Shown: in pieces, positions 1-64,000 of the stretch | How the letters are laid out: every line of letters starts with the position of its first letter | Numbering within the stretch: position 1 is the first letter of the stretch | Assembly (NCBI GenBank): GCA_964016885.1 | Contig: OZ024764.1 | Span: forward strand, 24,924,001-24,988,000 | Source of the DNA: Eledone cirrhosa | Lineage: Eukaryota | Direction: 5' to 3' | Length of the DNA stretch: 64,000 nucleotides | Notes under the pieces: generated by a model | The model's database searches: none | Seen by the model: the letters and a program-made list of their open reading frames with translations, nothing else | What the model was told of the DNA's origin: nothing | Position numbers and translations under genes: made by a program

Positions 1-692
1 GCTTGCATGCTCCGTTGGATGTGTAATAGTAATATACCTGAACGGCAAAGCATAAATGAACTAAGTGAGAAATTAGGAATAAGAGGGATCAGATGCTGTT
101 TACTCGAGAGAAGACTACGTTGGTATGGCCACGTGATGCGCTTGAAAGACGACAGCTGCATAAAAAAGTGCAGGGCGATCAAAATTGATGGTAGTTACGG
201 CGTAGGCAGACCCAGAAAAACCTGGGACGACTTGATAAATTCCAACCTCACACACTTACACCTCTCCAAGACAATGTCACTGGACAGAGATCTTTGGCGC
301 TACGCAGTAATACAGCAGACCTGCCTTGCCTAAGTACAAAGCGAATCCTACTACAGTCAGTAGGCACCTCTTAACCAAAAGTACACCCCCATCCCACTAC
401 CCCTACCCACACCCCCATCAACTCCACCCCTTAAAGTTATGTTGGTACGACAACATCCAGTCCTAAATAAATGAGGTCGCGTAGGTGCCACAACAAAAAA
501 CACACAGTCCACGCTGTAATGTGGCGGTGTAGGTAACGCGGTAAAAACCTCCCAGTCCACACTGTAAACGGGGTTGGTGTTAGGAAGGGCATCCAGCCGT
601 AGACAACCAAACTTGCCTCAAGTGGGACAATTCCCGTCTAAACCCATGCTAGCGTCGAAGATAGATGTTAAACGTTGATGATGATGATGATG
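1..692 (+). mobile_element. RTE-clade LINE 3' end (ORF C-terminus 7-333, 3' UTR, (GAT)n tail)
   Basis: ORF has the RTE C-terminal motifs MLRWMC, RRLRWYGHVMR, GRPRKTW and DRDLWR. The 3' UTR ends aacccatgctagcgtcgaag...gttaaacgtt(gat)n, resembling the other RTE tails in the window. Confidence 0.85.
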
Positions 693-736
693 TATGTTGT
701 ATATATATATATATGTATAAATGTATATATATATAT

Positions 737-798
<62 letters not shown>

Positions 799-816
799 AA
801 ATGTATATATATATAT

Positions 817-855
<39 letters not shown>

Positions 856-856
856 C

Positions 857-938
<82 letters not shown>

Positions 939-940
<2 letters not shown>

Positions 941-1482
941 GTAAGTATGCATGTATACGTACATAAATATATGTATACAGACGTACAGTAGCATGCACAT
1001 ATATATATATATATACATATATACATACATATGCATACAGGTACACATACATATATGCACGTATCAGTTTAGCGGCGCTTATTATAACGTCGCTTTGTTC
1101 GTTTGTAAACAAACTGAACAGCCTGAATTTATGCCATATGGTGTTAAGGCAACCACGTCACCTTTTTGTTCAACACTGACACAGGAACGATGTACTAGTT
1201 TCAAGCTTGTTAGCTATCATCAGCACCGTTTACCGATCTGCCAGATAGTTGAACGTTCGAAAGTATATACTTTCCTTATGAAAATTAACGGCTGAGCAGC
1301 CTAATTTGCATATTGAGTGAGTTAAATCGGCCAGGCATACCGAAAACGATAAATTGAAACAAAATGAAAACGAAATTTCATTTCTCACTCTTAGTATGGC
1401 ACTTACTTAAATGTAAGTATGCATGTATACGTACATGCCATACTAAGAGTGAGAAATGAAATTTCGTTTTCATTTTGTTTCA

Positions 1483-1484
<2 letters not shown>
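939..1484 (-). mobile_element. Non-autonomous HHR-bearing retroelement (retrozyme-like / mini-PLE), copy 1: 472-bp unit with terminal redundancy plus a 49-bp inverted arm
   Basis: atgtaagtatgcatgtatacgtacat occurs as a direct repeat at 939-964 and 1411-1436. Segment 1436-1484 is the reverse complement of 1353-1401. It contains an HHR at 1186-1230, has no ORF, is flanked by (TA)n, and has a second copy at 7715-8190. Confidence 0.8.
1186..1230 (-). ncRNA. Minimal type-I hammerhead ribozyme (family A)
   Basis: Minus strand reads AACGGUG-CUGAUGA-U-AGCU-aaca-AGCU-U-GAAA-CUAG-UA/CAUCGUU. This gives a 7-bp stem I, an intact core, a palindromic ACUAGU stem III and a GUA cleavage triplet. Confidence 0.85.
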
Positions 1485-1557
<73 letters not shown>

Positions 1558-1713
1558 TATGTATGTATATATATATATGTATATATATATATACATATAT
1601 ATGTGTATGTATATATGTATATATATGTATATATGTGTATGCATATATATATGTATGCATATATATATGTATGTATATATATATATATATCTGTATGTAT
1701 ATACATATATATG

Positions 1714-1804
<91 letters not shown>

Positions 1805-1987
1805 GTATGTATATACATATATATGTATATATATACATATATATATATATGTATATATATACATATATATATATATATATGTATATGTGTGAATGAAGTA
1901 ATTCCGTCGGAAAGGTCCAGGAAAAAAGAGTGCTCTATGAAGGCTACAGAGCTTATTAGTTATGTAATAAACAACATAAGATAATTA

Positions 1988-2047
1988 TTTCATTTACCAG
2001 TGGTTTTTTGAAAGCAAACAAATTTGCTTTCAGTCATCAGAATGAAA
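1988..2047 (-). ncRNA. Hammerhead family B, mirror copy with core mutation GAAA->AAAA (probably inactive)
   Basis: Reverse complement of 2448-2507 except ctttcaaAaaacc in place of ctttcaaGaaacc (catalytic G12 lost). Confidence 0.7.
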
Positions 2048-2234
2048 AAATCCTGGTGTATTTATTGACATTGGATTTTAAAAACAAAAATATAATATAA
2101 TTGTTTCTACTTTTGGCACAGGGCCAGCAATCACCCAGTGTATTACTGGTACTTTATTTTATCGACCCCGTAAGGATGAAAGGCAAAGTCAACCTAATGA
2201 AAGTGAGACTGGAGAAAGCCTCACTTTCATTATC

Positions 2235-2395
2235 GTTGAATTGGCAGTATCGGTAGAGGGTTGGATGTCATGTTTTCTAGCATAGTTACGTCCCTTTACA
2301 GTCTGAGTTCAAATCCCGCCGAGGTTAACTTTGCCTTTCATCCTTACGGGGTCGATAAAATTAAGTACCAGTAATGTACTGGAAGTAGAAACAAT
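2235..2395 (+). mobile_element. tRNA-derived SINE with Nin/Deu-like core
   Basis: A-box-like tggcagtatcgg, B-box gagttcaaatccc, core gcctttcatccttacggggtcgataaa and tail gtagaaacaat; same family as 26316, 28470 and 32440. Confidence 0.8.
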
Positions 2396-2447
2396 TATAT
2401 TATATTTTTGTTTTTAAAATCCACTGTCAATAAATACACCAGGATTT

Positions 2448-2507
2448 TTTCATTCTGATGACTGAAAGCAAATTTGTTTGCTTTCAAGAAACCACTGGTA
2501 AATGAAA
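2448..2507 (+). ncRNA. Type-I hammerhead ribozyme (family B)
   Basis: UUUCAUU-CUGAUGA-C-UGAAAGCAAA-uuug-UUUGCUUUCA-A-GAAA-CC-acu-GG-UA/AAUGAAA: 7-bp stem I, 10-bp stem II, short stem III, GUA triplet. Confidence 0.85.
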
Positions 2508-2532
2508 TAATTATCTTATGTTGTTTATTACA

Positions 2533-2570
<38 letters not shown>

Positions 2571-2659
2571 CATATATATGTATAGATATACATGTATATA
2601 TATGTGTGTATATATATACATATATATATGTATATATGGGTATGCATGTATATATATCA

Positions 2660-3035
2660 ACTTGATCACCATCACCAACCAGTCTGTCGAGCGCCGAATG
2701 ACGCCTCTGGTCAGAGCACGTTGCTGTTTTAGCCATATGATGTCGCCATCCCACTGGCTGGGCGGGCAGGCCGTAGGTCTAAAGTCTGTCTTAAGCCAGA
2801 AGGGTCATTTGGCCGGTGCTTTTCCCGGTTTCATGGCGTGAAGTGACTGAGAGTACAAGACTCCCCCTGGACAGGACGCAGGGTTAAACCTACCTCCAAC
2901 TATTGCTGGTACTCAATTTCAGCTGAGTAAGCTGGAGCAACGTGAATAAAGTGTCACATCACCTGGTCTGAGAATTGAACTCACAACCTTTCGATTGCAA
3001 GGCCAAGGCTCTAACCACTAAGCCCTGTGCCTTCA
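2660..3035 (-). mobile_element. tRNA-derived SINE (second family) with V/Meta-like central domain
   Basis: Minus strand head ggcttagtggttagagc...gtgagttcaattctc, followed by cctgcgtcctgtccagggggagt...gaaaccggga. Confidence 0.7.
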
Positions 3036-3090
3036 CTGTATATATATGTATGTATATATGTACATATATATACATATATATGTATATATA

Positions 3091-3310
3091 TCATCATCAT
3101 CATCATCATCACCGTTTTATGTCTGTTCTTCCACGCTAGCATGGGTTAGACGGGATGTCCTGTTGTGGGCAGCATCCGGTCGGCAGACCATGTCTTGCTC
3201 ATACGGGAACTGATTCTGGCTCTATTTCTACAGCTTCTCTAACACCAACCTCATTTACAGTGAGTGCTGGGTGCTTTTTTGCCGTGGCACCTCCACGACA
3301 ACTTTACAGT
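3091..3310 (-). mobile_element. SINE/RTE 3' tail fragment with (GAT)n
   Basis: (cat)n followed by ccacgctagcatgggttagacggg and aacaccaacctcatttacagtgagtgctggg, shared with the 1-692 3' UTR and the SINE at 26598. Confidence 0.7.
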
Positions 3311-3633
3311 GTGTGTGTGGGGGGGGGGGGCATATTGTCTATATGTACATTTATATGTACATATATATGTACATATAAATGTATATATATATATATATAT
3401 ATATGAATATATATATATTTCGTTTCTGAATTTGTTTAGCAAGATTCTTTATCTGAAATCGTGTGTTGAAACCGATATTGTTATACTTTGGGAGGGTCAT
3501 GTTGCCAATAAGAAACACACGCACCAGTTGCTTTCACTTCAATTTAATTTAATATATATTTATAAATTTACAAATTTATAAATTTCTGGTTGGTTGGTTG
3601 GTTCCACAACCAGATAGTTGTTTATATATATAT

Positions 3634-3678
3634 AGTCATAGTTCTTTCGTCACACACTCTGTGACCTCTTCAGTGACT
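3634..3678 (-). ncRNA. Minimal hammerhead ribozyme (family C), mirror copy
   Basis: Exact reverse complement of 3793-3837. Confidence 0.7.
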
Positions 3679-3792
3679 GGGGATTTCTTTCTTCGTTTCT
3701 GTGCCTTTCCTTTCTTCTATCCTACGCCATTTTGTTCAAAATGGCGTAGGATAGAAGAAAGGAAAGGCACAGAAACGAAGAAAGAAATCCCC

Positions 3793-3837
3793 AGTCACTG
3801 AAGAGGTCACAGAGTGTGTGACGAAAGAACTATGACT
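3793..3837 (+). ncRNA. Minimal type-I hammerhead ribozyme (family C)
   Basis: AGUCA-CUGAAGA-G-GUCACA-gagug-UGUGAC-GAAA-G-aa-C-UA/UGACU: 5-bp stem I, one extra G before a 6-bp stem II, vestigial stem III, CUA triplet. Confidence 0.7.
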
Positions 3838-4269
3838 ATATATATATAAACAACTATCTGGTTGTGGAACCAACCAACCAACCAGAAATTTATAAATTTG
3901 TAAATTTATAAATATATATTAAATTAAATTGAAGTGAAAGCAACTGGTGCGTGTGTTTCTTATTGGCAACATGACCCTCCCAAAGTATAACAATATATAT
4001 ATAAATATATATGTATAAACGGAAAAAGTACAGCCGTACTAAGAGTATATATGTATATATATATACATATATATATACATATATATATATATGTATATAT
4101 ATAACCCATGCTAGCGTGGAAAATGGACGTTAAACGAAGATGATGATGATGATGATGATGATATATATATACATATATATGTATATATATATATATATAT
4201 GTTTATATATACATATATATGTATATATATACATATATATATATGTTTATATATACATAGAGAGAGATA

Positions 4270-4850
4270 TATGTATCTATACATAACTTTGATAACTTGC
4301 GGCCAGTATTGGCCCAGGCCATGTCTAACTTAATAGCACCACCTGGCGAAGTCTTACAAATCAGTGTTTGGGCACCATGGCCCACTCGAGCAGAGAGTTA
4401 TTGTTTACGGAGGCATATCCGGGTGTAGGAGGCTTATCCGGGATTTCTTGAAGGAATTTGTCTAAAGACTTCTTGAACTTGATGGGGTCTGTCTCTGCTT
4501 TGATGTGTTTTGGTGTAATGTTAAAGAGTGTAGGGCCAATTGAGGTGAAATAATTGTGTCGTATTGTTGTTATGTGATGCGAGTGGGATTTTTGTCGTGG
4601 GCAGATAGCACGGTGCCCAAGCCTTGGGTGTACACTAAAGGTGATGCCAACATCATTTGGACTAAGCTGATGGAATACTTTCCACATCATGCAGATAATG
4701 TAGCGCTCACGGCGACATTGGAGAGAATAAAGGTTGAGATTTTCTAATCGACTCCAATAGTCAAGGCCTGTCATGCCATCTATCTTTTTTGTAATTGACA
4801 TTTGGGGTGCTTCAACTTTCATGATACTTTGTTTCGTGCGGAGAGACCAA
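4270..4850 (-). mobile_element. CR1/L2-group LINE 3' fragment (ORF C-terminus 4361-4822)
   Basis: Translation LDYWSRLENLNLYSLQCRRERY...GPTLFN...FKKSLDKFL matches the typical CR1-group ORF2 terminus (Y..RL..L.L.SL..RR; FK..LD.FL). Confidence 0.8.
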
Positions 4851-4851
4851 C

Positions 4852-5035
4852 ACGACCACTTTGCAGTGGAATGATAGGGACCCCAGTCCTATCATCTCAT
4901 TTCTACAGCTGAGTAAACTGGAGCAATGTGAAATAAAGTGTCTTGCTCAAGGAAACAACACATCACCCAGTCTGAGAATTGAACTCACAACCTTTTGATT
5001 GCAAGGTCAATGCTCTAAACACTAAGCCATGTGCC
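4852..5035 (-). mobile_element. tRNA-derived SINE (RTE-tailed family), 5' part
   Basis: Minus strand ggcacatggcttagtg...gagttcaattctc...tttccttgagcaagacacttt; near-identical to the head of 26598-26936. Confidence 0.8.
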
Positions 5036-5098
5036 GATATATACATACATATATATATATCTATATATATATATATATATATAGTATTAATATAGATG

Positions 5099-5149
5099 AG
5101 ATTCTACAGGACTAGAACTGTTTCATTCATTAGAAATCATCAGGAATCT
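5099..5149 (-). ncRNA. Type-I hammerhead ribozyme (family D), inverted pLTR copy
   Basis: AGAUUC-CUGAUGA-U-UUC-uaau-GAA-U-GAAA-CAG-uucuaguc-CUG-UA/GAAUCU. Confidence 0.8.
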
Positions 5150-5234
5150 GGGTATCAAAAAATAAAAATGGTATTTATAGGTCTCTACAAGTGGTAGGAG
5201 AGGGTGGGGAGTGGGATGGGTGTAAGTCATTGGT

Positions 5235-7096
5235 TTCCAGGCCTACTTAAATGCCGAATTAAGGAAAATAAAAAAATTCCCCATTCTTTATGTCTCCTCC
5301 GATAAAACCAAAAACGTTTATGAGGTAGACCCACAGACCTACAATAAGCTGGCAAAAAATACCATCACGACCACCTACAAAAAGGTAATAGAGAGGGCAC
5401 TGACTGAGACAAACGCGGCCGGAAAAGAAATCGCCAAGTCCCTTAAATTACATGACCGAACAGAACCTTTAAGGGTAAAGACCCCGCACTTTACCCTGAA
5501 GGACCATAAGGGAAATTTCCTCAACAAACCATCAGTCAGACTTATCAACCCCACTCGTTCTGACATCGGCTCTATCAGTAAGAAGATCCTGGATAGAGTT
5601 CTACCATCATTGCGGGCAGCCTCACCACTTCCACTCTGGAGTAGAACATCTGAGGCAATATCATGGTTCCAAGAATTACCCGATAAACACCACACTCGCT
5701 TCCTGCAACTCGACATAGAAAACTACTATGCCTCTATCTCGGAGCCCCTCCTGAAGGACGCAATTAACTTTGCCAGGAATTTTACCACCATTACCGATGC
5801 TGAGCAGGTTGTTATCCTCCACGCTCGTAAGACCTTTCTATACCACGATGGATCTTACTGGATCAACAAGAAATCTCAGACCCCATTTGACGTTAGCATG
5901 GGGGCGAGTGACTCGGCTGAAATTAGCGACCTTGTGGGCCTGTACATCCTACATAACCTGAAGAACCTCTTTACCGGCCTAACGGGAGGTTTATACCGAG
6001 ACGACGGCCTCTTCGCCCTGCATAAGGTTAGCCCCAGAACCACCGATGGGTTTCGGAAAAACTTAAGCTCTTTCTTCTCTAATCTAGGATTTAGTATAAC
6101 TATAGATTCTAATTTGACTAGGGCCAACTTCTTAGATGTCACTCTCGACCTAGATACTTCCCTCTATTACCCGTACCACAAACCTAACGAGTCCCTTAAA
6201 TATATTAATGTTAATTCAAACCACCCCCAAAACATCACTGATAACCTAGTAAAAAGCGTCTCTATTAGAATATCTGGCCTCTCCGCCAACAAAGATACTT
6301 TTAATGCATCTGCCTCCTACTACAATGACGCCCTCTCCCGTAGCGGATTTAAAGATAAGATAACTTACCTAGAAACCACCGCAAGATTGCAGAGGAGGAA
6401 TAGACATAGGCAGATTAGCTGGTACAACCCTCCCTTCAATAGAGAGGTATCTACTCCGATAGCTAGGATTTTCTTCACTTTACTGAAATTACACTTCCCC
6501 ATACAACATAGGTACTACACCATCTTTAATAAGAACACTATAAGACTGTTTAACTCCACCACACCTAACCTAGCTAGGAATATAGCCAACCACAATTCTA
6601 AATTAAATAAGCCAACCACCTCCGAAACCAATCCCCGGACTGGGGCTCTATGTAATTGCCTAAATAAGGATGCATGCCCACTTGAAAACAAATGCCTCAC
6701 AAATGACATCGTATACAAATGCGATGTCATCTCAGGCACCGAGGATTGCAAAAAAACTTACATCGGCATGACCTCCAACAACTTTAAGACCCGTTGGTAT
6801 GCCCATACCCACTCCTTCAGTAGACCGGATGAATCAATTCAGACAACACTCGCCTCCTACGTTTGGGACCTCAAAAGGAACTCCACCCCCTTCACGCTTA
6901 AAGGAAAATACTCCAGAAAGCGCGCTCTTACAACGGAGGACACAAGGGCTGCGACCTTTGTATTTCAGAGAGCTACGAAATTTTATTCGCCAAGGGCCCG
7001 CTACTGAACAAACTCTCTGAACACTGCCCGAACTGCATGCACAAGAACTTTGCAACTTTCAAACACTTTAAGCCAGTGTTAAAGCCCGATGGCTAA
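5235..7096 (+). pseudogene. PLE reverse transcriptase + GIY-YIG endonuclease (Naiad-like), 5'-truncated, frameshifted near 6903 and near 7020
   Basis: The frame is open from 5235 (FQAYLN...SSDKTKNVY). RT motifs VRLINP, LDIENYYASI, MGASDSAEI, GLYRDDGL and NFLDVTL are present, then WYNPPF, a CxCx5Cx5C finger (CNCLNKDACPLENKC) and VYKC...YIGMT...FKTRW..H. After the frameshift come CDLC..E and LLNK. Confidence 0.9.
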
Positions 7097-7316
7097 AAAC
7101 GACCTCCCCCTATTGGCCCCTATACCTCCTCCCCACCCTACCCCCACCCCTCCTCAACCTGAAATACGGCCACTATGGTTATGTGAGTACCTCTTTCGTA
7201 TCTACATTTTCTGACTGTAGAGGTGTCTTTATGTGCCTGCGTATATGCGTATATTTATTGAGTACCTATTTATTTGTATGTGTATATATTTGTTTGTATG
7301 TGTGTATATGTATGTG

Positions 7317-7379
<63 letters not shown>

Positions 7380-7445
7380 GTTTGTATGTATATGTGTTTT
7401 ATGTGTGTATATTTCTGTATGTATATGTATGTATGTGTATATATA

Positions 7446-7512
<67 letters not shown>

Positions 7513-7714
7513 ATATATATATGTGTATGTATGTGTATGTATGTATGTATGTACGTGTATGTATGTATGTATGTTTATGTATATATGTATGTGGTTATAT
7601 ATATGTATATGTATATATATGTATATATACATATATGTATATATATATGTATATATATATATATATGTGTGTGTGTATGTGTGTATGTGTGTGTATATAT
7701 ATATATATATACAT

Positions 7715-8185
7715 ATAAATTGAAACAAAATGAAAACGAAATTTCATTTCTCACTCTTAGTATGGCACTTACTTAAATGTAAGTATGCATGTATACGTAC
7801 ATACATATATGTATACAGACGTACAGTAGCATGCACATATATATATATATATATACATATATACATACATATGCATACAGGTACACATACATATATGCAC
7901 GTATCAGTTTAGCGGCGCTAACAAGCTTGAAACTAGTACATCGTTCCTGTGTCAGTGTTGAACAAAAAGGTGACGTGGTTGCCTTAACACCATATGGCAT
8001 AAATTCAGGCTGTTCAGTTTGTTTACAAACGAACAAAGCGACGTTAGCGCCGCTAAACTGATACGTGCATATATGTATGTGTACCTGTATGCATATGTAT
8101 GTATATATGTATATATATATATATATATATGTGCATGCTACTGTACGTCTGTATACATATATGTATGTACGTATACATGCATACT

Positions 8186-8190
<5 letters not shown>
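7715..8190 (+). mobile_element. Retrozyme-like HHR element, copy 2 (5'-truncated within the HHR, with ~205-bp inverted arm)
   Basis: Segment 7917-8190 matches the minus strand of 939-1215. Segment 7715-7920 is an inverted arm joined at a gcta microhomology. The copy lies in (TA)n within the PLE1 3' region. Confidence 0.8.
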
Positions 8191-8228
<38 letters not shown>

Positions 8229-8243
8229 GTGTGGGCAGGTGTG

Positions 8244-8274
<31 letters not shown>

Positions 8275-8331
8275 ATGTATGTGTATGTATGTATGTATAT
8301 GTATGTGTATATGTATGTGTATGTGTGTATG

Positions 8332-8378
<47 letters not shown>

Positions 8379-8391
8379 ATATGTGTATGTA

Positions 8392-8481
<90 letters not shown>

Positions 8482-8670
8482 CGTGAGAGAGAGTGTGTAT
8501 ATATATTTGTGTGTGTGTGTGTGTGTATGCGTGTGTATATGTATATATATATATATATACACATGTGTGTATATATGCGTTATATGTCTGTATATATATA
8601 TATATGTGTATATTTATGTATAGGTCTGTGTATGTATGTGTATGTTTGTATATATATGGATATATATATG

Positions 8671-8714
<44 letters not shown>

Positions 8715-8806
8715 TATTTATACATATGCATGTGTATGTGTGTGTGTGAGTGTATATATATGTGTATATGTGTGTGCGTGTATATATATATAGGTGTGTG
8801 TATATG

Positions 8807-8846
<40 letters not shown>

Positions 8847-8918
8847 CGTGTGTGTATGTGTATATATGTGTGTGTGTATGTGTGTGTATATGTGTATATG
8901 TATGTATGTATGTTTATG

Positions 8919-9007
<89 letters not shown>

Positions 9008-9132
9008 ATATATATATATATATATACATACGTGTATATATGTATGTATGTATGTTTTTATATATATATGTGTATATGTATGTTTGTATGTGTGTTTGTA
9101 TGTGTGTGTGTTTGTATGTGTATATATTTGTT

Positions 9133-9175
<43 letters not shown>

Positions 9176-9519
9176 ATATGTATATGGTTATATATATGAA
9201 TATATGTATATGTGTATGTGTATATATATGTGTGTGTGTGTTTGTGTGTATGTGTGTGAATATGTATATTTGTGTGTGTATGTGTTTTTTTATATATATA
9301 TATATATGTATATGTGTGTGTATGTATGTATGTGTATATATATGTATATATATGTATACGTGTGTGTGTATTTGTGTGTATATGTATACACATGTATATT
9401 TGTGTTTGTATGTATGTGTGTGAGTGTATTTATATGTGTATATATATGTGTGTGTGTGTATATATGTGTATGTGTGTGTGTATGTGTGTATATATATATA
9501 TGTGTGTGTATGTGTATGC

Positions 9520-9566
<47 letters not shown>

Positions 9567-9620
9567 TAAACAAATAATGAATAAAACAATGAAACAGTTC
9601 CTTATATTAAACAAAAAAAG

Positions 9621-9774
9621 TTCATTATTTAACGATCGTTTCTAGGATATATATGTGTTAGAATTGGCATGCATATTCAACAGATCTATGTACAAAATTA
9701 TACAAAATTATACAAACTATCATGATTAAATATACATACCAACACATATATACGCCGTCTTCAGAAATAATGAA
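9621..9774 (-). ncRNA. Hammerhead family E (long stem II), left-arm copy
   Basis: Reverse complement of 19314-19467 with one substitution in the stem II region. Confidence 0.7.
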
Positions 9775-10353
9775 ATATATTTATTGATAATAACAACAAT
9801 TCAAAATTTCAGGTCCGTTTGGGAACAAAATTGACCAATGAAAATACAAAAGGTTTTATGCAGTTCGGTGTGTGTATATACATGTAACTACCCTTACACA
9901 TATTTTACAAAAATGTATGCTCAACATGTATACGCATACCAAAAGGATGGATGCAAATACAAAATTTCAAGGTTAATGTCTCTGTAAGTTTATAATGCAC
10001 AGATAAGATGCGTATAAACACATAAATATGAAATAAGTGTATACACATATTCTCATACTCACACATATCCGTACAATCACACACACGCGCGCGTATATGC
10101 ATAAACATACACATAATTACGAACATACAAACACACACACACCCCCACTCACATATATATATGTGTGGATATAATATCATAAGCACATGGATATTAATTC
10201 ACTCACATAAACACTGTCACACACATTTAGATCAAGATACAGAAATTAGGTGGGAGGGGGGGGAGAGGTCAGTATTCAACGGTTTGGGCAGACTGCTTAT
10301 TATAGATGTATCTATAAACTAAGAAAATAAAAAGAAAAAAGAAATATATCAAG

Positions 10354-10425
<72 letters not shown>

Positions 10426-10529
10426 TATAAACACATACATACATATACACACATCCACACTTAGAACATACATACACACACATATATAAACATATACATA
10501 TACACACATACACACATATACACACATAC

Positions 10530-10580
<51 letters not shown>

Positions 10581-10857
10581 TACACATATAATCACACATA
10601 CTATATAGACACACATATATATACACACATACACGCACATATACATACACATACATACTTATATACATACAGATATACACATACATACCTATATATAGAC
10701 GCAAATTCATACAGATATACATATATACATACACACAAATACTTACGCATCCATATATCGGTATATACATACAAACACCACTACACTCTCACACAACTCA
10801 GACATACAAAGAAAAAGGTATATACCTATATACATATATATATACAAATAGAGATAC

Positions 10858-10916
<59 letters not shown>

Positions 10917-11218
10917 CACATATACACACATATACATACATACACATACATACATGTACACACACATACATATACATACATACACACATACATACATACA
11001 TATATAGTCATACACACACATATATACTCATACATAGAATTAGATATATATTCATACATACATACGCACTTACATATACTCATATATACAAATACATACG
11101 CATCCATATATGCGTATATACATACAAACACCACTACACCCTCACACAACTCAGACATACAAAGAAAAAGGCATATACATATACATATATACACGCATTA
11201 ATAGAGATATATATACAC

Positions 11219-11249
<31 letters not shown>

Positions 11250-11467
11250 CATTTATATATATACACCCACACACACATACAACCATAAACACACATACAA
11301 AACATACAAACACACACATACACATATATATACACATACATATATATACACACACACAAAAAACAGACATACATATATATATTTTTTTACACATATATAT
11401 ACACATATATATACATATACACACCCTCACATATACACACATACACATAAGTTATATTATAGTAATA

Positions 11468-11518
<51 letters not shown>

Positions 11519-11545
11519 CGAATATAGACATATATACACACATAG

Positions 11546-11582
<37 letters not shown>

Positions 11583-11769
11583 CACACACTCACATATATA
11601 TGTGTGTGCGCACACGCACATACATACACACACACACATATACACGTAAACACATACATGTGCATACATGCACATACACACATATACCCACATAGATACG
11701 AAGATAGACATATAAATAGAGAGACATACATATATATACACACACATATATACATACATACATACACAC

Positions 11770-11802
<33 letters not shown>

Positions 11803-12592
11803 CATACACACATACACGCCCACACACATATACACATATACACATATATATACACATACACACATACACATACACATATATATACACATGCATATATACA
11901 CACATATATATACATACACACATATATATACACACAATCTTACATTCTTATTTGCATGCGCATATATGTATTTTTATATTCAGATATAAATACCCAAACA
12001 TATATACACCTACCTACATATATATTCATACATACACGCTTACAAACACAGATGATAATAGTATGGGGGAAAGGGGGGGGGTTGGAGAAGGGGATTATAG
12101 TAAATATATGTTTCAAGAAACATAGAATATTATCTGTATCTGGATCCAATGTATGTTTTTACATAGTTTCAGTGTTAGGAAATACAAGAAATAAGGCAAA
12201 ATTTATGCATTTCAAAATAAATAAGTATACCATTAATTATATGTTAACTAAACTAAAGATAGTTAACATATTGATTTCTAAGGTGTAAATTAGTTAGATT
12301 TATAATATTTGAAGCAGAATTTTGAAGTTAAATAGTAGTAGAGTATTAATTATAGTATAACTAAATTAAAGTTAATAACGTTATGGTATCAATATTAGGA
12401 AATGAATTTAGTAATAGGGAAAAAACAAATAAAGTATTACATCGGTAGTAGAATATAAATTATAGGTTAACTAAATTAAAAATTATATATTAATTTCTAT
12501 AGTATATGTTAATTAGGTATATAATAAATAAAACAGATATTGTATTTTATCAATAGCAGAATATAATTATATGCAAATAGAAATCAAAATTA

Positions 12593-12623
<31 letters not shown>

Positions 12624-12648
12624 CACATATATATATACATATATATAC

Positions 12649-12683
<35 letters not shown>

Positions 12684-13171
12684 TACACATACATATACAT
12701 ACATACATATACATATTTTTTCAAAAATTGCAAAGAATATATTAACTAGGTATATATCCAAAACACGTCCCATTCTATGATTACATGACATTCTGCAATC
12801 CGTCTGTATAAGGATACTAATTTTAAGCCAATTAAATTAAATTTTTAGGTTGACTAAATTTAAAACCAAATTATAAATATATTTCTAAAATGTATATTAA
12901 TTAGGTCTATAATACTAAAAATTATTTCTCTGTCATTGGATATACGATATTTTGTTATATTTTATCTGTAAAGGAATTTTAATAAAAGGTTTAAATAAAT
13001 TAAAATTAATCTATAAATTAAATTACTAAGTATATATTAGTAATATTTAAAGGTTTTTCACAATTTATGATTACACAATATTTTATATTCTCATCTGTAA
13101 TAGAATTTTAATTAAATTAAATTTATAGGTTAACTAACATTTAAATTAAATTAATTTCTAAAATAATGTTA

Positions 13172-14716
13172 TTAATTAGGTTTATAATATTTAAATGTTT
13201 TTTTTAGTTTATGATTACACGATATAATTAATTCCTGTCGTTTATTTAATAGGATATCCTTAGATTTCATTATTTCAAATAGTTCTTGGGAACATAATCT
13301 ACATTCATTTCTATTATTTTGATAAGGGGTGGCTCTTTTGAGCACACTCCAGGTCAAATCATATTCTATATTCTTATTTTTATAACTATTGATTTTTTCT
13401 GCTAGAGATGTTGTATTAGCCAGTGCGGCATTTTTAAAACTATGCTTGTGGGTATTAAACCTTGTCTTAAAATTGTTAGAGGTAGCTCCTATATATGAGC
13501 AAATAGAATCTTTAGTTTTAACATTACATTTATAGACTATGTTGTTAACAAGACAATTCCCTTTTAATGGGCAGTTTGCTTTGTTTCTACAGTTACAACC
13601 TTTCGTTAATTCTGTATTTGAGGAGATATTATGGTTAATTTGATGTACTGGTGGTATACTTATGGTTTTCTTACATTTATATGCATTATAGGCACTTATA
13701 TTTTGTTTTATGTTATTTGTTGTAGAGTATGAGAATTTAACTGTAGACCTATTTAAGATTTGATGGTATTTGTGGTTTGGCGGGAAGTTTTTCTCTAGGA
13801 TATAAAAAAACTTTTTAGCAATATTATCCTTAATTTGTAAATTAAATGGAGCATTATACCAAGTAACCCGTCTATTACGGTTTCTATGTTGTTTATTATT
13901 TTTATTATTTTTATAGGTTGTATCGTGATGTTTACTAGGAGGATTAATGTTAATGATCTCACCACAACCATTTTTAGTTATATTTGTAGATTTAGGTGTT
14001 TTATCCTTTTTATTAGGAGTTTTATTATTAATATTTATTAGAGTTGTATGATGAGTAGTTTTTTGAGAGTTACTATATTTTATATTAGAAGATTTGGTAT
14101 TTTGGGGTATAGTGTGGGTGGCATTTAGGTGTGTACTTTTCATTTGGTGTTTGTTGGTAATATTAGGTTGTATGCTTTCAGTATTTTTAGTAGAAGGTAT
14201 ATATTCTAATCTATTTTTGTGGCCACTTCTATCTAGAGCTTCGTTATAGAAGGTCGCATTTTTATCAAATACATCTTGGTTAGAAGAAAGGTTAGAAATT
14301 CTAAGTGATATATTATATGCAAGGTTTTTAAGGATAGATTTAGGGTGATTAGATTGTGAGTGTATGTAATGTAAGTTTTGGTTTGGTTTATGGTAAGGTT
14401 GGTAGATACCCGTAGCTAAATCTAAAGTTATATCTAGGAAATTTACTACTTTACTTGTTTTTTCAAAAGTAATATGAAGATTATAATAGTCTTTAAGGAA
14501 AGTTCTAATATGTTTTTTGTTTTTTTCAATTTCTGAAAGGCTAAGGTTGTTAGAAAGAAGAAGACAGTCATCACGATATAAACCACCTTTGAGGTGGGGA
14601 AAGGAGGCATTTATGTTGAAAAGGAGAAAGAGGCCCACAAGATCAGTAATTTGGGCGGAATCGCTTGAACCCATAGTAATATCAAATAGATTACTATATG
14701 TGTTTCTGGTCCAGTA
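13172..14716 (-). CDS. PLE RT C-terminal half + thumb + GIY-YIG endonuclease, 5'-truncated but uninterrupted
   Basis: YWTRN...FDITMGSSDSAQI, GLYRDD, NFLDITLDL, YHKPN, WYNAPF, CNCRNKANCPLKGNC, VYKC..SYIGAT..FKTRF..H, CRLCSQE, LNKRQE..SCNH. Confidence 0.9.
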   Translation of the reverse strand, partial: YWTRNTYSNLFDITMGSSDSAQITDLVGLFLLFNINASFPHLKGGLYRDDCLLLSNNLSLSEIEKNKKHIRTFLKDYYNLHITFEKTSKVVNFLDITLDLATGIYQPYHKPNQNLHYIHSQSNHPKSILKNLAYNISLRISNLSSNQDVFDKNATFYNEALDRSGHKNRLEYIPSTKNTESIQPNITNKHQMKSTHLNATHTIPQNTKSSNIKYSNSQKTTHHTTLININNKTPNKKDKTPKSTNITKNGCGEIININPPSKHHDTTYKNNKNNKQHRNRNRRVTWYNAPFNLQIKDNIAKKFFYILEKNFPPNHKYHQILNRSTVKFSYSTTNNIKQNISAYNAYKCKKTISIPPVHQINHNISSNTELTKGCNCRNKANCPLKGNCLVNNIVYKCNVKTKDSICSYIGATSNNFKTRFNTHKHSFKNAALANTTSLAEKINSYKNKNIEYDLTWSVLKRATPYQNNRNECRLCSQELFEIMKSKDILLNKRQELIISCNHKLKKTFKYYKPN

Positions 14717-14718
14717 TT

Positions 14719-15663
14719 CACACTATACCCCAAAATACCAAATCTTCTAATATAAAATATAGTAACTCTCAAAAAACTACTCATCATACAACTCTAATAA
14801 ATATTAATAATAAAACTCCTAATAAAAAGGATAAAACACCTAAATCTACAAATATAACTAAAAATGGTTGTGGTGAGATCATTAACATTAATCCTCCTAG
14901 TAAACATCACGATACAACCTATAAAAATAATAAAAATAATAAACAACATAGAAACCGTAATAGACGGGTTACTTGGTATAATGCTCCATTTAATTTACAA
15001 ATTAAGGATAATATTGCTAAAAAATTTTTTTATATCCTAGAGAAAAACTTCCCGCCAAACCACAAATACCATCAAATCTTAAATAGGTCTACAGTTAAAT
15101 TCTCATACTCTACAACAAATAACATAAAACAAAATATAAGTGCCTATAATGCATATAAATGTAAGAAAACCATAAGTATACCACCAGTACATCAAATTAA
15201 CCATAATATCTCCTCAAATACAGAATTAACGAAAGGTTGTAACTGTAGAAACAAAGCAAACTGCCCATTAAAAGGGAATTGTCTTGTTAACAACATAGTC
15301 TATAAATGTAATGTTAAAACTAAAGATTCTATTTGCTCATATATAGGAGCTACCTCTAACAATTTTAAGACAAGGTTTAATACCCACAAGCATAGTTTTA
15401 AAAATGCCGCACTGGCTAATACAACATCTCTAGCAGAAAAAATCAATAGTTATAAAAATAAGAATATAGAATATGATTTGACCTGGAGTGTGCTCAAAAG
15501 AGCCACCCCTTATCAAAATAATAGAAATGAATGTAGATTATGTTCCCAAGAACTATTTGAAATAATGAAATCTAAGGATATCCTATTAAATAAACGACAG
15601 GAATTAATTATATCGTGTAATCATAAACTAAAAAAAACATTTAAATATTATAAACCTAATTAA
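14719..15663 (+). CDS. Inverted duplicate of the PLE2 linker + GIY-YIG domain (no real start)
   Basis: Protein is identical to the C-terminal part of 13172-14716 from HTIPQNTK onward. The ORF-track start at 14698 is antisense RT sequence. Confidence 0.85.
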   Translation, partial: HTIPQNTKSSNIKYSNSQKTTHHTTLININNKTPNKKDKTPKSTNITKNGCGEIININPPSKHHDTTYKNNKNNKQHRNRNRRVTWYNAPFNLQIKDNIAKKFFYILEKNFPPNHKYHQILNRSTVKFSYSTTNNIKQNISAYNAYKCKKTISIPPVHQINHNISSNTELTKGCNCRNKANCPLKGNCLVNNIVYKCNVKTKDSICSYIGATSNNFKTRFNTHKHSFKNAALANTTSLAEKINSYKNKNIEYDLTWSVLKRATPYQNNRNECRLCSQELFEIMKSKDILLNKRQELIISCNHKLKKTFKYYKPN

Positions 15664-16151
15664 TAACATTATTTTAGAAATTAATTTAATTTAAATGTTA
15701 GTTAACCTATAAATTTAATTTAATTAAAATTCTATTACAGATGAGAATATAAAATATTGTGTAATCATAAATTGTGAAAAACCTTTAAATATTACTAATA
15801 TATACTTAGTAATTTAATTTATAGATTAATTTTAATTTATTTAAACCTTTTATTAAAATTCCTTTACAGATAAAATATAACAAAATATCGTATATCCAAT
15901 GACAGAGAAATAATTTTTAGTATTATAGACCTAATTAATATACATTTTAGAAATATATTTATAATTTGGTTTTAAATTTAGTCAACCTAAAAATTTAATT
16001 TAATTGGCTTAAAATTAGTATCCTTATACAGACGGATTGCAGAATGTCATGTAATCATAGAATGGGACGTGTTTTGGATATATACCTAGTTAATATATTC
16101 TTTGCAATTTTTGAAAAAATATGTATATGTATGTATGTATATGTATGTGTA

Positions 16152-16186
<35 letters not shown>

Positions 16187-17025
16187 GTATATATATGTAT
16201 ATATATATGTGTATGTATATGTATATGTATATGTATTAATTTTGATTTCTATTTGCATATAATTATATTCTGCTATTGATAAAATACAATATCTGTTTTA
16301 TTTATTATATACCTAATTAACATATACTATAGAAATTAATATATAATTTTTAATTTAGTTAACCTATAATTTATATTCTACTACCGATGTAATACTTTAT
16401 TTGTTTTTTCCCTATTACTAAATTCATTTCCTAATATTGATACCATAACGTTATTAACTTTAATTTAGTTATACTATAATTAATACTCTACTACTATTTA
16501 ACTTCAAAATTCTGCTTCAAATATTATAAATCTAACTAATTTACACCTTAGAAATCAATATGTTAACTATCTTTAGTTTAGTTAACATATAATTAATGGT
16601 ATACTTATTTATTTTGAAATGCATAAATTTTGCCTTATTTCTTGTATTTCCTAACACTGAAACTATGTAAAAACATACATTGGATCCAGATACAGATAAT
16701 ATTCTATGTTTCTTGAAACATATATTTACTATAATCCCCTTCTCCAACCCCCCCCTTTCCCCCATACTATTATCATCTGTGTTTGTAAGCGTGTATGTAT
16801 GAATATATATGTAGGTAGGTGTATATATGTTTGGGTATTTATATCTGAATATAAAAATACATATATGCGCATGCAAATAAGAATGTAAGATTGTGTGTAT
16901 ATATATGTGTGTATGTATATATATGTGTGTATATATGCATGTGTATATATATGTGTATGTGTATGTGTGTATGTGTATATATATGTGTATATGTGTATAT
17001 GTGTGTGGGCGTGTATGTGTGTATG

Positions 17026-17064
<39 letters not shown>

Positions 17065-17315
17065 GTGTGTATGTATGTATGTATATATGTGTGTGTATAT
17101 ATATGTATGTCTCTCTATTTATATGTCTATCTTCGTATCTATGTGGGTATATGTGTGTATGTGCATGTATGCACATGTATGTGTTTACGTGTATATGTGT
17201 GTATGTGTATGTATGTGCGTGTGCGCACACACATATATATGTGAGTGTGTGTGTGTGTGTGTGTGTATGTGTATATATATATATATATCTATGTGTGTAT
17301 ATATGTCTATATTCG

Positions 17316-17362
<47 letters not shown>

Positions 17363-17580
17363 TATTATTATAATATAACTTATGTGTATGTGTGTATATG
17401 TGAGGGTGTGTATATGTATATATATGTGTATATATATGTGTAAAAAAATATATATATGTATGTCTGTTTTTTGTGTGTGTGTATATATATGTATGTGTAT
17501 ATATATGTGTATGTGTGTGTTTGTATGTTTTGTATGTGTGTTTATGGTTGTATGTGTGTGTGGGTGTATATATATAAATG

Positions 17581-17611
<31 letters not shown>

Positions 17612-17942
17612 GTGTATATATATCTCTATTAATGCGTGTATATATGTATATGTATATGCCTTTTTCTTTGTATGTCTGAGTTGTGTGAGGGTGTAGTGGT
17701 GTTTGTATGTATATACGCATATATGGATGCGTATGTATTTGTATATATGAGTATATGTAAGTGCGTATGTATGTATGAATATATATCTAATTCTATGTAT
17801 GAGTATATATGTGTGTGTATATATGTTGTGTGTGTATGTATGTATGTGTCTATGTGTGTATATATATGTATATATGTGTGTGTATGTATGTATGTATGTG
17901 TATGTATGTACATATATGTCTATGTATGTGTGTATGTATATG

Positions 17943-17989
<47 letters not shown>

Positions 17990-18179
17990 TTATTTTATAT
18001 ATATGTGTGTGTGTGTATGTGTGTGTGTATATATATATCTTTATATATGTGTATGTGTATGTTCGTGTAGGTATATGTGTGTGTATGACTATATATGTAT
18101 GTATGTATGTGTGTATGTATGTATATGTATGTGTGTGTACATGTATGTATGTGTATGTATGTATATGTGTGTATATGTG

Positions 18180-18214
<35 letters not shown>

Positions 18215-18517
18215 ATATATATATATATATATATGTATATGTATCTCTATTTGTATATATATATGTATATAGGTATATACCTTTTTCTTTGTATGTCTGA
18301 GTTGTGTGAGAGTGTAGTGGTGTTTGTATGTATATACCGATATATGGATGCGTAAGTATTTGTGTGTATGTATATATGTATATCTGTATGAATTTGCGTC
18401 TATATATAGGTATGTATGTGTATATCTGTATGTATATAAGTATGTATGTGTATGTATATGTGCGTGTATGTGTGTATATATATGTGTGTCTATATAGTAT
18501 GTGTGATTATATGTGTA

Positions 18518-18578
<61 letters not shown>

Positions 18579-19313
18579 TGTGTGTATATGTGTGTATGTG
18601 TGTATATGTATATGTTTATATATGTGTGTGTATGTATGTTCTAAGTGTGGATGTGTGTATATGTATGTATGTGTTTATATATATGTATATATATATATAT
18701 ATATATGTATGTATATATATATATATATATATTTTCTTGATATATTTCTTTTTTCTTTTTATTTTCTTAGTTTATAGATACATCTATAATAAGCAGTCTG
18801 CCCAAACCGTTGAATACTGACCTCTTCCCCCCTCCCACCTAATTTCTGTATCTTGATCTAAATGTGTGTGACAGTGTTTATGTGAGTGAATTAATATCCA
18901 TGTGCTTATGATATTATATCCACACATATATATATGTGAGTGGGGGTGTGTGTGTGTTTGTATGTTCGTAATTATGTGTATGTTTATGCATATACGCGCG
19001 CGTGTGTGTGATTGTACGGATATGTGTGAGTATGAGAATATGTGTATACACTTATTTCATATTTATGTGTCTATACGCATCTTATCTGTGCATTATAAAC
19101 TTACAGAGACATTAACCTTGAAATTTTGTATTTGCATCCATCCTTTTGGTATGCGTATACATGTTGAGCATACATTTTTGTAAAATATGTGTAAGGGTAG
19201 TTACATGTATATACACACACCGAACTGCATAAAACCTTTTGTATTTTCATTGGTCAATTTTGTTCCCAAACGGACCTGAAATTTTGAATTGTTGTTATTA
19301 TCAATAAATATAT

Positions 19314-19467
19314 TTCATTATTTCTGAAGACGGCGTATATATGTGTTGGTATGTATATTTAATCTTGATAGTTTGTATAATTTTGTATAATTTTGTACAT
19401 AGATCTGTTGAATATGCATGCCAATTCTAACACATATATATCCTAGAAACGATCGTTAAATAATGAA
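19314..19467 (+). ncRNA. Type-I hammerhead ribozyme with 115-nt stem II (family E)
   Basis: UUCAUUAUUU-CUGAAGA-[19331-19445 hairpin]-GAAA-CG-au-CG-UU/AAAUAAUGAA: perfect 10-bp stem I, palindromic ACGAUCGU stem III, GUU triplet. Confidence 0.75.
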
Positions 19468-19661
19468 CTTTTTTTGTTTAATATAAGGAACTGTTTCATT
19501 GTTTTATTCATTATTTGTTTAATATTTTATCTTGACTCTGTATACCGTTTATCTTTCACCGAAAGTGATTTTTCATTACATCTCTTCTTTCCATGATATC
19601 CGGAATACATTGAGTTCTTCATACGGATTGGACACTACCGTAAACTCTTGGTAGATTTATC

Positions 19662-19720
<59 letters not shown>

Positions 19721-20296
19721 GTGTATGTATATGTATGTATATGAATATATTTTATATATGTGTGTGTGTTTTTATGTGTGTATATGTGTTTGTGTGTGTG
19801 TTTATGGTTGCGCGTAAGTGTGTGAGTGAGTATGTTTTTTTGTGAATGTGTCTGTTGATTTTTGGCATATAGTTGATTAGTTTAAGAGAAGTTCGAAGAT
19901 AATTGTAAGATATGCACTCAGTATTTTGAATCTGTCTACAGAATTCTCTAGACCTTTGTCACTTGGTAGAACCTTAATGATTTTAGCATTTGAAGAATCT
20001 CCCTTTTCTTTAATTCTATCGACCATGACTGACCCCCCACTGATTTTATAGACATCTGTTAGCTTAAGAGAAACTTAATGACAAAGTATGGTATGCCATC
20101 CGGAACCTGTTTATAGAATTCTGTCTGCCCTTGTTACTCTAAAAACATAAATAAATAAAAATAAACTATAGCTTTGTAGAATTAGCTTTTAATGAATTCC
20201 CTTTTCTATCAACCAATGACCTACACCCATCCCACTCCCCACCCTCTCCTACCACTTGTAGAGACCTATAAATACCATACTTATTTTTTGATACCC

Positions 20297-20347
20297 AGAT
20301 TCCTGATGATTTCTAATGAATGAAACAGTTCTAGTTCTGTAGAATCT
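20297..20347 (+). ncRNA. Type-I hammerhead ribozyme (family D) in terminal pLTR
   Basis: AGAUUC-CUGAUGA-U-UUC-uaau-GAA-U-GAAA-CAG-uucuaguu-CUG-UA/GAAUCU; TATAAATA lies about 30 nt upstream (20267). Confidence 0.8.
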
Positions 20348-20429
20348 CATCTATATTAATACTTTTATACTCTGCTATGTATTGAGTACCTTACTTACTG
20401 TGGTTACCTCCGATTCAACCCGGAATAAC

Positions 20430-20487
<58 letters not shown>

Positions 20488-20495
20488 ATATTTAT

Positions 20496-20702
<207 letters not shown>

Positions 20703-20721
20703 TAGACAGATATATATAGAC

Positions 20722-23035
20722 ATCATCATAATCAGTTCGAGCTTGCTCGGCTTTCTACGACACGCTTCCTCCATCCATCTCTGTCTCTCATAGCGTTTGC
20801 CAGTTCTTCCGCAGTGCATCCAGTATCGTCCTCAAGTTGCTTGACGTATGTCTTCTTGGGACGACCAGCGTTTCTTGCTCCATGAGATGGACTCCATAAC
20901 AACACATCACCTGCTATTTCTTCCTTGCGGTGCCAACAATGGCCAGCAAGTCTGAGTCTCTGCCCATGTGTTGACCTGCTGATAGGTGGTATATTGCCAT
21001 AGAGATCCTTATTTGTTGGGTGTTCCCTCCAAGACACATTTAAAGCAGCGCAGAGCATACGTGTGTATGCCCCGTCTAACTTTTTCTCCAGTTTCGAAGT
21101 TAGCGTCCAAGTGACAGAGCCATAAACCTGCACAGATTCCACAGCAGCTCTGAAGAAACTCCTTTTCAGTTTGGCCGGCAGGTTTGATTTCTTTATATTT
21201 TTCATTGCATTCAGTGCTCCCCAGGCTTTTCCCAGTCTGATGTTAACATCATGTTCTGTGGAGGCGATATAGCTACCCAGGTATTTGAAGTCGTCAACTT
21301 GCTTGATTATATCGCCGTTTAGACTTCGCATACCAACTGAGGAGTCTTGGTTCACGCAAATATATTCTGTTTTGCCTACGTTGACATAGAGTCTGATTTC
21401 CTTTGCAACTGATTCGATGCTGTGAAGTAGTGATGTTGCATCCTTAAGGTAGTCAGCGAGGACCGCTAAATCATCCGCATAGTCAGCATCGGTGATTTTC
21501 TGAGCTGCATGACGTCTACACTTTCACTTTGTGAGAGTGAAACCAAGCTCTAAGTTTTCGTCCAAGGCTTTTGTCAATACATAGTCGAGGCAGATAATAA
21601 AAATAAATGGTGCAAGAGTATCCCCTTGGAGTATTCCTGCAATGATGTCAAAGAAGTTGGTATCTCCATCAGGTGAGCGCACCATTGCGCGGGTGTTTTT
21701 ATATAACATCATGATGGCATTTACTGTTTCCCTTGGCAAGCCGTAGGCTAGTAGTATCTCTCTCATCCTCCCACGATGGATGGAATTGAATGCTTTTGAA
21801 AAGTCAATAAACAGGAGAGTTGCTGGGAGGTTTTGGGCTTTTACGCCTTCCAAGATACGCCGAATTGTAAGTATTTGCCCTGATGTTGATCTGTTGGTGC
21901 GGAAGCCATTTTGGTTTTTTCTCAGCAAGGGGTCAATGACAGGTCTTATTCTGTCAAACAGCATGAGATTGTATATCTTTGCGGCAATTGCCATTAGTGT
22001 TTTGCCACGGTAGTTTTTAGCCATTCCAAGATCGCCCTTTTTGGGAAAAGGGAGTATACATCCCTCAGACCATTTGTCTATGGGGTCTTGATTATAGACA
22101 CTATTACACAACTCTAGTAGGATTGGGTGAAATTCAGGTACCTTCCACACTTTAGCCGGGATCTCGTCGAGTCCGCACGAATTTCCGTTACCAATACTTT
22201 TCACTGCCTTCTGTAGTTCCTCCAAAGTGAAAGGACCTTTCTGTATTTGGTGTTCCTCTGTAAAAACTGGTATTATTTCTTCTTCGATGATCTGTGGTGC
22301 CTTGCCAAGTAGGTTTTGAAAATGTTGTTGCCACAGTTTTAAACCTTCATCCTGGCTGGAGGCTTTCAGTTTGGCTCTGTCACTACTTTTTCTGCCACTA
22401 ATTTCATTGACAGTTTTCCAGGCTTCAGCAGACTTCTTATTGCTGACAGGACTCGAGATATGATTGATCTTTCTCTGCATGTATTCGGCTTGCTCAATTT
22501 CATACTCACTTTTCAGTGCTGTACAAGCAGCACTGAAGTTACTAATGTTTTCTGGAGATCGTTGAGTGTCTTTCAATTCTGCAGCTTTTCGCAACTTTTG
22601 CGCTTTTGGCGTATCCTCTCTGTTTCCCAGGGTTTTCGTTTTTTAATCTTGGGTTTTAAAGGGATGGTGTCGACCGCTGCCTCTTTGAATGCCATTTGAA
22701 AGTGGTTAAATGTAGAATTTGAAAATTTTGCTGGCGCAGAGTCTTGTAGGACAGCAAATCAGTTGCTCAGTTGGGTTACAAAGGTTTTGTAAGTCTCAGG
22801 ATTGGTATTCAGAACTAGCCAGTTGTAAGGAGTAACATTTGCATATGTCAGGCCACTCTCGAGTGCTACTGGTAACATGTAACTGGTAACATGTAACCTG
22901 TCGCATGGTCGGGTCGTCGTTGACTAAACCGGCAACCCCATCAAGTTTACTTGGTGAGGAGGGTGATTTTGGACATCCTGCAGGACAAAAACAAAACCTG
23001 ACAAAAGGCTCATAAGAGTCAACGGCCATCCAAAA
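20722..23035 (-). mobile_element. RTE-clade LINE (second family), RT frameshifted near 21525, endonuclease apparently deleted
   Basis: ORFs 21524-22594 (PFPKKGD, NYRG, QNGFR, FIDFSKAF, GILQGDTLAPFIF) and 20732-21355 (FKYLGS, LAGHC, GRPKKT). DADYADDL lies near 21470 and the (gat)n-like tail at 20722. Segment 22850-23035 is tentatively 5' UTR. Confidence 0.85.
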
Positions 23036-23044
23036 ATTGTGTAA

Positions 23045-23075
<31 letters not shown>

Positions 23076-23406
23076 CTTGGTAGCCTTGGTAGGCAATCTG
23101 TCTAGGAGAGGGACCACTCTGATTTCAAAGCCGGGCGGACAGAGCTCTTTGGCCCTTATCGGCAATCTGTTAAACCAATCCTGACTGGGTTAAATGACGA
23201 CATTGGTAAGCAGGATGTCGTATCAGTAGATAAAGCAATGATCAAGTAACTATGAATTTGGTTCATTCTACTAGTGGCAAGGCGATCATATCAACTATTG
23301 TTGGATGTTTCGGTGACGCACAAATGCTCTAATACCGAGTACTGCTTTCACTTGTATGGAGTAGCGACCGCAAGTGTATATCCAGCTATTGAAAGCTAAA
23401 TATGAC

Positions 23407-23450
<44 letters not shown>

Positions 23451-23487
23451 GTCATATTTAGCTTTCAATACAACTGTTGTGTAGCCA

Positions 23488-23554
<67 letters not shown>

Positions 23555-23589
23555 GTGGCTACACAACAGTTAGTTCACCATACCGAGAA

Positions 23590-25555
23590 CAATAGTTCAC
23601 TGTACCGAGAACGGAGATATCGTTATGCTAGCAGGGGACTTCAATGGTCATGCTGGACAGTTCCAGGATGGTTGCACTGGGGTACATGGTGGGCACGGTT
23701 ATGGCTCAAGAAATGAAGGAGTTAGGCTTCTTGAATTTTGTGATGCAAGTGCAATTTTGCAACACTAACTTCCAGAAATCTACCAACCACCTAATAACCT
23801 ACAAATCAGGCGAGCACATAAGCCAGATTGACTTCTTACTAGTTAGGCAGCGTAGACAGACAGATGGTGTCAAATACTAAGGCATATCCCAGGGAAGAAT
23901 GTACCCCCCAGCATAGGTTAGTCGTTAGTGACATCTCAGTAAGCAAGAGACGGAATGAGACATAGAGGAAGGTGTGGAGGGTGACCTGGTGGTGGAACAG
24001 CACAGTAGATAGAGCCATTAAAGACAAAAGACTAGCATGGAAGGCCTGGAAAAATGGTGGGAGTAGAGACCAATACATAGCCGCTAAGAGAGAAGCTAGA
24101 TGTCAGGTGTACTTAGCACGCAGGGAGGCTGAGAGTAGGAGGTTTGCCAATGTTCTGCAACGGGAAGATGAGATACGTGCGGTGTTCCACATTGCAAGGC
24201 AGTGTGTCAATGCAAATCAGGATGTTGTTGGGGATAAATGTGTCCGGGATGATCCCGGTGTACTTAGTGTCACGAATGATCAGAAAAAGGAGGCCTTGAA
24301 ATGTCATTATGAGAGACTGATGAATGTGGAGAACAAATGGGAGAGAGAAAAATACCCCCAGTAGATCCAACAGAGGGACCAGCTATTGAGATTGACGAAT
24401 ATAGGGACCAAGAGGCGATTAAGGAAATGAAAAATGGTAAGGCTGCTGGACCATCGGGGATAGCTGCTGAGATGCTGAAGGCATCAGGGGACGTAGGCAC
24501 TAAACTGGTTGCACGCATCATCAATCAGGCTATATATGGTGGTGTCATACCCAAAGACTGGTGCAGCAGTATTCTCATAAATTGCTACAAAGGTAAAGGG
24601 GATGCTCTGGAGAGGAGCAATTATAGGGGTATAAAACTGATAGATCAGGTTATGAAAGTGGCAGAAAGGATATTAGCACAACTAATTAGAGAAGGGGTCA
24701 AACTAGATGAGATGCAGTTTGATTTTGTGCCTGGGAAGGCACGAGGAGCTAGAGAATAAATTCTGGCTATGGAAACAACAGTTGGAAGCAAGAGGACTGA
24801 GAGTGAACCTAGCTAAGACAAAAGTGTTGATGAGTAGAAAAGAGGACAAAACTCTGATTCTGTCAGGGAAATGGCCATGTTCGATATGCAGAAAAGGAAC
24901 TGGCATAAATTCTATAAAATGCACACAATGCAGATGATGGGTACACAAGAGATGTAGCGGGATAGCAGGCAAACTAACAGGTAGGGAGAAATACATATGC
25001 AGTAGATGTACAGGGAAATTAGACAGTAGAAGTCACATTGATAGACACATTTTTCAAATGCAGGCGAGTGCTATAGAAGTGGTGGATAGCTTCCGGTACC
25101 TAGGAGATCAGATTAGCATGGAAAGGGAGGGGGGGCGGTCCGAGGCCATAGTATCTAGAATAAGGACGGGTTGGAAAGAAGGGTTTCTCCCTACGTACGA
25201 AAGGCCGGTTATATGATGACTGTGTGGAGCACAATGCTGCATGGTAGTGAGACATGGGCAGCAACTGCAGAGGATATGCGACGGCTGGAGAGAAATGAGG
25301 CAAGGATGCTCTGTTGGATGTGCGTGAACGACCCAGCATGAATGTGCTGAGAGAGAAACTGTGTCTGAGAGGGATAGAATGTAGTGTGCGAGAGAGGAGA
25401 CTGAGGTGGTATGGACATGTGATGGACATGGAGGATGACCGATGGGTGAAGAAATGCCAGGAAATGCCAGTGGAGGGAAGACGCAGTAGAGGAAGACCAT
25501 GTAAAACATGGGCAGAGGTAAAATGATGATGATGATGAAAATGATGATGATGATA
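23590..25555 (+). mobile_element. Degraded, internally deleted RTE LINE (family of 53505)
   Basis: APE remnants AGDFNGHAG and SQIDFLLVR; RT KAAGPSG, YKGKGD, NYRGI, VNLAKTK; a PHD-like finger; RRLRWYGHV; multiple frameshifts. Confidence 0.85.
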
Positions 25556-25558
25556 TTA

Positions 25559-25765
25559 CAGTTTACTCAGCTGTAGAAATTAGATGATAGGGACTGGGGT
25601 CCACTGCAAAGTGGTCGTAGAGGTGCCACGGCAAAAAAGCACCCAGCACTCACTGTAAATGAGGTTGGTGTTAGGAAGGGCATCCAGCTGTAGAAATCAA
25701 GCCAGAATCAGTTCCTGTCCCACCCTTGCAAGCAGGGAAAAGCGGACGTAAAATGATGATGATGA
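25559..25765 (+). mobile_element. 3' half of RTE-tailed SINE
   Basis: cagtttactcagctgtagaaat...gtcccacccttgcaagcagggaaaagcggacgtaaaa(tga)n. Confidence 0.8.
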
Positions 25766-25779
25766 TATATATGTATATG

Positions 25780-25886
<107 letters not shown>

Positions 25887-25905
25887 ATATATATATATAT
25901 GTATG

Positions 25906-25989
<84 letters not shown>

Positions 25990-26315
25990 CACATGCATAA
26001 CAAATATTAAAAAAATATAGGAAAAAGAAAGTACTGGAAGTTTTGTAAAATTATTTTATATTTAATTCAAACAGACGATTAAAACAGATGATTAAAAACA
26101 GATGATTAAACAGATGATTAAAAAACACATTTTAAGCTTAATTCTTGTTCCTATATATCTAGTGGTATTGTTATTACTTATTTACCTGTTCCAGCCATCT
26201 GACTGAGGCCATGCTGGAGCACCGCTCTGGTATATTTAACTAAAATGTCATATTTCATATCTTTTTATCAAATTAATCTATTATGTATACTCTCCTTTAC
26301 TGTATTATAAATAAT

Positions 26316-26502
26316 TGTTTCTACTTTAGGCACAAGGCCAGCAATTACCAAGTGCATTACTGGTACTTTATTTTATCGACCCCGTAAGGATGAAAGGCAA
26401 AGTCAACCTCGGCGTGATTTGAACTCAGATCGTAAAGGGACGTAACTATGCTGGAAAGCATGGCGTCCGACCCTCTACCGATACTGCCAATCCACCGCCC
26501 TT
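26316..26502 (-). mobile_element. Full-length Nin/Deu-like tRNA SINE with 16-bp TSD
   Basis: TSD ctgtattataaataat at 26300-26315 and 26503-26518; A/B boxes and core present. Confidence 0.85.
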
Positions 26503-26597
26503 CTGTATTATAAATAATATTATCCAGTCCTACATGTAATGTAACCCCTATATTTATAATATTTACTGTCCAGCCCCACATGTAATGTAACCCCTAT

Positions 26598-26936
26598 CAT
26601 TTTCATTTCATTTCATTTTACGTCCGCTTTTCCCCTGCTTGCTGGGGTGTGACAGGAACTGATTCTGGCTTGATTTCTACAGCTGGAGGCCCTTCCTAAC
26701 ACCAACCTCATTTAGATTGAGTGCTGGGTGCTTTTTTGCCGTGGCACCTCCACGACCACTTTGCAGTGGAATGATATGGACCCCAGTCCCTATCATCTCA
26801 TTTCTACAGCTGAGTAAACTGGAGCAATGTGAAATAAAGTGTCTTGCTCAAGGAAACAACACATCACACGGTGTGAGAATTGAACTCACAACATTTCGAT
26901 TGCAAGGCCAATGCTCTAACCACTAAGCCATACGTC
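26598..26936 (-). mobile_element. Full-length tRNA SINE with RTE-derived 3' tail
   Basis: Head ggcttagtggttagagc/gagttcaattctc, box tccttgagcaagacacttt, tail gcaagcaggggaaaagcggacgtaaaatg. Confidence 0.85.
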
Positions 26937-28469
26937 TATCTCTATAATATTTTCTGTCCAGCCCTACATGTAATGTAACCCCTATCTCTATAATGTTTAC
27001 TGTCCAGTCGTACATGTAATGTAACCCCTATATTTATAATGTTTACTGTCCAGCCCGACATGTAATGTAACCCCTATGTTTATAATACTGTATTATATAT
27101 AACATTATCCAGCCCCACATGTAATGTAACCCCTATTTCTATAATATTTACTGTCCATCCCTACATGTAATGTAACCCCTATCTCTATAATATTTACTGT
27201 CCATCCCTACATGTAATGTAACCCCTATCTCTATAATATTTTCTGTCCAGCCTTACATGTAATATAACCCCTATCTCTATAATAGTTTCTGTCTATCCCT
27301 ACATGTAATGTAACCCCTATATTTATAATGTTTACTGTCCAGCCTTACATGTAATATAACCCCTATCTCTATAATAGTTTCTGTCTATCCCTACATGTAA
27401 TGTAACCCCTATATTTATAATGTTTACTGTCCAGCCCGACATGTAATGTAACCCCTATGTTTATAATACTGTATTATATATAACATTATCCAGCCCCACA
27501 TGTAATATAACCCCTATCTCTATAATAGTTTCTGTCCAGCCCTACATGTAATGTAACCCCTATCTCTATAATATTTTCTGTCCAGCCCTACATGTAATGT
27601 AACCCCTATCTCTATAATATTTTCTGTCCAGCCCTACATGTAATGTAACCCCTATCTCTATAATATTTTCTGTCCAGCCCTACATGTAATGTAACCCCTA
27701 TCTCTATAATATTTTCTGTCCAGCCCTACATGTAATATAACCCCTATCTCTATAATAGTTTCTGTCTATCCCTACATGTAATGTAACCCCTATCTCTATA
27801 ATAGTTTCTGTCCAGCCCTACATGTAATGTAACCCCTATCTCTATAATATTTTCTGTCCAGCCCTACATGTAATGTAACCCCTATCTCTATAATATTTAC
27901 TGTCCAGCCCTACATGTAATGTAACCCCTATCTCTATAATATTTTCTGTCCAGCCCTACATGTAATATAACCCCTATCTCTATAATAGTTTCTGTCTATC
28001 CCTACATGTAATGTAACCCCTATCTCTATAATAGTTTCTGTCCATCCCTACATGTAATGTAACCCCTATCTCTATAATAGTTTCTGTCCAGCCCTACATG
28101 TAATGTAACCCCTATCTCTATAATGTTTACTGTCCAGCCCTACATGTAATGTAACCCCTATCTCTATAATATTTTCTGTCCAGCCCTACATGTAATGTAA
28201 CCCCTATCTCTATAATGTTTACTGTCCAGCCCTACATGTAATGTAACCCCTATCTCTATAATATTTTCTGTCCAGCCCTACATGTAATGTAACCTCTATG
28301 ACTATAATATTTACTGTCCAGTTCTACATGTAATGTAACCCCTATATTTATAACACTGCCCAGCCCCTCATGTAATGTAACCCTTATATAATGTATTATA
28401 TATAACACTGTCTGCCAAGCCCCACGTGTAATGTAACCCCTATATTTATAATACTGTATTATATATAAC

Positions 28470-28657
28470 TGTTTCTACTTTTGGCACAAGGCCAGCAATT
28501 ACCCAGTGTATTACTGGTACTTTATTTTATCGACCCCGTAATGATGAAAGGCAAAGTAAACCTCGACGGGATTTGAACTCAGAATGGCAAGGACCGTAAC
28601 TCTATGCGTCAAAGCATGGCGCCCGACTCTCTACCGATACTGCCAATCCACCGCCTT
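28470..28657 (-). mobile_element. Full-length Nin/Deu-like tRNA SINE with 16-bp TSD
   Basis: TSD ctgtattatatataac at 28454-28469 and 28658-28673. Confidence 0.85.
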
Positions 28658-28965
28658 CTGTATTATATATAACACTGCCCAGCCCTTCATGTAATGAAAC
28701 CCCTATATTTATAATACTGTATTATATATAACACTGCCCAGCCCCTCGTGTAATGTAACCCCTATATAATGTATTATATATAACACTGTCTGCCCAGCCC
28801 CACATGTAATGTAACCCCTATATTTATAATACTGTATATATATAACATTGTCCAGCCTCCATGTCTATAATGTTTACTGTCCAGCCCCACATGTAATGTA
28901 ACCCCTATATTTATAATACTGTATTATATATAACACTGTCCAGCCCCCCTGTAATGTAACCCCTG

Positions 28966-29054
28966 AGTTTTTAACAGGCACTCACAAATATGTTTCTCAT
29001 TGGAGGTGCTATTACCAATGTTCTTACCCGTGCAACGCCGGGATATACTGCTAG
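28966..29054 (+). mobile_element. Helitron 3' terminus (5' end not located)
   Basis: cccgtgcaacgccggg hairpin followed by atatactgCTAG|t; same hairpin as the minus-strand end at 30203-30230. Confidence 0.6.
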
Positions 29055-29295
29055 TATACTACTAAAACTCTGTGATTGTTTACTTGTCTGTAATGTAATA
29101 CAACCAAAAGGCAGCATAATGGGAAAATACTTTGAAAGGAAGTTGCCCCTGAAATGGGAATACAAATGGAATAAAACAAGTTTCGCGTAAATCGGAGCAT
29201 GGGTTCCCAAGATACGGGGTTTTTCAGGGTACCTTTATAAATAGCCAATAGCTATATATATATATATACACAGTAATCCCCCATTTATTTATATA

Positions 29296-31091
29296 CTAGC
29301 AGTGGTATTTTGGAACGGGGTCACCAACAGACCTAATCATGGAAAAACTGCATGCCTGGACAATATGTAAAGAAAATAAACCGAATACTCTGATGGCTGG
29401 ATAATCTTTAAGATGTTCCTCGATGAAGCAGGAAAAAATGCAGGTTTTCATCTAATGCGAGCCCTAGGGGATCAAGAAAATGAATTTGTTTTATGTGCAT
29501 AATATGCCTTGAAATTTTGGGAAAATTGGCTAGACGTAACACCTCAAAAAAACCCCTAAAAAGCTGAAAAAAATGAAGTTTTTCACCTAATGTGGGCCCT
29601 AGGCCATAAAAAAGTTGGATTTTCTTTGCTCACGGTATGAAGAAGAGACTGACTAATACATAGTTACAATTTCAAGGAAATCGGCCTGACGCAACGACTA
29701 AAAAAACCCCTAAAAACCTGAAAAAGCGCAGATTTTCAACTAATGCGGGCCCTAGGGCATCAAAAAGTTGAATGTTTTCATGTGCATAACACTCCCCTGA
29801 AACAAAAGTATTACACATGTAAAGTTTGAAAAAAGTCGGTTGGGTACTTCTCGAGTTTTAGGGATTCAAACTGACACACACACACATACACACACAGACA
29901 TCCTCAGGGAAGTGACGTAATGCAGACATCAGACATACAGGTAGATATTATAAGGGCGCGACGTTATATGTATGTATCTATCTAAAAAGAGAAAGACTAA
30001 GAATTATAGAGAGAGATCGCTAAATCGCCTAATGCGGTCCCTAGGGCATAGAAAATTTGAAATTGGTTTTGCTCAGAACACTCCCTAAAACATAAGTGTT
30101 ACATGTGTAAAGTTTGAAAACAGTTGGTTGGGTGGTTCTCGAGTTTTAGGGATTCAAACTCACACAAACACAGACAGACATCCACAGTTTTATATATATA
30201 GACTAGCAGTGGTACCCGGCGTTGCACGGGATAAGATATTTTGGAACGCGGGCCGCCAACAGACCTAATCGTGGAAAAACTGCATGCCTGGACAATATGT
30301 AAAGAAAATAAACCGAATACTCTGATAGCTGGATAATTTTTAACATTTTCCTCGATGAAGCGGGCCCTAGGGGATCAATAAAATGAATTTTTTCAGTGAT
30401 CAATAAAATGAATTTTTTCAATGTGCATAATATGCCTTGAAATTTCGGGGAAATCGGCTAGACGTAACGCCTCAAAGAAGCCCTAAAAAGTTGAAAAAAG
30501 GAAGTTTTTTACCTAATGCGGGCCCTAGGCCATAAGAAAGTTGGATTTTCTTTGCTCACGGTATGAAGAAGAGACTGACCAATACATAGTTACAATTTCA
30601 AGGAAATCGGACTGACGTAACGCCTCAAAAAACCCCTAAAAATATTTAAAAACACCTAATGCGAGGAGATAAAACTAAAAGTTGAATTTCTATATGTGCA
30701 TAACACTCCCTGAAACATGTAAAGTTTGAAAAAAATCGGTTGGGTACTTCTCGAGGTTTAGGGATTCAAACTCACACACACACACATCCTCAGGGAAGTG
30801 ACGTAATGCAGGCAGCCAGACATACAGACAGATATTTTAAGGGCGCGACGTTATATGCATGTATCTATCTAAAAAGAGAAAGACTAAGAATTATAGAGCG
30901 GGATCGCTAAATCGCCTAATACGATCCCTGGGGCATAGAAAATTTGAAATTTATTTTGCTCAGAACACTCCCTGATACATAAGTATTACATGTGTAAAGT
31001 TTGAAAACAGTCGGTTGGGTGGCTCTCGAGTTTTAGGGATTCGAACTCACACACACAGACAGACAGACATCCTCAGTTTTATATATATAGA
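29296..31091 (-). mobile_element. Two head-to-tail ~0.9-kb non-autonomous Helitrons (31091-30203 and 30202-29296)
   Basis: Minus strand 5' TCTATATATATAAAA..(CTGT)n and 3' cccgtgcaacgccggg hairpin + CTAG; exact CTAG|TC junction at 30203/30202. The two units are clearly homologous. Confidence 0.75.
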
Positions 31092-31822
31092 CTAGCAGAA
31101 AACCACCCGGTGGGCGGTTTTCTGCTAGCAAATCTAGTGTATATACTGATATTGTTGAGATTTGGATGAGAAATGTTTTCGGCACCACATGTTCACCGTC
31201 TCTCGGTGTGTCTTTTATGCATGTATAAATATATATGTTATCTATACGGTGAAATCTTTGAAATAAATATATGTTAAAACGAAATAGGAGAAAAAGAGAT
31301 TAGTGACGGAAATATAAACGTTATGATATAACGATGGAAATATATAAACGTTTACGATAAAACGATGGAAATAGAAACGTTTATATATAATGAAGGCGTG
31401 TGGCTGAGTGGTTAGAGAATTGGAATCGCAATCGTAAGGTTGTGAGTTCGATTCCTGGACCAGGCGATGCGTTATGTCCTTGAGCAAGACACTTTATTTC
31501 ACGTTGCTCCTTCTACCTGGAGTTGCGACCGATAGATAGTATTAGCAATTGGAAAGACCAACGGAAACATGGTTCCCTCGGTCCGATTTGACGAAAGTCG
31601 ATCGTTAAAAAAAAAATATATAATGATAAGCCGAAACACTCGTAAGCCGAAACACTCGTAAGTCGAAACACTCGTAAAGCGAAACGTATAAATAAAGATT
31701 AATGTAATGAATTTGAAAAGCATAGAGATTTGAAACCGCGTCTATGTGTTTCCTTGGCATTTTTTACAGACGGACAGACAGACAAACAAACAGAGAAATG
31801 CCCATTATATATTATAAGTAGA
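31092..31822 (-). mobile_element. Third non-autonomous Helitron (different family) abutting the tandem pair, containing a SINE head at ~31392-31530
   Basis: Minus strand 5' TCtacttataatatataatgggc..(ctgt)n and 3' ccgccc-acc-gggtgg hairpin + ttttctgCTAG joined directly to the next TC. Confidence 0.55.
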
Positions 31823-32089
31823 CTTGGCATGGTGTCAAGTCAGAACCGCCTCGAACTGGTTACTTCTGGCTTGTGCAAGGTGTCTCTATAGCAACCAGCG
31901 ATTCCCTCAGCCTCAGTGACCAAAGTCAGTTGAGAGGGGAAAGTAATGTTTCTATAGCGACAGTGTTTCTCTTGGTAGTACCAAAGTGGAGAAAGGAAGG
32001 GGAAGGTAATATTTCTGTAGCACCTACATTTGAGTTTTAGGGAAGGACAGACAGACAGACAGACAGACAGAGAAATGCCCATATATTTC

Positions 32090-32128
<39 letters not shown>

Positions 32129-32156
32129 CACACACAGAAATGTATATATATATTTC

Positions 32157-32195
<39 letters not shown>

Positions 32196-32439
32196 CACAC
32201 ACAGAAATGTATATATATTTCTGTGTGTATATATATATATTACACACACAGAAATGTATATATATTTCTGTGTGTATATATATATATTACACACACAGAA
32301 ATGTATATATATTTCTTAGAACAATATTATTATTAATGTTTTTCTGTTCATAACAATTGGAAATGAAAAATTACTTTTGAAATTATTAGTTATTTTACTA
32401 ATGCTTAGATATGTAAAAATGAAGCAATGTTTCTAATAA

Positions 32440-32628
32440 TTGTTTCTACTTTTGGCACAAGGCCAGCAATTACGCAGTACATTACTGGTACTTTATTTTA
32501 TCGACCCCGTGAGGATGAAAGGCAAAGTTAACCTCGGCGGTATTTGAACTCAGACCCTAAAGGTACGTAACTCCATGCTATGAAGCATGGTGTCCGACTC
32601 TCTACAGATTCTGCCAATCCACCGCCCT
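32440..32628 (-). mobile_element. Nin/Deu-like tRNA SINE
   Basis: Same family as 26316-26502. Confidence 0.8.
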
Positions 32629-32929
32629 AATGTTTGTACGTAATGAGGGAGTGAGAGGGGAGAGAAAGAAAGGCAGAGGTGAAGTGACGAAGTGACTCTC
32701 TCCTCCTCCTCCTCCTCCTCCTCCTCCATCTCCCCATTCGTCACAGCGATAGAGGGGAGGAATGTTAGTGTGTTACAAAGAGAAAGAGTGAGAGTGAGAG
32801 AAACAGACAGACTAAAAGAGAGGGATAGCTGGAGAGAGAGAGAGAGAGATAGCAACCACGCGCGCACGTGTTTCCACTGTCGGACTGACAGACAGAGAAA
32901 TTGCTGGTTATATATTATAAGGAGATATA

Positions 32930-33050
32930 CAGTAATGCCCTGTTTATCGCGGGGGGGGGGGGTATGTTCCATAACCAACCGCAATAAATGAAAATCTGCA
33001 ATATAGAGAGACCCTAAAGCCAACCGTTGTTTTCACAGTTTAAGCCTTAA
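32930..33050 (+). mobile_element. Tigger/pogo-like DNA transposon terminal remnant
   Basis: TA|CAGTAATGCCCTGTTTATCGCGGGG...ATGTTCC...CCGCAATAAATGAAAATCTGC resembles Tigger-type ends; no matching right TIR was found. Confidence 0.55.
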
Positions 33051-33289
33051 AATACCTCTCCTACATGCTTTAAGTACATATAAACTCAGTAAAACACACT
33101 TTTGTATTCAAACACCAAAAACAACAAATAACAATCATATAGAAACTACCACCAACTACCGTACCATTAGTTACCAATGAGGACCATTGCCAGCCACGGT
33201 AGCCACTTGGTAATACACTGCACATCTCCTGTCAATCTATGAAGGGTTTGTAGTAGATTAGAGAAAAACACAATCAGTAAAACAGTAAT

Positions 33290-36200
33290 ATACTATAAGC
33301 CCCACTATATACTATAACCCCCTCTATATATATACTATAACCCTCTATATATACTATATATATAACCCCCCTCTATATATATACTATAACCCCCCTCTAT
33401 ATATATACTATAACCCTCTCTATATATATACTATAACCCCCTCTATATATATACTATAACCCCCTCTATATATACTATATATATAACCCCCCTATATATA
33501 TATACTATAACCCCCTCTATATATAAACTATAACCCCCTCTATATATACTATATATATAACTCCCCTCTATATATATACTATAACCCCCCTCTATATATA
33601 TACTATAACCCCCTCTATATATATACTATAACACCCTCTATATATATATACTATAACTCCCCTCTATATATATACTATAACTCCCCTCTATATATATACT
33701 ATAACCCCCCTCTATATATATACTATAACCCCCTCTATATATATACTATAACCCCCTCTATATATAAACTATAACCCCCTCTATATATACTATATATATA
33801 ACTCCCCTCTATATATATACTATAACCCCCCTCTATATATATACTATAACACCCCTCTATATATATACTATAACTCCCCTCTATATATATACTATAACCC
33901 CCCTCTATATATATACTATAACTCCCCTCTATATATATACCATAACCCCCCTCTATATATATACTATAACCCCCTCTATATATATACTATAACCCCCTCT
34001 ATATATATACTATAACCCCCTCTATATATATACTATAACCCCCTCTATATATATACTATAACCCCCTCTATATATACTATATATATAACCCCCCTCTATA
34101 TATATACTATAACCCCCCTCTATATATATACTATAACCCCCTCTATATATATACTATAACCCCCTCTATATATATACTATAACACCCTCTATATATATAT
34201 ACTATAACTCCCCTCTATATATATACTGTAACTCCCCTCTATATATATACTATAACCCCCTCTATATATATATACTATAACCCCCCTCTATATATATACT
34301 ATAACCCCCTCTATATATATACTATAACCCCCTCTATATATATATACTATAACTCCCCTCTATATATATACTATAACCCCCCCTCTATATATATACTATA
34401 ACTCCCCTCTATATATATACTATAACCCTCCTCTATATATATACTATAACCCCCTCTATATATATACTATAACTCCCCTCTATATATATACTATAACCCC
34501 CTCTATATATATACTATAACTCCCCTCTATATATATACTATAACTCCCCTCTATATATATACTATAACTCCCCTCTATATATATACTATAACCCCCTCTA
34601 TATATATATACTATAACTCCCCTCTATATATATACTATAACCCCCTCTATATATATACTATAACCCCCTCTATATATATACTATAACCCCCTCTATATAT
34701 ATACTATAACCCCCTCTATATATACTATATATATAACCCCCCTCTATATATATACTATAACCCCCCTCTATATATATACTATAACCCCCTCTATATATAT
34801 ACTATAACCCCCTCTATATATATACTATAACACCCTCTATATATATATACTATAACTCCCCTCTATATATATACTATAACTCCCCTCTATATATATACTA
34901 TAACCCTCCTCTATATATATACTATAACCCCCTCTATATATATACTATAACCCCCTCTATATATATATACTATAACTCCCCTCTATATATATACTATAAC
35001 CCCCCCTCTATATATATACTATAACTCCCCTCTATATATATACTATAACCCCCCCTCTATATATATACTATAACCCCCTCTCTATATATATACTATAACT
35101 CCCCTCTATATATATACTATAACCCCCCTCTATATATATACTATAACCCCCTCTATATATATACTATAACCCCCTCTATATATATATACTATAACTCCCC
35201 TCTATATATATACTATAACTCCCCTCTATATATATACTATAACCCTCCTCTATATATATACTATAACCCCCTCTATATATATACTATAACCCCCCCTCTA
35301 TATATATACTATAACTCCCCTCTATATATATACTATAACCCCCCTCTATATATATACTATAACCCCCTCTATATATATACTATAACCCCCTCTATATATA
35401 TACTATAACCCCCTCTATATATATACTATAACCCCCTCTATATATATACTATAACCCCCTCTATATATATACTATAACACCCTCTATATATATACTATAA
35501 CCCCCCTCTATATATATACTATAACTCCCCTCTATATATATACTATAACTCCCCTCTATATATATATACTATAACCCCCCTCTATATATATACTATAACC
35601 CCCTCTATATATATACTATAACCCCTCTATATATACTATATATATAACCCCCCTATATATATATACTATAACCCCCTCTATATATATACTATAACCCCCT
35701 CTATATATATACTATAACCCCCTCTATATATATACTATAACCCCCTCTATATATATATACTATAACTCCCCTCTATATATATACTATAACCCCTCTCTAT
35801 ATACATACTATAACTCCCCTCTATATATATACTATAACTCCCCTCTATATATATACTATAACTCCCCTCTATATATATACTATAACTCCCCTCTATATAT
35901 ATACTATAACCCCCTCTATATATATATACTATAACCCCCTCTATATATATACTATAACCCCCTCTATATATATACTATAACCCCCTCTATATATACTATA
36001 TATATAACCCCCCTCTATATATATACTATAACCCCCTCTATATATATACTATAACCCCCTCTATATATATACTATAACCCCCCTCTATATATATACTATA
36101 ACTCCCCTCTCTATATATACTATAACTCCCCTCTATATATATACTATAACCCCCCTCTATATATATACTATAACCCCCTCTATATATATACTATAACCCC

Positions 36201-37532
36201 CTCTATATATATACTATAACTCCCCTCTATATATATACTATAACTCCCCTCTATATATATACTATAACCCCCTCTATATATATATACTATAACCCCCTCT
36301 ATATATACTATATATATAACCCCCCTCTATATATATACTATAACCCCCTCTATATATATACTATAACCCCCTCTATATATATACTATAACCCCCTCTATA
36401 TATATATACTATAACTCCCCTCTATATATATACTATAACCCCCCCTCTATATATATACTATAACTCCCCTCTATATATATACTATAACACCCTCTATATA
36501 TATATACTATAACCCCCTCTATATATATACTATAACCCCCTCTATATATATACTATAACCCCCCTCTATATATATACTATAACTCCCCTCTATATATATA
36601 CTATAACCCCCTCTATATATATACTATAACCCCCTCTATATATATACTATAACCCCCTCTATATATATACTATAACCCCCTCTATATATATACTATAACT
36701 CCCCTCTATATATATACTATAACCCCCCTCTATATATATACTATAACACACTCTATATATATATACTATAACTCCCCTCTATATATATACTATAACTCCC
36801 CTCTATATATATACTATAACCCCCCCCTCTATATATATATACTATAACCCCCTCTATATATATACTATAACCCCCTCTATATATACTATATATATAACCC
36901 CCCTATATATATATACTATAACCCCCTCTATATATAAACTATAACCCCCTCTATATATACTATATATATAACCCCCCTCTATATATATACTATAACCCCC
37001 TCTATATATATACTATAACCCCCTCTATATATATACTATAACCCCCTCTATATATATACTATAACCCCCTCTATATATATATACTATAACTCCCCTCTAT
37101 ATATATACTATAACCCCCCTCTATATATATACTATAACTCCCCTCTATATATATACTATAACCCCCCTCTATATATATACTATAACCCCCTCTATATATA
37201 TATACTATAACTCCCCTCTATATATATACTATAACCCCCCTCTATATATATACTATAACCCCCTCTATATATATACTATAACCCCCTCTATATATATACT
37301 ATAACCCCCTTCTATATATATACTATAACTCCCTCTATATATATATACTATAACTCCCCTCTATATATATACTATAACCCCCCTCTATATATATACTATA
37401 ACCCCCTCTATATATATACTATAACACACTCTATATATATATACTATAACTCCCCTCTATATATATACTATAACCCCCCTCTATATATATACTATAACCC
37501 CCCCCCCCCCCCTCTCTATATATACTATAACT
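33290..37532. repeat. ~23-25-bp minisatellite, ~4.2 kb
   Basis: Unit actataaccccctctatatatat with variable C-run and TA number. Confidence 0.95.
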
Positions 37533-37714
37533 GTGACCTTAAAGCACACAGGCAGTCTATAATATATAACGTTGTCACTCCAGCCCTACACATAATATTA
37601 CGCCTATAGTTATCATGTTTACTATCATACTTATAACTGTGTTTTAAATGTTGTCAACCTTTTCAGTTGACACAACCTAGCTTTCATTGTTAATAACACA
37701 CACACCTACCACTC

Positions 37715-40700
37715 TTTCCCTTTTATTTATATATCAGTCACCACCAGCTACTAAATAGCTTCTTATTGTTGACTAATCATTCAAAAAAATTCTTTTCATT
37801 GCTGGATCTTAACTTAATCTTGTGAGGGTTGTGAGAGCAGACACTTCAAGCACATCTTCCACTGGGTCCTATCAGAAGCAACTGTCTCCAATTGATCTGA
37901 CTGGATCCCCAAGCGAGACTAGCCAAGATCATGGATGCTACCCAACCATTTTGCTTGGGGTCCACCCCTGCGTCTTCTGTCAGTTGGTAAATTCTGTCTA
38001 GTGATTTTCTTTTTCTTCCCTTTTTCCTGAGACATTCTAACCACATGTCTGTAGTATCAGAGCTGTGATCTCTCAATTCAGAAATTCTTTCCTGAGACAT
38101 TCTAACCACATGTCTGTAGTATCTGAGCTGTGATCTCTCAATTCAGAGATTCTTTCCTGAGACATTCTAACCACATGACCATAGTATCAGAGCTGTGATC
38201 TCTCAATTCAGTGATTCTTTCCTGAGACATTCTAACCACATGACCATAGTATCAGAGCTGTGATCTCTCAATTCAGTGATTCTTTCCTGAGACATTCTAA
38301 CCACATGACCATAGTACCAGAGCTATGACAACTCAATTCTGAGATTCTTACCTGAGACATTCTAACCACATGTCTGTAATATCAGAGCTGTGATCTCTCA
38401 ATTCATAGATTCTTTCCTCAGACATTCTAACCACATGTCTGTAGTATCAGAGCTGTGATCTCTCAATTCATAGATTCTTCCCTGAGACATTCTAACCACA
38501 TGTCTGTAGTATCAGAGCTGTGATCTCTCAATTTGGAGAAGTAGTGGTTCTACATGAAAAGACTCTCTGATCTAGCTATGCACTCTATCATCGTCATCCA
38601 GTTGTTCATTATGAAGGACCCAATTAATCCCTAAGTAGAAGAGGGTCCTGCCAGACAGATCCTCTTAGTGTCCGACTCCATGTGATTCTGTCCACCAGTC
38701 TCACTTGGGCCAGGCCAGCCTAGCTTGAACTTGATGGACATCCTCCATCCAAGTCCTACCAGCCTCTTCCTGGGCCTCTGCTGCCTACCTCCAGAATCGA
38801 CATTAATCACTTTGCTAATCCAGCCCTCACTGTGCTCAACATGGCCATACCAGTGTCTTCTTGGGCCTCTACTGACTCTTGGGTTAACATCACTTTGCTA
38901 ATCCAGCCCTCACTACACTCTACATGGCCATACCAGTGTCTTCTTGGGCCTCGACTTACTCTTGGGTTAACATCACTTTGCTAATCCAGCCCTCACTACA
39001 CTCTACATGGCCATACCAGTGTCTTCTTGGGCCTCTACTGACTCTTGGGTTAACATCACTTTGCTAATCCAGCCCTCACTACACTCTACATGGCCATACC
39101 AGTGTCTTCTTGGGCCTCGACTTACTCTTCGGTTAACATCACTTTGCTAATCCAGCCCTCACTACACTCTACATGGCCATACCAGTGTCTTCTTGGGTCT
39201 CTACTGACTCTTGGGTTAACATCACTTTGCTAATCCAGCCCTCACTACACTCTACATGGCCATACCAGTGTCTTCTTGGGCCTCGACTTACTCTTGGGTT
39301 AACATCACTTTGCTAATCCAGCCCTCACTACACTCTACATGGCCATACCAGTGTCTTCTTGGGCCTCTACTGACTCTTGGGTTAACATCACTTTGCTAAT
39401 CCAGCCCTCACTACACTCTACATGGCCATACCAGTGTCTTCTTGGGCCTTTACTGACTCTTGGGTTGACATCACTTTGCTAATCCAGCCCTCACTACACT
39501 CTACATGGCCATACCAGTGTCTTCTTGGGTCTCTACTGACTCTTGGGTTAACATCACTTTGCTAATCCAGCCCTCACTACACTCTACATGGCCATACCAG
39601 TGTCTTCTTGGGCCTCGACTTACTCTTGGGTTAACATCACTTTGCTAATCCAGCCCTCACTACACTCTACATGGCCATACCAGTGTCTTCTTGGGCCTCG
39701 ACTTACTCTTGGGTTAACATCACTTTGCTAATCCAGCCCTCACTACACTCTACATGGCCATACCAGTGTCTTCTTGGGCCTCGACTTACTCTTGGGTTAA
39801 CATCACTTTGCTAATCCAGCCCTCACTACACTCTACATGGCCATACCAGTGTCTTCTTGGGCCTCGACTTACTCTTGGGTTAACATCACTTTGCTAATCC
39901 AGCCCTCACTACACTCAACATGACCATACCAGTGTCTTCTTGGGTCTCTACTGACTCTTGGATTGACATCACTTTGCTAATCCAGCCCTCACTACACTCT
40001 ACATGACCATACCTGTGTCTTCTTGGGTCTCTACTGACTCTTGGATTGACATCACTTTGCTAATCCAGCCCTCACTACACTCTACATGGCCATACCAGTG
40101 TCTTCTTGGGCCTCGACTTACTCTTGGGTTAACATCACTTTGCTAATCCAGCCCTCACTACACTCTACATGACCATACCAGTGTCTTCTTGGGTCTCTAC
40201 TGACTCTTGGGTTAACATCACTTTGCTAATCCAGCCCTCACTACACTCTACATGGCCATACCAGTGTTTTCTTGGCTCTCTACTGATTCTTGGGTTGAAA
40301 TCACTTTGCTAATCTAGCCCTCACTACACTCTACATGACCATACCTGTGTCTTCTTGGGTCTCTACTGACTCTTGGATTGACATCACTTTGCTAATCCAG
40401 CCCTCACTACACTCTACATGGCCATACCAGTGTCTTCTTGGGCCTCTACTGTTTCTTGGGTTGACATCACTTTGCTAATCCAGCACTCACTACACTCAAC
40501 ATGACCATACCAGTGTCTTTGTGGGCCTCTACTGACTCTTGGGTTAACATCACTTTGCTAATCCAGCCCTCACTACACTCAACATGACCATACCAGTGTC
40601 TTCTTGGGCCTCGACTTACTCTTCGGTTGACATCACTTTGCTAATCCAGCCCTCACTACACTCAACATGACCATACCAGTGTCTTCTTGGGCCTCGACTT

Positions 40701-43700
40701 ACTCTTGGGTTGACATCACTTTGCTAATCCAGCCCTCACTACACTCTACATGGCCATACCAGTGTCTTCTTGGGCCTCGACTTACTCTTGGGTTGACATC
40801 ACTTTGCTAATCCAGCCCTCACTACACTCTACATGGCCATACCAGTGTCTTTGTGGGCCTCTACTGACTCTTGGGTTAACATCACTTTGCTAATCCAGCC
40901 CTCACTACACTCAACATGACCATACCAGTGTCTTTTCCTTTTATTTATATATCAGTCACGACCAGCTACTAAATAGCTTCTTATTTATTGTTGACTAATC
41001 ACTCCAAAAAACTTCTTTTCATTGCTGGATATAGCCATTTACCCACTGAATCTTGTGAGGGTTGTGAGAGCAGACACTTCAAGCACCTCTTCCACTGGGT
41101 CCTATCAGAAGCAACTGTCTCCAATTGATCTGACTGGATCCCCAAGCGAGACTAGCCAAGATCGTGGATACTACCCAACCATTTTGCTTGGGGTCCACCC
41201 CTGCGTTTCTGTCAGTTGGTAAATTCTGTCTAGTGATTTTCTTTTTCTTCCCTTTTTCCTGAGACATTCTAACCACATGTCTGTAGTATCAGAGCTGTGA
41301 TCTCTCAATTCAGAAATTCTTTCCTGAGACATTCTAACCACATGTCTGTAGTATCTGAGCTGTGATCTCTCAATTCAGTGATTCTTTCCTGAGACATTCT
41401 AACCACATGACCATAGTATCAGAGCTATGATCACTCAATTCTGAGATTCTTACCTGAGACATTCTAACCACATGTCTGTAGTATCAGAGCTGTGATCTCT
41501 CAATTCATAGATTCTTTCCTCAGACATTCTAACCACATGTCTGTAGTATCAGAGCTGTGATCTCTCAATTCAGAGATTCTTTCCTCAGACATTCTAACCA
41601 CATGTCTGTAGTATCAGAGCTGTGATCTCTCAATTCAGAGATTCTTTCCTGCGACATTCTAACCACATGTCTGTAGTATCAGAGCTGTGATCTCTCAATT
41701 CAGAGATTCTTTCCTCAGACATTCTAACCACATGTCTGTAGTATCAGAGCTGTGATCTCTCAATTCAGAGATTCTTTCCTGAGACATTCTAACCACATGT
41801 CTGTAGTATCAGAGCTGTGATCTCTCAATTCAGAGATTATTTCCTCAGACATTCTAACCACATGTCTGTAGTATCAGAGCTGTGATCTCTCAATTCATAG
41901 ATTCTTTCCTGAGACATTCTAACCACATGTCTGTAGTATCAGAGCTGTGATCTCTCAATTCAGAGATTCTTTCCTGAGACATTCTAACCACATGTCTGTA
42001 GTATCAGAGCTGTGATCTCTCAATTCAGAGATTCTTTCCTGAGACATTCTAACCACATGTCTGTAGTATCAGAGCTGTGATCTCTCAATTCATAGATTCT
42101 TTCCTCAGACATTCTAACCACATGTCTGTAGTATCAGAGCTGTGATCTCTCAATTCAGAGATTCTTTCCTCAGACATTCTAACCACATGTCTGTAATATC
42201 AGAGCTGTGATCTCTCAATTCAGAGATTCTTTCCTGCGACATTCTAACCACATGTCTGTAGTATCAGAGCCGTGATCTCTCAATTCAGAGATTCTTTCCT
42301 GAGACATTCTAACCACATGTCTGTAGTATCAGAGCTGTGATCTCTCAATTCAGAGATTCTTTCCTGAGACATTCTAACCACATGTCTGTAGTATCAGAGC
42401 TGTGATCTCTCAATTCATAGATTCTTTCCTCAGACATTCTAACCACATGTCTGTAGTATCAGAGCTGTGATCTCTCAATTCAGAGATTCTTTCCTGCGAC
42501 ATTCTAACCACATGTCTGTAGTATCAGAGCTGTGATCTCTCAATTCATAGATTCTTTCCTGAGACATTCTAACCACATGTCTGTAGTATCAGAGCTGTGA
42601 TCTCTCAATTCAGAGATTCTTTCCTGAGACATTCTAACCACATGTCTGTAGTATCAGAGCTGTGATCTCTCAATTCAGAGATTCTTTCCTGAGACATTCT
42701 AACCACATGTCTGTAGTATCAGAGCTGTGATCTCTCAATTCATAGATTCTTTCCTCAGACATTCTAACCACATGTCTGTAGTATCAGAGCTGTGATCTCT
42801 CAATTCAGAGATTCTTTCCTCAGACATTCTAACCACATGTCTGTAATATCAGAGCTGTGATCTCTCAATTCATAGATTCTTTCCTCAGACATTCTAACCA
42901 CATGTCTGTAGTATCAGAGCTGTGATCTCTCAATTCATAGATTCTTTCCTCAGACATTCTAACCACATGTCTGTAGTATCAGAGCTGTGATCTCTCAATT
43001 CAGAGATTCTTTCCTCAGACATTCTAACCACATGTCTGTAATATCAGAGCTGTGATCTCTCAATTCAGAGATTCTTTCCTGCGACATTCTAACCACATGT
43101 CTGTAGTATCAGAGCTGTGATCTCTCAATTCAGAGATTCTTTCCTGAGACATTCTAACCACATGTCTGTAGTATCAGAGCTGTGATCTCTCAATTCAGAA
43201 ATTCTTTCCTGAGACATTCTAACCACATGTCTGTAGTATCAGAGCTGTGATCTCTCAATTCATAGATTCTTTCCTCAGACATTCTAACCACATGTCTGTA
43301 GTATCAGAGCTGTGATCTCTCAATTCAGAGATTCTTTCCTGCGACATTCTAACCACATGTCTGTAGTATCAGAGCTGTGATCTCTCAATTCAGAGATTCT
43401 TTCCTGAGACATTCTAACCACATGTCTGTAGTATCAGAGCTGTGATCTCTCAATTTGGAGAAGTAGTGGTTCTACATGAAAAGACTCTCTGATCTAGCTA
43501 TGCACTCTATCATCATCATCCAGTTGTTCATTATGAAGGACCCAATTAATCCCTAAGTAGAAGAGGGTCCTGCCAGACAGATCCTCTTAGTGTCCGACTC
43601 CATGTGACTCTGTCCACCAGTCTCACTTGGGCCAGGCCAGCCTAGCTTGAACTTGATGGACATCCACCATCCAAGTCCTACCAGCCTCTTCCTGGGCCTC

Positions 43701-46700
43701 TGCTGCCTACCTCCAGAATCGACATTAATCACTTTGCTAATCCAGCCCTCACTACACTCTACATGGCCATACCAGTGTCTTCTTGGGCCTCGAGTTACTC
43801 TTCGGTTGACATCACTTTGCTAATCCAGCCCTCACTACACTCAACATGACCATACCAGTGTCTTCTTGGGTCTCTACTGACTCTTGGATTGACATCACTT
43901 TGCTAATCCAGCCCTCACTACACTCTACATGGCCATACCAGTGTCTTCTTGGGTCTCTACTGACTCTTGGGTTAACATCACTTTGCTAATCCAGCCCTCA
44001 CTACACTCTACATGGCCATACCAGTGTCTTCTTGGGCCTCGACTTACTCTTCGGTTAACATCACTTTGCTAATCCAGCCCTCACTACACTCAACATGGCC
44101 ATACCAGTGTCTTCTTGGGTCTCTACTGACTCTTGGGTTAACATCACCTTGCTAATCCAGCCCTCACTACACTCTACATGGCCATACCAGTGTCTTCTTG
44201 GGCCTCGACTTACTCTTGGGCTAACATCACTTTGCTAATCCAGCCCTCACTACACTCTACATGGCCATACCAGTGTCTTCTTGGGCCTCGACTTACTCTT
44301 GGGCTAACATCACTTTGCTAATCCAGCCCTCACTACACTCTACATGGCCATACCAGTGTCTTCTTGGGCCTCGACTTACTCTTGGGCTAACATCACTTTG
44401 CTAATCCAGCCCTCACTACACTCTACATGGCCATACCAGTGCCTTCTTGGACCTCTACTGACTCTTGGGTTAACACCACTTTGCTAATCCAGCCCTCACT
44501 ACACTCTACATGGCCATACCAGTGTCTTCTTGGGCCTCGACTTACTCTTGGGTTGAAATCACTTTGCTAATCCAGCCCTCACTACACTCTACATGGCCAT
44601 ACCAGTGTTTTCTTGGCTCTCTACTGACTCTTGGATTGACATCACTTTGCTAATCCAGCCCACACTACACTCTACATGGCCATACCAGTGTCTTCTTGGG
44701 CCTCTACTGTTTCTTGGGTTGACATCACTTTGCTAATCCAGCACTCACTACACTCAACATGACCATACCAGTGTCTTTGTGGGCCTCTACTGACTCTTGG
44801 GTTAACATCACTTTGCTAATCCAGCCCTCACTACACTCTACATGGCCATACCAGTGTCTTCTTGGACCTCTACTGACTCTTGGGCTAACATCACTTTGCT
44901 AATCCAGCCCTCACTACACTCAACATGACCATACCAGTGTCTTTCCCTTTTATTTATATATCAGTCACGACCAGCTACTAAATAGCTTCTTATTTATTGT
45001 TGACTAATCACTCCAAAAAACTTCTTTTCATTGCTGGATATAGCCATTTACCCACTGAATCTTGTGAGGGTTGTGAGAGCAGACACTTCAAGCACCTCTT
45101 CCACTGGGTCCTATCAGAAGCAACTGTCTCCAATTGATCTGACTGGATCCCCAAGCGAGACTAGCCAAGATCGAGAATACTACCCAACCATTTTGCTTGG
45201 GGTCCACCCCTGCGTCTTCTGTCAGTTGGTAAATTCTGTCTAGTGATTTTCTTTTTCTTCTCTTTTTCCTCAGACATTCTAACCACATGTCTGTAGTATC
45301 AGAGCTGTGATATCTCAATTCTGAGATTCTTTCCTGAGACATTCTAACCACATGTCTGTAGTATCAGAGCTGTGATCTCTCAATTCTGAGATTCTTACCT
45401 GAGACATTCTAACCACATGTCAGTAGTATCAGAGCTGTGATCTCTCAATACAGAGATTCTTTCCTGAGACATTCTAACCACATGTCTGTAGTATCAGAGC
45501 TGTGATCTCTCAATTCATAGATTCTTTCCTGAGACATTCTAACCACATGTCTGGCGTATCAGAGCTGTGATCTCTCAATTCAGAGATTCTTTCCTCAGAC
45601 ATTCTAAGCACATGTCTGTAGTATCAGAGCTGTGATCTCTCAATTCAGAGATTCTTACCTGAGACATTCTAACCACATGTCTGTAGTATCAGAGCTGTGA
45701 TCTCTCAATTCAGAGATTCTTTCCTCAGATATTTAACCACATGTCTGTAGTATCAGAGCTGTGATCTCACAATTCAGAGATTCTTTCCTCAGATATTTAA
45801 CCACATGTCTGTAGTATCAGAGCTGTGATCTCTCAATTCAGAGATTCTTTCCTCAGATATTCTAACCACATGTCTGTAGTATCAGAGCTGTGATCTCTCA
45901 ATTCAGAGATTCTTTCCTGAGACATTCTAACCTCATGTCTGTAGTATCAGAGCTGTGATCTCTCAATTCAGAGATTCTTTTCTGAGACATTCTAACCACA
46001 TGTCTGTAGTATCAGAGCTGTGATCTCTCAATTCAGAGATTCTTTCCTCAGACATTCTAACCACATGTCTGTAGTATCAGAGCTGTGATCTCTCAATTTA
46101 GAGATTCTTACCTGAGACATTCTAACCACATGTCTGTAGTATCAGAGCTGTGATCTCTCAATTCAGAGATTCTTTCCTTAGATATTTAACCACATGTCTG
46201 TAGTATCAGAGCTGTGATCTCTCAATTCAGAGATTCTTTCCTCAGATATTTAACCACATGTCTGTAGTATCAGAGCTGTGATCTCTCAATTCAGAGATTC
46301 TTTCCTCAGATATTCTAACCACATGTCTGTAGTATCAGAGCTGTGATCTCTCAATTCAGAGATTCTTTCCTCAGATATTTAACCACATGTCTGTAGTATC
46401 AGAGCTGTGATCTCTCAATTCAGAGATTCTTTCCTGAGACATTCTAACCTCATGTCTGTAGTATCAGAGCTGTGATCTCTCAATTCAGAGATTCTTTTCT
46501 GAGACATTCTAACCACATGTCTGTAGTATCAGAGCTGTGATCTCTCAATTCAGAGATTCTTTCCTCAGATATTTAACCACATGTCTGTAGTATCAGAGCT
46601 GTGATCTCTCAATTCAGAGATTCTTTCCTCAGATATTTAACCACATGTCTGTAGTATCAGAGCTGTGATCTCTCAATTCAGAGATTCTTTCCTGAGACAT

Positions 46701-49700
46701 TCTAACCTCATGTCTGTAGTATCAGAGCTGTGATCTCTCAATTCAGAGATTCTTTTCTGAGACATTCTAACCACATGTCTGTAGTATCAGAGCTGTGATC
46801 TCTCAATTCAGAGATTCTTACCTGAGACATTCTAACCACATGTCTGTAGTATCAGAGCTGTGATCTCTCAATTCAGAGATTCTTTCCTGAGACATTCTAA
46901 CCACATGTCTGTAGTATCAGAGCTGTGATCTCTCAATTCAGAGATTCTTTCCTCAGATATTTAACCACATGTCTGTAGTATCAGAGCTGTGATCTCTCAA
47001 TTCAGAGATTCTTTCCTGAGACATTCTAACCACATGTCTGTAGTATCAGAGCTGTGATCTCTCAATTCAGAGATTATTTCCTCAGACATTCTAACCACAT
47101 GTCTGTAGTATCAGAGCTGTGATCTCTCAATCCAGAGATTCTTTCCTCAGACATTCTACCCACATGTCTGTAGTATCAGAGCTGTGATCTCTCAATTCAG
47201 AGATTCTTTTCTGAGACATTCTAACCACATGTCTGTAGTATCAGAGCTGTGATCTCTCAATTCAGAGATTCTTACCTGAGACATTCTAACCACATGTCTG
47301 TAGTATCAGAGCTGTGATCTCTCAATTCAGAGATTCTTTCCTGAGACATTCTAACCACATGTCTGTAGTATCAGAGCTGTGATCTCTCAATTCAGAGATT
47401 CTTTCCTCAGATATTTAACCACATGTCTGTAGTATCAGAGCTGTGATCTCTCAATTCAGAGATTCTTTCCTGAGACATTCTAACCACATGTCTGTAGTAT
47501 CAGAGCTGTGATCTCTCAATTCAGAGATTATTTCCTCAGACATTCTAACCACATGTCTGTAGTATCAGAGCTGTGATCTCTCAATCCAGAGATTCTTTCC
47601 TCAGACATTCTACCCACATGTCTGTAGTATCAGAGCTGTGATCTCTCAATTCAGAGATTCTTTCCTCAGACATTCTAACCACATGTCTGTAGTATCAGAG
47701 CTGTGATCTCTCAATTCAGAGATTCTTTCCTCAGACATTCTAACCACATGTCTGTAGTATCAGAGCTGTGATCTCTCAATTTAGAGATTCTTACCTGAGA
47801 CATTCTAACCACATGTCTGTAGTATCAGAGCTGTGATCTCTCAATTCAGAGATTCTTTCCTTAGATATTTAACCACATGTCTGTAGTATCAGAGCTGTGA
47901 TCTCTCAATTCAGAGATTCTTTCCTGAGACATTCTAACCTCATGTCTGTAGTATCAGAGCTGTGATCTCTCAATTCAGAGATTCTTTTCTGAGACATTCT
48001 AACCACATGTCTGTAGTATCAGAGCTGTGATCTCTCAATTCAGAGATTCTTTCCTCAGATATTTAACCACATGTCTGTAGTATCAGAGCTGTGATCTCTC
48101 AATTCAGAGATTCTTTCCTCAGATATTTAACCACATGTCTGTAGTATCAGAGCTGTGATCTCTCAATTCAGAGATTCTTTCCTGAGACATTCTAACCTCA
48201 TGTCTGTAGTATCAGAGCTGTGATCTCTCAATTCAGAGATTCTTTTCTGAGACATTCTAACCACATGTCTGTAGTATCAGAGCTGTGATCTCTCAATTCA
48301 GAGATTCTTACCTGAGACATTCTAACCACATGTCTGTAGTATCAGAGCTGTGATCTCTCAATTCAGAGATTCTTTCCTGAGACATTCTAACCACATGTCT
48401 GTAGTATCAGAGCTGTGATCTCTCAATTCAGAGATTCTTTCCTCAGATATTTAACCACATGTCTGTAGTATCAGAGCTGTGATCTCTCAATTCAGAGATT
48501 CTTTCCTGAGACATTCTAACCACATGTCTGTAGTATCAGAGCTGTGATCTCTCAATTCAGAGATTATTTCCTCAGACATTCTAACCACATGTCTGTAGTA
48601 TCAGAGCTGTGATCTCTCAATCCAGAGATTCTTTCCTCAGACATTCTACCCACATGTCTGTAGTATCAGAGCTGTGATCTCTCAATTCAGAGATTCTTTC
48701 CTGAGACATTCTAACCACATGTCTGTAGTATCAGAGCTGTGATCTCTCAATTCAGAGATTCTCTCCTGAAACATTCTAACCACATGTCTGTAGTATCAGA
48801 GCTGTGATCTCTCAATTCAGAGATTCTTTCCTGAGGCATTCTAACCACATGTCTGTAGTATCAGAGCTGTGATCTCTCAATTCAGAGATTCTTTCCTCAG
48901 ATATTTAACCACATGTCTGTAGTATCAGAGCTGTGATCTCTCAATTCAGAGATTCTTTCCTCAGATATTTAACCACATGTCTGTAGTATCAGAGCTGTGA
49001 TCTCTCAATTCAGAGATTCTTTCCTGAGACATTCTAACCTCATGTCTGTAGTATCAGAGCTGTGATCTCTCAATTCAGAGATTCTTTTCTGAGACATTCT
49101 AACCACATGTCTGTAGTATCAGAGCTGTGATCTCTCAATTCAGAGATTCTTACCTGAGACATTCTAACCACATGTCTGTAGTATCAGAGCTGTGATCTCT
49201 CAATTCAGAGATTCTTTCCTGAGACATTCTAACCACATGTCTGTAGTATCAGAGCTGTGATCTCTCAATTCAGAGATTCTTTCCTCAGATATTTAACCAC
49301 ATGTCTGTAGTATCAGAGCTGTGATCTCTCAATTCAGAGATTCTTTCCTGAGACATTCTAACCTCATGTCTGTAGTATCAGAGCTGTGATCTCTCAATTC
49401 AGAGATTCTTTTCTGAGACATTCTAACCACATGTCTGTAGTATCAGAGCTGTGATCTCTCAATTCAGAGATTCTTTCCTCAGATATTTAACCACATGTCT
49501 GTAGTATCAGAGCTGTGATCTCTCAATTCAGAGATTCTTTCCTCAGATATTTAACCACATGTCTGTAGTATCAGAGCTGTGATCTCTCAATTCAGAGATT
49601 CTTTCCTGAGACATTCTAACCTCATGTCTGTAGTATCAGAGCTGTGATCTCTCAATTCAGAGATTCTTTTCTGAGACATTCTAACCACATGTCTGTAGTA

Positions 49701-51900
49701 TCAGAGCTGTGATCTCTCAATTCAGAGATTCTTACCTGAGACTTTCTAACCACATGTCTGTAGTATCAGAGCTGTGATCTCTCAATTCAGAGATTCTTTC
49801 CTGAGACATTCTAACCACATGTCTGTAGTATCAGAGCTGTGATCTCTCAATTCAGAGATTCTTTCCTCAGATATTTAACCACATGTCTGTAGTATCAGAG
49901 CTGTGATCTCTCAATTCAGAGATTCTTTCCTGAGACATTCTAACCACATGTCTGTAGTATCAGAGCTGTGATCTCTCAATTCAGAGATTATTTCCTCAGA
50001 CATTCTAACCACATGTCTGTAGTATCAGAGCTGTGATCTCTCAATCCAGAGATTCTTTCCTCAGACATTCTACCCACATGTCTGTAGTATCAGAGCTGTG
50101 ATCTCTCAATTCAGAGATTCTTTCCTCAGACATTCTAACCACATGTCTGTAGTATCAGAGCTGTGATCTCTCAATTCAGAGATTCTCTCCTGAAACATTC
50201 TAACCACATGTCTGTAGTATCAGAGCTGTGATCTCTCAATTCAGAGATTCTTTCCTGAGGCATTCTAACCACATGTCTGTAGTATCAGAGCTGTGATCTC
50301 TCAATTCAGAGATTCTTTCCTCAGATATTTAACCACATGTCTGTAGTATCAGAGCTGTGATCTCTCAATTCAGAGATTCTTTCCTCAGATATTTAACCAC
50401 ATGTCTGTAGTATCAGAGCTGTGATCTCTCAATTCAGAGATTCTTTCCTGAGACATTCTAACCTCATGTCTGTAGTATCAGAGCTGTGATCTCTCAATTC
50501 AGAGATTCTTTTCTGAGACATTCTAACCACATGTCTGTAGTATCAGAGCTGTGATCTCTCAATTCAGAGATTCTTACCTGAGACATTCTAACCACATGTC
50601 TGTAGTATCAGAGCTGTGATCTCTCAATTCAGAGATTCTTTCCTGAGACATTCTAACCACATGTCTGTAGTATCAGAGCTGTGATCTCTCAATTCAGAGA
50701 TTCTTTCCTCAGATATTTAACCACATGTCTGTAGTATCAGAGCTGTGATCTCTCAATTCAGAGATTCTTTCCTGAGACATTCTAACCACATGTCTGTAGT
50801 ATCAGAGCTGTGATCTCTCAATTCAGAGATTATTTCCTCAGACATTCTAACCACATGTCTGTAGTATCAGAGCTGTGATCTCTCAATCCAGAGATTCTTT
50901 CCTCAGACATTCTACCCACATGTCTGTAGTATCAGAGCTGTGATCTCTCAATTCAGAGATTCTTTCCTCAGACATTCTAACCACATGTCTGTAGTATCAG
51001 AGCTGTGATCTCTCAATTCAGAGATTCTCTCCTGAAACATTCTAACCACATGTCTGTAGTATCAGAGCTGTGATCTCTCAATTCAGAGATTCTTTCCTGA
51101 GGCATTCTAACCACATGTCTGTAGTATCAGAGCTGTGATCTCTCAATTCAGAGATTCTTTCCTGAGGCATTCTAACCATATGTCTGTAGTATCAGAGCTG
51201 TGATCTCTCAATTCAGAGATTCTTTCCTCAGATATTTAACCACATGTCTGTAGTATCAGAGCTGTGATCTCTCAATTCAGAGATTCTTTCCTGAGACATT
51301 CTAACCACATGTCTGTAGTATCAGAGCTGTGATCTCTCAATTCAGAGATTCTTTCCTGAGACATTCTAACCACATGTCTGTAGTATCAGAGCTGTGATCT
51401 CTCAATTCAGAGATTCTTTCCTCAGATATTTAACCACATGTCTGTAGTATCAGAGCTGTGATCTCTCAATTCAGAGATTCTTTCCTGAGACATTCTAACC
51501 ACATGTCTGTAGTATCAGAGCTGTGATCTCTCAATTCAGAGATTCTTTCCTCAGATATTTAACCACATGTCTGTAGTATCAGAGCTGTGATCTCTCAATT
51601 CAGAGATTCTTTCCTGAGACATTCTAACCACATGTCTGTAGTATCAGAGCTGTGATCTCTCAATTCAGAGATTATTTCCTCAGACATTCTAACCACATGT
51701 CTGTAGTATCAGAGCTGTGATCTCTCAATCCAGAGATTCTTTCCTCAGACATTCTAACCACATGTCTGTAGTATCAGAGCTGTGATCTCTCAATTCAGAG
51801 ATTCTTTCCTGAGACATTCTAACCACATGTCTGTAGTATCAGAGCTGTGATCTCTCAATTCAGAGTAGCAGCTCAACCTGGAGCCACTCTCTGATGTTTC
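37715..51900 (-). repeat. Compound macro-repeat: [spacer A - 65-bp array - spacer B - 83-bp array] x2.5, built from RTE LINE 3' fragments
   Basis: Spacer A starts at ~37715, 40934 and 44942; spacer B at ~38533 and 43455. The 65-bp arrays span 38026-38533, 41258-43455 and 45268-51865; the 83-bp arrays span 38805-40933 and 43727-44941. Confidence 0.9.
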
Positions 51901-52057
51901 ACAAGCGATAAAAGAAAAATCGTATAGAAAATTCCGAGAAGGGGAAGCACATCTACCTCACTCCTACGTTTTCCTGGGTAAAAGGTCGATTGCGAGCATA
52001 TTGGAGATTAGCTTAGTTGATAGCACATGAAAAGATCGAGTAGAAAAATGCTTCTTA

Positions 52058-52592
52058 CCAGGTACCCCTCATGGGTATCACCTGACACCTCAGTAAGGTG
52101 AAGTTAAGGTGCTGAAATAACCAGGTACCCTCATGGGTATCACATGACACCTCAGTAAGGTGAGACTAAGGTGCTGAAATAACCAGGTACCCTCACGAGT
52201 ATCACCTGACACCTCAGTAAGGTGAGACTAAGGTGCTGAAATAACCAGGTACCCTCACGAGTATCACCTGACACCTCAGTAAGGTGAGACTAAGGTGCTG
52301 AAATAACCAGGTACCCCTCACGGGTATCACCTGACACCTCAGTAAGGTGAGACTAAGGTGCTGAAATAACCACGTACCCTCACGGGTATCACCTGACACC
52401 TCAGTAAGGTGAGACTAAGGTGCTGAAATAACCAGGTACCCTCATGGGTTTCACCTGACACCTCAGTAAGGTGAGACTAAGGTGCTGAAATAACCAGGTA
52501 CCCTCATGGGTATCACCTGACACCTCAGTAAGGTGAGACTAAGGTGCTGAAATAACCAGGTACCCTCACGAGTATCACCTGACACCTCAGGT
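52058..52592. repeat. 62-bp minisatellite, ~8.5 units
   Basis: Unit ccaggtaccctcacgagtatcacctgacacctcagtaaggtgagactaaggtgctgaaataa (52121 to 52183). Confidence 0.95.
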
Positions 52593-53105
52593 GAGCATAC
52601 ATAACATTAAAAATGCGTAAATAATGTTGAAGATGGGAGTCACTACATCCATAGCTTAACAGAATAAACTACTGAAATACCGTGATTTATTTAATAAACA
52701 CCATGGGATTATGATTATTTTTATTCATACGTTGTAAACAAACAACTGTTGAGGGGTACTCAACCAGTTTAAATATCCTTAAAACTAGTAATAAAATGTA
52801 TTGAGGGCGCTTTTATGAATTGGAAAAGACAGATTGATAAATGCCGATGGTTTAAAGACCTGATAGTTTTACCATAAGAGATAGAAGCCTCATATATGAC
52901 ACCAGTGTCATATTTCACTCCATTTTACATCGTAGATGTTGAAGGTGGCAGTCACTACAACCATAGCTTAACAGAATAAACTACTGAAATAATGGGGGGG
53001 GGGGGGGGGGATCCTGGAAAAACACGTTGGTTGTGAGCATCAAAATACATACATACATGCATATATATATATACACACACATACATAAATATATATATAT
53101 GCATA

Positions 53106-53190
53106 CATCATCATCATTTTACGTCCGCTTTTACCTGCTTGCAAGGGCTGGATGGGTCCTATTCAGCACAGTATCTCTCCACTTGTCATA
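53106..53190 (-). mobile_element. RTE 3' tail fragment
   Basis: Reverse complement of ~54126-54205 (tgacaagtggagaga...gcggacgtaaaatgatg). Confidence 0.8.
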
Positions 53191-53504
53191 TAGGCTGCAG
53201 TGTTGACCAGGATGTGGTCAAGGGGTCTCCACTACCACAGGCTCAACCACAAACCCATTAAAGAGCAGCTGAGACTTGGACAGTTTGCCCTCTTTGGTCT
53301 GGTTGTTAGTGAAACCTGGGATGCTAGTCATACACACCAGGTTGCCACAAGAGAAGGTGTGACGGTGTGGTATCCCAGACGAGGGACCTATCCTTGAAGA
53401 GACCTACTCCCTCCACACCATCCTTAACGATCTTGTTGAGGGTAACATGACATCATAGGTGGACAGCACTATAATGATGATGATGATGATATGTTAAATA
53501 TATC

Positions 53505-54222
53505 TGTATGCAGTAGATGTACAGGGAAATTAGACAGTAGAAGTCGCATTGATAGACACATTTTTCAAATGCAAGAGGGCGCTATAGAAGTGGTGGATAG
53601 CTTCCGGTACCTAGGAGATCAGATTAGCATGGGAGGAGGGTGTTCCGAGGCCATAGTAACTAGAATAAGGACGGGTTGGAAGAAGTTTAGGGAGCTGCTT
53701 CCTCTGTTGACGAAGAAGGGTTTCTCCCTGCGTACGAAAGGCCGGTTGTATGATGCCTGTGTGAGGAGCGCGATGCTGCTTGGTAGTGAGACATGGGCAG
53801 CAACTGCAGAGGATATGCGATGGCTGGAGAGAAATGAGGCAAGCATGCTCCGTTGGATGTGCAGTGTAAATGTGCGTGAACGACCCAGCATAAATGTATT
53901 GAGAGAGAAACTGTGTCTGAGAGGGATAGAATGTAGTGTACGGGAGAGGAGACTGAGGTGGTATGGACATGTGATGCGCATGGAGGATGACCGATGGGTG
54001 AAGAAGTGCCAGGAAATGCCAGATGAAGGAAGACGTGGTAGAGGTAGACCACGAAAAACATGGGCGGAGGTGGTGAGAACAGACCTCAGATCATTGAAGC
54101 TCACGGTGGAGATGACGAAGGACCGTGACAAGTGGAGAGATGCTGTGCTGAATAAGACCCGTCCCACCCTTGCAAGCAGGGAAAAGCGGACGTAAAATGA
54201 TGATGATGATGATGATGATGAT
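53505..54222 (+). mobile_element. 5'-truncated, apparently recent RTE LINE copy with open ORF2 C-terminus and (TGA)n tail
   Basis: CSRC..EVVDSFRYLGD..LGSETW..MLRWMC..RRLRWYGHVMR..GRPRKTW..DRDKWR; the stop at 54195 is followed directly by (tga)n. Confidence 0.9.
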
Positions 54223-54879
54223 CTGTTACTCTTTCCCCCAGAATAACAATTTCAATTCTGGATTCATCTTGGTCCCTCTTTTACGTTTGAATGCCTCAGC
54301 AAATTCTTTACTGTTCTGCAGTGGCACTTGAACCCTGAAAAAAATGAGAAGAAAGGGACTTGATAGAATTTATAGAGAGAATAATTTTGAGAGTACATAT
54401 GACTGAAAATACAGTTTATAGAGTACATATGGCTGAAAGTACAGTTTATAGAGTACATGTAACTGTAAGTATAATTTATAGAGAGTATAAATTGTAGAGT
54501 ACATAGGATTAAAAGTACAATTGTATAGAGAGAATAATTTGGAGAATACATAGGACTGATATGGCCATTATATGAGATACCTAAGATATTGTGGTAGTAT
54601 CATCTCATTTCTAGTGCCTCTATCTATCTCTGTATCTCTACAGTGAGGGTGCCATGACTTACATGTGAACCTGGAAGCTTGAGATTACCAGTAACCAGAA
54701 CTGGATTTTCAAATGAACTACTGGAAAATGAAACAATTACAAAAACTACAAATGATGATGATGATGATGATGATTGGTTGCATTTTGGGATTTGTAAACA
54801 TAAAGAAAATTACAAAATTTTAAAACCAAAACTTTTTCAATTACCTTAATTTATTTGGAGAGTAAGAATCAAATTCGTC

Positions 54880-55280
54880 ATCAAGATTCTCAGCTGAACA
54901 CCATGTCTGCCAAAAGCAAAGGAAACAAGACTCTTATGAAACAATACAGTAAACTGAATGTCTGATTGTTAGGAGTTGTGATTACTTCCAACTTCCAGTC
55001 AATATTTTCCCCTATTATTATAGTAAAGTATTTTTGGATCATTTACACAGGTGATGGAAAGCAGGAGGCTGGATTAAATGAAAGAACTGCAGGAGCTGGT
55101 GTAATAATGTGTCAGCTATACCACTCTTTCAATACAGTGATTCTGCCTACCCTTTACCTAAGTCACAAGTACGATTGTAAATACAAATAGCTGAGATGGG
55201 CTTCTTCCAGAGAGGCTTTGGTGAAACATTACTCAACAGGGTTCATAGATCAGAGATTAGGGAGTCACACCAGGTGGAAT
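54880..55280 (+). mobile_element. Highly degraded Expander-type RTE fragment
   Basis: Conceptual translation KYFWIIYTGDGKQ..ERTAGAGVIM.QLY, ILPTL, EMGFFQR..G.TLLNRVHRSEIRES.QVE resembles RTE/Expander ORF2. Confidence 0.6.
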
Positions 55281-55344
55281 GTGTTAATCTGCTAACGGTT
55301 TTCAAATACAATTATAGGTCATATCGTCTTATATATATATCTCT

Positions 55345-55490
55345 AGGCAGTGAATTAACAGAATCCTGAGAACACAAATTACAATGCTTTGAGGTATCTG
55401 TTTTGGATTTCTGCATTCTGAGTTCAAATCCCACCTTCATCCTTTTGATTTTGATGAATGAAGTAGCAGTCATATATTGGGGCTGATTCT
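55345..55490 (+). mobile_element. Old degenerate Nin/Deu-like SINE
   Basis: ggcagtgaattaacagaatc...ctgagttcaaatccc...ttcatcctttt...gatgaatgaagtagcagt. Confidence 0.55.
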
Positions 55491-55599
55491 TTCTCTAACA
55501 TTCTCAAAACACTTAGCAATCACAATAGAGATTATAACAAGGTAGCAGTCATATATTGGAGCTGATTCTTTCTCTAACATTCTCAAAGCACTGAGCATA

Positions 55600-58500
55600 T
55601 ATCTTAGACATATCTATCACCACTGTGGTACACATACTACACTGATTTATAGACAAATCTATCACCACTTTGGTACACTTACTACACTGTTATATAGACA
55701 TATCTATTACCAATGTGGTACACTTAATACACTGTTATCTAGACATGTCTATCACCACTGTGGTACACTTACTACACTGTTATATAGACATATCTATCAC
55801 CACTGTGGTACACTTACTACACTGTTATATAGATATATCTATCACCATGTGGTACACTTACTACACTTTTATATAGATATATCTATCACCACTGTGGTAC
55901 ACATACTACACTGTTTTATAGACAAATCTATCACCACTGTGGTACACTTACTACACTGTTATATAGACATATCTATTACCAATGTGGTACACTTAATACA
56001 CTGTTATCTAGACATGTCTATCACCACTGTGGTACACTTACTACACTGTTATCTAGACATGTCTATCACCACTGTGGTACACTTAATACACTGTTATATA
56101 GACATGTCTATCACCATTGTGGTACACTTATTACACTGTTATATAGACATGTCTATCACCACTGTGGTACACTTACTACACTGTTATATAGACATATCTA
56201 TCACCACTGTGGTACACTTACTACACTGTTATATAGATATATCTATCACCACTGTGGTACACTTACTACACTGTTATATAGTCATATCTATTACTACTGT
56301 GGTACACTTACTACACTGTTATATAGACATGTCTATCACCACTGTGGGACATTACTACACTGTTATATAGACATGTCTATCACCACTGTGGTACACTTGC
56401 TACACTGTTATCTAGACATGTCTATCACCACTGTGGTACACTTACTACACTTTTATATAGATATCACCACTCTGTTACACTTACTAAACTGTTATATAGA
56501 CATCTATCACCACTGTGGTACACTTACTACACTGTTATATAGACATATCTATCACCACTGTGGTAAACTTACTACACTTTTATATAGACATCACTACTCT
56601 GGTACACTTACTACACTGTTATATAGACATATCTTTTACCACTGTGGTACACTTACTACACTGTTATCTAGACATATCTATCACCACTGTGGTAAACTTA
56701 CTACACTTTTATATAGATATCACTACTCTGGTACACGTACTACACTGTTATATAGACATCTATCACCACTGTGGTACACTTACTACACTGTTATATAGTC
56801 ATATCTATTACCACTGTGGTACACTTACTACACTGTTATATAGACATGTCTATCAGCACTGTGGTTCACTTACTACACTGTTATATAGACATATCTATCA
56901 CCACTGTGGTACACTTACTACACTGTTATCTAGACATGTCTATCACCACTGTGGTACACTTACTACACTGTTATATAGTCATATCTATCACCATTGTGGT
57001 ACACTTACTACACTGTTATATAGATATATCTATCACCACTGTGGTACACTTACTACACTGTTATATAGACATATCTATCACCACTGTGGTACACTTACTA
57101 CACTGTTATATAGTCATATCTATTACCACTGTGGTACACTTACTACACTGTTATATAGTCATGTCTATCACCACTGTGGTACACTTACTACACTGTTATA
57201 TAGACATATCTGTTACCACTGTGGTACACTTACTACACTGTTGTATAGACATATCTATCACCACTGAGGCACACTTGCTACACTGTTATCTAGACATATC
57301 TATCACCACTGTGGTACACTTACTACACTGTAATATAGACATCTATCCCCACTGTGGTGCACTTACTACACTGTTATATAGATATATCTATCACCATTGT
57401 GGTACACATACTACACTGTTATATAGACATATCTATCACCACTGTGGTACACTTACTACACTGTTATATAAACATATCTATCACTACTGTGGTACACTTA
57501 CCACACTGTTATATAGACATGTCTATCACCACTGTGGTACACTTACTACACTGTTATATAGACATGTCTATCACCACTGTGGTACACTTACTACACTGTT
57601 ATATAAACATATCTATCACTACTGTGGTACACTTACCACACTGTTATATAGACATGTCTATCACCACTCTGGTACACTTACTACACTGTTATATAGACAT
57701 CTATCACCACTGTGGTACACTTACTACACTGTTATATAGACATCTATCATCACAGTGGTACACTTACTACACTGTTACGTAGACATATCTATCACCACTG
57801 TGGTAGATTTACTACACAGTTATATAGTCATATCTTTTACCACTGTGGTACACTTACTACACAATTATATAGACATGTCTATCACCACTCTGGTAAACTT
57901 ACTACACTGTTATATAGACATGTCTATCACCACTGTGGTACACTTACCACACTGTTTTATAGTCATATATATCACCACTGTGGTACACTTACCACACTGT
58001 TATCTAGACATGTCTATCACCATTGTGGTACACTTACTACACTGTTATATAGATATATCTATCACCACTGTGGTACACTTACTACACTGTTATATAGACA
58101 TATCTATCACCATTGTGGTACATTTACTACACTGTTATATAGTCATATCTATTACCACTCTGGTACACTTACTACACTGTTATATAGACAAATCTATCAC
58201 CACTGTGGTGCACTTACTACACTCTTATATAGTAATATCCAGCACCACTGTGGTACACTTACTACACTGTTATATAGACATGTCTATCACCACTGTGGTA
58301 CACTTACTACACTGTTATATAGTCATATCTATTACCAATGTGGTACACTTACTACACTGTTATATAGACATATCTATCACCACTGTGGTACACTTACTAC
58401 ACTGTTATATAGATATCACAACTCTGGTACACTTACTACACTTTTATATAGACATATCTATCATCACTGTGGTACACTTGCTACACTGTTATCTAGACAT

Positions 58501-61500
58501 GTCTATCACCACTGTGGTACACTTACTACACTTTTATATAGGTATCACCACTCTGGTACACTTATTACACTGTTATATAGACATCTATCACCACTGTGGT
58601 ACACTTACTACATTGTTACATAGACATATCTATCACCACTGTGGTACACTTACTACACTGTTATATAGACATGTCTATCACCACCATGGTACACTTACTA
58701 CACTGTTATATAGACATATCTATCCCCACTGTGGTACACTTACTACACTGTTACATAGACATATCTATCACCACTGTGGTACACTTACTACACTGTTATC
58801 TAGACATGTCTATCACTGCTTTTGTACACTTACTACACTTTTATATAGATATCACCACTGTGGTACATTTACTACACTGTAATATAGACATATCTATCAC
58901 CACTGTGGTACACCTACTACACTGTTATATAGTCATATCTTTTACCACTGTGGTACACTTACTACACTGTTATATAGACATGTCTATCACCACTGTGGTT
59001 CACTTACTACACTGTTATATAGACATATCTATCACCACTGTGGTACACTTACCAAACTGTTATATAGTCATATCTATCACCACTGTGGTACACTTACTAC
59101 ACTGTTATATAGACATATCTATCACCATTGTGGTACACTTACTACACTGTTATATAGACATGTCTATCACCCTGTGGTACACTTACTACACTGTCATATA
59201 GACATATCTATCACCACTGGTACACTTACTACACTGTTATATAGACATATATATCACAACTGTGGTACACTTGCTACACTGTTATCTAGACATGTATATC
59301 ACTGCTGTTGTACACTTAATACACTTTTATATAGATATCACTACTCTGGTACACTTACTACACTGTTATATAGACATCAATCACCACTGTCGTACACTTA
59401 CTACATTGTTATATAGTCATATCTATTACCACTGTGGTACACTTACTACACTGTTATATAGACATATCTATTACCACTGTGTTACACTTACTACACTATT
59501 ATATAGACATATATATCACCACTGTGGTACACTTACTACACTGTTATATAGATATATCTATCACCACTGTGGTACACTTATTACACCTTAATATAGATAT
59601 ATCTATCACCACTGTGGTACACTTGCTACACTGTTATATAGACATATCTATCACTGCTGTGGTACACTTACTACATTGTTATATAGACATTTCTCTCACC
59701 AATGTGGTACACTTACTACACTGTTATATAGTCATATCTATTACCACTGTGGTACACTTACTACACTGTTATATAGACATGTCTATCACGACCGTGGTAC
59801 ACTTACTACACTGTTATATAGACATATCTATCACCACTGTGGTACATTTACTACACTGTTATATAGACATATCTATTACGACTGTGGTACACTTACTACA
59901 CTGTTATATAGACATGTCTATCACCACTGTGGTACACTTACCACACTGTTATATAGTCATATCTATCACCACTGTGGTACACTTACTACACTGTTATATA
60001 GATATATCTATCACCACTGTGGTACACTTACTACACTGTTATACAGACATATCTATCACCATTGGTACACTTACTACTCTGTTATATAGACATATATATC
60101 ACCACTGTGGTACACTTGCTACGCTGTTATATAGACATATCTATCACCACTGTGGTACACTTACTACACTGTTATAGAGACATGTCTATCACCACTGTGG
60201 TACACTTGCTACACTGTTATCTAGACATATCTATTACCAATGTGGTACACTTACCACACTTTTATATAGATATCACCATTCTGGTACACTTACTACAATG
60301 TTATATAGTCATATCTATTACCACTCTGGTACACTTACTACACAGTTATATAGACATATCTATCACCACTGTGGTACACTTACTACACTGTTATATAGAA
60401 ATATCTATCACCACTGTGGTACACTTACTACACTGTCATATAGACAAGGCTATCATCACTGTGGTACACTTGCTACACTGTTATCTAGACATGTCTATCA
60501 CCACTGTGTACACTTACTACACTTTTATATAGATATCACCACTCTGGTATACTTACTACACTGTTATATAGACATCTATCACCATTGTGGTACACTTACT
60601 ACACTGTTATATAGACATATCTATCACCATTGTGTTACACTTACTACAATGTTATATAGACATTTCTATCACCACCGTGGTACACTTACTGCACTGTTAT
60701 ATAGACATATCTATCACCACTGTGGTACACTTACTACACTGTTATATAGACATATCTATCACCACTGTGGTACATTTACTACACTGTAATATGGACATAT
60801 CTCTCACCACTGTGGTACACTTACTACACTGTGATATAGTCATATATTTTACCACTGTGGTACACTTACTACACTATTATATAGACATGTCTATCACCAC
60901 TGTGGTACACTTACTACACTGTTATATAGACATATCTATAATCACTGTGCCACACTTACAACACTGTCATATAGTCATATCTATCACCATTGTGGTACAC
61001 TTACTACACTGTTATATAGATATTTCTATCACCACTGTGGTACACTTACTACACTGTAATATAGACATATGTATCACTGCTGTGGTACACTTACTACACT
61101 GTTATCTAGACATATATATCACCACTGTGGTACAATTGCTACACTGTTATCTAGACATATCTATCACCACTGTGGTACACTTACTACACTTTTGTATAGA
61201 TATCACCACTCTGGTACATTTACTACACTGTTATAGAGACATCTATTACCACTGTGGTACAATTACTACACTGTTATATAGACATATCTATCACCACTGT
61301 GGTACACTTACTACACTGTTATATAGTTATATCTATTACCACTGTGGTACACTTACCACACTGTTATATAGTCATATCTATTACTACTGTGGTACACTTA
61401 CTACACTGTTATATATACATACCTATCACCACTGTGGTACACATACTACACTGTTATATAGACATGTCTATCACCACTGTGGTACACTTGCTACACTGTT

Positions 61501-64000
61501 ATATAGACATTCTATCACCACTGTGGTACACTTACTACACTGCAATATAGACATATCTATCACTGCTGTGGTATACTTACTACACTGTTATCTAGACATA
61601 TATATCACCACTGGTACACTTACTACACTGTTATATAGACATGTCTATCACCACTGTGGTACACTTACTACACTGTTATATAGACATGTCTATCACCACT
61701 GTAGTACACTTGCTACACTGTTATATAGACATATCTATCACCACTGTTTTACACTCACTACACTTTTATGTAGATATCACCACTGTGGTACACTTACTAC
61801 ACTGTAATATAGTCATATCTATTACCAATGTGGTACACTTACTACACTGTTATATGGACATATTTATCTCACCACTGTGGTACACTTACTACACTGTTAT
61901 ATAGTCATATCTATTACCACTGTGGTACACTTACTACACTGTTATATAGACATATCTATCACCACTGTGGTACACTTACCACACTGTTATATAGTCATAT
62001 CTATCACCTCTGTGGTACAGTTACTACACCGTTATATAGATATATCTATCACCACTGTGGTACATTTACTACACTGCTATATAGACATATCTATCACCAC
62101 TGTGGTACACTTACTACACTGTTATATAGACATGTCTATCACCACTGTGGTACACTTACTACACTGTTATCTAGATATGTCTATCCCCACTGTGGTACAC
62201 TTACTACAATGTTATATAGAAATATCTATCAGCACTGTGGTACAATTACTACACTGTTATATAGACATGTCAATCACCACTGTGGTACACTTATTACACT
62301 GTTATATAGAAATATCTATCACCACTGTGGTACACCTACTACACTGTAATATAGACATATGTATCACTGCTGTGGTACACTTACTACACTGTTATCTAGA
62401 CATATATATCACCACTGGTTCACTTACTACACTGTTATATAGACATATATATCACCACTGTGGTACACTTACCTCACTGTTATATAGACATATCTATCAC
62501 CACTGTGGTACACTTACTACACAGTTATATAGACATGTCTATCACCACTATGGTATACTTACTACACTGTTATATAGTAATATCTATTACCACTCTGGTA
62601 AACTTACTACACTGTTATATAGACATCTATCACCACCGTGGTACACTTACTACACTGTTATATAGTCATATCTATTACCACTCTGGTACACTTACTACAC
62701 TGTTATATAGACAAATCTATCACCGTTATGGTACGCTTACTACACTGTTATATAGAAATATCTATCACCATTATGGTACACTTACTACACTGTTATATAG
62801 ACATGTCTATCATTACTGTGGTACACATGCTACACTGTTATCTAGACATGACTATCACCACTGTGGTACACTTACTACACTTTTCTATAGATATCACCAC
62901 TCTGGTACACTTACTACACTGTTATATAGTCATATCTATTACCATTGTGGTACACTTACTACACTGTTATATAGATATATCTATCACCACTGTGGTACAC
63001 TTATTACACTGTTATATAGTCATATCTATTACCACTGTGGTACAATTACTACACTGTTATATAGACATGTCTATCACCACTGTGGTACACTTACTACACT
63101 GTTATATAGACATATCTATCACCACCGTGGTACACTTACTACACTGTTATATAGACATATCTATCACCACTGTGGTATACTTACTACACTGTTATATAGA
63201 CATGTCTATCACCACTGTGCTACACTTACTACACTGTAATATAGACATATCTATCACTGCTGTGGTACACTTACTACACTGTTCTCTAGACATATATATC
63301 ACCACTGGTACACTTACTACACTGTTATATAGATATATCTATCACCACTGTGGTACACTTACTACACTGTTATATAGACATATCTATCACCACTGTGGTA
63401 CACTTACTACTCTGTTATATAGACATATATATCACCGCTGTGGTACACTTACTACACTGTTATATAGATATCACCACTGTGGTACACTTACTACACTGTT
63501 ATATAGACATCTATCACCACTGTGGTACACCTACTACACTGTTACATAGAAATACCTATCACCACTGTGGTACACTTGCTACACTGTTATCTAGACATGT
63601 CTATCACTGCTGTTGTACACTTACTACACTTTTATATAGATATCACCACTCTGGTACACTTACTATACTGTTATATAGACATCTATCACCACTGTGGTAC
63701 ACTTACTACATTGTTATATAGTCATATCTATTACCACTGTGGTACACTTACTACACTGTTATATAGACATATCTATCACCACTGTGGTACACTTACTCCA
63801 CTGTAATATAGACATATCTATCACTGCTGTGGTACACTTACTACACTGTTATCTAGACATATATATCACCACTGGTACACTTACTACACTGTTATATACA
63901 CATATATATCACAACTGTGGTACACTTAATAAACTGCTACATAGACATGTCTATCACCACTGTGGTACACTTAATACACTGCTATATAGACATGTCTATC
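55600..64000. repeat. 45-bp minisatellite/satellite, >8.4 kb, runs off the window
   Basis: Unit tatcaccactgtggtacacttactacactgttatatagacatatc with recurrent short deletion variants. Confidence 0.95.

What the first reader, a model, noticed from the sequence alone, without database searches (positions are those of the whole stretch)
939..20430. Community of five hammerhead-bearing Penelope-type families, all inserted as head-to-head inverted pairs in (TA)n
Seen: six insertions (939-1484, 1888-2538, 3416-3996, 5084-20430, 7715-8190, 9558-19666) each consist of two segments of one element joined 5'-to-5'. Both 3' ends point outward and end in (TA)n-type microsatellite, and arm lengths range from 49 bp to 4.8 kb. 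Five distinct HHR sequences are involved. Known: PLEs carry minimal type-I HHRs in their pLTRs and often have an inverted 5' pLTR. Inference: 6/6 inverted insertions with duplicated rather than reciprocal content suggest that both strands of a cut in (TA)n prime reverse transcription from an RNA 3' region and the cDNAs are then joined. This would be a microsatellite-targeted double-priming system, served by Naiad RT/GIY-YIG and exploited by several non-coding passengers.
Basis: partly seen in the sequence, partly recalled or inferred. Interest (0 to 1): 0.8.

Follow-up and report, generated by a model that had tools for sequence, protein, structure and literature searches.

The report
Octopus Hydra-clade Penelope head-to-head insertions
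Six copies of Penelope-type jumping genes sit in TA repeats of this octopus-like genome as head-to-head pairs whose two outer ends differ by a short "tail"; this layout is already known for such elements, and here it likely arose because both strands of the cut DNA each started a copy of the element's RNA.

Summary
The six head-to-head insertions are real: five distinct hammerhead motifs, and 12 of 12 outer ends in TA microsatellite. The enzyme is misnamed. Both ORFs have RT with a C-terminal GIY-YIG, a CxCX5C linker and no CCHH, so they are Hydra-clade Penelope-like elements, not Naiad. Hydra elements are published from Octopus with (TA)n preference and hammerheads; inverted 5' copies and one-sided tails are published too (PMC8557442).

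In three insertions each arm holds sequence the other lacks, which excludes fold-back of one cDNA or one read. Raw reads of two other samples show a recurrent 3' end running into (AT)n and five more head-to-head junctions.

Best model: both nicked strands prime reverse transcription, one at each of two start sites, and the cDNAs join by 0-6 nt microhomology. This fits in-vitro work on an anole element (PMC11167929). Only family A is shown to be non-coding, and nothing links it to these two enzymes. Known kind, with a useful mechanistic clue.

The parts
939..1436 (-). I1, family A long arm: one full 471-nt non-coding unit plus about 25 nt; hammerhead core at 1223, predicted cut after 1193; ends at the short site (939)
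   Evidence: longest ATG-ORF on the sense strand 39 aa; no tblastn hit below E 0.4 with 105 proteins
1436..1484 (+). I1 short arm, made only of tail sequence; ends at the long site; 1-nt microhomology at the junction
1888..2195 (-). I2, family B arm with 69-nt tail (1888-1956), hammerhead with G12 changed to A (core 2040) and the 3' part of a SINE (2091-2195)
2196..2233 (.). I2 junction: 38-nt hairpin (13-bp stem) between the arms
   Evidence: sequence
2234..2538 (+). I2 arm: SINE from near its 5' end, then an intact hammerhead (core 2455, cut after 2500); ends at the short site; 2234-2321 is absent from the other arm
3416..3734 (-). I3, family C arm with 56-nt tail; hammerhead core 3673
3737..3996 (+). 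I3 arm ending at the short site; perfect 260-nt mirror with a 2-nt centre; hammerhead core 3798
5083..5235 (-). I4, family D inverted arm with hammerhead (core 5143); ends at the short site
5235..7070 (+). Family D ORF, 5'-truncated: RT plus C-terminal GIY-YIG with DKT, CxCX5C, CxxC and CxH; one frameshift near 6900
7071..20430 (+). Family D microsatellite-rich 3' region (2647 nt to the hammerhead once I5 and I6 are removed); hammerhead core 20303; short site 20363; 67-nt tail 20364-20430
   Evidence: continuity across the nested inserts is inferred from the inverted arm and by analogy with family E
7715..7922 (-). I5, family A arm with 60-nt tail (nested in I4)
7917..8190 (+). I5 arm starting inside the hammerhead; ends at the same short site as I1; 6-nt microhomology at 7917-7922; 7923-8042 is absent from the other arm
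9558..14718 (-). I6, family E arm (nested in I4): ORF 14719 to 13172 (RT core to GIY-YIG, with a 105-aa N/T/K-rich insert), long 3' region, hammerhead core 9764; ends at the short site; 14117-14718 is absent from the other arm
14719..19666 (+). I6 arm: ORF remnant to 15663, 3661-nt 3' region with 12 TA runs in the arm, hammerhead core 19324 with a 115-nt stem II, short site 19530, 134-nt tail

Best explanation
These are six insertions of Penelope-like retroelements in TA microsatellites (two with Hydra-clade ORFs, the other families likely of the same clade), and each head-to-head pair was likely made by two primings at one target. Shown: two 5'-truncated arms per insertion, joined 5'-to-5' with 0-6 nt of microhomology where it can be measured; one arm ends at a short site and the other 56-134 nt further downstream; the short ends share 1-4 T/A letters with the flank. 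Inferred: the GIY-YIG domain nicks both strands of (TA)n. Each 3'-OH primes reverse transcription inside an RNA not cut at the hammerhead, one at each of two start sites, probably through a protein dimer. The two incomplete cDNAs then anneal at their 3' ends and are filled in. The elements copy their own TA-rich 3' regions, which would supply new targets and explain the nesting and clustering. Family A is a 471-nt non-coding unit likely moved in trans by an autonomous partner that is not identified here.
For: Clade: RT then C-terminal GIY-YIG, CxCX5C, no CCHH, CxxC and CxH in both ORFs, DKT in D, as defined in PMC8557442. Its supplement lists Hydra-1_Obim and (TA)n preference in 26 of 27 Hydra families. 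Two templated arms: in I2, I5 and I6 one arm holds the tail and the other a unique 5' stretch of 88, 120 and 602 nt. One short plus one long end in 6 of 6 insertions; the chance is at most 0.016 if each arm chose between two fixed sites independently. Family A uses the same short site twice and long sites 4 nt apart. Family E reads from two other samples stop at 19530 and run into (AT)n (423 and 443 reads). Of 6 distinct opposite-strand joints, 5 fit head-to-head, 0 tail-to-tail and 1 is undetermined; two of the five have a tail-only arm. Arm divergence follows the nesting order: I4 4 of 152, I6 3 substitutions in about 2595 nt of three less repetitive segments, I5 none. In vitro, an anole Poseidon protein cleaves and extends both strands and starts at two internal sites that bound the tail (PMC11167929). 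Relative L023 shows TA run, inverted arm, hammerhead, body.
Against: No read test of the window's own six junctions: the one stretch laid (18735-19666) holds none. Reads ending at the short site are about half as many as the depth running on into the tail (423 vs about 846; 443 vs about 891), not 1:1; this is confounded by RAD sampling, tandem read-through and removal of human-like TA reads. Joint reads are few (at most 72) among about 10,000 laid per run, and 579 loose ends were not shown, so 'most copies are inverted' is untested. For B, C and D the two sites rest on one insertion each, and E's long site was not seen in reads. PMC11167929 found no difference in start site between strands and makes no link to inversions. 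Only 1 of 77 related loci clearly shows the TA-inverted-arm layout (10 of 77 have any inverted self-match), though these are mostly short collapsed contigs. The tail sits on the 5'-shorter arm in 4 of 6 insertions, which the model does not explain. The hammerhead fold is not the minimum-energy fold for A and D.
Confidence: 0.62

Rival explanations
1. Self-priming on an antisense transcript: an antisense RNA folds back and primes sense DNA, and the hairpin product is then integrated (model of PMC3846280).
For: Published explanation for head-to-head palindromes. I3 is a perfect palindrome, I2 has a central hairpin, and three read joints are near-symmetric. The tail lies on the 5'-shorter arm in 4 of 6 insertions.
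Against: Loops of 602 nt (I6) and several kb (I4) with little or no measurable microhomology are poor priming hairpins. The short ends share T/A letters with the flank, as target priming predicts. I4 has the tail on the longer arm. No promoter or antisense RNA evidence was obtained.
Confidence: 0.13
2. One priming, then the cDNA folds back or switches onto itself, and the endonuclease trims one end to leave a one-sided tail.
For: Fits I3, I4 and I1 (the long arm of I1 contains an internal copy of the tail). PMC8557442 ascribes the tail to endonuclease-mediated resolution.
Against: Cannot give I2, I5 or I6 unless the first arm later loses exactly its tail and is rejoined to TA. I2's arms differ at 6 sites plus a 22-nt gap, and some of these match different SINE variants in the window.
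Confidence: 0.13
3. Two successive insertions: a second copy homes into the 5' end of the first, or two neighbouring copies recombine.
For: The anole protein cuts its own pLTR in vitro (PMC11167929). I2 and I4 arms differ by 2.6-2.8%.
Against: 6 of 6 are head-to-head with no target DNA between the arms. The arms of I3 and I5 are identical outside a TA slip, and both I5 arms share an allele that I1 lacks.
Confidence: 0.09
4. Fold-back or assembly artefacts.
For: Palindromes in TA-rich DNA are error-prone, and the window's own junctions were not checked in reads.
Against: The arms have unique sequence at opposite ends, are nested, and differ by 0-2.8% in nesting order. The same layout appears in raw reads of two other samples and in contigs of two species labels.
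Confidence: 0.03

Closest known systems
Hydra clade of C-terminal-endonuclease Penelope-like elements, including Hydra-1_Obim and Penelope-13_HM (Craig et al. 2021, PMC8557442)
   Same: Domain order, DKT, CxCX5C, no CCHH, CxxC/CxH, (TA)n target, 3' hammerhead with U-U at the base of stem II and a near-palindromic stem III, octopus host; Penelope-13_HM carries a 5'-truncated inverted copy
   Different: 3' regions of 2.6-3.7 kb filled with microsatellite (Hydra elements are generally under 3 kb in total); tails of 56-134 nt instead of 30-40; a 105-aa N/T/K-rich insert and an expanded hammerhead stem II in E; D and E share only 38-45% identity in aligned blocks
Canonical Penelope insertion structure (Arkhipova et al. 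2013, PMC3846280)
   Same: Head-to-head inverted arm, tail on one of the inverted ends, microhomology or palindromes at junctions, N-rich ORF inserts
   Different: No target-site duplication can be measured in (TA)n; the paper's mechanism is antisense self-priming, whereas the arms here favour two target primings
Anole Poseidon PAc in vitro (Frangieh et al. 2024, PMC11167929)
   Same: AT-rich target, both strands extended, two internal start sites bounding the tail, hammerhead cleavage not needed
   Different: Different clade; the paper does not tie the two sites to inverted pairs; the tails here are longer and show no shared fold
Animal non-LTR retrozymes (PMC7229834; bioRxiv 10.64898/2026.07.22.740005)
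   Same: Family A: short non-coding unit with a type-I hammerhead that reads through into its own start
   Different: 471 nt (the circular RNAs in PMC7229834 are about 170-400 nt); seen as about one unit with an inverted arm, not as an array; circular RNA not tested
Naiad clade (PMC8557442)
   Same: (TA)n preference, inverted 5' copies, tails, remnants in Octopus
   Different: Naiad has an N-terminal endonuclease, a DKA motif and no canonical hammerhead; none of these holds here
L1 twin priming (recalled, no paper read)
   Same: Second target strand primes on the RNA and yields an inversion
   Different: Twin priming gives non-overlapping content and one true 3' end; here the content is duplicated and both outer ends are 3' ends

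Membership tests
Hydra-clade PLE (D, E) | Single ORF, RT followed by C-terminal GIY-YIG | tested here: met
   (GIY-YIG E 7e-4 at residues 508-529 in D, below the Pfam cut-off; no Pfam hit in E)
Hydra-clade PLE (D, E) | CxCX5C linker | tested here: met
   CNCLNKDAC in D, CNCRNKANC in E
Hydra-clade PLE (D, E) | CCHH absent; CxxC and CxH around the catalytic E and N | tested here: met
   alignment; CRLC and CNH in E; CDLC and CMH in D's shifted frame
Hydra-clade PLE (D, E) | DKT motif | tested here: met
   SSDKTKN in D; region truncated away in E
Hydra-clade PLE (D, E) | N-terminal RWK motif | tested here: inconclusive
   both copies are 5'-truncated; RW[KR] is present in 28 of 105 proteins held, many of them fragments
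Hydra-clade PLE (D, E) | 3' hammerhead and (TA)n insertion | tested here: met
Hydra-clade PLE (D, E) | Placement within Hydra in an RT phylogeny | not tested
   no tree built; only a by-eye comparison with the Hydra-1_Obim protein in the supplement
Hydra-clade PLE (A, B, C) | Linked Hydra ORF | tested here: inconclusive
   no coding similarity in the sequence present; assignment rests on hammerhead style and insertion layout only
Naiad | GIY-YIG N-terminal to RT | tested here: not met
Naiad | Lack of canonical hammerhead; DKA motif | tested here: not met
   hammerheads present; DKT in D
Neptune/Nematis | CX2-5CxxC linker plus CCHH in the endonuclease | tested here: not met
Non-LTR retrozyme (A) | Short non-coding hammerhead-bearing unit | tested here: met
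   471-nt period, longest sense ATG-ORF 39 aa
Non-LTR retrozyme (A) | Two or more tandem units, each with a hammerhead | tested here: not met
   only 1.05 units in I1; no other loci available (no genome)
Non-LTR retrozyme (A) | Self-cleavage and circular RNA | not testable with these tools
   needs RNA or bench data

The most novel reading that the evidence does not exclude
Every Hydra-clade insertion is a two-cDNA event: a dimer nicks both strands of (TA)n, and the two subunits are obliged to start at different sites on the element RNA (sometimes on two RNA molecules). The 'optional' tail and the 'frequent' inverted copy of Penelope elements would then be one obligatory product. Because the elements retrotranspose kilobases of TA/TG repeats, they would seed their own targets and help drive microsatellite expansion in octopus genomes.
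Probability: 0.4. Interest if true: 0.7.

Novelty: new member of a known kind. Interest (0 to 1): 0.42.

Why it matters
How Penelope-like elements make tandem and inverted structures is called an open question in PMC8557442. The two-site, two-strand biochemistry of PMC11167929 was not connected there to inverted pairs. This window gives a simple genomic test: one short and one long end per insertion, and arms that each hold unique sequence. If it holds genome-wide, it settles between target double-priming and antisense self-priming. The families themselves are ordinary Hydra-clade members. They matter for annotation, since homologues are labelled 'GATA zinc finger domain-containing protein 14-like' in two Octopus species, and possibly for the origin of TA-rich tracts.

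Tried and rejected
- Rfam: no hammerhead among the 150 rows listed of 285; the listed hits are miRNA models on palindromes and TA repeats, plus one SINE tRNA head.
- A first strict hammerhead script found nothing because it demanded a stem III loop longer than these motifs have; it was replaced.
- Naiad and Neptune assignments were rejected on motifs.
- Cross-mobilisation of A, B or C by D or E: no shared 3' sequence beyond short or AT-rich matches (best B-E match 26 nt, E 0.02).
- Tails as ORF starts: no tblastn support. A shared tail fold: z from +1.0 to -2.9, no common structure.
Laid: X3, X1, X10 and X11, 4 of 12 runs listed.
- Loose ends at 18926 and the depth spike at 18927-18958 were set aside as generic microsatellite matches.
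- Joint rows 19325/19622 and 19331/19616 were counted once (same 6-nt microhomology).
- Earlier-findings look-ups by sequence and by place returned nothing.
Full report
Observation. Arm identity runs from 100% (I1, I3, I5 outside one TA slip) through 8 mismatches in 4.5 kb (I6) to 2.6-2.8% (I4, I2). A hammerhead descriptor run over the whole window gives 8 hits of five different sequences, all in 1-21 kb, against a mean of 0.04 in 200 shuffles of that region. The descriptor was set after I had seen the motifs, so the control is somewhat generous. The hammerheads fix the sense of each arm: in all six the arms are joined 5'-to-5'. All 12 outer ends run into TA alternation (at least 15 of 19 steps; 13.1% of windows reach 13). 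No further copy of the hammerhead-bearing parts lies in 21-64 kb, where TA runs are sparser (38 runs in 43 kb against 79 in 21 kb).

Host and enzyme. Named homologues of the family E protein come from Argonauta hians, Octopus bimaculoides and O. sinensis (3 named among 103 hits), so the host is probably an octopod. Both ORFs read RT core, thumb, CxCX5C-PL linker, GIY-YIG-like core, then CxxC and CxH; D also has DKT. Pfam support is weak: GIY-YIG E 7e-4 in D, nothing in E. PMC8557442 (parts 1, 2, 4 and 5 of 10, selected passages and supplementary tables read) defines Naiad by an N-terminal endonuclease and no canonical hammerhead. It defines Hydra by the features seen here. Its table lists Hydra-1_Obim, (TA)n preference in 26 of 27 Hydra families, and an inverted 5'-truncated copy on Penelope-13_HM. 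I built no tree.

Hammerheads. A and D have U-U and B and E have C-A at the base of stem II; C has the extra unpaired base before G10.1-C11.1 described in PMC4209133 (passages). Among 77 related loci from metagenome contigs, 53 carry a hit of a similar descriptor (looser on stems I and III; one hit, L071, looks like chance), and 27 of 65 hits have the same U-U. The published Hydra hammerheads show it too. This is why I place A, B and C near Hydra, on style only. Predicted folds support the hammerhead topology for B (z -2.4) and partly for C, but not as the lowest-energy fold for A or D. E forms stem I and a long stem II (z -6.0). Activity is untested.

In every insertion the two 3' ends differ. 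One arm stops at a short site 22-254 nt past the predicted cut, and the other continues 56-69 nt (A-D) or 134 nt (E) further. This is the tail, published as a 30-40 bp extension often present at only one end (PMC8557442; PMC3846280, parts 1-4 of 5 read). Family A uses the identical short site in I1 and I5 and long sites 4 nt apart. The short ends share 1-4 T/A letters with the flank. Junction microhomology is 1 nt (I1, I2), at least 1 nt (I4) and 6 nt (I5); it is undetermined for I3 and I6; I2 also has a 38-nt central hairpin.

Mechanistic argument. In I2, I5 and I6 the arm with the tail is not the arm that reaches further 5'. The other arm holds 88, 120 and 602 nt of extra upstream sequence. 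Neither arm can be a copy of the other, which excludes a single fold-back, whether of a cDNA or of a sequencing read. PMC11167929 (parts 1-2 of 4 and passages read) shows that an anole Penelope-type protein cleaves and extends both strands of AT-rich DNA, starts at two internal RNA sites that bound the tail, does not need hammerhead cleavage, and is predicted to be a dimer. Putting these together, the simplest reading is two primings per target, one at each site, with the cDNA 3' ends joined by microhomology. If each arm chose between two fixed sites independently, six mixed pairs would have a chance of at most 0.016. That figure assumes fixed sites, which is shown for both sites of A and the short site of E only. 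The dimer, the joining step and the pairing of sites are inferred.

Independent data. I laid four runs on family E's 3' end (18735-19666): two contig sets (X3, X1; two species labels) and two raw RAD runs (X10, X11; other samples under X3's species label). About 10,000 reads per raw run were laid; 81% of what was laid runs on unlike the stretch, so much is divergent subfamily or partial match. 423 and 443 reads stop at 19530 and go on as (AT)n, which confirms the short site as recurrent. Depth just beyond it is about 846 and 891, so tail-bearing or read-through molecules are about twice as common. That is not the 1:1 a strict rule predicts, but RAD sampling, tandem copies and the silent removal of human-like TA reads all distort it. 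Seven opposite-strand rows describe six joints. Shared-letter arithmetic fits five as head-to-head (0, 1, 1, 3 and 6 nt shared), none as tail-to-tail, and leaves one open. Two have an arm made only of tail, like I1. Three are near-symmetric at 19316-19329, the 5' edge of the hammerhead. Some reads skip 83 nt of stem II and depth falls there, so the long stem II is a variant. These data show that the layout recurs at other loci. They do not give the fraction of copies that are inverted, and they do not test the window's own junctions. Among the 77 related loci, 10 have an inverted self-match, 18 have a (TA)6 run, and only L023 clearly shows the full layout; most are short contigs with collapsed ends.

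Passengers and clustering. Family A reads from tail through 125 nt and the hammerhead back to the short site, a 471-nt period without a sense ORF over 39 aa. It works like an animal non-LTR retrozyme (PMC7229834, passages; bioRxiv 10.64898/2026.07.22.740005, part 1 of 5), but tandem arrays and circular RNA are not shown. B and C end 5' within 240 and 60 nt of the hammerhead core, too close to tell stumps from passengers; most of B's upstream part is a SINE found three more times in the window. No 3' similarity links A, B or C to D or E, and PMC3846280 found no evidence of cross-mobilisation between endonuclease-bearing and endonuclease-deficient elements. The 'community' is better explained by a shared target. 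Both arms of I6 carry 11-12 TA runs, so the element copies its own targets, and I5 and I6 sit in TA tracts of I4's 3' region. Arm divergence agrees with that order.

Novelty. Clade, host, target, hammerhead, inversion and tail are all in print. I found no paper that explains the inverted pair by two primings at the two start sites. The library holds only openly licensed papers and preprints. Older reviews by Evgen'ev and Arkhipova and the early Penelope and Xena papers (recalled, not seen) may already hold such a model, and I did not read the supplements of PMC11167929. Earlier scan notes on other genomes describe the same architecture and breakpoints near the hammerhead; they are unchecked leads, not support.

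Verdict. A real and unusually clean cluster of Hydra-clade insertions, of a known kind. Interest 0.42.

Noticed in passing
window 13850-14165 (-) and 14719-14985 (+): 105-aa insert rich in N, T and K (18, 16, 15%) after the RT thumb of family E; the longest such spacer among 69 proteins measured (119 aa against a median of 25). It resembles the N-rich inserts of rotifer Penelope elements.
   Followed up: partly
window 19331-19445: Family E hammerhead has a 115-nt stem II region that folds as a long hairpin (z -6.0); some other copies skip 83 nt of it.
   Followed up: partly
window 2091-2195 vs 2322-2391: The two arms of I2 carry different SINE variants, some matching different SINE copies at 26.3, 28.5 and 32.4 kb; this may mean two RNA templates or later conversion. 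The right arm starts near the SINE 5' end, so a SINE-driven transcript is possible.
   Followed up: partly
window 19316-19329 (reads) and L023:760-780: Several inversion junctions fall at the 5' edge of the hammerhead (8 nt before to 5 nt into the core), not at the cut site.
   Followed up: partly
window 17806-18071: 266-nt microsatellite-like stretch present in only one arm of I6.
   Followed up: no
window 3737-3746: The I3 junction lies at CAAAATGGCG, which resembles a YY1/initiator motif (recalled); it could mark a transcript start.
   Followed up: no
window 23385-23470 and 23470-23575: Two short inverted repeats of about 20-30 nt enclosing pure (TA)n runs, side by side; no hammerhead.
   Followed up: no
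window 20732-22642 (-): Decayed LINE-type RT (Pfam RVT_1, E 1.6e-17) right after I4; unrelated to the finding.
   Followed up: partly
window 33250-52600: Large satellite block: a roughly 22-nt TA-rich array, then nested higher-order repeats of units of about 59 and 71 nt repeated three times; further minisatellites at 26.5-28.9 kb and from 55.5 kb.
   Followed up: no
P0086, P0095: Hydra-clade ORF fragments are annotated as 'GATA zinc finger domain-containing protein 14-like' in two Octopus species, a likely mis-annotation.
   Followed up: no

Follow-up and report, generated by a model that had tools for sequence, protein, structure and literature searches.

The stretch at 1888–2538 of the window, by which we mean the whole 64-kb piece of DNA analyzed here, carries two head-to-head copies of a tRNA-type SINE, each joined at its tail to a module with a hammerhead motif. 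This arrangement raises the question of whether a SINE has acquired the 3′ end of a Penelope-like element (PLE) and become a multi-copy chimeric family, as the first-pass annotation had proposed, or whether the joined form was made once, at this site. Our analysis favors the second answer, and the locus is very probably a local PLE product with no SINE-pLTR family behind it. The SINE seems to have been carried along rather than to have driven the event, and the unit probably does not transpose as a family.

Public reads were used to judge the abundance and the alleles of the parts. Four of the 23 listed runs (X1, X5, X7, and X21) were aligned to 1888–2321 at 85% likeness; X21 is a raw-read run and X7 carries a different organism code. 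No RNA run was among those listed, and runs covering only a small share of the sequence were set aside. From the resulting tables, the analysis drew on 40 of the 172 variant rows, 15 of the 778 joints, 24 of the 1321 loose ends, and 24 of the 214,020 contig pieces, with the pieces chosen as the longest or as lying at a joint.

Layout of the inverted arms

By sequence inspection, 1888–2538 sits between two (TA)n-rich tracts at 1484–1887 and 2539–2656, each a likely target site, and any target-site duplication would be masked by the repeats. The inverted arms, 1957–2195 on the minus strand and 2322–2538 on the plus strand, have the SINE-module junction in common, and the earlier description of a Pol III SINE running into a hammerhead-containing module, with the same junction in the inverted arm, is borne out by the arm alignment. 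On the left side, a 3′ extension or tail at 1888–1956 (minus strand) has no right-arm partner and belongs to the multi-copy module family by its depth in X21. It is followed by a hammerhead end-piece at 1957–2097 (minus strand), identified by the arm alignment as likely a PLE pLTR, with its hammerhead at 2047–1988, and then by a SINE copy at 2098–2195 (minus strand), for which alignment to three other window copies showed the 3′ 98 nt only, including a 22-nt stretch at 2113–2134 and an ATTAT tail. The left arm is thus missing the SINE head, and its 3′ end extends 69 nt beyond that of the right arm. A non-SINE hairpin at 2195–2232, defined by its fold and read depth, occupies the center. On the right side, alignments and a motif scan delimit a nearly full-length SINE copy at 2234–2398 (plus strand) with a 22-nt deletion after 2382 and an ATTAT tail, and the sequence and the arm alignment delimit the right hammerhead end-piece at 2399–2538 (plus strand), which ends at a short palindrome before the (TA)n repeats. 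Within it, a type I hammerhead motif at 2448–2507 (plus strand) is predicted from folding and shuffles.

The two arms align in two blocks. Left 2195–2135 and right 2322–2382 share 61 nt with four mismatches, all in the SINE part (L2190/R2327, L2155/R2362, L2141/R2376, and L2140/R2377). After a 22-nt gap, in which L2134–2113 has no counterpart in the right arm, left 2112–1957 and right 2383–2538 share 156 nt with two mismatches (L2071/R2424 and L2007/R2488). The arm differences first reported, namely four substitutions, a 22-nt indel, and two module-side mismatches, therefore hold, except that 16 of the 156 positions earlier assigned to the module belong to the 3′ end of the SINE.

Three further copies of this SINE are present in the window at about 26.3, 28.5, and 32.5 kb. 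All three keep the 22-nt stretch, stop at the same end point, and have ATTAT-type tails and unrelated flanks, and the hammerhead module is absent from all three. Because these copies keep the 22 nt and share the end point, the junction is an ordinary SINE tail, and the indel, which is real, reflects the loss of normal SINE sequence from the right arm. The right SINE contains a T4 run at 2273 between an A-box-like motif (2242) and a B box (2307); the A-box-like motif recurs in all four window copies and the B box in three of the four, and Rfam returned no tRNA match on the head of the 2234–2398 SINE. With its high copy number and ATTAT-type simple tails, the element presumably resembles the octopus tRNA-derived SINEs OK, OR1, and OR2. 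Those SINEs likewise carry A and B boxes, occur in very many copies, and have an ATT-type tail and flanking duplications, and on the evidence of this SINE the window would fit an octopus genome. Tail-to-head tandems of the SINE, with a joint from 2097 to 2240, occur in all four runs among the 15 of 778 joints listed, supported by 72 contigs in X1, 65 in X7, 5 in X5, and 125 reads in X21. Another SINE family of the window, whose head is tRNA-like and whose tail is of the (GAT)n type, lies at 2920–3031, 4906–5035, 25559–25756, and 26613–26930; it has an Rfam tRNA match at 26873–26930 and forms a tail-to-tail inverted pair at 25.6–26.8 kb.

The first-pass annotation had also placed a 13-bp snap-back hairpin at 2195–2232, and this feature proved to be robust. 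Its stem (2195–2207/2220–2232) consists of 13 perfect pairs around a 12-nt spacer, with a folding energy of −18.5 kcal/mol and a z score of −5.85, and none of 200 shuffles was as stable. Each SINE copy is preceded by the identical 13 nt of the stem, which are not SINE sequence; in the left arm these 13 nt pass straight into the body of the SINE, bypassing its head. No second copy of the hairpin was found within the 64-kb window. Over 2203–2217, the depth of the spacer is about 1 in X21, 12.1 in X1, 15.2 in X7, and 0 in X5, which is single-copy depth with coverage in three of the four aligned runs. Low-depth coverage in X7 as well, the run with the different organism code, would fit an older core. 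Elsewhere in the window, the sequence at 23387–23470 forms another inverted repeat, a short one whose arms span at least 32 nt on either side of an AT-rich center.

In the right module, the predicted hammerhead has a stem I of 7 bp, a stem II of 10 bp, and a stem III of 3–4 bp, with the core motifs CUGAUGA at 2455 and GAAA at 2488 and a predicted cut after GUA at 2500. The core at 2455–2500 belongs to the minimum-energy fold of 2425–2538, and among 5000 shuffles of the right arm a relaxed hammerhead appeared in one and a hammerhead with at least 19 pairs in none. The left hammerhead carries a G12 to A change at 2007, where 1602 of 1644 X21 reads have the intact letter. The listed family variants within the ribozyme fall at N7, in loop II, at position 10.1, and at two stem sites where they produce G-U pairs, a placement that fits selection on the fold. 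On these grounds, the type I hammerhead fold predicted for the module is taken as real. A search of Rfam returned no hammerhead over the module, and its microRNA, snoRNA, and sRNA matches were set aside as below gathering scores. A protein search with a 46-codon antisense frame over the left module, confined to candidates of 25–81 residues, gave no match, and comparison of the module with the other modules of the window gave neither a match nor a link to a PLE reading frame within the window. PLE pLTRs are marked by minimal type I hammerheads, according to PMC4209133, and the architecture of the module suggests that it is likely a PLE end-piece.

Three other hammerhead families are present in the window (3673/3798, 5143/20303, and 1223). 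The first forms a palindrome at 3416–3996 with 260 of 260 positions paired, a 2-nt spacer, hammerheads at 3673 (minus strand) and 3798 (plus strand), and a 59-nt extension of the left arm; this palindrome represents a PLE-type insertion from a different family and is very young. At 5085–7007, an inverted module of the second family (5143, minus strand) abuts a 593-codon PLE-like frame at 5226–7007. The frame has a weak GIY-YIG match (E 0.00074, below the Pfam cut-off), and its nearest atlas clusters carry the HTH_animal, GIY-YIG, and RVT_1 families. Another module of the second family lies at about 20210–20430 (hammerhead 20303, plus strand). The third family (1223, minus strand) flanks the PLE-type frame on both sides, at 940–1490 and 7710–8200, in duplicated segments, some direct and some inverted, that have been rearranged and take in microsatellite DNA. 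The window further contains a disrupted LINE reverse transcriptase (RVT_1, minus strand) at 20735–22642 and, at about 55500–64000, a long array of degenerate minisatellite repeats of close to 45 nt with short palindromes inside it.

Abundance and age of the parts

In X21, the module with its 69-nt extension has a depth of about 1370–1870 over 1903–2052, and the left-arm tail has about 1550–1650 over 1903–1962. The module is a dispersed multi-copy family of its own, present in all four aligned runs, in agreement with the initial view that it is multi-copy. It had no match in a metagenome collection, one that would not be expected to contain this animal. The SINE reaches a depth of about 62,000 at its head and 17,000–19,000 at its 3′ end in the same run.

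The joined SINE-module form was found only at this locus among the window copies and the contig pieces listed. None of the 24 pieces listed of 214,020 crosses the junction at 2097; the SINE-side pieces listed stop at 2095–2097 or within the SINE, and in X1 contig record 3 the module matches over 1988–2097 while the other 264 letters were not aligned as a continuation into the SINE. Short contigs of young chimeric copies would miss a list of the longest pieces. The X21 depth falls from about 1380 at 2023–2052 to 562 at 2068–2082, a drop to be read with the bias that X21 molecules end at AATT sites, including the one at 2099 at the junction. Many X21 molecules end at 2099, which at first suggested a natural SINE end; this reading was dropped, since the site is AATT and probably a restriction cut of the library; the ends at 1983–1986 likewise coincide with an AATT site. 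On these data, a small SINE-module family is unlikely.

We then compared the ages of the parts. The arm-to-arm excess of substitutions in the SINE is not significant alone, with p values from 0.05 to 0.35 depending on the split; Fisher's test gave 0.054 for 4/61 vs 2/156 and 0.19 for 4/77 vs 2/140. For comparison with the families, a change was called private-like when 85% or more of the X21 reads disagree with the window letter, with the right-arm site 2362 judged from the window copies. There are eight such changes in 264 nt of SINE and two in 350 nt of module (p = 0.023, or 0.036 with looser counts), a comparison in which the G+C content of the SINE (35–47%, against 25% for the module) inflates its apparent age and the X21 SINE read alleles pool several subfamilies. 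Both deletions lie within SINE sequence. By these counts, the SINE parts appear to be of greater age than the modules, and for this reason they are likely derived from two separately aged copies. No derived allele is common to both arms in the 77-nt SINE overlap. At three of the four differing sites, both letters are common among SINE reads, with the right-arm letter in 75%, 72%, and 22% of them.

The modules give a different picture. At eight of the nine listed module sites in 1957–2095 where the family is split at 32–61%, the arms agree, indicating that the two modules come from one haplotype group; at the ninth, 2071/2424, the right-arm letter is found in 305 of 550 X21 reads. Judged from their sequences, the modules look like near-identical siblings. 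Homogenization of two old arms by conversion in the module only was rejected, as no shared listed module allele is private: among the 40 of 172 variant rows listed, the eight shared module alleles differ from only 32–61% of family reads. Given that the members of a single chimeric family would diverge evenly along their length, such a family is disfavored. The proposal that the arms were copied from two templates is supported in part, in that the SINE parts likely have separate histories, but not in its original form, in which both arms were members of one SINE-HHR family.

Origin of the locus

The explanation that we prefer, and to which we give about an even chance, is a single PLE insertion with an inverted SINE pair of greater age as its passenger, to which two end-piece cDNAs became joined. 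It is preferred because it covers all the features with the fewest events. The layout, the multi-copy module, the ordinary SINE tails at both junctions, and the low-copy hairpin are observed, whereas the steps below are a proposed route, and neither a donor locus nor an empty site came to light in the sequences analyzed. A head-to-head SINE pair with the hairpin would already have been present and would have aged, gaining substitutions and the two deletions. A PLE endonuclease would then have nicked the (TA)n tract on both strands, each nick priming reverse transcription of pLTR RNA, with one cDNA begun at an outer start and so carrying the tail and the other at an inner start. The AT-rich 5′ end of the module matches the ATTAT tail of the SINE, and at this match one cDNA may have run into the SINE pair, which either remained at the site as DNA or was itself copied off a host transcript. 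The first cDNA, now ending in the other SINE tail, would finally have annealed to the second cDNA.

The X21 depths across the locus support this layout, with about 1370–1870 for the module, about 1 for the hairpin, and 17,000–19,000 for the SINE 3′ end. PMC3846280 offers a precedent among PLEs for an inverted pLTR, a one-sided tail, junction palindromes, and unrelated DNA between pLTRs, and inverted 5′-truncated PLE end-pieces with captured DNA are also described in PMC8557442. In vitro, both strands are cut and extended from two start sites at AT-rich targets, as reported in PMC11167929. The neighboring hammerhead palindrome at 3416–3996 has the same build and no SINE.

A possible but considerably less probable origin is that one chimeric template was folded back. 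A pLTR would first have inserted into the AT-rich tail of one SINE, a read-through RNA or DNA strand of flank, SINE, and pLTR would have been copied once, and the copy would have primed itself at the hairpin. The arms would then have been born identical, and their differences would be due to later mutation, deletion, or conversion with other SINE copies. The presence of the same 13 nt before both SINE copies and the identity of the two junctions suit this origin, as do the lack of a significant arm-to-arm excess and the neighboring palindrome, identical at all 260 positions; self-priming at junction palindromes is also a published inference (PMC3846280). However, fold-back requires four substitutions and two deletions in the SINE against two changes in the 140-nt module (Poisson P of at least four, 0.026). 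An aged SINE should moreover have left derived alleles shared by the arms, and there are none in 77 nt, an outcome with a probability of 0.10 at 3% divergence, 0.02 at 5%, and 0.46 at 1%.

It is unlikely that the SINE was inserted into a PLE, with the hairpin arm being PLE sequence and a SINE placed at ATTAT, as a 5-nt duplication, in each arm of a palindrome, either by two insertions or by one insertion followed by conversion. Insertion of this kind would account for the different SINE alleles of the arms; ATTAT flanks the right SINE on both sides, and the left SINE resembles a 5′-truncated insertion. On the other hand, the other three SINE copies have flanking duplications of roughly 9–16 nt by eye, the SINE copies seem to predate the modules instead of postdating them, and the hairpin spacer has single-copy depth instead of module depth, although alignment may fail for a match of only 25 nt.

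More doubtful still is the chimeric family itself, in the form of a young low-copy, non-autonomous family of a tRNA-SINE with a PLE end-piece, transcribed through its T runs and moved by a PLE, of which two members were primed on opposite strands here. It would explain the identical junctions and the intact A-like and B boxes of the right arm, and the arm alleles at three SINE sites and one module site are common family alleles. Up to about 540–560 of the roughly 1400–1650 X21 module reads still align at 2068–2082, which would allow for a minority of chimeric copies, and tRNA-related SINE-like elements with a type I hammerhead are described for schistosomes in PMC2770079 and PMC8490949. Against these points stands the structure of the unit. 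Pol III transcription generally ends at T4–T6 runs. The right module has T5 runs at 2405 and 2411 and a T6 run at 2445, and at these three runs, which separate the ribozyme from the SINE tail, Pol III transcription would probably terminate; the unit has a further T4 run in the SINE head at 2273, and none of the three free SINE bodies holds a T4 run. Its divergence is uneven along the unit, with the eight private-like changes of the SINE against two in the module. The module is missing from the three other SINE copies, none of the 24 pieces listed crosses the junction, and one module copy seems to continue upstream into non-SINE DNA. The proposed multi-copy SINE-HHR family, with a SINE acquiring a PLE 3′ end, is not upheld by these results. 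Were the family real, it would be a SINE parasitizing a PLE and would supply a natural marker by which two-RNA priming is proved for head-to-head PLE insertions.

An assembly or sequencing fold-back artefact is very improbable: AT-rich repeats are known to give rise to artefactual long palindromes and the best public run contains only 0.56 of the sampled words, but the arms differ by six substitutions, two deletions, and the tail, several of these differences are family alleles, and the hairpin spacer is covered in three of the four aligned runs.

Relation to known elements

The closest published counterparts are the endonuclease-positive PLE units (Penelope/Poseidon, Neptune, and Nematis), as described in PMC3846280, PMC8557442, and PMC11167929. 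Head-to-head arms occur in both, and the locus further resembles these units in the 3′ extension of one arm, the central palindrome, the hammerhead of the end-piece, the AT-rich microsatellite flanks, and the unrelated DNA enclosed. An inverted 5′-truncated head-to-head copy, a one-arm extension, a type I hammerhead, and a dispersed end-piece are all present here. The locus differs from the units in the length of its extension, 69 nt against the usual 30–40 nt, and in that the enclosed DNA is an inverted SINE pair.

The hammerhead itself is similar to the minimal hammerheads of metazoan PLE pLTRs, as outlined in PMC4209133. Shared traits are type I topology, a CUGANGA and GAAA core, a long stem II, a short near-palindromic stem III, and many family variants that keep the fold. 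In contrast to these hammerheads, the locus lacks the G10.1–C11.1 pair (C/A here, and U-A in about 61% of family reads), and its left copy has the G12 to A change. Since the two hammerhead copies lie on opposite strands, one transcript would carry no tandem dimer.

Like the schistosome elements (Sm-alpha and Sj-alpha) of PMC2770079 and PMC8490949, the locus joins a tRNA-related SINE-like sequence to a type I hammerhead. Those elements form families of more than 10,000 copies with shown ribozyme activity, whereas the hammerhead at the locus is predicted only, SINE and module are each abundant on their own, their joined form was seen only here among the sequences covered, and T runs interrupt it. 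The locus also resembles the non-LTR retrozymes of animals (bioRxiv 10.64898/2026.07.22.740005) in being non-coding, in its type I hammerhead, and in its relation to PLE pLTRs. Retrozymes are head-to-tail tandem repeats and the locus is an inverted pair; a non-LTR retrozyme was rejected, as the arms are inverted and the window has no third copy. No tRNA-SINE family moved by a PLE was found in the titles and abstract openings searched, and the passages considered from PMC10886601, PMC13282606, 10.1101/596502, and PMC4758252 contain no such case.

The locus is thus best regarded as an ordinary product of a known process, the capture of host sequence between PLE end-pieces, and its value is mechanistic. 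Head-to-head PLE repeats may arise by self-priming on one template (PMC3846280) or by priming from both cut strands, and PMC11167929 shows that both strands are cut and extended in vitro. A genome-wide count of palindromes whose arms differ at alleles segregating in the family, as at 2071/2424, could decide between these modes of priming. The locus also illustrates how a SINE-PLE junction can form through ATTAT microhomology, providing the raw material for Sm-alpha-like elements, and why such junctions usually fail, namely because terminators lie between the promoter and the ribozyme.
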